Below, in pieces: positions 1 to 32,000 of a stretch of 32,000 bases of DNA. Source of the DNA: Trichodesmium erythraeum IMS101 (GTDB taxonomy: Bacteria; Cyanobacteriota; Cyanobacteriia; Cyanobacteriales; Microcoleaceae). The DNA lies in the NCBI RefSeq assembly GCF_000014265.1, contig NC_008312.1, positions 2,580,001 to 2,612,000 of the forward strand, written 5' to 3'. Every line of letters begins with the position of its first letter. Positions within the stretch are counted from its first letter, which is position 1. The translations under genes and the position numbers were made by a program. The notes below the pieces were generated by a model. That model saw only the letters and a list, made by a program, of their open reading frames with translations. It was not told the DNA's origin and made no database searches.

Positions 1-312
1 GCTCTATGACTTCATCATTCAACCAAAATGTGAGGCTCCCTCTCTGTCTTAGGGACGCATCAGACCTACGACCAGTTGCTGAAGAGGTACTTAGACTTGG
101 ACTTGGACTTACTCATCTCTACCCTTACTATAGGTTTCTTGTGCCACACGCTTATTGTTACCATATTTTCTATCTTTATACAACAAAGCCTAAGGGAAGT
201 GATAATTTTTGGAGATGTCTAATAATAAGAACCACTGCATAGCTAGGGCGTGTCATCAATTACAGAGATTGACATGCAGGGGTATTATATGCTGTAGATC
301 GATGGCGATCGC

Positions 313-728
313 TATGCTAATAAAATTACTGAGGCTACCAAATAAATCCCTCCCAGGAAGTTAACCGAACGTTTATCGTATCTAGTAGCGATCGCTCGAT
401 ACTGTTTGAGTTTGGCAAAGAAATTTTCGCTCAGATGACGTGCTTTGTACAAGCCTCTGATCATAATTACGCTGTTCTTTTCGGTTTTTTTTCGGAGGAA
501 TCACTACTTCTATGCCTCTGTGGGTTAAGGGCCCAATTACCCGCTCTTGAGCATCATAAGCTTTATCCCCTAATAGCGCTTCTGCTTCCACCATCGGTAA
601 TAAAACATCTGCCCCCTCCAAGTCAGAGGCTTGAGCTGGAGTTAAAAAAAACTAGTGGGATTACCCAGAGCATCTACTACCCCCTGTATCTTGGTACTCA
701 ATCCTCCCTTGCTACGACCAATATCTAA
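313..728 (-). pseudogene. IS5-family DDE transposase remnant (C-terminal ~140 codons only, internal frameshift near 441-447)
   Basis: Minus-strand translation reads IGRSKGGLSTKIQGVVDALGNP...LLGDKAYDAQERV...VIPPKKNRKEQRNYDQRL; track ORF 382..621 is part of it. It then continues in another frame as RHLSENFFAKLKQYRAIATRYDKRSVNFLGGIYLVASVILLA-stop, with the stop at 313-315. These are the conserved C-terminal blocks of IS5-family transposases. No N-terminal half and no terminal inverted repeats were seen. Confidence 0.7.
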
Positions 729-917
729 TGAATCAGATAAACTAGAGGAAAACAATCTGGCATCTAACTCCCTGGGATGGAAATAACATAGAGGGTTCCA
801 TACTAGCTTTTCTAGAGGTATTCCTAAGATTTACTACACCTCAATTAACAAAGGTTAGAGCAGTTTATGCTTTCCATATTCTTAAGGGAACAATATGTCA
901 AACAATGATTTCAGCAG

Positions 918-1874
918 TTACGAATGATCCCAATCTCGCTTAATGCCCTTACGTTTATTGAGAAACCTATCAATTGCCATTGCTGCAATACAGCCATCCG
1001 AAGCTGCAACCACTGCCTGCTGAAAAGGTGTATTCCGAATATCCCCAATGGCCCAAACTCCTTCTACATTGGTTGCCATCATCTCATCTACTTTAACCCC
1101 ACCATTATCGATCAAAATAATATCAGGACTAATGTAGTCTGTGATCGGTCTCGATCCACTTTGGTATACAAACACCCCATCTACCTGTAGGGAAGCAACT
1201 TCCGGTTCTCCTCTAGTTTTCATCAAAATATTTGTTACCCCCGACTCATTACCTTGGATCGAAGTCAGGCGGGTAAAATTCCAATGCTTCACATTTGGTT
1301 GACTCAGCAATACCTGAACATGGGCATCTTCATGCTGTGGTTCTTTATTTGTCAGCCAATGAACAGTAGACACAAATTTCGTTAGGAACTGAGCCTCTTC
1401 AACTGCTTCTTGATTAACTCCATAAACGGCGACCTCTTTTTGGCGAAAAAATGCTCCGTCACAAGTGGCACAGTAGCTTACCCCCCGACCTAGAAATTCT
1501 GATTCGCCTCGAAGAGAAGATTTGCGACCCATTGCCCCTGTAGCTAAGACCAGAGATCGCCCCAAAAACGTTCCTTCTGGAGTATAAACTTTTTTTAATG
1601 ACCCTTCTACATCAATACCAAATACTTGTGCTCGCTGATATTTAGTTCCGAAAGAGATAGCTTGCTCTCGCATCTCATCTAGCAACGCATTCCCGCTAAT
1701 ATTACCTGCTACTCCCGGATAGTTAGCAATTTTATGGGTAATCGCCAATGCCCCCACTGCTGGGTTTTTGTCCAGAATTACTGTTTTTAAATCTGCACGA
1801 GATGTATATAGTGCACAGCTACAGCCGGCTGGGCCACCTCCAATAATAACTACATCAAATTCATAAGTTTCCAA
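918..1874 (-). CDS. Low-Mr thioredoxin-reductase-like FAD flavoprotein; redox CATC present, NADPH-binding motifs apparently degenerate (DTR/DDOR-like)
   Basis: 318-aa ORF. N-terminal FAD Rossmann motif VVIIGGGPAGCSCA. Redox-active CATC at residues 135-138 (nt 1461-1472). GD motif AIGD near the C-terminus. The second dinucleotide motif reads VAVYGVNQEA instead of GGGxxA, and the HRRxxxR block is replaced by TNKEPQH. Confidence 0.88.
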   Translation of the reverse strand: METYEFDVVIIGGGPAGCSCALYTSRADLKTVILDKNPAVGALAITHKIANYPGVAGNISGNALLDEMREQAISFGTKYQRAQVFGIDVEGSLKKVYTPEGTFLGRSLVLATGAMGRKSSLRGESEFLGRGVSYCATCDGAFFRQKEVAVYGVNQEAVEEAQFLTKFVSTVHWLTNKEPQHEDAHVQVLLSQPNVKHWNFTRLTSIQGNESGVTNILMKTRGEPEVASLQVDGVFVYQSGSRPITDYISPDIILIDNGGVKVDEMMATNVEGVWAIGDIRNTPFQQAVVAASDGCIAAMAIDRFLNKRKGIKRDWDHS

Positions 1875-2642
1875 AATTTATAGTCCTCAAAAATAATACT
1901 TTATAAGATTAAAATACATCTATTATGATATGCTCAGCACATGAGAGGAAGTATTGTAGTGATAGTATACTATCAACAATCACTTCTGCAAATCCATAAG
2001 TCTAAAGTGCTACAGGCAAATACATTGAATTGAGATAGAAATATTAGTTGAGTAGGTATCTAAACTATTAATTCTATCCCAGTTGCGGTATGATTTTTTA
2101 TGTTTTGTTAATTTATAACTATTAGTTAACAAAAAAGTTATGAAAAATCAATGTTAGGTTAGGTAAAACTATAGTGAAACTAAACAAATATTTGTGGGTT
2201 TTGTTTAGTCGACCTTGGAAAAGCTGTGGGAAAGGGGTATTTCTTAAATTTAATCTTTGCATACCTAAAAATTGTAAATCTATCAAACTTCAGAAAAGTT
2301 AGGAGAGAAAAATTAGCTATCATTGTAAAAGAACTAAAGACTATTTGCCTCTAAAAAAACGAAATGATCAGTATTTGCAGCTTCAAAATTTTTTTTTACT
2401 TTCCTCTAGATTTTAAGAATTTATAATATATCACAAAATGGAAATAAAATGCTAAAAAATAGTGAAATTTCCTTGATTAATTGAGATTTTTTTGGATTTT
2501 TTTATCATCAAATTCTGACAAAATTAAAAATATTCAAACAAAAAGACTAAAACATATAAGTAAAAGTTAAAAGCTAAAGGAATTTTGAGACTTAGAAGTT
2601 TTTGTAGGGATCCCCTTGTGGGGAATGAAATATATTAGTCAA

Positions 2643-2711
2643 GAGCGATCGCTTGTCTCTGGGCTGCACTGAATTGTGAGACTCAATAAAGGCAAGTCAA
2701 ATACCTGACAA
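2643..2711. repeat. 69-nt dispersed repeat, copy 1 (starts with HIP1 GCGATCGC)
   Basis: Ungapped alignment to 3838-3906 gives 52/69 identical positions, counted by hand. Both copies have the same orientation and both lie just 3' of minus-strand genes. Confidence 0.5.
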
Positions 2712-2887
2712 ACCCTTGACGTCAATATTACTGACCGTCATTTCTGCTTGCCACATGTTGTACTGGATTTGCAGGTTTTGCTAACTTTCGTCAGATATAC
2801 CAGCTTGATAAACTCGTCACCTCGTAAGCTAATTGATCGTTCTAGAGTCAAACAGGCGCAATTATTCCACCCCAAGATGGAAATAAA

Positions 2888-3367
2888 CTATATGCAGATT
2901 TGTTTGCTAGGTTGTCTTGCAGTAGCTGGATTAAAATTAAACTGGGTATCTACAAATTCCACACAATTATAAGTATTAATCCACAGATGAGCACCACATT
3001 TTGCTGGTTCGTAAGGTCGATAGACGATTAGACAAGGACCTGGAATATATAAATCATAACCATAGTCGTTGCGTTTACCATCCTTAACAGAAACAACTGG
3101 TTCTAGTTTTTCTGGAGGCTTACGCTTATTACTTTTAATCTTGCTTTGATTAACATGAATCATTTTAGGTTCAGTGGGTTCTTGCTTGTGCCAAATACCT
3201 TTCGGACCGCGCCGAGCCGGAATTATTACAGGCATTCCACTCGAATTAGCTGGTATTTCCCATATTCTACCTTTTTTATCAGCACCTTTGACTCTTCCTT
3301 GAGCTAATAAAACTAATAAACGTTGACGAGAGATACCTAATAAAAAAGATGCTTCTCTAGTACCCAT
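2888..3367 (-). CDS. Small helix-turn-helix (excisionase/MerR-like) DNA-binding protein, cyanobacterial family
   Basis: 159-aa ORF. The N-terminus TREASFLLGISRQRLLVLLAQGRVKGADKKGRIWEIP is a typical HTH_17/excisionase-type motif. The C-terminal part (CGAHLWI) resembles a conserved cyanobacterial hypothetical family, from recollection only. Confidence 0.6.
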   Translation of the reverse strand: MGTREASFLLGISRQRLLVLLAQGRVKGADKKGRIWEIPANSSGMPVIIPARRGPKGIWHKQEPTEPKMIHVNQSKIKSNKRKPPEKLEPVVSVKDGKRNDYGYDLYIPGPCLIVYRPYEPAKCGAHLWINTYNCVEFVDTQFNFNPATARQPSKQICI

Positions 3368-3837
3368 GATTTTTTTTTCAACTATTGGACAATAGTTATT
3401 TTATAATAAAAAGGTAACTTTGAGAGAGTTACGTAACGGGACTTTAGTTAAAAATATGTTTTATGTTTAAAATAGCATTAAAACCTTACACAGCAATTAT
3501 TTAACCTTAAATCAACCTGTTTCTTGATATATTTGGGTCTAAGCTATTTTTAGCCTCAACAACGTATAACATTATCTATGTTTGGTTTGAAGCCATTTTC
3601 ACTTCTCTACTATCAAAGTACTGCTAAAAATAATAGTAAATGAAATTGTTGATTTTGTGGTAGTGGCGTACAAGTAGTAATACTGAGAATATTAACTCAA
3701 CTAGATACCTTAGAGTATTAAGGGTAAAACCTAAGCATTTGGGGTAAAGCGATCGCTTATCTGCTATAATTTTCTTTAATCTTATTTACCACAAAACTAT
3801 CATTCTGTCAAACTGCTGAACTGAAAGACACTGGCAT

Positions 3838-3906
3838 GAGCGATCGCTATTCTATCTGCTGCATAGAATGGTGAGATTGGATGAAGGTAAATCAAATGGC
3901 GGACAA
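3838..3906. repeat. 69-nt dispersed repeat, copy 2
   Basis: 75% identical to 2643-2711. It contains a 7-bp hairpin, attctat-ctgctgc-atagaat. It lies 17 nt 3' of the alternate-frame stop (3923) of the large minus-strand gene. A partial third copy (gcgatcgcttatctgct) sits at about 3749-3765. Confidence 0.5.
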
Positions 3907-3922
3907 TCTCTCTGAGAAATTT

Positions 3923-4081
3923 TTAGCTACTTGGTTGTAGCCATGCTTGGACAATTGCTTTCCCAACTTTGAGATACTTGTTTTCCAGAAAAAATTCGTC
4001 AATTGCAGTTCCACCTCCCGCCCTTAAAGCAGCAATGGTTCGTTGCTTGGTGACTTGGATAAACTGTAACATCAACATAAG
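3923..4081 (-). other. Out-of-frame continuation of the 3999..6464 ORF that encodes a conserved-looking C-terminal module
   Basis: A second minus-strand frame is open from 4081 to the TAA at 3923-3925. It reads ...QFIQVTKQRTIAALRAGGGTAIDEFFLENKYLKVGKAIVQAWLQPSS-stop. This is the expected continuation of the LAEAAEEIQKLLRQLEKTNP module seen just upstream in the main frame. In that frame the ORF instead ends in an odd Cys/Trp-rich tail. Confidence 0.55.
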
Positions 4082-6464
4082 CTACTTGTTCAAGCTCAGT
4101 TGCAGAAGGGTTAGTTTTCTCAAGCTGCCTTAGAAGTTTTTGGATCTCCTCAGCAGCCTCTGCAAGAATTTGGCGATCAGAGGTATTAATATTGATAATA
4201 CCTTCATTTTTTCCAGTTGCTCCAATAACTTGACTGTTAAAGTTCATTTCAACTTCAACATTTTTGGATTCTGTCATGGTACTTACCTCTAAATTAATTG
4301 GGCGATTTGCATACTGACGATGAGTAGTAAGTTCTCTACTAGGAAGTAAACCAACAATAGTAAGAATTATATTAATAATCTCTTCCCTAGAGCCTACTAC
4401 AGCATCTAAATCTAACTTTGCTATTGAGTTTGATAGAATTCTCAACTCTTGATCATTTAATCCGCATAGTATTTCTTCAAAATTTTCTGGATAATTTGAA
4501 TCAGAAAATATTGGAGGAACAGAATTTGGTCGTGAGCTATTCTGAGGGCTTTCCTTGATTTTCAAGATCTCACTTACAAGCCGTGCTTTAGGGGTCACTG
4601 TGTAAGACTTCTGTTGGACATTTTGTAACAATTTGACCCCATTTTCAGAATTGGGTATGGTTTTTGCTAATTTTTGTTCTAATTCTCTAGCTCTTGTGTT
4701 TGATGTATTTAGATGATTTTCTCGTAATTTTAATTCAAAAATTTGTGGCAGCGGTTGGTCAATATTCACTTGTTGAATTCTGGGATTTTTCTTGTATGGA
4801 TAAAAAAACTTGTTAGTAGTCTCTCTATACTCATTCAATAGCTTTAGAAAGTTTTCAATATCTTTTGGTTCAACTAAACGCAAAGATTTTTCCAGACTAG
4901 AGCTAGAGTTAGCCAAATTGATTAGTTCATTTTCAATTTCATTGCGTAGATTATACATATTGTCAAGGCAGGTTGAGTATGTGTCTATTTCTTCAGTAGA
5001 TACATCCAATGGTTGTTTTCTTAGCTTGATTAGTTCAGCTAATGCCTCATCTCTATATTGCAATACTATTCTTTCAGTTTCTGATACTAATTTTTCTTTT
5101 TTCTTTTTTTGCTCAACCGTCATATTTTCTCTGATCATTTGGCTAATAGGATGCTCATATCCAATTGAGGCCATAACTGTATCAAAACTAATACTATCTC
5201 GGCTCTTAAAGGGAAAAAGAATAGAGATTTTTAGATTAGTTCCATCTATCCATTTAGGAACTTGAGTATGTAACTGTGTAAAAAATTCAGTTAATTGCAA
5301 AGAGTATTCAGAGAAATCTATATCAGATTCATCACATAATAGTTTAGCTTTCTCTAAAAATATTTCTTGCCTATCTGAAAATGGTAGTTCAAAAATAGAT
5401 GCAATAAAATTATTATAATTATTATATTTATATTTGAGAATTTCATGAGACTGAGTATGCAATTCAGATTGTTTTTTATGGGCTTTCTTAAACTTATTAA
5501 ATGATGGAATACATTTCTTGGTATTTCCCCACCACTGAAATAATTGATTTTCTAATGAGATGAATTTTGAGTTGCTTTTTTGCTTTATACGTTTTGCTGC
5601 TTTTTCTAAGATTTTTGATGCTTTTGAAGTAAGAAGTTGGCTTGCTGCAAGAAGACATTCATCATAAATATTGGTGGAGATGGAAATTGTCTTGAGTTTG
5701 TTAATAGCAACCTTAAGGTTTTCTTGTTCAAGTTGATGCTTTTCTCGTTTTTTGGATATACTTTCCAAGCGAACGCGACAATCAGACACAATCCTGTTGC
5801 ATCTCCAAGAAGAAGTACTAAGATTATCAATCAAAGATTTATAGTCTGTTGTCTGCTGTCCTAATTTGCGAAGCTTTTCAATAATTTGGGCGACCAATAT
5901 CAGTTCATCCCATAATCTCTCGCTTTTATTAATCCAATCCTTAATGTCTGTGAGTGATCGATCAATGGAACTTATAAAGGAAATAATATCTTGCTCAACT
6001 TGATTCCATTTGTTCAGTGATACCTGGTTTTCTTGATAGAAGTCGTCAATCCAATATCTCATTTGATAGAAAGCCTCATCGGCTGATAAATTTCCCACAG
6101 GAAAAACATCAATCGTTAATTCACCTATATCAGTGAAAAAAACAAAACATGGTACATGACGACCAATTCCTAAGCGTGCAGCAAAACGCATGGATTCACC
6201 AATTCCAGGCATTGCAGTATTATTTTTTACATTAAAAGATAACTCACGAGTTCTTTCAGGCGCGTCTATGGGAAACATTAAATCGGGGGTTAGATCGCGC
6301 CAACGGTCATCATACATTCGTCGAAAGCGATTCCGCCTTGTCCTCCACTCACGACTTCTCATCTCCTCAATAAGTTGGTATATGCCTGCTTCGAGCTGTG
6401 TATCAGGATTATCTTTATGTTGGCAAACTAAACGATAAAGGGCGTCTGCGATCTGTAGGGCCAA
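3999..6464 (-). CDS. Large alpha-helical/coiled-coil protein of unknown function (central part of a probably frame-disrupted ~1000-codon gene)
   Basis: 821-aa ORF whose apparent start is a TTG. I recognised no catalytic motifs. There are long K/E/Q/N-rich helical stretches. The C-terminal NFNSQVIGATGKNEGIININTSDRQILAEAAEEIQKLLRQLEKT module resembles one common in cyanobacterial proteins. Confidence 0.6.
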   Translation of the reverse strand: MALQIADALYRLVCQHKDNPDTQLEAGIYQLIEEMRSREWRTRRNRFRRMYDDRWRDLTPDLMFPIDAPERTRELSFNVKNNTAMPGIGESMRFAARLGIGRHVPCFVFFTDIGELTIDVFPVGNLSADEAFYQMRYWIDDFYQENQVSLNKWNQVEQDIISFISSIDRSLTDIKDWINKSERLWDELILVAQIIEKLRKLGQQTTDYKSLIDNLSTSSWRCNRIVSDCRVRLESISKKREKHQLEQENLKVAINKLKTISISTNIYDECLLAASQLLTSKASKILEKAAKRIKQKSNSKFISLENQLFQWWGNTKKCIPSFNKFKKAHKKQSELHTQSHEILKYKYNNYNNFIASIFELPFSDRQEIFLEKAKLLCDESDIDFSEYSLQLTEFFTQLHTQVPKWIDGTNLKISILFPFKSRDSISFDTVMASIGYEHPISQMIRENMTVEQKKKKEKLVSETERIVLQYRDEALAELIKLRKQPLDVSTEEIDTYSTCLDNMYNLRNEIENELINLANSSSSLEKSLRLVEPKDIENFLKLLNEYRETTNKFFYPYKKNPRIQQVNIDQPLPQIFELKLRENHLNTSNTRARELEQKLAKTIPNSENGVKLLQNVQQKSYTVTPKARLVSEILKIKESPQNSSRPNSVPPIFSDSNYPENFEEILCGLNDQELRILSNSIAKLDLDAVVGSREEIINIILTIVGLLPSRELTTHRQYANRPINLEVSTMTESKNVEVEMNFNSQVIGATGKNEGIININTSDRQILAEAAEEIQKLLRQLEKTNPSATELEQVAYVDVTVYPSHQATNHCCFKGGRWNCN

Positions 6465-6891
6465 ACCTCTGAGAAATTCTTGACAAAAAGAAATCTACTT
6501 CGTTGTAGTTTCGCCAGTGTAGTGCTTCCCAAAAATCATTCAGTATTTCTCCTATACTATATCTGTCTGATCTAGAGAATCTCTCAATTACTTGGTTAAG
6601 AAGGCCATTGTTACGTAGTCTTTTAGCCGAAAAGGAATTAGAGTTCATCCTAGACGCAATATCCTCGAAATATGCTTCAGGAAGCTCTGAGAAGAAAATT
6701 ATGCGTATGCGATCAGCAGTGCGGTGACAGAGATCTATAAAGTAATGGCTAATCAAGTCCTGGCATACAGGTGAGTCATCATTCACAAAAATAATACTTA
6801 AACAAAATCCATCAGTAAGCGATCGGCTATAATTGTCTAACCGAAATAGGTAACGATATATATCTTCTGCTGAAGGTGCTCTATATCCCAT
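6415..6891 (-). CDS. Hypothetical protein, probably the N-terminal fragment of the downstream 3999..6464 gene
   Basis: 158-aa ORF that overlaps the next ORF by 50 nt in a different frame. The downstream frame opens only 12 codons before its TTG start, which fits either a frameshift or an overlapping gene pair. Confidence 0.5.
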   Translation of the reverse strand: MGYRAPSAEDIYRYLFRLDNYSRSLTDGFCLSIIFVNDDSPVCQDLISHYFIDLCHRTADRIRIIFFSELPEAYFEDIASRMNSNSFSAKRLRNNGLLNQVIERFSRSDRYSIGEILNDFWEALHWRNYNEVDFFLSRISQRFGPTDRRRPLSFSLPT

Positions 6892-7136
6892 CGAAGTAAT
6901 CCTTACTCAAATTATATTTAGAGGGCAACTCGATTAATTACTTGATTGTGAATAGAAGAGGACTGAAAGTACTATCCAACCCTAGCTATTCTCAACAAGG
7001 TTTAAATTTTTCGAGAGGCCCTAGAGTATGGGTCCAAGTACTACAGATGACCTGGAAAACAAATTAATTGTGTCAGTCCATTATAAGAGCTATCGGACTC
7101 TAGCTTTGAGCCACATTAACGTTTAATCAATTCTTT

Positions 7137-9089
7137 CTAATCCAACTCAAACTCCTCCTTCCAAGACTCATCCTTTTCCCAAGGAATTTGATCCGTTTTA
7201 GCCATCAAAAAATTCTCCACCACCAAATAATCCATCTCAGTCCGCATAAAACACCGATAAGCATCCTCCGGAGTACAAACAATTGGTTCACCCCGCACAT
7301 TAAAAGAAGTATTCACAATTACCCCACATCCCGTGAGCTTTTCAAAATGACTAATCAAATCATGATAACGAGGATTAGTTTCCTGATGAATAGTTTGAAT
7401 TCTCGCCGAATAATCAACATGAGTAATAGCCGGAATTTCCGAGCGTGGCACATTCAACTTCTCAATACCAAACAACTGCCTTTGGTCCTCAGTCATAGGA
7501 ATTAACAAACCCTCCTGCACCGGAGCTACCAACAACATATAAGGACTAGAATGTTCAATATCAAAATAATCCGAAACTCGTTCCGCCAAAACCGAAGGAG
7601 CAAAAGGTCGAAAAGACTCCCGATACTTAATCTTCAAATTCATCACCGACTGCATCTTAGTATTTCGAGGGTCTCCAATAATAGACCGCCCACCCAAAGC
7701 GCGAGGTCCGAACTCCATCCGACCTTGAAACCATCCCACCACATTGCCATTATCCAAAATTTTTGCCAACCGAGGCATTAACTCTGTATCTGGCAAATAT
7801 TCATATTTTGCCTGAATAGCATCAAGATATTCCCGAATCTCCTCATCTTCAAACTTAGGTCCGAGATAAGCACCCTGCATCATGTCATTAGGAGCACTAC
7901 AAACAAGACGTTTTGCCACAGAAACAGCAGAATTTCTAGACTCCACAGAAGCAGAAACATTGTATTCCTTAGAAATATTCCTAGGAACCTTCCTACTATC
8001 AAGCTTTTCTATTACCCGCGGTTGGTCATGGTATTCGTACCAAACAGCCAAAGCAGCACCTAAGGCACCACCAGCATCTCCCGCTGCAGGTTGAATCCAA
8101 ATATCCTTAAAAATACCTTCCCGTAGAACTTTACCATTCGCTACACAATTAAGAGCAACTCCCCCTGCCAAACAAAGATAGTCAGTATCAAGTTCTTTTT
8201 GCACCGTTCGACTCAGACGTAATACCACCTCCTCAGTTACTCTCTGAATAGAAGCAGCAATATCCATTTCTCGTTGACTAATTTTAGTTTCAGCTTTTCG
8301 AGGAGACCCGCCAAACAATTTATCAAACTTCTCATTAGTCATAGTCAACCCGGTTGTGTAATTGAAATATTCCATATTCAACCGGAAAGTACCATCAGCT
8401 TTTAAATCTATAAGGTTATTTAAAATTAAGTCTACATAATTAGGTTCTCCATAAGGAGCTAAACCCATAAGTTTGTATTCCCCAGAATTGACTTTGAAGC
8501 CTGTGTAATAAGTAAAAGCTGAGTAGAGTAAACCTAAAGAGTGAGGAAAATCAATTTCCCACTGGGGAGTAAGTTTATTTCCTTCTCCCAACCAAACTGA
8601 AGTAGTCGCCCACTCACCCACTCCATCCAGACACATTACCGCAGCACGGTCAAAGGGACTGGGGAAAAAAGCTGAAGCTGCATGAGCTTGATGATGTTCG
8701 GTAAACATCAGTTTGGGGATATGGGATGCTTTACACTGACCCAATGTAGCTAATTCTTTTTTTAAAAGGGTTTTTAAATATAATTTTTCTTTTAACCAGA
8801 TCGGCATTGCCATGAGAAAAGACCGAAAGCCTTTAGGAGCATAGCTGAGGTAAGTTTCCAGAAGTCGCTCGAATTTAACTAAAGGTTTGTCGTAAAAAAC
8901 TATTTGGTCTAAGTCCAGTAATTCTATGTTGGCTTCTTTCAGACAATAGGAAATAGCATTTTGGGGAAATCTGGGATCATGTTTTTTACGAGAAAATCTT
9001 TCTTCTTGGGCGGCGGCGATAATTTTTCCGTCACATACGAGAGCTGCTGCACTATCGTGGTAATAAGCTGAAATTCCTAGGATGTTCAT
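7137..9089 (-). CDS. Carbamoyltransferase, NodU/CmcH family
   Basis: 650-aa ORF. The N-terminus MNILGISAYYHDSAAALVCDGKIIAAAQEERFSRKKHD is the typical Carbam_trans_N signature. The C-terminal VNTSFNVRGEPIVCTPEDA block is typical of the family. Confidence 0.9.
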   Translation of the reverse strand: MNILGISAYYHDSAAALVCDGKIIAAAQEERFSRKKHDPRFPQNAISYCLKEANIELLDLDQIVFYDKPLVKFERLLETYLSYAPKGFRSFLMAMPIWLKEKLYLKTLLKKELATLGQCKASHIPKLMFTEHHQAHAASAFFPSPFDRAAVMCLDGVGEWATTSVWLGEGNKLTPQWEIDFPHSLGLLYSAFTYYTGFKVNSGEYKLMGLAPYGEPNYVDLILNNLIDLKADGTFRLNMEYFNYTTGLTMTNEKFDKLFGGSPRKAETKISQREMDIAASIQRVTEEVVLRLSRTVQKELDTDYLCLAGGVALNCVANGKVLREGIFKDIWIQPAAGDAGGALGAALAVWYEYHDQPRVIEKLDSRKVPRNISKEYNVSASVESRNSAVSVAKRLVCSAPNDMMQGAYLGPKFEDEEIREYLDAIQAKYEYLPDTELMPRLAKILDNGNVVGWFQGRMEFGPRALGGRSIIGDPRNTKMQSVMNLKIKYRESFRPFAPSVLAERVSDYFDIEHSSPYMLLVAPVQEGLLIPMTEDQRQLFGIEKLNVPRSEIPAITHVDYSARIQTIHQETNPRYHDLISHFEKLTGCGVIVNTSFNVRGEPIVCTPEDAYRCFMRTEMDYLVVENFLMAKTDQIPWEKDESWKEEFELD

Positions 9090-9968
9090 AGTCTATAAGT
9101 TTTCTCCTCTCATGGCTTTAATCTAGTTTTGGCCAATATTTAGTTAAATATCCTCAGATTATAGTTCATCACAGCATAGTCATCTAGACTACGGTGAAAA
9201 ATTTTGACGAGTAATAGTTAACCAAAAACCTTAATAAACATTTTTAAGGTTACTTATATATATTTATAGACCTTTAAAAGGGTTTTCTCTAAAATTCGTC
9301 TAATCTTTTGACAAAATTTGAAATTTAATTTATAATATAGTAATTTAGTTTTTAAAAAAATTAAATTCTCAAAAGCTTACTCTTAATAGTTTTGAGGATT
9401 TTAATTCTAAAAAGTACTATAAACCTCGACGAATAATTATTTTAGCTTTTTTTTGCTTAATTCCCAACAAGTCTAAATATATAGATATAGTGACCTATTT
9501 TAACAAAAGCTAGTAAAGGCAGGAACTTTGCCTACATAAGTAAGCTAGGTATTTATGGCTAAAATTTAATCTTTTAAAGGTATTTATTAATCCGTTATTA
9601 TGCACCATTTTAGTTGACTTAGTCTAGTAGTGGACTGTTTCAGCTAAAATAGTGCAATATAACCCAGCAGGAGGATAATAATGGGAAAAGTTGGTGAGAT
9701 AAAATCTATCTGACGGTAAAACAGAAAGATAATTAGCGAAAAAATCACTTCTTTAATTAAATAACTAGACAAAGCTAGACCTAATGAGAGTATTTTTGGT
9801 AGCACTTTAATATTTACTTTCTGTTAAACATTTGTTACTGACCTGTAAGCGGTTTTCACTTTTCTAACATACAAAACTTCTGTCCTCTGCATGAGTGCAT
9901 AAGTGCCTTGAAGCCAAAACCTCTGTATTGTTGAAAAATGAAAACTGCTATAATATTAACAGTTAGTA

Positions 9969-12758
9969 TTAAATAACCACAAAATTAACCAACTTTCTCG
10001 GAACTACAATCACTTTCTTAATTTCCTTACCAGCCAAATGACGCTGTGCTATGTCTGACTCCCGTGCCAACTTTTCCAAAGTTTCCTTATCTGCTTGCGC
10101 TGGCACCTGAATAGTTCCCCTAGTCTTACCCTTAATCTGAATTACTAAAGTAATTTCATCTACCACCAAAGCTTCCGGGTCAAATTTTGGCCAAGCATGA
10201 GTATGTACTGAACCAAAATTACCAGCAATTTGCCATAATTCCTCAGTTATATGTGGTGCAAACGGTGCCAACAACAATAGCAAAGTTTCCAAAGCTTCAG
10301 CATAAATAGGAGAATCTTTGCAACTAGCGTCACCGAGAGCATTACTCAATTTCATCATCTCAGAAACAGCAGTATTAAATTGATAATCTCCATCTAAATC
10401 TTCCGTTACTTCCTTGATAGCATTATGCACCGCACGTCGCACATCTTTCTCTGCTTTAGTTAACTCCCCACCAAACCTACTTTTGATCCAAGTCAAAACT
10501 TTCTGCAAATCATCCTTAGTCTCTTGTTGAGTTTCAGAATAATTGAACTTAGCTTCTATTGCTACCAACACATCCTCAACAGGATAAACTTTCACCACAT
10601 TTCTAAGTTTAAACGCAGAAATATTTTTAGTGATTTCAGTGATCAAATACCGAGACCAACCCAAATCTTTCAAGTCGGCTTGAGTAATACCATGGTGTTT
10701 TGCCTTCAACTCACTAAAACTATGATTTGCCAAAAATTCCATCACCATTGACCACACTCTGTTCAGGAAACGAAACTGCCCTTGTACATCAGCATCATCC
10801 CACTCTAAATCTTTTTCCGGTGGTGCTTTAAACAAAATAAACATCCGCGCCGTATCCGCACCATATGTTGCCATCACATCCATTGGATCCACACCATTAT
10901 ATTTAGATTTAGACATCTTCTCAAAGAAGACTTCCAATTTATCCCCAGTTTTTGGGTCTTTTGGTTCTTGCGGGTTAACATCGGCAAATGGAATATATTT
11001 ACCAGTCACCGGGTTTTTGTAAGTAACACCTTGCACCATTCCTTGAGTCAACAAATTTTGGAAAGGTTCGTCAAAATCACACAAACCCCGATCGCGCAAA
11101 ACCTTAGTAAAAAATCGCGAATACAACAAATGTAAAATCGCGTGTTCAATACCTCCCACATATTGATCTACAGGCAACCAGTCATTAACAATTTTCGAGT
11201 CAAACACCTGTTCTTCATTTGTCGCATCTGGATAACGCAAGTAATACCAGGACGAATCAATAAAAGTATCCATAGTATCAGTTTCTCGTTTTGCTGGAGT
11301 ACCACAACTAGGGCAAGAAACATTTACCCAATCTTCCAATTTTGCCAAGGGTGACGGACCACGACCAGAAAATTCAACACTTTCGGGCAACTTTACAGGC
11401 AAATCTTCATCTGGCACAGGTACAGCACCACATTTTGGACAGTGAATAATAGGTATTGGTGCGCCCCAGTAACGTTGTCTAGAAATCAACCAATCTCGCA
11501 AACGATATTGTACGCGACCTTTGCCATAACCTTCATCTTCAGCAAGTTCAATAATTGCTTTTTTAGCAACAGTAGATTTTTCTCCATTAAACGGACCGGA
11601 ATTAACCATAACCCCAACATCAGTATAAGCTTCTGTTAGTTTATGATCATCATTGGAGTCATCAGGCACAATTACAGTTTTAATGGGTAAATTATATTGT
11701 TTGGCAAACTGGAAGTCGCGGACATCATGAGCAGGTACTCCCATAACAGCCCCTGTACCATATTCATAGAGTACATAGTCAGCGATCCAGATGGGAACTT
11801 CCTGATTATTGAATGGGTTGATAGCTTTACCTCCAGTAGGAACACCACGCTTGGGTTTATCTTCGGCGGTACGTTCTAATTCACTTTCAGCAGCTACTTC
11901 TTTAATGAAAGTTTCCACAGTAATTTGTTGTTCTGGGGTTGTGACTTTTGCTGTCAAAGGGTGTTCGGGAGCTAAAACAACATAACTAACCCCATAGACA
12001 GTATCGGGTCTAGTCGTGAAGACTCCGATTTTTTGATCCATCCCCACTATGGGAAATTCCAGATAAGCTCCAACAGATTTTCCGATCCAGTTTGCCTGCA
12101 TGAGTTTAACTCGTTCCGGCCAACCAGGCAATTTATCCAAATCATTGAGGAGTTGTTCAGCATAATCAGTAATTTTGAAGAACCATTGACGTAACATTTT
12201 ACGTTCGACTTTGGCTCCAGAACGCCAGGAACGGCCTTCTCCATCTACTTGTTCATTGGCCAGTACAGTTTGGTCGATAGGGTCCCAGTTAACTGCAGAT
12301 TCTTTTTGATAGGCCAGACCAGCTTGGAAAAATTGCAGGAATATCCATTGAGTCCAACGGTAGTATTCGGGGGTGCAAGTAGCGACTTCTTTATCCCAGT
12401 CGATGGAAAAACCCAAACGTCTTAGTTGTTCTTTCATTTGGGCAATATTTTCCAGAGTCCATTTGGCGGGTGGGATACCCCGGTCAATAGCTGCGTTTTC
12501 TGCGGGGAGTCCAAAAGCGTCCCAACCCATGGGGTGCAGGACACGATAACCTTGCATCCGTTTGAGTCGGGCAATGACGTCGGTAATAGTATAGTTACGA
12601 ACATGACCCATGTGTAAGTTCCCGGATGGGTAGGGGAACATGGATAGAGCATAGAATTTAGGCTGGTTATTGTTTATAGGAGTTTGATCTTGGTTTTGTT
12701 CAGCCCAGTTTTTTTGCCACTTTTGTTCAATGGATACAGGGTTATATTTGGAGTCCAC
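9969..12758 (-). CDS. leuS: Leucine--tRNA ligase (929 aa, with an extra ~70-residue segment in the C-terminal half)
   Basis: HIGH-type motif HMGH at residues 49-52. KMSKS at residues 614-618. A CP1 editing-domain block (TTRPDTVYG) and the zinc-type cysteines CPKCG and CPSCG are present. The ORF is collinear with bacterial LeuRS throughout. Confidence 0.97.
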
Positions 12759-13405
12759 TGTTTTTTTCTCCGTAATTATCTTCAGTAGTGTTGTTTTATT
12801 AATTATTTTGACATATTCTTCGACTATGAGGATTTATGATTATACTGCAATACAAATGTAATATATAACTTGGAAAAATCTTATTAATTCTGTTAGTTTT
12901 GATCAAAATTGTTGGGGGCTTCAGCAGTTGGGAAAAATTGTAGTGAGTTTCTGATATATTTTGCCTCTAGAATTTATGATATAGTTGCTCTAAAAATTAT
13001 CTGATAACTTGTTGAAAAATAAAAAAATTATTTTTAGGTGACATAGCTGAACTGTAATTTTATCAATGTATATATAAGACTATTCCTGGTTTATAGTTAT
13101 GGGTGTCAACTTTAATTTTAGATATTTACAACAAGTGCATTTGGGGTTATAAAAAAGTTGATAAAAAGTCGAATATCAAGAATTTTTAGTACGGTTAAAA
13201 TTAAAATAGTTAATAGTATGGAGATGGGAGTAATTTCAGTTATCAGTTGTTATTAGCTCTGACTAAATTCTCTGGTTTAAAATACTCAATTTAATATTTT
13301 TTTATCCCTTTAAAAGGGTAGGCTTTATATCTCATTTTTTGGTAAAATAATCCTCGAATTGTAGCAAAAATTTATTCAAATACTATGATTTCAAGTTCAC
13401 GAGAT

Positions 13406-14197
13406 CTATTTTTTGTCAGCAGGAGGACTGAAACGAATTTCTATACGCCTTCTCTGAGGATCTGGATAGCGCTGTACTCCCGCATATTCTCCTGAAGGTA
13501 GATAAAGTTGTGCTGCTGAATAAGCTCGGAATTTTAATTCTAGTTGCTTTAAACGAGGGTTTTTTTCAAGTTCTTTTACTACTGCTAAAGCTCGCATTAA
13601 ACCTAAATCTGCATTAGAACTTGGGGTGAGATTACTAATATTTATATTGTTATTAACACGAGCAACTTCTTCTAAAAGATTATCTAAATTACTTACTTGA
13701 AAACGATTATTTTTTTGGCCATCAGTATGACCAATTACTTGTACGATATAACCTTCTTTCCCTTGAGCATAATTTTCGATTTGCTTCACTAAATTGTTCT
13801 CAATAAAATTAACTAACCCATCAGACAATTCGGCACTACCTGATGGAAATTTACGATTAGATACTTCTGTAATTTCAATTGGTGGTTGGGATGTTAAGCT
13901 AGAAATTTCTTCATTTTTTCTCTTGATAGTCTTTTCTTGTTGCTTTATCTTTTCAGATTTTTCCTGTATTTCTTTGTCTTTTTCTTTGACTTTATCCTGC
14001 AATTTTTTATTCTCTATTTTTACTAATTTAAGTTCAGTATTGACTCTGGAAATATCTGAATTTACAACTCCTGATTTAAGTAATGCTAGGAACAAAAATA
14101 AGCTCAAAATCATAAAAGCGCTCGACATCACATCTGTAAAAGATTGCCAGACATTGAGAGCTTGATTTAACCTTGAATATCGTAAACGGCGACTCAT
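13406..14197 (-). CDS. MotB/ZorB-like protein: N-terminal TM helix with conserved Asp, ~60-aa coiled coil, C-terminal OmpA-like peptidoglycan-binding domain
   Basis: 263 aa. WQSFTDVMSSAFMILSLFLFLALL resembles the MotB YADFMTAMMAFFLV segment, with Asp22 at nt 14132-14134. OmpA_C blocks are FPSGSAEL, VIGHTDG, NADLGLMRALAV and RRRIEIRF. Confidence 0.8.
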   Translation of the reverse strand: MSRRLRYSRLNQALNVWQSFTDVMSSAFMILSLFLFLALLKSGVVNSDISRVNTELKLVKIENKKLQDKVKEKDKEIQEKSEKIKQQEKTIKRKNEEISSLTSQPPIEITEVSNRKFPSGSAELSDGLVNFIENNLVKQIENYAQGKEGYIVQVIGHTDGQKNNRFQVSNLDNLLEEVARVNNNINISNLTPSSNADLGLMRALAVVKELEKNPRLKQLELKFRAYSAAQLYLPSGEYAGVQRYPDPQRRRIEIRFSPPADKK

Positions 14198-14469
14198 AAT
14201 TTTTACTTCTTTATTGATCTGAAAAAATCAAAAAGTTTTGGTAATTAAATAGTGGTTTAAAACCTATGGGTATTTACCAAAATTATAACCATATTATAGT
14301 TTCATAGAGTGAGCAAATCTTTACCCACTCTAAACTTAGTATTAGATTGACTCTGATATTTAATAGTATTAAGTAATGAGGACTTATTAACTTCCAGAAT
14401 TCTTCCATAGGAGCATTTCAGTGGGATACTAAAGCGCCAATATTTGTGGTTCATATTTTATCCCAATTT

Positions 14470-16161
14470 CTAAATAGACTTTCTCCTGGAATTTGCTTCT
14501 AATTGAGAGTCTTTAAATTCAGTAGTATTACTTGAAGATTGGAATTGCAATTGTAAGTTTGATTCTAACTTTTCAAACTTGTTTTTTATCTGACTCAGAT
14601 AATCTACAGATTCTTCAATTTTTCCTCTAAGTGTCCTAATTTCTTGACTATTGTTACCTACCTGTTCAACTAAAGTATTAGTCAAGCGATCGCCTAAATT
14701 ATCTAAACTTGTAATAGATACCTGAAATTTTTCCAATACCTTCTGAATTTCCTGGTTATTAATATCTACTTTTTGGGCTACGTTATCAATTAGCTTGTTA
14801 CCAAAATTTTGAATTTCTGTATTGACTTCTTGGGAATTTGCTTTCAATGTTTTTACAATATTAGCTAGCTCTGATTGTATATTTACCAGACTTTCTTCTC
14901 TAACCTTAATCTCATTCTGTAGGCTTTGAATTATTTGGGAAGCCGACTTAAAATTATTTGCTCCTTCGTTAAGTTTAGGAATAATATTTTGAAGAGATTT
15001 TTGATTGATTTTATGTAATTCAAATACCTCACGATAGTTTTGATTAAAGTTGATAATTTCTGCTGTTAAACTTCCTAGAGTCTGACTGTTTTTATTCGAT
15101 GATTCTTTAATATCGTTTACTGTTTCTTGTAAAGCAGAAGTTGAGCTAGAAAAATTTTGTTGCATGGTAGCTAAATTTTGAGTAGCTTCTGATAATTTTT
15201 TAGGAAATTGACTTTGTTGAAATGTTTTAGATGCCTCCTTAAATTCTTTTACTGTAGGTTTCATCTCATCAGCAATAATATTTTGAAAGTTATTAACAAC
15301 TGATTCAAATCTACCTGCTGCATTAGATATTGTCCCAGAAGATTCAGTAAATCTTGTATAAACTTGTTTAGCGATATCAGCCGCTTCTTTGTTACCTTCG
15401 GAAATTTCTCTTGCTATTTTTCCCAAGGATGATTCCACTGCATTTGTTACATTTTGATGAAATCTATTTAAGAAGTAATTTTGCTGTTCTACCATGCGGT
15501 TAACAGCCTTATCAAGTCTAGTATTACCTTCTATTTTTGGTTGTAAAATATTATCGAGGTAATCTTCTAAATAGCTGATTAAATCTTCTCTTGCCAAATT
15601 AGTATTCCATTTAAGGTTAATTACTGTTAATAAGGAACTACAAGCTACAGCAATTAAGCTAGTAATAAAAGCAATTCCCATACCTTGGATAGGGTCTTGT
15701 AATTGCTCGACTAAGTTATTTATATCAGTTGCTTTAACTTGATTAATTGTTTGAATTAAGCTTGATAAGTTAATGACTATTCCAAGAAAAGTGCCTAATA
15801 TTCCAAAGGATATTAATAGGTTAGGTAATGCTTGAGAAAAGTAATCCCATTGATGGCATCGTAATGGAAATCCTAAAAAATCAAATTTTTCTTGGCTATA
15901 AATTCCATCTACTAATGCTGCTGTATTAACTTCTTCTAAATTTTTACTTGCTATGGAAAATCTTGCCTCTAAATATTCAATTATTTTAGGTTTTCGTCCT
16001 GGACTTATCTCGCGAATTAGTCTTCTAACTTTATCATTTAAATATATTAAATAATTGTAGAGTCGGATACGCACTATGGCAGTAAATATAGTGGGAAAGA
16101 TTACCAATACTATACTCAAGATAAGCAATGGAAATGGAATTAGCTGGAATAATTCAACCAT
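14470..16161 (-). CDS. MotA/ExbB/TolQ-family channel protein with a long C-terminal helical tail (ZorA-like architecture)
   Basis: 563 aa. Predicted TM helices lie at about residues 5-30, 110-132 and 160-182. Family-typical blocks are LPNLLISFGILGTFLGIV and GMGIAFITSLIAVACSSLLTV (core at nt 15607-15849). Residues ~186-563 are uninterrupted Q/N/S/E-rich helix or coiled coil. An AAGGAG Shine-Dalgarno (16170-16175) sits 8 nt upstream of the ATG. Confidence 0.75.
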   Translation of the reverse strand: MVELFQLIPFPLLILSIVLVIFPTIFTAIVRIRLYNYLIYLNDKVRRLIREISPGRKPKIIEYLEARFSIASKNLEEVNTAALVDGIYSQEKFDFLGFPLRCHQWDYFSQALPNLLISFGILGTFLGIVINLSSLIQTINQVKATDINNLVEQLQDPIQGMGIAFITSLIAVACSSLLTVINLKWNTNLAREDLISYLEDYLDNILQPKIEGNTRLDKAVNRMVEQQNYFLNRFHQNVTNAVESSLGKIAREISEGNKEAADIAKQVYTRFTESSGTISNAAGRFESVVNNFQNIIADEMKPTVKEFKEASKTFQQSQFPKKLSEATQNLATMQQNFSSSTSALQETVNDIKESSNKNSQTLGSLTAEIINFNQNYREVFELHKINQKSLQNIIPKLNEGANNFKSASQIIQSLQNEIKVREESLVNIQSELANIVKTLKANSQEVNTEIQNFGNKLIDNVAQKVDINNQEIQKVLEKFQVSITSLDNLGDRLTNTLVEQVGNNSQEIRTLRGKIEESVDYLSQIKNKFEKLESNLQLQFQSSSNTTEFKDSQLEANSRRKSI

Positions 16162-16182
16162 AATTAAAACTCCTTTAGATTA
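16148..16182. repeat. 35-bp direct repeat, copy A (covers the start codon and SD of the MotA-like gene)
   Basis: aataattcaaccataattaaaactcctttagatta matches 16466-16500 with 3 mismatches in 35. Confidence 0.85.
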
Positions 16183-16465
16183 AATCCATAAATCTTTTTT
16201 TTATTTGCCACTAAAAATTATAATTTTGTGGTAAATCACATCAAATATAGCATTTCTTAGTTTAGTGAAGTACAGTTATATTTTATCTTTTTTCTTAGTA
16301 TTTGCCTGTTGATTGTTTTCTGTTGACTAAAATCAATAATTTTTACCTCACAAGTATAATAATTTTTAGATGTCCCAGAATAGAAACAAATAAACTTTGT
16401 TTTCCTATGTTTTTTGAGTAGATTCTGCAATAACTTTTCGACTCTTTTTTTTTGTAATTATTTAA

Positions 16466-16500
16466 AATAATTCAACCATAATTAAAGCTCCTTTATCTTA
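16466..16500. repeat. 35-bp direct repeat, copy B (abuts the stop codon of the tubulin-like gene)
   Basis: aataattcaaccataattaaagctcctttatctta. On the minus strand it supplies AAGGAG, an 8-nt spacer, then ATG GTT GAA TTA TTT TAA. That is a mini-ORF, MVELF-stop, at 16479..16462. Confidence 0.85.
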
Positions 16501-16501
16501 C

Positions 16502-19500
16502 TTAAATACCTAATATATTTTTCTTAGCTGCCTGAAATTCTGCATCTGTCAAAAATCCCTGTTCTTTCATCCTTACTAAATCCTTCAATTGTTTCATCCG
16601 GTCATCTCCTGAATTATGTTGCTTATCGCGATAATTTGGAGAATTATCTAAATCAATATCAACGTCAATAATTTCATCCTTTATTACCTCCTTATTTTCC
16701 TCTGTTACAGTAGATTTTGACTGAAGTAATTGTATATTTTTTACTTTTTTTTGTATACGACGGCGAAAGCGATTAATAATTCCTTCCTTTCCAGAATTTT
16801 CAGTTGTTGGTGGTGTTCCAACTACCGTATCTTTATAAGGATAATTAAGATCATCTTCCGGTAAATTATCAATTTGTTTAACAAACTTTTGCAACTTCGG
16901 TAAATAATAGTTTTCCCAGAGCAGAGGTTCTTTATCTATTTTTTCTACTTCTTTATCCAGAATATTTTTCAAAGCCTCTGTCATATCCTGCCGATTAGCT
17001 AATTCCTCTAAAGCTTGATTCCAAACTGAACTAAGCTCCGCAGTGTAATAACTATCTCGCATATCATTGTAATACATAAATTCTAATAACTCATCCCCAT
17101 TTTTTTGAATTAATTCTAAAGCCAAACAAGGATAAAAAATATCTTCTAACTCTTCTATTTTTGCTGCATCTGGAGGAATAATATCAGCAAAGAAAATCCG
17201 ATTGTTATTATGGAGAAAAGAAGTAGAATAATTCATTTCTCGAATGTAAGAATTTCTCATTTGCTCAAGATTAGTAATTAGTCTCAAAGGAAAAGCTGCA
17301 TATTCTTTAACGATTAAAATTTGGTCTTCCGCTTGAGTTGGTTTAAGAGTATTATTGTCAACTCCTAAATCTCCCACCAAAATATCTTTAAATTGTTTAA
17401 CTCCTTCATCATCAGTATCTTTAAATCCTATTAATTGACTGTGTTTAGAATCCCTATCTCTGAAGTAAATAGCATTAAAATCTAAAGGTAAAAGTGGTTC
17501 AGCCTCCTGCATAATTTGTCCCAAACGAGTGCTCCTTTCAACCCTAGAATAGTTCTGTAGAAAACGCTTAATTACAGAATTAACAATATTAGTACTCCGA
17601 ACTCCAAATAACCTATCTACTGTGAGATTAACTTCTTCTTTTACTTGCTCTTCTTCCCTGACTTTTTCTCTGATAAAAATTGCAATTGATTGCCCGTCTT
17701 CAGACGATTTAGTAATTTCCGAACTTAGTTGTACCAATTGTGACTTTAGCTCTTCGAGAGGGAGTAAAATTTGAGAACAGTTATTGATATCTTCCTCCGC
17801 AAAAATAGCTTCTCCACTCATTTCATCAAAGTCTAGTTGTTTTAAATTTGCTTGTTCTTTTTCATAGTCATTTTTAAGGTTATTAAGTAAGTTTGTAAAT
17901 TCTCTTAGTTGGGCAGCAATATTTTCAACATGATTTTGTAAATTTCTTACTATTTCAAGAGTTTCTTGGAAAACTATTAAGTCAAAATTATGTCTAATTA
18001 AATCGCAAATTTGTCTGACTATTCTTTTAGCTTCAGCTTGAAATTCTCTATTCTTACCTCCCAATAAAGGCAGTTCAAATTTATTCTCAATATCTGCAAT
18101 TATCTGTTCGCCATCTTGCCATTTTCTGTCTACATCCTCTAATATCTTACTACCATTAAAATCTACAATTTTTTCTTCAATATCCCTTTGATAATTATTC
18201 AGTTCATTTTTCATTGCTTCTAGCCATTCCCGACTACTTCTAATAGAAAAATTATCATTACTCGGACTTAGCAAATCCACAATAAAACTATTAATATTTT
18301 GTTGAAATTCCACTGTAATTTTCGGACAAATTTGTTGCAACCTTGTCAACCAAACCCCTCTACTACTATCAGTTGTTCCGGGAATAACCTTTCTAAATTG
18401 CTCTCGAAAATCTCTCGGTAATCGTTGCTGTAATGCTATCCGGTCATCCTTATTTTGAGACTCAGAAATTGCCCTATCTAATTTATTTCTCCAAGCATTA
18501 ATTGTACTTTGAAAATTCTTATTAGACTCTTCCACAGATTCGGCTAATCTTCTACTTAATCCATCTCGTTTTTGCAAGTCATCATGCCAGCGATATTGAA
18601 GTAAAAATCTTTCCAGTAATAAAACCGAATCTGGGCTTTGACCTTCACCATTTAACCAGAAATTAACTAAATTTAAACTAATACGATTTAAAGCTATTTG
18701 AACAATTTTATCCCGTGGAAAATAAATAGCCGCCATACCAAAAGTTAAGTAGCGTTGAATATTAGGACGAGGGTGATTATCATATTGGATTAAATCTTGT
18801 AAAAAATTATCTCTCATACCTTTAACTATAGGCGCTAATTCTCCAGAAAAATCCAAAGCAATTTTATGAGCAATAACATTACATAATTTACGTTGCTCAA
18901 GAATTTTATATCCTCCTGTTGTCTCATTAGAAACCAAATAAGCATAATCATAAGGAGGTCGTTCTGATTGAACAATTACTAAGTCTTGTATATCGTAACA
19001 AGCTTCAAATTTTGTACCAGGAGTAGTGTAATGATTTAGTTCTTTTAAGGCTGCATAAGTATTAGCTTTCATATTAGTATTATTTCCATATAACTCAGGA
19101 CTAATTACTAAATAACCAACAATTTTAGTGTTTTGCTGACCATAAGAATGTCTCAAACTATAAGCAACATCTAAAAACATTCCACTGCCAGTACCTCCAC
19201 AAAGAGAACCCACAATAAAAATATTTACTCCCCCATCTACCCTTAACCCCATTTTTAGTAAAATACCCTCATTTCCTCTAGTTTTTTTTTCCGCTATTTC
19301 AATTGCTTTTTGAATCTTACGATAGTTATGAAAAAAAGCTAATCTTCCTACTGGTCTAATTCCTTTTGCACCCTCTTCTATTGCCTTAATATTCCGATTA
19401 AGTTGAGGAGGAAACCATTGACGAATATGGTCGTAAGGTCCTGTTCTTTCAGAAGTGGAATGTTTTTCTAATTCTTGAGTAAAATTATCCACATCTCTGC

Positions 19501-19774
19501 TACTCATTGTGGCACTAACTTTCTCAGCTTCCTTAAAACTAAGGTCAACTCCATGATATGTACTGCCAGTTCTTAAACCAGATATTTGACTAGCTGACTT
19601 GTCAGTATCAATATGAACAAAACTCACAATTGGCAGTTTTTCTAAATCCCCATAACTATCTACAATTAATCTACGAATTCGCATCAAAATATCTCTACCA
19701 GTACCTCCTATTCCGATACAAATAGTACGATTAATTCCTCTAGACTGGCGTTCTTGACTAGTTGATTGAATCAT
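16502..19774 (-). CDS. Giant tubulin/FtsZ-superfamily GTPase-like protein (Tubulin_2-like N-terminal domain, ~700-aa helical extension, SHOCT-like C-terminus)
   Basis: 1090 aa. T1-like loop CIGIGGTGRDI at residues 19-29 (GIGGTG at nt 19697-19714). A GAKGIRPVGR block resembles FtsZ GAGANPEVGR. The tubulin signature GGTGSG is at residues 193-198 (nt 19181-19198, checked on the DNA). The C-terminal MKQLKDLVRMKEQGFLTDAEFQAAKKNILGI resembles a SHOCT domain. A strong AAGGAGG SD (19783-19789) lies 8 nt from the ATG. Confidence 0.75.
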   Translation of the reverse strand: MIQSTSQERQSRGINRTICIGIGGTGRDILMRIRRLIVDSYGDLEKLPIVSFVHIDTDKSASQISGLRTGSTYHGVDLSFKEAEKVSATMSSRDVDNFTQELEKHSTSERTGPYDHIRQWFPPQLNRNIKAIEEGAKGIRPVGRLAFFHNYRKIQKAIEIAEKKTRGNEGILLKMGLRVDGGVNIFIVGSLCGGTGSGMFLDVAYSLRHSYGQQNTKIVGYLVISPELYGNNTNMKANTYAALKELNHYTTPGTKFEACYDIQDLVIVQSERPPYDYAYLVSNETTGGYKILEQRKLCNVIAHKIALDFSGELAPIVKGMRDNFLQDLIQYDNHPRPNIQRYLTFGMAAIYFPRDKIVQIALNRISLNLVNFWLNGEGQSPDSVLLLERFLLQYRWHDDLQKRDGLSRRLAESVEESNKNFQSTINAWRNKLDRAISESQNKDDRIALQQRLPRDFREQFRKVIPGTTDSSRGVWLTRLQQICPKITVEFQQNINSFIVDLLSPSNDNFSIRSSREWLEAMKNELNNYQRDIEEKIVDFNGSKILEDVDRKWQDGEQIIADIENKFELPLLGGKNREFQAEAKRIVRQICDLIRHNFDLIVFQETLEIVRNLQNHVENIAAQLREFTNLLNNLKNDYEKEQANLKQLDFDEMSGEAIFAEEDINNCSQILLPLEELKSQLVQLSSEITKSSEDGQSIAIFIREKVREEEQVKEEVNLTVDRLFGVRSTNIVNSVIKRFLQNYSRVERSTRLGQIMQEAEPLLPLDFNAIYFRDRDSKHSQLIGFKDTDDEGVKQFKDILVGDLGVDNNTLKPTQAEDQILIVKEYAAFPLRLITNLEQMRNSYIREMNYSTSFLHNNNRIFFADIIPPDAAKIEELEDIFYPCLALELIQKNGDELLEFMYYNDMRDSYYTAELSSVWNQALEELANRQDMTEALKNILDKEVEKIDKEPLLWENYYLPKLQKFVKQIDNLPEDDLNYPYKDTVVGTPPTTENSGKEGIINRFRRRIQKKVKNIQLLQSKSTVTEENKEVIKDEIIDVDIDLDNSPNYRDKQHNSGDDRMKQLKDLVRMKEQGFLTDAEFQAAKKNILGI

Positions 19775-20089
19775 GGTTTTTACCTCCTTTAATATTGACC
19801 ACTAAATGCTTACTAGCAATTTGAATAAAACCACATAGTTCTACATTTTCATTTCTACCACATTCTATTACAATATTTACAGCACTTGAAGCACAATAAC
19901 GACGACTTTAATTAGTCAACCCATACAATTATGGGATAGAAAATGTAGATTTTGCTCGATAAACTTCTAAAGTTCAATGATGGGTTTTTACCCATACTTT
20001 TAATTCTTTAAAACCTCTCAATTGCTTTTTATTCCTTTAAAAACAATAAAGCTAATAGCTAATAGCTGAACCCTGAATACTTACCTTTA

Positions 20090-21229
20090 CTATTTTTTAA
20101 TTTTGATAATTATCTCATAATCGCGATTTCTTCCATCAGGACAATTAAGCCTAACTTGAGAACTAGATATTAAAGTACGACTCAAAACTTTTTTCCCATT
20201 AAGATAAATTTCTGCATTCCCAGTTGGTTCTAGAGAAAGTCGATTTCCTTTCCTGATTAAAAAACCTCGAATTTCTGGTCCGGGGGTATCTATTGAATCA
20301 ACACAAAATTCATCATATTCACCAATAGCAATTTTTTTATTATTCGGCAAACGACAAATTTGGTATTCCTCGATTTTACTGCTACTAAAATCAACAATTA
20401 ACTCCCATTTTTTTTGCAGACTTATCCATTTTTTTACTCCCACTATAAACCCTATAAAAACCAACAAAAAAATTAACCCAGGTAGCCATAATAACTTCCC
20501 TAAATAAGAATTAACCAAACAAGTTTCCCTGCCTCCCGGTGCTGGGGTACAAAATTCTTGAACAGTAGGAGCAATATCCACAACCGCTAGTTGATATTCT
20601 TCACCATTTTCTGTTCTAATTAACAGCTTTCTCTCGTCTAAAGGTAAAGCATTTATCCAAGATATTCGCCGTTGACTTTCCTCAGAATTTTCTACTCTAA
20701 AAGGGCTATCTTTAGGAGTTTCTATCCACACATTTGAATCAATTCCTGCTGCAGTTAAAAGTGGTGCATCAGTAATCCAAATTACCGACTGAGGTTTAAT
20801 CGATTGATTTTTTTCTAAGCGACATTGATTAATCTGAGCTAGGTTTTGATAAAGAAATAATTCTGCTCCTTGAATATCCGTATTTTGTAGAGTTAAATTT
20901 GGCTTAAATGGCACTAACTCCAAAATTTTACTGATGTCTTGTTTGCCATTAAATTTAACTGCCCCTTCAACTGTCAAGGGATTAATTCTTGGTGCGAGAG
21001 GATTAATATTTGTGGCAAAAGGTACAACATAGACTTTATCTCCAGGCCGCAAACTATCTTTAACGATCTGACGCAAACGGATACGACCTTCATCATTTAA
21101 GCCTACACTTTCTGTTAAGTCAATTGCTAATACTACATCTCGTCCACCATAAATATTGGCAACTAATTCTAGCCCTGTTTTTTGCCAATATTGGATATTT
21201 TGTCCTGTACTAACTATGGAACAATTCAC
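20090..21229 (-). CDS. vWA domain - single TM - FHA-like domain protein
   Basis: 379 aa. MIDAS-like VVLAIDLTES at residues 33-41 (DLTES at nt 21107-21121). Hydrophobic helix LLWLPGLIFLLVFIGFIVGV at about residues 246-265. The C-terminal KIAIGEYDEFCV...IRGFLIRKGNRLSLEPTGNAEIYLNGKKV resembles a degenerate FHA fold. The apparent start is GTG with no obvious SD, so the 5' end is uncertain. Confidence 0.65.
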   Translation of the reverse strand: MNCSIVSTGQNIQYWQKTGLELVANIYGGRDVVLAIDLTESVGLNDEGRIRLRQIVKDSLRPGDKVYVVPFATNINPLAPRINPLTVEGAVKFNGKQDISKILELVPFKPNLTLQNTDIQGAELFLYQNLAQINQCRLEKNQSIKPQSVIWITDAPLLTAAGIDSNVWIETPKDSPFRVENSEESQRRISWINALPLDERKLLIRTENGEEYQLAVVDIAPTVQEFCTPAPGGRETCLVNSYLGKLLWLPGLIFLLVFIGFIVGVKKWISLQKKWELIVDFSSSKIEEYQICRLPNNKKIAIGEYDEFCVDSIDTPGPEIRGFLIRKGNRLSLEPTGNAEIYLNGKKVLSRTLISSSQVRLNCPDGRNRDYEIIIKIKK

Positions 21230-21371
21230 TACAAATAAAAAATTAGAAAATGAGTTAATGGTGATTAATAATTGAATTAATTAAACTATAACCCATCATA
21301 GGTCAAAAAAATATAGTCACATAAGACATATTCTCCTGCATTGCAGGTGTTAACCTGACTAGGTGAACTAC

Positions 21372-21420
21372 AACTAATAACTAATAACTAATAATTGATA
21401 ATTGATAATTGATAATGAAT
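21372..21420. repeat. Heptamer tandem repeat (AACTAAT)x3 (AATTGAT)x3 AATGAAT, STRR-like
   Basis: Seven consecutive 7-nt units were counted directly. The array lies in the divergent spacer between the vWA gene and the MATE gene. Confidence 0.9.
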
Positions 21421-21979
21421 AATTACCTCTAATTAAAACCGTATTGATCCTCACAGAAAGTAACATCAAGTGTTCAATAAATGTTATTTTCGATACTCCA
21501 ATGAGTTTGAATAGCATGGCGAAGGAATTGGATATTACCAGGTAGAGAGGTCATTTTAGTTATTAGTTATCAATGCTTATCCCTGAAATTGGAGACTTGA
21601 AATACCGAATATTTTTTTGAATTGACCACTTTATTTACCTATAGTAGTAGTTAAACATAACGGTTTTATAAATCGTAATTTCGTTTCTTGATAACTAACT
21701 TTTGTGAGTCAAACGAAAAATAAATCTATAGGTTCTATTTTTGTAGCATTTAGGTACATATCAATTTTGAATAAAGCCAAAAAATTATCACTTTTAAGGA
21801 AAACTTAACCGGAAACAAGGAATAGAAAAAAAGTATTTTTGCCAATAAAATATGAAATGCATTCTAACATCTAAATTATCCAGTATCTAAAACGGCAAAT
21901 AATTTTGCTTATGCTTTACATAAAATCAGCATAAAATTTGTATGAGCAAACTATAAAAAATTATGAAAAATTTGGGAAT

Positions 21980-23347
21980 ATGAAATCTATAATTAAAAAT
22001 AGCTTTATTCGATTAACTTTAGTCAACATTTTATCTAATTTAATGGTACCTTTAGCAAGTCTAATAGACTTAGCTTTTTTAGGTTATTTAGATGAAATTC
22101 GTCATTTAGCAGGAGTTTCCATTGCCACAGTTTTATTTAACTATATTTACTGGACTTTTGGATTTTTACGCATGAGTACAACTGGTACAACTGCTCAAGC
22201 TAATGGCAGTAGAAATTACCACGAAGTAAAACAAATTTGTCTACGTAATTGCTTAATTGCTTTAACCATTGCCACAATAATTATAATTTTCCAATATCCT
22301 TTACGAGAAATTGGCTTTAATTTACTTAGTGCAACTCCAGAAGTAAAAGCTAGTGGTATTAACTACTATAAAAGTTTAATTTGGGGTGCCCCTGCTACCT
22401 TATTAAACTTCGTATTAATAGGTTGGTTTTTAGGACTCGAACAAGGAGGAAAAGTTTTACTATTATCAATAGTTAATAAAGGAACAAATATTATCCTAGA
22501 CTATATTTTTATTGTTCGTTGGGGATGGGAAAGTAGCGGAGCTGGTAGTGCTACAGCAATAAGTCAATATATAACTTTAGTTATCGGTATGATTTGTGTT
22601 TTTAAATTCATATATTTAGCAGAAATTCCTCAGTTAATCAAAAATATTTGGCAACCTCAAGTAATTAAAAAAACTTTTATTCTCAATCGAGATATTCTGA
22701 TTCGTACTTTTGCTATAATTTCTACTTTTGCTGTATTTACTAATTTAAGCTCATACATAAATACTCTAGTTTTAGTAACTAATACTCTGTTATTACAGGT
22801 AGTTACATTAGCCGCTTATTTTATTGACGGTCTAGCTTTTGCCACAGAAAGCTTAGCAGGAAAAAGTTATGGTAAAAGAAATCAAAAAGAATTAAAAGCA
22901 TTGGTAAAATTATCAGGGATAATTGGTATAAGTATCGGATTAATTTTTGCCTTTATTTTCTGTTTATTCCCGACTACTTTATTTAGTTTGTTGACTAATC
23001 ATACTCAGGTTATTAACAATATTAGTAGTTATGTTTTATGGTTAATACCTATCTTGGGTTTTGGAGGCATAGCTTATATTTTAGATGGTTATTTTCTAGG
23101 TTTAACTCAAGGAAATTTGTTGCGCAATTCTACTTTAGTTGCTAGTTTAATAGGATTTTTACCCTTTGCTATAGTCGGTTTATTGTTAAAAAATAATCAT
23201 ATATTATGGTTATCTTTGGCAATGTTTATGGCAACTAGAGCTATTACTCTAGGTAAGGCTATTCCTAATATAATTGTTGAAAAATTTTCGGCTTCAATAG
23301 AACTCATCAAAGACAAGAATAATAAAAAACATATTACTCCTAAATAA
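21980..23347 (+). CDS. MATE family efflux transporter (DinF-like)
   Basis: About 12 hydrophobic segments. The N-terminal LVNILSNLMVPLASLIDLAFLGYL...LAGVSIA block is typical of MATE/DinF proteins. The track ORF begins at a TTG at 21938, and the first ATG (21980) is the more likely start. Confidence 0.85.
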   Translation: MKSIIKNSFIRLTLVNILSNLMVPLASLIDLAFLGYLDEIRHLAGVSIATVLFNYIYWTFGFLRMSTTGTTAQANGSRNYHEVKQICLRNCLIALTIATIIIIFQYPLREIGFNLLSATPEVKASGINYYKSLIWGAPATLLNFVLIGWFLGLEQGGKVLLLSIVNKGTNIILDYIFIVRWGWESSGAGSATAISQYITLVIGMICVFKFIYLAEIPQLIKNIWQPQVIKKTFILNRDILIRTFAIISTFAVFTNLSSYINTLVLVTNTLLLQVVTLAAYFIDGLAFATESLAGKSYGKRNQKELKALVKLSGIIGISIGLIFAFIFCLFPTTLFSLLTNHTQVINNISSYVLWLIPILGFGGIAYILDGYFLGLTQGNLLRNSTLVASLIGFLPFAIVGLLLKNNHILWLSLAMFMATRAITLGKAIPNIIVEKFSASIELIKDKNNKKHITPK

Positions 23348-23826
23348 CTCTTTTTATTCCATAATTTACCACTAAATTAGGTTGGAATTCTACCCTTTAA
23401 AGGTGATAACAAAAAGCGTAAGTAGGTGGGTTTAATTATTCCTACAATAATAATAAAAATTCAAAAAGGTGAAAAGCTCTTGAAAAGTTACTTATAAGTC
23501 TCTTTTCATATTTTTCATTTTAATCTTTATTTGTGCCTACTTACTTAGTCTTGCTCCCATAATAGTTTTTGAGTAAAATGGAGATGTGGAGTCATGAGAT
23601 GATGGGATGATAGAATGATAGGGGGTATTTTTCCTGTTCTGGGAACCTGATGCCTGATCTTGAATTTTTTCCTCAGACGACCATCAAAAAATTGCCACGC
23701 CCCCATCTCTTTCACATCAATATGCATCACCACTAAACAAAGAAAATTCAGTATTTCAAGCCCTCCCTATTGCGCGAGGCACTGTTAACTGATAACTCAT
23801 AACTAAAACTATATTAGGTGAACATT

Positions 23827-24516
23827 ATGACAGTAATAATTAACTTCTGGAAAGGTACACTTGGATATACTGCATATAATGCTATATATGGGTTAGATGT
23901 AGGTCACGCTTCTATGCAGGTTATTAATAACAAAAACCCCAAAGATGAAATTTATATAAGCCATAACCCTAAAATTAAAAACTCTATAGCTTTTTTGCCC
24001 AACTCTCGCAAATATCTTTCTTTAGAATCTATTGTAGCAGATAGTTTTATTCCTAGAGAAAAACATATTTCTTTTGAAAAAGATTGTGATAACCGGGATA
24101 GTAAACCTAACAATAAAATTGTTATTTATGGTTTAAATGAATCTCCGATAATAAAGTTTTCTCAAAAGTATTTAAATAATGATTTATCAAAAGAAAAAAC
24201 TAAATATCATTTTATCAAAAATAATTGTTGTACAGTTATAGTTTATTTGATTTCCAAGGGACTAGACCGTAATCAAAAAAACTCTAAGTTGTGTTCACCT
24301 TCGAGTTATCAAACCGATTCATTTTTTGGATATGACTCTAATATTGAGAAATTAGTTATAAGTTTTAATAAAAAATTTTGGTCTCCCCGTTCCCTGAAAT
24401 CTTTTGTTAAAAAAGTCAAAAATAAAACTGATAAAAAATCCTCTTTACTATCCTTTTCTGTGCCTAAAAGAAAACTCTTATTACCACAATCACTTGAGAA
24501 TTTATTTGATAGGTAA
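23827..24516 (+). CDS. Hypothetical protein with permuted papain-like His...Cys motifs (PPPDE/DeSI- or LRAT/NlpC-like putative thiol peptidase)
   Basis: LDVGHASMQV (His block) is followed ~110 residues later by KYHFIKNNCCTVIVYLISKGL, which resembles the Y-x-L-x-x-NNC-x-HF Cys block of PPPDE/LRAT-type enzymes. An AGGTGA SD-like sequence lies upstream of the ATG at 23827. The track ORF starts at a GTG at 23818. Confidence 0.45.
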   Translation: MTVIINFWKGTLGYTAYNAIYGLDVGHASMQVINNKNPKDEIYISHNPKIKNSIAFLPNSRKYLSLESIVADSFIPREKHISFEKDCDNRDSKPNNKIVIYGLNESPIIKFSQKYLNNDLSKEKTKYHFIKNNCCTVIVYLISKGLDRNQKNSKLCSPSSYQTDSFFGYDSNIEKLVISFNKKFWSPRSLKSFVKKVKNKTDKKSSLLSFSVPKRKLLLPQSLENLFDR

Positions 24517-24669
24517 TCCATAGAAAAATGCAATGAAAAGTCATAATAAATATAGTTATAAATGCATTGCATTTTTAAACTTATTCTCTAACTATTCTGT
24601 ATTTTACCTTCTACTTTCAGTAAAGAGATTTTGATAATTTTTTAAAAGTTTCTCAGTAATTTTTTTAGT

Positions 24670-25401
24670 ATGAAATTTATTGGAATAGACCTAGGTTGGC
24701 AGTCTGGAAAAAGCGGTCTTTGCTGTCTACAATACTCAGATAATAAATTAAAAATATTAGACATAGACTGCATACTAGAAATTGAAGATATTCTCAATTG
24801 GATTGATAATTTAACTCCCCTTTCAACTCCAGCTCTAATTGCCGTAGATGCTCCCACAATAATTCCTAATAAAACAGGAACTAGACTACCAGATAAACTT
24901 ACTCATAAATATTTTGGTCGTTATCATGCAGGATGTTATCCGGCAAATCTTAACCGTCCTTTTGCTCAGAGAACAGTCAAATTTGGCATTAGTTTAGAAG
25001 CTAAAGAATTTATCCATGCACCAACCATTAAGCCTCAAAAAATAGGACGTTTTCAAATTGAAGTTTTCCCCCATCCAGCTATAGTTAATCTGTTTCAATT
25101 AGAAAAAATTTTGAAATATAAAAAAGGTAGGTTAGCCGACCGTAAATTAGAACTTTTGAAACTGCAAAAATACATTATAAATATTCTACCAACTCTAGAG
25201 CCCGCTCTAGTAATTTCCCACAACTTCCTAAATACCGAAACAATTAATAGTATCACCACTCTCAAAACTACAGAAGATAAATTAGACAGTTTAATTTGTG
25301 CTTATATTGGAGCATATTGGTGGTATTGGGGTGAAACAAAAAACTTGGTATTGGGAAATCACACAACTGGATATATAGTAGTTCCTAAAAGATTAGATTA
25401 A
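24670..25401 (+). CDS. DUF429-family protein (predicted RNase H-fold protein)
   Basis: 243 aa. MKFIGIDLGWQSGKSGLCCL, IAVDAPTIIPNKTGTRLPD, FGRYHAGCYPAN and DSLICAYIGAYWW match my recollection of the conserved cyanobacterial DUF429 family. Confidence 0.65.
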   Translation: MKFIGIDLGWQSGKSGLCCLQYSDNKLKILDIDCILEIEDILNWIDNLTPLSTPALIAVDAPTIIPNKTGTRLPDKLTHKYFGRYHAGCYPANLNRPFAQRTVKFGISLEAKEFIHAPTIKPQKIGRFQIEVFPHPAIVNLFQLEKILKYKKGRLADRKLELLKLQKYIINILPTLEPALVISHNFLNTETINSITTLKTTEDKLDSLICAYIGAYWWYWGETKNLVLGNHTTGYIVVPKRLD

Positions 25402-25415
25402 ACCCTGCTAAAGTT

Positions 25416-25961
25416 ATGAAAGAAAATGTAGACGAACTGAAATTAGAAATAGATACTTTACATAGAGAAATAGATAGTTTACAAAGCCAAATAGAGACAC
25501 TTAGTCAAAAACGTTCCTCTTTCCAAATAAATATTAGCTTTCCTAAAGATAATACTCCTGAAGTACTAGCAGAATTTCGTCAAAAAAATATCGAAGAAGC
25601 TGCAAAGTGGCAAGGAGAAATTCAAAAAATTAATCAAGCTCTTAAAGTATTAAAGCCACAACTTAATCAGAAAAAAATTACCCTACAAGAAAAAAAATAT
25701 CGACTACAATACCTCGAATTACAACAGCAAGTTTACGAAGGAGCAAAAAATCTACAAGAACAAGTGCAAAAAGTCAACGAAAAAGCTAATCAACTTGAAG
25801 TCGAAATACAAAATCTTAAACAAATTTGTCAACAATTAAATCCACTTTATCATCAATGGGTGAAAAACCCAGCCAATATAATGGATTTTAATGCCACAAC
25901 CATCCCTTATGTTTATATTCAAGATAATAGCTTTGAATTAGGCAATAAAAATATTAAGTAA
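25416..25961 (+). CDS. Coiled-coil protein of unknown function, probably co-transcribed with the DUF429 gene
   Basis: 181-aa ORF starting 14 nt after the DUF429 stop. It has heptad-like E/K/Q/L-rich sequence and no recognisable motifs. Confidence 0.5.
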   Translation: MKENVDELKLEIDTLHREIDSLQSQIETLSQKRSSFQINISFPKDNTPEVLAEFRQKNIEEAAKWQGEIQKINQALKVLKPQLNQKKITLQEKKYRLQYLELQQQVYEGAKNLQEQVQKVNEKANQLEVEIQNLKQICQQLNPLYHQWVKNPANIMDFNATTIPYVYIQDNSFELGNKNIK

Positions 25962-26045
25962 ACTGCCATTACAATTTAAAATCTACTTATTTGCACTTAT
26001 ATGACATCCCTATAAATTTACAACAATATTGTAGTCATATCCTAG

Positions 26046-26073
26046 GTTGGGTTAAGCGATAGCGCAACCCAAC
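26046..26073. repeat. Stem-loop gttgggtt-aagcgatagcgc-aacccaac (cyanobacterial AACCCAAC-type hairpin element)
   Basis: Perfect 8-bp stem plus an inner gcg/cgc pair, read directly. It resembles a short hairpin repeat common in filamentous cyanobacteria, from recollection. Confidence 0.5.
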
Positions 26074-26717
26074 AAATATAACCACTTAAACAAAATTGCT
26101 TACTTAGTCTAATTTTATGTCAGATATACAATATAAAAAAATGAGCTCCACAAAATGTGTGATTAATTTTTATCTACCTTCTTAACAAAATCAACAAAAA
26201 AAACACTGAAACACTACCCTATTTTTGTTAAAGCTCTTTTAGTTCACAACACCTAACTGAACTTTAAACCAATATACAAATACTAAACTTTTTTATTAAT
26301 TTGATGATGTATTAAAATCAGCAGATAAAAGTCAGCGTAGAAATTTTAATTCATCTTTTAAAATCCCAATAAATCAGCGATCGCATATAATAAATTTTCA
26401 CACTAATTCATTAATTTTACTATCTTAGATAACCCTAAAAACAAGCATCTAAAAAATCTCATTACTCCCTTTCCTCTTGATTCGTTTGCCTCATAATTTT
26501 TCCTGCTTATGTCAGGATTATTAATTACTTAAAATCTTCTTTTTTTATCTTATAAAATCTGTCAATAATCTCATGATAAAACTGTAAAAAAAATCAGTCC
26601 CAAAAATAAAAAAACTCATCTCATACGAACAATTTACCCAATACTTTGAATTATTATCTAGGCAAAAACGTTGAAATTTTATTAACAATATCCAAAATAT
26701 ATTTATCAGTTTACATT

Positions 26718-26768
26718 CTTAAATAGCAACAGTAATTAAACTCAATTCTTAAAGAAAAAAACGACCTG
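26718..26768. repeat. ~51-nt direct repeat, copy 1, in the hemE upstream spacer
   Basis: cttaaatagcaacagtaattaaactcaattcttaaagaaaaaaacgacctg aligns to 26907-26957 at roughly 80% identity with one 1-nt indel. Confidence 0.6.
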
Positions 26769-26906
26769 TAGAGCAAAAACTTAGTAACTTCCAAAAGAAA
26801 ATAACCAATCAAAATTTTGGCAACTCATTGGAGCTTACCCATAATTTACAGCAAGCACAGTCGTTTCTCTAATCTTCTATTCCCACAGAGCCCCACTCCC
26901 TACCCC

Positions 26907-26957
26907 CTTAAATAGCAATAATAATTAAACTTTTTTCTTAAAGACAAAAAAACCTAC
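26907..26957. repeat. ~51-nt direct repeat, copy 2, in the hemE upstream spacer
   Basis: cttaaatagcaataataattaaacttttttcttaaagacaaaaaaacctacc. Confidence 0.6.
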
Positions 26958-27209
26958 CTACCCAACTCCACCTAACAGGAAGAGTTAGGCCTTAGCCCCC
27001 TGCTCAAAGTGCTAACTAGAAAAGCTTTTGAGACACAGTAGCCATATTATTATTTCTTACTCCCTTAATAACTTTAAGTAAACTTTCGTTACGATCTCAA
27101 CCTAAATATTTCCACAAGCGTCATGTCCCTGTAAACTTACAATTCAGGACAATTAAATTGACCTAACCAGTTAAAATCAAAGATTTTAGAAGCAAAAGGT
27201 AAAGCAAAT

Positions 27210-28274
27210 ATGGCCCAATTAAGCCAAGTACCCTATTTATTACGAGCAACTCGGGGTGAATTATTAGATCGTCCACCTGTATGGATGATGAGACAGGCAG
27301 GTCGCTACATGAAAGCTTATCGAGACTTACGAGAGAAATATCCCTCATTTCGCGAGCGTTCTGAAAACACAGATATTGCTGTGGAAATATCCCTGCAACC
27401 TTTCCACGCTTTTAAGCCAGATGGAGTAATTTTATTCTCAGACATCCTGACTCCACTCCCAGCAATAGGCATTGATTTTGATATCATCGAAAGCAAAGGA
27501 CCAATTATTGACCCCCCTATTCGCACTGAAGCTCAAATTGACAAGCTTCATCCCATCGAACCAGAAGAGTCTCTACCTTTTATTAGGGAAATTTTACAAA
27601 CTCTCAGAAGAGAAGTTAAGAACGAGGCAGCAGTTTTAGGTTTTATTGGGGCTCCTTGGACTTTAGCTGCTTACGCCATAGAAGGTAAGAGTTGTAAAGA
27701 TTATACCAATATCAAAAAAATGGCTTTTTGTCAACCAGAAATGTTACATAAATTTCTAGGAAAGCTGGCAGAAGCGATCGCCGTTTATGCTCGTTATCAG
27801 ATAAACAGTGGAGCACAAGTCATCCAAATGTTTGATTCTTGGGCAGGTCAACTTAGTCCTCAAGACTATGAAACTTTCGCTTTGCCCTATCAAAAATTAG
27901 TGGTGCAGGAAGTTAAAAAGACCCATCCTAATACACCTTTTATTCTATATATAAATGGTAGTGCCGGATTATTAGAGAGAATGCCCCAGACTGGTGTTGA
28001 TATAGTGAGTGTGGACTGGAGTGTAGACATAGCCGAAGCTAGACAACGCCTTGGTAATAATATTTGTGTACAAGGAAATATAGACCCCGGTGTACTGTTT
28101 GGTTCTCAAGAATTTATCAAATCTCGCATACTAGAAACTATTCGCAAAGCTGGCAACCGAGGTCATATATTAAATTTAGGACATGGTGTTTTGAAAGAAA
28201 CTCCTGAAGAGAATGTAGAGTTCTTCTTTAAAACAGCAAAAGAAATAAGTAGTTTACTAGCATTAACCGCTTAA
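27210..28274 (+). CDS. hemE: Uroporphyrinogen decarboxylase
   Basis: 354 aa. URO-D signature [11 protein letters not shown] near the N-terminus. The ORF is collinear with HemE throughout, including the [10 protein letters not shown] and NLGHG blocks. Confidence 0.96.
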
Positions 28275-28398
28275 GTTTAGTTAGGGTAAATTTGAGATTT
28301 CCATGATTTTTTCAGGGGTTAGTTATAACCTAGCCCTAAATTTATTAGTAAGCATTCAACCGAATGCTTACCATAACAGAGAATTAGATTTTAGTAAG

Positions 28399-28434
28399 AA
28401 CTAACAACTAATAACTGATAACTGATTAACTGAT
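28399..28434. repeat. Heptamer tandem repeat AACTAAC AACTAAT AACTGAT AACTGAT (t) AACTGAT
   Basis: Read directly. The array ends 4 nt before the ATG at 28439. Confidence 0.85.
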
Positions 28435-28438
28435 TTGT

Positions 28439-29413
28439 ATGAGCCATAAACGGATTTTTATCACGGGCGCTAGTGGATGTATTGGTCACTATATTGTTGA
28501 ATCTTTAATTCAAAATACCCACCACGAACTTTACTTATTAGTTAGGAACCCAGATAAATTAAAAGTTGATTATAAAGCTCGTCCAGGTGTTAATCTTTTA
28601 AAAGCAAATCTGAGAGAAATTGAGCAATTTTCATCTTTACTTCCAGAAATTAATGTAGCAATTTTAGCTGCCACTGCTTGGGGAAATTTGCAGGAAGTAT
28701 TTGATATTAATGTGATTAAAACTCTGAAGTTAATCACATTACTCAATCCTGAAGTATGTGAAAATATAATCTATTTTTCAACTGCCAGTATTCTTGACCA
28801 AAATAATAGATTGCTCACAAAAGCTGGAGAGATAGGTACTGACTATATTCGTTCTAAGTATGACTGTATGTATCAGTTATCCCAACTGGATAATTTACCT
28901 CCTCTAACCTGTCTTTTTCCTACATTGGTTTTAGGAGGAGATCAGGAAAAACCTTATTCTCATCTCTCTGCTGGTTTACCAGAAATAATTAAACATATTG
29001 GTTTAATTCGATGGTTAAAAGTTGATGGTAGTTTCCATTTTATTCACGCTGCTGATATTGCTCAAGTAGTTAGTTATTTAGTCGAACATCCACCACATTC
29101 AAAAGAATTACAAAAGTTAATTTTAGGTAATCCAAAAGTTACAGTAAATCAGGTTGTTGAAGAAATTTGTGCATATCTGAAGAAACGAATATTTTTTCGT
29201 TTTAATTTAGCTCCTTGGTTGATCGAGGTAATAATTTCGGTATTTAAAATTCAAGTAGCAGCTTGGGATAGGTTCTGTTTAGAATATCGCCATTTTACAT
29301 ATCAAAATCCTATTAACCCTGCTAGTTTTAAACTGCCGAGTTATTGTCCTGCTATCCCTGATATTTTGAGAACTAGAAATTTGAAATTCTCACCCTTAAA
29401 TCAAAAATTATAA
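28439..29413 (+). CDS. NAD(P)-dependent epimerase/dehydratase-family (extended SDR) protein
   Basis: 324 aa with an N-terminal Rossmann motif IFITGASGCIGHYIVESL. Length and layout are typical of extended SDRs. Confidence 0.8.
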   Translation: MSHKRIFITGASGCIGHYIVESLIQNTHHELYLLVRNPDKLKVDYKARPGVNLLKANLREIEQFSSLLPEINVAILAATAWGNLQEVFDINVIKTLKLITLLNPEVCENIIYFSTASILDQNNRLLTKAGEIGTDYIRSKYDCMYQLSQLDNLPPLTCLFPTLVLGGDQEKPYSHLSAGLPEIIKHIGLIRWLKVDGSFHFIHAADIAQVVSYLVEHPPHSKELQKLILGNPKVTVNQVVEEICAYLKKRIFFRFNLAPWLIEVIISVFKIQVAAWDRFCLEYRHFTYQNPINPASFKLPSYCPAIPDILRTRNLKFSPLNQKL

Positions 29414-29543
29414 TGGGAGTAATGGGTGGAATTTATGATAGTTGAAGTCAGCTCTCTCCTTACTCTGCTTATGACTAGAGATTTACAGTGCAAGAATAAC
29501 AACAGCAGTAATAGCGGGCAAAAACAGTGATGTCAAAATAGTT

Positions 29544-30068
29544 TTAATTGTTTTTATCGTTTAAAAATATTTGATAGTTTTCCTGAACTTTTTGAGTGTG
29601 AGGATGTTCTTCGCCTAATGATTGTTTAAATATTTCAATTGCTTGTAGCAACAACGGTTCTGCCGCTTCGTATTTTCCTTGCTCACGATATAATTCTGCC
29701 AGGTTGTTGAGACTAGCGGCAATATTTGGATGATTTTCAGGGAGGGCAATTTTGTAGATTTCAATAGCTTGTAGCAACAACGGTTCTGCTGCTTCATATT
29801 TTCCTTGTGCGCGATATAATTCTGCCAGGTTGCTCAGACTAACAGCAATATTTGGATGATTTTCAGGGAGGGCAATTTTGTAGATTTCAACTGCTTGTAG
29901 CAACAACGGTTCTGCTGCTTCATATTTTCCTTGCTCACGATATAATTCTGCCAGGTTGTTGAGACTAACAGCAATATTTGGATGATTTTCAGGGAGGGCA
30001 ATTTTGTAGATTTCAATAGCTTGTAGCAACAACGGTTCTGCTGCTTCATATTTTCCTTGTGAATAATA
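29544..30068 (-). CDS. TPR-repeat protein, C-terminal fragment of an IS-split gene (kinesin-light-chain-type TPR_10/12 repeats)
   Basis: Repeated 42-aa units ALPENHPNIAVSLNNLAELYREQGKYEAAEPLLLQAIEIYKI. The reading frame is open from the IS junction (30068) to the stop at 29544. Confidence 0.8.
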   Translation of the reverse strand, partial: YYSQGKYEAAEPLLLQAIEIYKIALPENHPNIAVSLNNLAELYREQGKYEAAEPLLLQAVEIYKIALPENHPNIAVSLSNLAELYRAQGKYEAAEPLLLQAIEIYKIALPENHPNIAASLNNLAELYREQGKYEAAEPLLLQAIEIFKQSLGEEHPHTQKVQENYQIFLNDKNN

Positions 30069-31093
30069 GAGCTGTTGGGAAATAACTTAGGTTAGCGAAA
30101 AATGAAAACTCAAACTAATTAATTTTGGTTAATGATTTTATTATTTATGCTACCATCAGGTACAAGTTCCATAGTCCAGTTGCTGTCAACATTAATTTGT
30201 CATCAAAATCATGCTTATGATTACGGTAAATCTGATTGACAGCCCCATAGCGCTTGACACCCGCGAAGGCATTTTCACATATCACCCGCTTATTGACTCA
30301 ATGTCCTATTTTCGATCTTTTGCTGTTGAGTTAATTCTCCTCCCTTTGGTTTTTTATGGGGTATGCGGATATTTTCATACTGGTGTTGAATACCTTGAAA
30401 GCCAGTATCTACTTCAATTGGTATTTCCACAGGTATATTTCCTATCAACTTTTCTTCGTCTAGGAATTTCTTGTCATGTAACTTTCCAACTCTATCTTGG
30501 CTTAATACCAGCACTTGTTTGTTTTGGTTTACTGCTGCTAGATGTTTACGGGTATGACACTTTTTTTTTCCTGAATAATTCAGTTTTTGTGTTTCTGAGT
30601 CAGTAGGCCGTTTTACTGGCCGTTCTGTGCCATCCATTACCACTCGTTCTACTCCAGGGAAACGCTCTATAAATGCTTGGACACTATTGATTTGGCGTTC
30701 TGGTAGTGCCTTTTTTTCTCCCAAGGCTGCTTCTAATATAGGCTGTAAACGATGAGCCCAGTGATGTGCCTGGCTACGGTCTATATCGAACAAGATACCA
30801 GCTAAATCAAAGGTAGGGTAGCATTTAAAATAGAACAGAATATAAAACAATTTTTGCTCAAAAGTCCGTAAACGAGCCTTACGACCTCCTCCAACAGAGC
30901 GTTGACGAGGTTTATCCCTCAATGTTTGCTCATATACCTGAGTAAAGGTTAAGAGTAAGGATTGAAATGCTTTACTATTTAATCCTGTTAATGCTCTGAG
31001 CAACCTATCCTGTTTTAAGGCCCGTTTAATATTTAGCATTCTTCGTCAATTTCTTCTTAACTTAACTTATTTTAACTTATTTCCCAACAACTC
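30069..31093 (-). mobile_element. IS element (IS5 superfamily, DDE_Tnp_4 / Harbinger-like transposase) inserted into the TPR gene
   Basis: Terminal inverted repeats GAGCTGTTGGGAAATAA (30069-) and the reverse complement GAGTTGTTGGGAAATAA (-31093). It is flanked by TAATA on both sides (30064-30068 and 31094-31098). The TSD length is ambiguous at 1-5 bp because the IR could extend outward. Removing the element plus one TAATA restores ...NLYYSQGKY... in frame. Confidence 0.88.
30145..31039 (-). pseudogene. IS transposase (HTH_Tnp_4 + DDE_Tnp_4 type) with a frameshift near 30290-30297
   Basis: Track ORF 30290..31039 carries LTGLNSKAFQSLL, GGGRKARL, VMDGTERPVKRP, YSGKKKCHTRKH, HDKK and DTGFQG. It ends at ...NRTLSQ-stop. 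The expected continuation VNKRVICENAFAGVKRYGAVNQIYRNHKHDFDDKLMLTATGLWNFYLMVA-stop is in another frame (30297..30145). Confidence 0.85.
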
Positions 31094-32000
31094 TAATATA
31101 AATTTGTCAGGTTGTTGAGACTAACAGCAATATTTGGATGATTTTCAAGAAGGGCAATTTTGTAGATTTCAATTGCTTGTAGCAACAACGGTTCTGCTGC
31201 TTCGTATTTTCCTTGTGCGCGATATAATTCTGCCAGGTTGCTCAGACTAACAGCAATATTTGGATGATTTTCAGGGAGGGCAATTTTGTAGATTTCAATA
31301 GCTTGTAGCAACAACGGTTCTGCTGCTTCATATTTTCCTTGTGAATAATATAAATTTGTCAGGTTGTTGAGACTAACAGCAATATTTGGATGATTTTCAA
31401 GAAGGGCAATTTTGTAGATTTCAATAGCTTGTAGCAACAACGGTTCTGCTGCTTCATATTTTCCTTGTGAATAATATAAATTTGTCAGGTTGTTGAGACT
31501 AACAGCAATATTTGGATGATTTTCAAGAAGGGCAATTTTGTAGATTTCAATTGCTTGTAGCAACAACGGTTCTGCTGCTTCGTATTTTCCTTGTGCGCGA
31601 TATAATTCTGCCAGGTTGCTCAGACTAACAGCAATATTTGGATGATTTTCAGGGAGGGCAATTTTGTAGATTTCAATAGCTTGTAGCAACAACGGTTCTG
31701 CTGCTTCATATTTTCCTTGTGAATAATATAAATTTGTCAGGTTGCTCAGACTAACAGCAATATTTGGATGATTTTCAGGGAGGGCAATTTTGTAGATTTC
31801 AATTGCTTGTAGCAACAACGGTTCTGCTGCTTCATATTTTCCTTGTGCGCGATATAATTCTGCCAGGTTGCTCAGACTAACAGCAATATTTGGATGATTT
31901 TCAGGGAGGGCAATTTTGTAGATTTCAATTGCTTGTAGCAACAACGGTTCTGCTGCTTCATATTTTCCTTGTGCGCGATATAATTCTGCCAGGTTGCTCA
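31094..32000 (-). CDS. TPR-repeat protein, upstream fragment of the IS-split gene (continues beyond the window end)
   Basis: At least 7 tandem 42-aa TPR units. Two unit types are interspersed: SNLAELYRAQGKYEAAEPL and NNLTNLYYSQGKYEAAEPL. Translation stops at a TAG created exactly at the IS junction (31093-31095). Confidence 0.8.

Follow-up and report, generated by a model that had tools for sequence, protein, structure and literature searches.

What would a cyanobacterium do with a pair of ZorAB-like motor proteins encoded beside a giant tubulin-like GTPase? The question is raised by a four-gene cluster in a 32,000-nucleotide window of Trichodesmium erythraeum IMS101 (contig NC_008312.1), the whole stretch of DNA analyzed here, to which all coordinates below refer. 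The cluster comprises Tery_1709, Tery_1707, Tery_1706, and Tery_1705 (genes 1 to 4), all on the minus strand and flanked in the window by LeuRS and a MatE transporter. The ORF coordinates of the initial annotation (20090–21229, 16502–19774, 14470–16161, and 13406–14197, respectively) proved correct, and the translations of 379 (from a GTG start), 1090, 563, and 263 aa match ABG50973 to ABG50970 of this strain exactly; the sole additional ORFs are one of 123 aa, antisense within gene 4, and one of 27 aa in the gene 1–gene 2 spacer. Our preferred answer, on which our judgment is evenly balanced, is that Tery_1709 to Tery_1705 is the cyanobacterial form of an FtsZl1-centered module, in which an envelope-coupled ZorAB-type 5:2 motor would signal to the GTPase.

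The cluster had been put forward as a candidate undescribed system, a description that must be withdrawn because the locus is listed in Additional file 5 of Makarova and Koonin 2010 (PMC2875224). The rows there give Tery_1709 (2600090..2601229) as vWA, Tery_1707 as FtsZl1, Tery_1706 as “B7,” and Tery_1705 as COG1360/OmpA; the same layout is listed for Anabaena, Cyanothece, and Microcystis, and a Deinococcus entry reads FtsZl1, “MotA/TolQ/ExbB,” and OmpA. In that work, the Tery locus is a predicted FtsZl1 “membrane-remodelling” operon, gene 3 is annotated merely as “B7, membrane protein,” and the OmpA proteins are read as porins, which we regard as a misreading. We read gene 4 not as a beta-barrel porin but as a MotB/ZorB-type partner of gene 3. 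In the literature searched, no paper links ZorAB with tubulin or FtsZl1, and none names the locus tags of genes 1 to 4. The ZorAB-like reading, with B7 as a ZorA-like stator and the OmpA protein as its partner, and the FHA domain of gene 1 appear to be new.

The motor domain of gene 3 (aa 1–190, 15592–16161), delimited by hydropathy, alignment, and the PADLOC ZorA match, has three transmembrane (TM) helices, with a short cytoplasmic domain between TM1 (aa 12–30) and TM2 (aa ≈115–135) and with TM3 at aa ≈163–181. Gene 3 matches the PADLOC ZorA1/2/3 models at E ≈6e-15, and among PDB entries it matches ZorA of E. coli best (8qyy/8qyd, E 1.6e-5). The NCBIfam ZorA_2 score of 43.7 bits lies under the curated cut-off of 100, and Pfam MotA_ExbB gives no direct match to gene 3, although distant members of its family exceed the threshold of the Pfam model. 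Within the TM2 motif LPxLLxxFGxLGTFxG, Pro113 and Thr124 are invariant and align to Pro136 and Thr147 of EcZorA, both of which are functional (bioRxiv 10.1101/2023.12.18.572097). The selectivity-filter serine in TM3 of EcZorA, in contrast, is unmatched in gene 3, which has Met161 at that position and a conserved Ser168 seven residues on. The sub-cut-off NCBIfam score and the unaligned TM3 serine were both counted against the 5:2-motor reading.

The remaining ≈370 residues of gene 3 (aa 191–563, 14470–15591) form a tail that is predicted to be helical and bundle-forming. Its hydrophobic periodicity is 3.58 to 3.64 residues (power 15, against a shuffle 95th percentile of 7.3), and the identical measure gives 3.70 for EcZorA 231–386. 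The MotA-type assignment in the initial annotation stands, whereas its “unbroken helical tail” is a prediction from the 3.6-residue periodicity, and four prolines fall within the tail. Gene 3 relatives share the proximal stretch (LEDYLDN) but differ in distal sequence and in length, with family members of 493 to 932 aa. Because the tip is not conserved, recruitment at the tip as in Zorya is unsupported.

Gene 4 (13406–14197) is MotB/ZorB-like, with one TM helix, a Lys/Glu-rich linker (aa 46–105), and an OmpA-type peptidoglycan-binding domain (aa ≈106–256). Its HMM scores lie under threshold (PADLOC ZorB1, E 5e-5), and it matches the PomB peptidoglycan-binding domain in the PDB at E 0.003. The MotB-type features ascribed to it hold: the TM aspartate, Asp22 (codon 14132–14134), is invariant in 71 of 71 relatives, and the OmpA-type motifs GHTD, SNADLGLMRA, and RRRIEIRF are retained. 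Gene 4 follows gene 3 in 63 of the 66 testable loci. Judged by sequence, the pair is closer to ZorAB than to any other MotAB-family pair, in agreement with the ZorAB-like stator first proposed for it. Genes 1 and 2 match no PADLOC model, and neither the PADLOC run on the cluster nor the LeuRS and MatE flanks revealed the ZorC/D/E-type genes that had been noted as missing; the cluster itself contains no nuclease or helicase gene. Whereas Zorya uses DNA-targeting effectors, the Trichodesmium cluster instead encodes an FtsZl1 GTPase and a vWA-TM-FHA protein.

The GTPase, gene 2 (16502–19774), belongs to the FtsZl1 family of the tubulin superfamily by its match to Pfam Tubulin_2 and by the earlier classification (PMC2875224). 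The GTPase domain (aa 18–370, 18665–19723) matches Tubulin_2 at E 5e-111, and the GTP-binding loops, namely the T1 loop G21xGGTG26 and the signature G193GTGSG198, are invariant, which confirms the tubulin-signature call. Foldseek returns tubulin/CetZ with a probability of 1.0, albeit at weak E-values of at least 9e-3 over ≈250 columns of a low-confidence model. In the AF2 secondary structure, a long helical middle, an alpha/beta C-terminal region, and a SHOCT-like end (HMM score under threshold) follow, and there is no TM segment. Homologs share 55 to 65% identity over their full length, and lengths are held at ≈1025 to 1117 aa. An invariant loop, D650-E-M-S-G-E-A-I-F658 (17801–17827; 25 sequences), lies between long helices and overlaps a low-pLDDT linker at residues 647–657, and we consider it a candidate docking motif. 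Because no T7 loop or C-terminal domain is identifiable in the FtsZl1 family (PMC2875224) and the AF2 model is poor at residues 226–354, the protein may be non-polymerizing.

Gene 1 (20090–21229) is a bitopic protein for which HMM profile searches, including Pfam, return no match; the vWA-TM-FHA architecture originally assigned to it is instead borne out by an AF2 model (pLDDT 85.5) and Foldseek matches to both folds. The vWA-like domain (aa ≈28–225, 20555–21148) resembles ITIH1 (6fpy, E 6e-4) and also alpha2delta-1, and its MIDAS-like residues D37xT39xS41, T117/D118, and D154 are invariant in a 30-sequence alignment. The FHA-fold domain (aa ≈275–378, 20096–20407) matches the FHA domains of afadin, KIF1A, Rv0020c, and Rad53 in the PDB (E 3e-5 to 1e-3, probability 1.0, TM(target) 0.56–0.70); visual inspection of the alignment did not reveal the canonical phosphothreonine-binding G-R and S-x-x-H. 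Identity among cyanobacterial orders is 55 to 65%. The single TM helix (aa ≈245–264, 20438–20497), placed by hydropathy, alignment, and DSSP of the model, is preceded by a beta-hairpin with invariant Cys227 and Cys237 and followed by KK..KK, so that the positive-inside rule suggests a cytoplasmic FHA domain. The same rule, with the hairpin just outside the membrane, suggests a periplasmic vWA domain, for which the protein has no signal peptide, and its topology is therefore ambiguous.

A periplasmic vWA domain would also suit a TonB/TolA-like force transducer, in which gene 1 contacts the motor through its TM helix and the vWA domain, energized by the motor, acts on peptidoglycan or the outer membrane, with FtsZl1 merely positioning or regulating the complex. 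TonB/TolA-like proteins with periplasmic vWA domains on 5:2 motors, described in 2025, provide a precedent (PMC12204202). We nevertheless think this role very improbable: the N-terminal vWA domain and missing signal peptide of gene 1 run against the TonB/TolA order, its TM helix lacks an SHLS-type motif, and the Deinococcus module has no vWA-FHA protein.

Could the four genes be mere neighbors without a common function? The unusually long Trichodesmium spacers (315, 340, and 272 bp) are the one point in favor of this possibility, which was already disfavored and to which we give almost no credence. All four genes occur in order in 27 of the 39 metagenomic loci with enough flank to test gene order, and in 4 more with insertions, as expected from the proposed co-conservation; order is likewise kept between different flanks in Pelatocladus and Microcystis genomes. 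Most of the loci that could be tested, drawn from different cyanobacterial orders, thus keep order and strand despite unrelated flanks, and the co-occurrence is far in excess of chance. Spacers in other loci are short (medians of 17, 77, and 52 bp), which would fit an operon. Immediately 3′ of the gene 2 stop codon sits a fossil duplicate of the region where translation of gene 3 begins, with ribosome-binding site and start codon (AAAGGAG..ATG GTT GAA TTA TTT TAA; 16453–16500); with its twin at 16135–16182, it forms a 48-nt direct repeat of 83% identity, 318 nt apart. The 340-bp gene 2–gene 3 spacer, for which the median in other loci is 77 bp, is therefore a secondary insertion in the Trichodesmium lineage.

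The gene order is conserved in a second phylum, since the FtsZl1, ZorA-like, and OmpA arrangement recurs in Deinococcus, where the MotA-like protein is homologous to gene 3 (BLASTP 1e-10) and matches ZorA models. These versions are plasmid-borne, which favors a true Zorya-type anti-phage or abortive-infection system, in which ZorAB-like sensing of phage envelope damage would activate FtsZl1 and the vWA-FHA protein as effector module, with an output such as a division block or a polymer that is toxic or serves containment, in place of ZorC/D/E. ZorAB is the nearest characterized homolog of the motor, the gene 3 tail is highly variable, FtsZl1 loci elsewhere adjoin caspase-family genes (Azospirillum plasmid) or an AAA+DUF2357 pair (Deinococcus plasmid), and clusters of tubulin(FtsZl1)+vWA+GTPase genes in Firmicutes and actinobacteria are predicted conflict systems (Kaur et al. 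2020). We consider this alternative unlikely, if the strongest of those weighed here, given the lack of PADLOC models for genes 1 and 2 and of any nuclease or helicase. In cyanobacteria, moreover, the module sits on the chromosome as a single copy, its sequence and length are strongly conserved, tightly so for genes 1 and 2, and its flanks are housekeeping genes or vary with lineage; the 121 flanking ORFs from 35 loci match 231 Pfam families with no recurrent defense gene, and the plasmid and phage collections searched contain no orthologs. Inheritance is apparently vertical, as Makarova and Koonin 2010 remarked for cyanobacteria (PMC2875224). On these grounds, with the module lying outside defense islands, we think that it serves as a conserved machine for envelope surveillance or damage response, to which phage attack may be one of the triggers, and not as a mobile anti-phage cassette. 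That the motor has an anti-phage system as its sole characterized relative was counted against envelope surveillance, as were the predicted conflict clusters.

For such a machine, we infer the stoichiometry, physical coupling, trigger, and output as follows. Five copies of gene 3 would surround two of gene 4, with Asp22 carrying the ion, the OmpA-type domain gripping peptidoglycan, and the helical tail projecting ≈50 nm from the membrane into the cytoplasm. The MotB-like subunit would be engaged, and ion flow opened, when the envelope or peptidoglycan changes. The FtsZl1 protein, tethered or gated at the membrane by the vWA-FHA protein, would read how the MotA-like ring and its conserved membrane-proximal tail rotate or change conformation, and its GTP-dependent assembly would locally remodel or reinforce the inner membrane or envelope without attacking nucleic acids.

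The 2010 proposal would instead make the module a constitutive membrane-remodeling or cytoskeletal scaffold of FtsZl1 filaments, with the vWA protein and a MotAB-like complex bound to peptidoglycan as their envelope anchors and with no signaling role for ion flow. We judge this rather doubtful, more so than an anti-phage role: polymerization of FtsZl1 is itself only putative, and the strict invariance of Asp22 and of the Thr/Pro motif in TM2 speaks for the importance of ion-driven motion. The scaffold has the published prediction (PMC2875224) in its favor, together with a conservation that resembles that of housekeeping genes and the paralogous long-tailed stator pairs that, without FtsZl1, adjoin housekeeping genes (TlyA/FtsJ, PhoH) in cyanobacteria.

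The window covers chromosome positions 2,580,001-2,612,000 of Trichodesmium erythraeum IMS101. The cluster comprises four minus-strand genes, numbered in order of transcription: gene 1 (Tery_1709; 20090-21229, 379 aa), gene 2 (Tery_1707; 16502-19774, 1090 aa), gene 3 (Tery_1706; 14470-16161, 563 aa), and gene 4 (Tery_1705; 13406-14197, 263 aa). All four are maximal ORFs found at exactly the coordinates called in the initial annotation, and their products are identical to ABG50973, ABG50972, ABG50971, and ABG50970, respectively. The flanking genes encode a leucyl-tRNA synthetase (LeuRS; 9969-12758, minus strand) and a MatE transporter (21938-23347, plus strand). The initial annotation had read the cluster as a ZorAB-like stator pair coupled to a tubulin-like GTPase and a vWA-FHA protein, and both the observation and the structural reading were right.

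Gene 3 has three transmembrane (TM) segments by hydropathy (residues 12-30, ≈115-135, and 163-181), which is the topology of ZorA (Hu et al. 2025). The PADLOC ZorA1/2/3 models match it at E ≈6e-15, and its top PDB sequence matches are four Escherichia coli ZorA entries (8qyy, E 1.6e-5); the NCBIfam models ZorA_2/3/4 score 43.7/40.5/22.4 bits against cut-offs of 100/250/500. No direct match to Pfam MotA_ExbB (PF01618) was found at E<=1. A full HMMER search of 1.84 billion representative proteins with residues 1-235 revealed a small family of 448 proteins at E<=1e-3, and relatives found with this motor domain (E 1e-11 to 1e-14) pass PF01618 (24.8-29.1 bits versus the gathering score of 22.9). 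Because remote family members pass that score, gene 3 can be placed in the MotA/ExbB superfamily, as first proposed; these members also match ZorA models. Pro113 and Thr124 align with Pro136 and Thr147 of E. coli ZorA (EcZorA; PDB 8qyy/8qyd), which are functionally tested residues in that protein, and both are invariant in 111 gene 3 homologs, inside the motif LPxLLxxFGxLGTFxG. In TM3, EcZorA Ser184 aligns with the invariant Met161 and a conserved Ser168 lies seven residues later, so conservation is not clear-cut for this part of the ion path.

The tail of gene 3 (residues 191-563, ≈370 aa) has a hydrophobic periodicity of 3.58-3.64 residues, with a power of 15 versus a shuffle 95th percentile of 7.3. 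This period differs from the 3.5 of canonical heptad coiled coils, and EcZorA 231-386, in a sequence transcribed from the alignment output, gives 3.70 by the same measure. Such a periodicity would fit, without proving, a near-straight or right-handed bundle like the ZorA tail. Family members are 493-932 aa long. Conservation covers the proximal tail (LEDYLDN motif) but not the distal 120 residues, and a conserved tail-tip docking site of the kind expected for Zorya-style recruitment was sought in the family and not found. Overall, the stator resembles the E. coli type I complex ZorA5B2 (PDB 8QYD/8QYY; Hu et al. 2025) in several respects: gene 3 is MotA-like with three TM helices, keeps the Thr and Pro of TM2, and has a very long cytoplasmic tail, predicted to be helical, with non-heptad periodicity, and gene 4 has the single-TM Asp and peptidoglycan-binding domain of ZorB; ZorA also supplies the best HMM and PDB matches. 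It differs from ZorA in a shorter membrane-proximal cytoplasmic domain, an unaligned TM3 Ser, and an unconserved tail tip.

Gene 4 has one TM segment by hydropathy. All 71 relatives share its Asp22 (FTDVM), which bears out the MotB-type assignment with a TM aspartate. The OmpA-type motifs GHTD, SNADLGLMRA, and RRRIEIRF are conserved across the family. Profile scores are low: 15.8 bits against Pfam OmpA (PF00691; cut-off 27.2), probably owing to a ≈30-residue insertion, and E 2.6e-9 against the NCBIfam MotB family, under its cut-off. Likeness to the ZorB models is weak (PADLOC ZorB1, E 5e-5), and the PDB match is to the peptidoglycan-binding domain of PomB (E 0.003). The HMM evidence for gene 4 is weak, but the residue-level evidence is strong. 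The pair shares the MotA/ExbB superfamily and a MotB/PomB-like peptidoglycan-binding domain with MotAB/PomAB and ExbBD/TolQR; ExbD and TolR are not known to carry OmpA domains. Unlike MotAB/PomAB, gene 3 has three TM helices instead of four, with the long tail in place of the torque-generating interface, and the cluster includes neither flagellar nor TonB-dependent partners. A Lys/Glu-rich linker of ≈60 residues (13883-14062, minus strand; gene 4 residues 46-105) joins the TM segment to the peptidoglycan-binding domain; it is probably helical, is absent in about half of the homologs, and might determine how far gene 4 extends toward the peptidoglycan layer.

The membership of gene 2 in the tubulin superfamily is secure. 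Residues 18-370 match Pfam Tubulin_2 (PF13809) with 371.8 bits (cut-off 27; E 5e-111) over profile positions 1-355 of 356, and the T1 loop (G21, G23-G26) and the T4 signature G193GTGSG198 are invariant in 25 homologs, in agreement with the tubulin-signature GTPase first proposed. Indeed, gene 2 is listed as GI 113475384 in the founding paper of the FtsZl1 family (Makarova & Koonin 2010). The AlphaFold2 (AF2) model is of moderate quality (pLDDT 67), confident at 360-650 and 870-1010 and poor at 226-354 (pLDDT <50). It places helices at 355-760 and a mixed alpha/beta region at 778-1020, as in the FtsZl1 family definition. Foldseek matches the ≈250 N-terminal residues to tubulins and CetZ with a probability of 1.0, with all E-values >1e-3. 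Matches of the helical region to ClyA-type pore toxins (probability 0.5-0.94) were judged generic helical-bundle matches. Sequence search detects no solved structure for gene 2, hydropathy gives no TM segment, and a SHOCT-like C-terminus scores under the Pfam threshold.

Gene 2 has the T1 and T4 (GGTGSG) nucleotide-binding motifs in common with FtsZ, tubulin, TubZ, and CetZ but differs from them by ≈700 extra residues, forming helical and alpha/beta domains, and by the lack of an identifiable T7 loop or C-terminal activation domain. Polymerization-coupled GTP hydrolysis in FtsZ and tubulin requires both the T7 synergy loop and the C-terminal activation domain. Because the founding paper could identify neither element in FtsZl1 (Makarova & Koonin 2010), polymerization of gene 2 is not secure. 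Within the helical region, the stretch DEMSGEAIF (17801-17827, minus strand; residues 650-658) is invariant in 25 homologs and forms a low-confidence loop between long helices in the AF2 model. We regard it as a candidate for docking or modification, in which gene 1 could take part through its MIDAS site or FHA domain, for example.

Gene 1 matches no library HMM from Pfam, NCBIfam, or PADLOC, and a PDB profile search with its alignment (A1, 30 sequences) gave no match; homologs such as Ava_1847 are annotated "VWA domain-containing". The AF2 model built from these 30 sequences is confident (pLDDT 85.5). Foldseek against the PDB matches residues ≈275-378 to FHA domains (E 3e-5, probability 1.0, TM(target) 0.56-0.70), with ≈20 FHA structures within the top matches, and the N-terminal half to the vWA-containing proteins ITIH1 (E 6e-4, probability 0.98) and alpha2delta-1. 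With a single TM helix (residues 245-264) between the two folds, the proposed vWA-TM-FHA architecture is confirmed. The MIDAS motif of vWA folds, DxSxS...T...D, has an invariant MIDAS-like counterpart here in D37xT39xS41, T117/D118, and D154. Of the residues with which FHA domains bind phosphothreonine (Arg of GR, Ser/His of SxxH, Asn), inspection of A1 by eye shows G303-E at the G-R position and no evident SxxH. Lysines following the TM helix suggest that the FHA domain may be cytoplasmic, and an invariant Cys227/Cys237 hairpin before the helix would be in keeping with a vWA domain in the periplasm; because gene 1 lacks a signal peptide, the topology is ambiguous despite these hints. The two cysteines (20519-20551, minus strand) sit on neighboring strands of the hairpin, a predicted beta-hairpin immediately ahead of the TM helix, and the FHA domain has two further conserved cysteines, Cys292 and Cys363, that also bear on membrane topology.

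The four genes keep this order in two genomes whose flanks are unrelated, one of Pelatocladus (384/1084/548/220 aa) and one of Microcystis (374/1048/718/213 aa). Searching genome contigs with gene 2 alone recovered a single Trichodesmium MAG. A metagenome scan seeded by the gene 3 alignment yielded 80 loci, whose ORFs were searched with purpose-built HMMs, and gene order was counted in the 39 with sufficient flank on both sides. All four genes lie in order on one strand in 27 of these, so that the four genes are co-conserved in metagenomes as well as in the two genomes; four have insertions or a missed gene 4, and one is degraded. Gene 4 comes after gene 3 in 63 of 66 testable loci. Genes 1 and 2 retain 55-65% identity between cyanobacterial orders, and gene 2 varies little in length. 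The remaining seven of the 39 hold a paralogous stator-only pair adjoining housekeeping genes such as TlyA/FtsJ or PhoH. Such cyanobacterial pairs, a long-tailed MotA-like and a MotB-like protein next to a TlyA/FtsJ-type methyltransferase or PhoH and without FtsZl1 or vWA, lie at 7986-10174 in retrieved locus L056, 7872-10237 in L080, 7968-10056 in L058, and 7941-10138 in L084, and in L081, L082, and L073.

The likeness to ZorAB makes a true Zorya-like anti-phage role the main rival reading of the cluster, and one that we consider unlikely. Unlike Zorya, the cluster has none of ZorC/D/E/F/G and instead places a vWA-FHA protein and a tubulin-family GTPase beside the stator pair. No PADLOC model matches either of these two, genes 1 and 2, and the neighbors are LeuRS and MatE, so the type-specific effectors (ZorC+ZorD, ZorE, or ZorF+ZorG) are missing, as already noted for ZorC/D/E-type genes. 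Also unlike Zorya, the cluster is chromosomal, conserved, and outside a defence-island context: among 121 ORFs flanking 35 complete loci, no defence-island setting was found, and no PADLOC family recurs beyond a few generic or isolated matches. These ORFs match 231 different Pfam families, most commonly Uma2 (6), sigma-70 (5), Ycf48 (4), and ABC transporters (4), and the flanks of the 35 loci hold no recurrent nuclease or helicase. No orthologous copy of the module was found in plasmid and phage collections. A gliding or flagellar motility role was rejected as well: the module occurs in Microcystis, and the examined flanks hold no linked motility genes.

Outside cyanobacteria, two Deinococcus megaplasmids carry the layout hyp-hyp-FtsZl1-MotA-like-OmpA, in which the MotA-like protein is homologous to gene 3 (BLASTP 1e-10) and matches ZorA models. 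In Azospirillum sp. TSA2s plasmid p2 (L008, 3942-14813), FtsZl1 lies beside two caspase-family and two OmpA-family genes, and on a Deinococcus sp. QL22 plasmid (L007, 1-4630) it lies downstream of an AAA ATPase and DUF2357 pair. The context of these Azospirillum and Deinococcus loci is more conflict-system-like than that of the cyanobacterial ones.

The cluster had been put forward as an undescribed system, which is wrong for the genes themselves. Makarova & Koonin 2010 (Biol Direct 5:33; PMC2875224) introduced FtsZl1 and put forward a membrane-remodelling system comprising vWA proteins, GTPases, and "OmpA family" proteins. Their Additional file 5 lists Tery_1705-1709 with identical lengths and coordinates, offset by 2,580,000; Tery_1706 is "B7" there, glossed as "membrane-associated protein" in Additional file 6. 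The layout vWA / FtsZl1 / B7 / COG1360 is also listed for Anabaena, Cyanothece, and Microcystis, and the Deinococcus neighbors are given as FtsZl1 + MotA/TolQ/ExbB + OmpA. The main text regards the OmpA proteins as similar to beta-barrel porins and nowhere mentions MotA, and the FHA domain of gene 1 is not noted. The gene cluster itself has thus been in the literature since 2010; what appears to be new is the reading of the stator as ZorAB-like, together with the FHA domain of gene 1. To our knowledge, neither Zorya nor the 5:2 motor concept existed in 2010.

Related firmicute and actinobacterial tubulin+vWA+GTPase clusters were later reread as conflict systems (Kaur, Burroughs, Iyer & Aravind 2020, eLife 9:e52696), with "MotA" occurring nowhere in that paper and the cyanobacterial four-gene form not discussed. 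These tubulin + vWA + GAP1-N2 / DO-GTPase systems share with the present cluster an FtsZl1-type tubulin, membrane vWA proteins, and a predicted output of NTP-dependent assembly, but they add further GTPases, FNIII, and HSP70 components and lack a MotAB-like stator. TonB/TolA-like transducers with periplasmic vWA domains coupled to 5:2 motors (2025, PMC12204202) offer a precedent. A 2025 survey of MotAB homologs left ZorAB out of its phylogeny and mentions neither cyanobacteria nor tubulin nor FtsZ. In the literature searched as full text, nothing relevant joined ZorA/ZorB/Zorya with tubulin or FtsZ, and no paper was found naming Tery_1705-1709, Ava_1848, or MAE_58770. A 2026 preprint on Esx/Esr (vWA+FHA threat sensing) was set aside as only a loose analogy.

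We infer the stoichiometry, coupling, trigger, and output of the module. Our favored reading, held with middling confidence, is that it is a conserved surveillance machine joining an envelope-coupled 5:2 motor to FtsZl1, not a mobile defence cassette. In such a machine, the conserved membrane-proximal tail of the motor would communicate with the FtsZl1 GTPase, the vWA-FHA protein may act as a membrane tether or gate, and the machine would act by remodelling the membrane or envelope. More tentatively, as an idea we rather doubt, a ZorAB-type ion-driven rotary motor might directly control the assembly of a tubulin-superfamily GTPase. If true, such control would be the first link of a 5:2 membrane motor to a cytoskeletal-type NTPase. 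On this reading, the pairing of the two, apparently ancient and vertically inherited in cyanobacteria and found in Deinococcota too, would mean that long-tailed Zorya-like motors may have begun as housekeeping envelope-surveillance machines, with anti-phage Zorya as one derived branch. Were the coupling real, Zorya-like 5:2 motors would be modular sensors able to drive non-nuclease outputs, and cyanobacteria would own a conserved envelope-to-cytoplasm signalling machine. Two questions become jointly testable, namely the role of the widespread FtsZl1 tubulin relatives and the signal route from a ZorA-type tail to cytoplasmic partners, and experiments are feasible through orthologs in genetically tractable Anabaena/Nostoc strains.

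The three intergenic spacers in Trichodesmium (19775-20089, 16162-16501, and 14198-14469) measure 315, 340, and 272 bp, whereas the medians elsewhere in cyanobacteria are 17, 77, and 52 bp. The only further ORFs in the cluster span are a 123-aa antisense ORF within gene 4 and a 27-aa ORF (19912-19995, minus strand) in the gene 1-gene 2 spacer; the latter is all that occupies the gap where the 2010 table skips Tery_1708. Searches inside the cluster gave no Rfam family, tRNA, or minus-strand terminator, and promoter-like sites there are no more frequent than chance. A 48-nt direct repeat (16135-16182 and 16453-16500) has 83% identity between copies lying 318 nt apart. The copy at 16453-16500, directly 3' of the gene 2 stop, corresponds to the ribosome-binding site and first five codons of gene 3, with a fossil start reading ATG GTT GAA TTA TTT TAA. 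This fossil start indicates that the gene 2-gene 3 spacer of Trichodesmium is a later, lineage-specific insertion.

Elsewhere in the window, a minus-strand 821-aa ORF (3999-6464) and an overlapping 158-aa ORF (6415-6891) have no Pfam match at E<=0.001. A 1.25-kb AT-rich stretch at 25962-27209 contains no ORF of at least 100 aa, has a strong C-over-G skew (-0.40), and matches no Rfam family. Finally, tandem 126-bp (42-codon) repeats, 93% identical, occupy 29632-30059 and 31096-32000 within minus-strand ORFs at 29544-30032 and 31093-31944, which probably encode repeat proteins, possibly of the TPR type.

Follow-up and report, generated by a model that had tools for sequence, protein, structure and literature searches.

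Introduction

The tubulin-like family closest to the locus described here is FtsZl1, reported by Makarova and Koonin (2010, Biol Direct 5:33; PMC2875224). In its members a divergent FtsZ-like domain for GTP binding, with a GGTG(S/T)G loop, makes up the N-terminus; a long coiled-coil or helical middle and a helical C-terminus follow, within a protein of ~1050-1100 aa that is encoded downstream of a vWA gene and upstream of genes for a membrane protein and an OmpA-family protein. Within the tubulin/FtsZ superfamily no branch is more divergent than FtsZl1, whose members number in the thousands across bacteria and archaea and lack the recognisable polymerisation parts of tubulin or FtsZ. The 2010 study noted that organisms bearing FtsZl1 also retain conventional FtsZ, labelled the membrane-protein neighbour in Deinococcus as MotA/TolQ/ExbB, listed its cyanobacterial counterpart under 'B7, membrane-associated protein', and put forward a role in remodelling or surveillance of the cell envelope. 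No experimental study of any FtsZl1 protein was found in the literature searched, nor any paper on the locus tags Tery_1707, DR_0538, alr2043, Ava_1848, MAE_54080 or tll1020.

Two further groups of systems are relevant to this comparison. TubZ and PhuZ, the tubulins of plasmids and phages, belong to this superfamily as well and are divergent bacterial proteins of ~300-480 aa; they retain the T7 loop and C-terminal domain, form filaments and work with DNA-binding adaptors, and Tery_1707 appears to share none of these features. In the Zorya anti-phage system, ZorA and ZorB assemble as a 5:2 motor from which a long tail extends into the cytoplasm (Hu et al. 2024, Nature 639:1093). Here, we have analysed a window of Trichodesmium erythraeum IMS101 DNA, meaning the whole stretch of 32,000 nucleotides, in which a reading made from sequence alone had singled out a tubulin-like protein beside a stator pair.

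Results

Tery_1707 is an FtsZl1 protein of ordinary size

The FtsZl1/Tubulin_2 gene is a single minus-strand ORF with an ATG start at 16502..19774 (-), as the sequence-only reading had it, and encodes a 1090-aa protein ending in ...MKQLKDLVRMKEQGFLTDAEFQAAKKNILGI. PF13809 Tubulin_2 matches residues 18-370 at a level far above chance (E 5e-111; 371.8 bits against a cut-off of 27; profile positions 1-355 of 356), in agreement with the earlier proposal that the GTPase-like region takes up the first ~350 residues only. All 25 FtsZl1 orthologues match the same profile, and the Tery_1707 protein matches no NCBIfam family. Its closest genome match is a Trichodesmium MAG (94%). Once the window offset is applied, four genes of the window agree in length and coordinates with entries in Additional file 5 of PMC2875224, where Tery_1707 is given as FtsZl1 (GI 113475384, 2596502..2599774(-), 1090 aa) and its neighbours as Tery_1709 (vWA), Tery_1706 ('B7') and Tery_1705 (OmpA family). 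We regard the identification of this protein as FtsZl1 as practically certain. It is an ordinary member, placed on the founding list of the family and with no protein-level differences from it, and it is not new because it was named as FtsZl1 in 2010. The protein, its family, its large size and its gene neighbours are all already known from that paper, Pfam and the NCBI annotation, in which the orthologues carry the name 'tubulin-like doman-containing protein'.

The size of the protein, for one with a tubulin fold beside a stator pair, had been considered unusual. This judgement has to be withdrawn because it was based on comparison with FtsZ, TubZ, PhuZ and BtubAB only, missing the FtsZl1/Tubulin_2 family, whose members have the same architecture. 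The Tubulin_2 family comprises 4019 clusters at 50% identity with full-length members mostly of 1000-1200 aa, and ~1000-1200 aa is thus the normal size for FtsZl1. In the region, scans with Rfam and for promoters and terminators found no signal above chance level.

A predicted tubulin-like domain with intact GTP-contacting loops

The tubulin/FtsZ-like GTP-binding domain is predicted to span aa ~12-375 (18650..19741, -). An AlphaFold2 model of residues 1-400, built from an input alignment of 70 sequences, reached a pLDDT of 87.6 and a pTM of 0.85. When this model was compared with the PDB using Foldseek there were 636 matches at E <= 1e-3, the best 50 of which are all CetZ, BtubA, tubulin or FtsZ, and so the tubulin fold on which the sequence-only reading had staked its case was recovered. 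The top match is CetZ2 (4b45_A, E 6e-8, TM 0.40/0.47), and alignments with tubulin-superfamily targets cover 310-390 target columns with TM-scores of 0.40-0.47. A whole-protein sequence search of the PDB gave no match.

The three motifs named earlier lie where they had been placed. The T1-like loop GIGGTG (aa 21-26; 19697..19714, -) aligns with GVGGGGGN of E. coli FtsZ, and none of its glycines G21, G23, G24 and G26 varies among 70 diverse relatives. The T3-like loop GAKGIRPVGR (aa 135-144; 19343..19372, -) aligns with GAGANPEVGR, with G135, A136, R140 and R144 conserved at 99-100%. The T4 signature GGTGSG (aa 193-198) occupies exactly nt 19181..19198 (-); G193, G194, T195 and G196 are invariant and S197 and G198 are conserved at 94-97%. 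The superfamily signatures are GxGGxG for T1, GAG for T3 and GGGTG(S/T)G for T4, and the T4 loop here reads C-GGTGSG; PF00091 Tubulin finds a weak match to aa 180-249, which spans it (22.5 bits, cut-off 33). The residues of T1, T3 and T4 are therefore invariant or nearly so in 70 relatives of 26-94% identity, all three loops align with E. coli FtsZ, and the retention of GGTGSG in orthologues, the second point on which the earlier claim had been made to depend, is borne out. Considering the model and these alignments together, residues ~12-375 are predicted to adopt the tubulin/FtsZ nucleotide-binding fold with the GTP-contacting loops T1, T3 and T4 intact.

The nucleotide-binding fold and these loops are shared with FtsZ, CetZ, tubulin and BtubAB, CetZ and BtubA being the best structural matches, but the protein differs from all of them in its identity of ~12-16%, its large T1-T3 insertions, its 700-residue extension and its lack of a recognisable H7-T7 or C-terminal activation domain. 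Local hhalign alignment with E. coli FtsZ as a single-sequence template is weak (E 0.0014, probability 17.6%) and trustworthy only to helix H5, with confidence falling to zero beyond it at ~residue 250; Makarova and Koonin (2010) likewise obtained no confident FtsZ alignment past that point in FtsZl1. By sequence, neither T6-H7-T7 nor a C-terminal activation domain can be matched to FtsZ. After H5 the AlphaFold2 model contains three strands and helices at 294-310, 314-328 and 354-375, and in the alignment of relatives D308, D332 and R321 are conserved at 90-94%, the two aspartates at 90% each.

The C-terminal 700 residues

The remainder of the protein had been described as helical, and the AlphaFold2 model of aa 381-1090 (pLDDT 86.8) agrees, consisting mostly of helices plus one alpha/beta module. 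In the model a helical stalk at aa ~381-775 (17450..18634, -) includes an unbroken 74-residue helix (aa 573-646) and is followed by the alpha/beta module at aa ~778-914 (17033..17443, -), which carries a family-wide E..FPLR..Y..H motif whose E824, F828, P829, L830, R831, Y843 and H855 are at least 90% conserved in 59 sequences. A terminal helical bundle (aa ~918-1020; 16715..17023, -) then leads into a predicted disordered linker (aa 1021-1054; 16613..16714, -), where pLDDT is < 50 and the orthologue columns are gappy and variable. No transmembrane segment was found in the Tery_1707 protein. Conservation of the C-terminal 700 residues is as strong as that of the N-terminal domain, mean column identity over the full-length orthologue alignment being 70% and invariant residues reaching as far as aa 1003.

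The protein closes with a SHOCT-like two-helix tail (aa 1056-1088; 16511..16609, -), with the tail motif at aa 1060-1090 (nt 16505-16597). The resemblance to SHOCT noted earlier is real, in that the model has two helices and SHOCT is matched at E <= 0.01 by 6 of the 25 orthologues (lowest E 1.7e-6; for others GvpG or DMAP_binding is found instead), and nearly all 25 have a tail of this type. However, PF09851 scores only 22 bits on aa 1062-1088, under its cut-off of 27, and so the tail is best described from its sequence as SHOCT-like, short of a certified SHOCT domain.

Searches of the PDB and BFVD with the fold of aa 381-1090 gave no significant structural relative. The best matches, to ClyA-type toxins, tape-measure and SMC-like proteins, have TM <= 0.25 and were set aside as generic long-helix matches. 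A full-length family profile run against the PDB recovered coiled-coil noise only (spike HR1, apolipoproteins) and was discarded.

The downstream pair resembles ZorA and ZorB

The earlier reading had placed the gene beside a stator pair, and this is upheld by the class features of a MotA/MotB-type pair that are present: a TM2-TM3 channel core in the A subunit, a B subunit with a single transmembrane helix carrying the conserved aspartate and with a peptidoglycan-binding domain, and A-then-B gene order. Tery_1706 (14470..16161, -), the 'B7' protein of 563 aa, is a candidate ZorA-like ion-channel subunit matched by PADLOC ZorA models (E 6e-15), with transmembrane helices at 12-30, 115-135 and 163-181 followed by a ~375-aa helical tail. 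The NCBIfam models antiphage_ZorA_2 (43.7 bits, cut-off 100) and ZorA_3 (40.5 bits, cut-off 250) score it below threshold. The profile of its orthologues finds ZorA-type chains (8vvn_C, 1.5e-9; 8qyd_A, 1.6e-7) with the channel core aligned, and no MotA, ExbB or TolQ chain is among its best 60 matches.

Tery_1705 (13406..14197, -; 263 aa), recorded as COG1360 OmpA family in Additional file 5 of PMC2875224, is the putative ZorB/MotB-like partner (PADLOC ZorB1, 5e-5). In this protein, one transmembrane helix with the conserved aspartate of FTDVM is joined by a coiled-coil linker to a peptidoglycan-binding domain of the OmpA type; it matches the NCBIfam MotB family below threshold (2.6e-9) and, in the PDB, the PomB peptidoglycan-binding domain (0.003). 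The motif F-T-D-(L/V)-M is found in the B subunit at 70 of 84 loci. As judged by these profile matches, which in the case of PADLOC indicate kinship and no more, the closest characterised relatives of Tery_1706 and Tery_1705 are ZorA and ZorB, and what is new here is the predicted identity of 'B7' and its OmpA-family companion as a long-tailed, ion-driven stator of the ZorA/ZorB kind.

The upstream vWA-like gene and conservation of the cassette

Tery_1709 (20090..21229, -) encodes a divergent vWA-like protein of 379 aa with a single hydrophobic helix or transmembrane segment at aa 247-265. Its putative identity as a vWA protein comes from the COG2304 vWA call in PMC2875224 and the invariant D37-x-T39-x-S41, since Pfam barely sees a vWA domain (faint VWA_2, 2 of 18 orthologues, E 0.04); its family profile finds no match in the PDB. 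By eye, the C-terminal domain (aa ~295-379) looks FHA-like.

The four genes lie on one strand in the order vWA-like, FtsZl1, ZorA-like and ZorB-like, an arrangement found in 76-78 of 84 cyanobacterial loci, most of the others being on contigs too short to include the neighbours. In 78 of the 84, the gene immediately before that for FtsZl1 is the vWA-like one. In Nostoc and Crocosphaera the cassette genes are tightly packed and the outer flanks differ, and in Microcystis NIES-843 ~450 kb separate the FtsZl1 gene from the B7/OmpA pair. The pairing extends to Deinococcus deserti, of another phylum, where genes for a 411-aa protein and an OmpA-family protein come after the FtsZl1 gene; both products match ZorA/ZorB models, and the 411-aa protein is a homologue of the B7 profile from cyanobacteria (hhalign 93%). 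Many FtsZl1 genes of other phyla have no adjoining stator gene.

Discussion

The discovery value of Tery_1707 itself is small, given that the protein, family, size and neighbours were published in 2010 and are in Pfam and the NCBI annotation. What has changed is that one neighbour can now be read as a ZorA-like, long-tailed stator paired with FtsZl1 in two phyla, which gives a concrete, testable hypothesis on function. Overall, we favour an FtsZl1 that works in a cassette with a stator-type motor, and consider this explanation to have a better than even chance of being correct; that FtsZl1 works together with the ZorAB-like pair in particular seems to us equally probable. Under this explanation Tery_1706 and Tery_1705 would together make up a 5:2 motor of the stator type, driven by ions and fixed to the cell wall, whose helical tail would extend into the cytoplasm. 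FtsZl1 would bind, and probably hydrolyse, GTP, and may self-associate at the membrane by means of its stalk and SHOCT-like tail, beside or on the tail of the motor; the contact with the ZorA-like tail is suggested by gene order only. The vWA-like protein could be a membrane adaptor or regulator, and the outcome may be that the cell envelope is locally remodelled or kept under surveillance. Points against this explanation are the separation of the FtsZl1 gene from the B7/OmpA pair in Microcystis NIES-843, the many FtsZl1 genes of other phyla that have no stator gene beside them, the scores of the stator proteins under the NCBIfam ZorA and MotB thresholds, the faint Pfam signal for the vWA domain, and the loss of confident alignment with FtsZ beyond H5.

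Our best guess is a motor anchored in the envelope and coupled to a tubulin-like protein that acts as a GTP switch, although we consider the specific coupling of motor to GTPase tentative and less likely than not to be correct. Similarly speculative is the notion that FtsZl1 cassettes represent a distinct class of ZorAB-like machine, in which a 5:2 rotary motor would drive or gate a tubulin-superfamily GTPase that replaces the nuclease-helicase. If true, this would be a direct coupling of a stator motor to a cytoskeleton-type protein, which in cyanobacteria would have been fixed as a chromosomal system for envelope remodelling or surveillance. No paper linking Zorya-type motors or MotA stators to tubulin-like or FtsZ-like proteins was found in the literature searched.

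The strongest competing explanation is that the cassette is a Zorya-like anti-phage or conflict system, in which the ZorAB-like motor would sense envelope perturbation on infection and its tail would activate FtsZl1, which would stand in for ZorC/ZorD as the effector and might, for example, assemble in a GTP-dependent manner so as to block the infection or the cell. The kinship of the two downstream genes with ZorA and ZorB is in keeping with this, and the likeness to Zorya includes an A subunit with three transmembrane helices and a helical tail of variable length (463-932 aa among orthologues; the PADLOC ZorA models range likewise over 383-1063 positions) and a B subunit with a transmembrane aspartate and a peptidoglycan-binding domain. 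Also on this side, the 2010 list (PMC2875224) has no FtsZl1 for Synechocystis, Synechococcus or Prochlorococcus, a few FtsZl1 copies are plasmid-borne, and distant paralogues have as neighbours a BrxL Lon-like protease and an exonuclease (Thermus) or two caspase-family proteins (Azospirillum). Against this, the ZorA-like protein scores under the NCBIfam thresholds, and the partners are a tubulin-like GTPase and a vWA-like protein that match no PADLOC model; ZorC, D, E, F and G are absent (no ZorC+ZorD, ZorE or ZorF+ZorG by PADLOC on the FtsZl1 and vWA-like proteins, the other scanned window ORFs being housekeeping genes), as is any nuclease or helicase effector. The flanking genes among the Trichodesmium window ORFs scanned are those for leucyl-tRNA synthetase, uroporphyrinogen decarboxylase and a MATE transporter. 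Identity falls smoothly with taxonomic distance (Okeania 88%, Oscillatoriales ~63%, Nostocales 55-62%, Pleurocapsales ~50%) while gene order stays unchanged, so that inheritance looks vertical, unlike that of a mobile defence island. Relatives occur on only 10 of 72,556 plasmids and in 1 of 50,697 phage records. On balance we consider an anti-phage function unlikely.

It is also conceivable that the tubulin-like domain never polymerises and serves as a nucleotide-binding switch or as an inactive scaffold, with the helical region working as a structural tether. The polymerisation elements of tubulin and FtsZ are not identifiable in FtsZl1, and the strong conservation of the C-terminal 700 residues would suit such a tether. 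However, the phosphate-binding glycines together with D56, R140, R144, D202 and E245 are invariant in relatives of as little as 26% identity, which argues for a working nucleotide site, and we find this explanation very unlikely as an alternative to an FtsZl1 that acts with the motor.

We give least credence to a cytomotive filament like FtsZ, TubZ or PhuZ, with head-to-tail polymerisation, T7-triggered GTP hydrolysis and a role in division, cell shape or DNA positioning: the fold with intact T1, T3 and T4 loops and the length of the Foldseek alignments are compatible with it, and the acidic D308 and D332 after H5 could replace the T7 residue, but the activation domain cannot be aligned, TM-scores are just 0.40-0.47, conventional FtsZ is present in the same organisms, and TubR/tubC-type partners are absent, the conserved partners being membrane proteins. 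A mobile-element tubulin of the TubZ/PhuZ type was rejected because the context is chromosomal and housekeeping, and plasmid and phage relatives are nearly absent.

Within FtsZl1, the cyanobacterial clade has the SHOCT-like tail as an extra element, and its partners are the fixed ZorAB-like pair, whereas actinobacterial and archaeal operons contain kinases and P-loop GTPases.

Results and discussion

Tery_1707 of Trichodesmium erythraeum IMS101, the source of the window, appears in the ORF listing as a single 1090-codon frame on the minus strand (16502..19774). The positions that an earlier sequence-only reading had given for this frame, for its three glycine-rich motifs and for its C-terminal peptide are all correct, with GGTGSG at residues 193-198 (nt 19181-19198). 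The Pfam profile PF13809 'Tubulin like' matches residues 18-370 over essentially its whole length (E 5e-111), which is far above chance, and a hydropathy scan of the whole protein gave no transmembrane segment. The closest genome match is a Trichodesmium MAG (94%), followed by Okeania (88%).

Additional file 5 of Makarova and Koonin 2010 (PMC2875224) lists Tery_1709 (2600090..2601229(-), 379 aa, COG2304 vWA), Tery_1707 (2596502..2599774(-), 1090 aa, FtsZl1), Tery_1706 (2594470..2596161(-), 563 aa, family B7) and Tery_1705 (2593406..2594197(-), 263 aa, COG1360 OmpA family). In the window, four minus-strand ORFs that follow one another (20090-21229, 16502-19774, 14470-16161 and 13406-14197) have identical lengths and, once 2,580,000 is subtracted, identical coordinates, and Tery_1707 is therefore a member of the founding list of the FtsZl1 family. 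The FtsZl1 type protein has 1051 aa (Makarova and Koonin 2010, PMC2875224). Our search of 1.84 billion cluster representatives returned 4019 clusters of relatives at E <= 1e-3, among which full-length matches are mostly 1000-1200 aa, so the suggestion that a tubulin-like protein of three times the usual size is unusual does not hold: this length is the family norm.

The N-terminal region (residues 1-400) was modelled from 70 aligned relatives (26-94% identity), giving a pLDDT of 87.6 and a pTM of 0.85. A Foldseek search of the PDB with this model produced 636 matches at E <= 1e-3, the best 50 of which are all CetZ, BtubA, alpha/beta/gamma-tubulin or FtsZ, led by CetZ2 4b45 (E 6e-8, TM 0.40/0.47); the proposed tubulin fold thus came through this comparison. 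A P-loop or generic Rossmann fold for this domain is ruled out by the same results. Thirteen residues are invariant in the 70 relatives (G21, G23, G24, G26, D56, W120, R140, G193, G194, T195, G196, E245 and G346) and a further set is conserved in at least 90% (T25, G135, A136, R144, S197, G198, D202 and N238). GGTGSG, whose conservation had been in question, is consequently invariant in its first four positions and nearly so in the last two, and all three glycine-rich motifs are identical among 25 cyanobacterial orthologues, across which the mean column identity over the whole protein is 70%.

Profile-sequence alignment paired five regions of the family with E. coli FtsZ: T1 with GVGGGGGN, S2 with VEFFAVNTD, T3 (GAGxIRxxGR) with GAGANPEVGR, S4-T4 with VFIAAGMGGGTGTG, and also S5-H5. 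The alignment has zero confidence past approximately residue 250, in agreement with the earlier failure to recognise T6-H7-T7 or a C-terminal activation domain in FtsZl1 (Makarova and Koonin 2010, PMC2875224). Beyond H5, D308 (90%), D332 (90%) and R321 (94%) are conserved and are candidate catalytic residues.

Confidence is also high (pLDDT 86.8) for the model of residues 381-1090, which comprises a helical stalk in which a single helix runs for 74 residues (aa 573-646), an alpha/beta module (approximately aa 778-914) in which E824, F828-P-L-R831, Y843 and H855 are conserved family-wide, a bundle of helices, a linker that is disordered (aa 1021-1054) and two terminal helices (aa 1056-1088). 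No meaningful fold match to this model was found in the PDB or BFVD (TM <= 0.25). The tail scores 22 bits against Pfam SHOCT, below the cut-off of 27, and SHOCT is matched at E <= 0.01 in six of 25 orthologues; 'SHOCT-like' is therefore a fair description of the tail, but a SHOCT domain is not established.

We compared the four window proteins by tblastn with 84 fetched loci, all cyanobacterial and spanning Trichodesmium, Nostocales, Pleurocapsales and Crocosphaera, and in 76-78 of these the genes run vWA-like, FtsZl1, ZorA-like, ZorB-like on one strand, the exceptions being mostly contigs too short to show neighbours. The 80 closest loci given by a single genome scan were all cyanobacterial. 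The outer flanks differ between Nostoc and Crocosphaera loci, and in Trichodesmium they are housekeeping genes. The cassette can be split: in Microcystis aeruginosa NIES-843, FtsZl1 (MAE_54080) lies alone at 4.97 Mb, with MAE_58790 (B7) and MAE_58800 (OmpA family) at 5.42 Mb (Additional file 5, PMC2875224). In Trichodesmium (window 13000-22000) the genes of the cassette are separated by 272-340 bp, compared with 10-70 bp in Nostoc and Crocosphaera and ~10-120 bp with most other loci included. Promoter-like and terminator-like sites in window 13000-22000 showed no excess over chance.

Tery_1706, named 'B7, membrane-associated protein' by Makarova and Koonin 2010 (PMC2875224), has three TM helices and a ~375-aa tail. 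It matches PADLOC ZorA models (6e-15) and the solved ZorA chains 8qyy and 8qyd, whilst its 43.7 bits against NCBIfam antiphage_ZorA_2 do not reach the cut-off of 100. A profile of 25 orthologues matches 8vvn_C (1.5e-9) and 8qyd_A (1.6e-7), and no MotA, ExbB or TolQ chain occurs among its 60 best matches. Orthologues range in length from 463 to 932 aa, which points to a tail of variable size; Microcystis versions are much longer (718-932 aa). Public records give many orthologues the names 'methyl-accepting chemotaxis protein', 'chromosome segregation ATPase' or 'SbcCD ATPase', which look like misannotations probably caused by the coiled-coil tail. Tery_1705 combines a single TM helix, which bears the FTD(L/V)M aspartate motif found in 70 of the 84 loci, with a linker of coiled-coil type and a peptidoglycan-binding domain resembling OmpA/PomB. 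The FtsZl1 gene of Deinococcus deserti precedes genes for a 411-aa B7-profile homologue (hhalign 93%) and an OmpA-family protein, both matching ZorA/ZorB models; the 2010 supplement labels the Deinococcus neighbours MotA/TolQ/ExbB and OmpA (PMC2875224).

Given this ZorAB kinship of the two downstream genes, the main alternative is that the four genes might encode a Zorya-like defence system whose effector would be FtsZl1, a reading also favoured by the patchy distribution of FtsZl1 and by distant paralogues beside BrxL or caspases. However, the housekeeping flanks, an apparently vertical inheritance, the lack of a PADLOC match for FtsZl1 and the vWA-like protein, and the near absence of FtsZl1 relatives from plasmids and phages all argue against it. 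The contexts of those paralogues do look like conflict or defence loci: Thermus oshimai pTHEOS01 carries, in order, a vWA protein, a tubulin-like protein, a 677-aa hypothetical protein, a BrxL Lon-like protease and a 3'-5' exonuclease, and on Azospirillum sp. TSA2s plasmid p2 the tubulin-like gene adjoins two caspase-family, two OmpA-family, PEGA and DUF4384 proteins. The sole phage-collection record with a Tubulin_2 relative is MT836542.1 (7075-7965, 25% identity, E 1e-10), a 9.8-kb unannotated 'Bacteriophage sp.' contig from human faeces.

Tery_1707 is a soluble, tubulin-fold protein with an intact nucleotide pocket, and its gene is firmly linked to those of a vWA-like membrane protein and of a stator pair related to ZorAB. 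The stator pair would form a wall-anchored, ion-driven motor whose tail may extend into the cytoplasm, FtsZl1 would cycle with GTP and self-associate at the membrane, and the vWA-like protein might serve as an adaptor or regulator, with envelope remodelling or surveillance as the possible output.

Tery_1707 orthologues already carry the NCBI name 'tubulin-like doman-containing protein', and the protein, its family, size and neighbours had all been published and annotated before, so none of this is new; FtsZl1 would be immediately familiar to a specialist, and the interest is modest. What is new, on a small scale, is the reading of B7 and the OmpA-family protein as a long-tailed motor of ZorAB-like type that accompanies FtsZl1 in two phyla, and our literature search found no paper that makes this connection. 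For a family whose members have yet to be characterised functionally, the Zorya parallel represents a testable lead.

Elsewhere in the window, Pfam gave no match at E <= 0.001 for the minus-strand ORFs 3999-6464 (821 aa), 2888-3367 (159 aa) and 6415-6891 (158 aa) or for the plus-strand ORF 23818-24516 (232 aa). At 29544-32000 (-) lies a gene of 126-bp (42-aa) TPR_10/TPR_12 tandem repeats, the copies being 93-96% identical. It appears to have been split by an insertion sequence, with TPR ORFs at 29544-30032 and 31093-31944 (the latter running past the window end) flanking a DDE_Tnp_4 transposase ORF at 30290-31039 (-).
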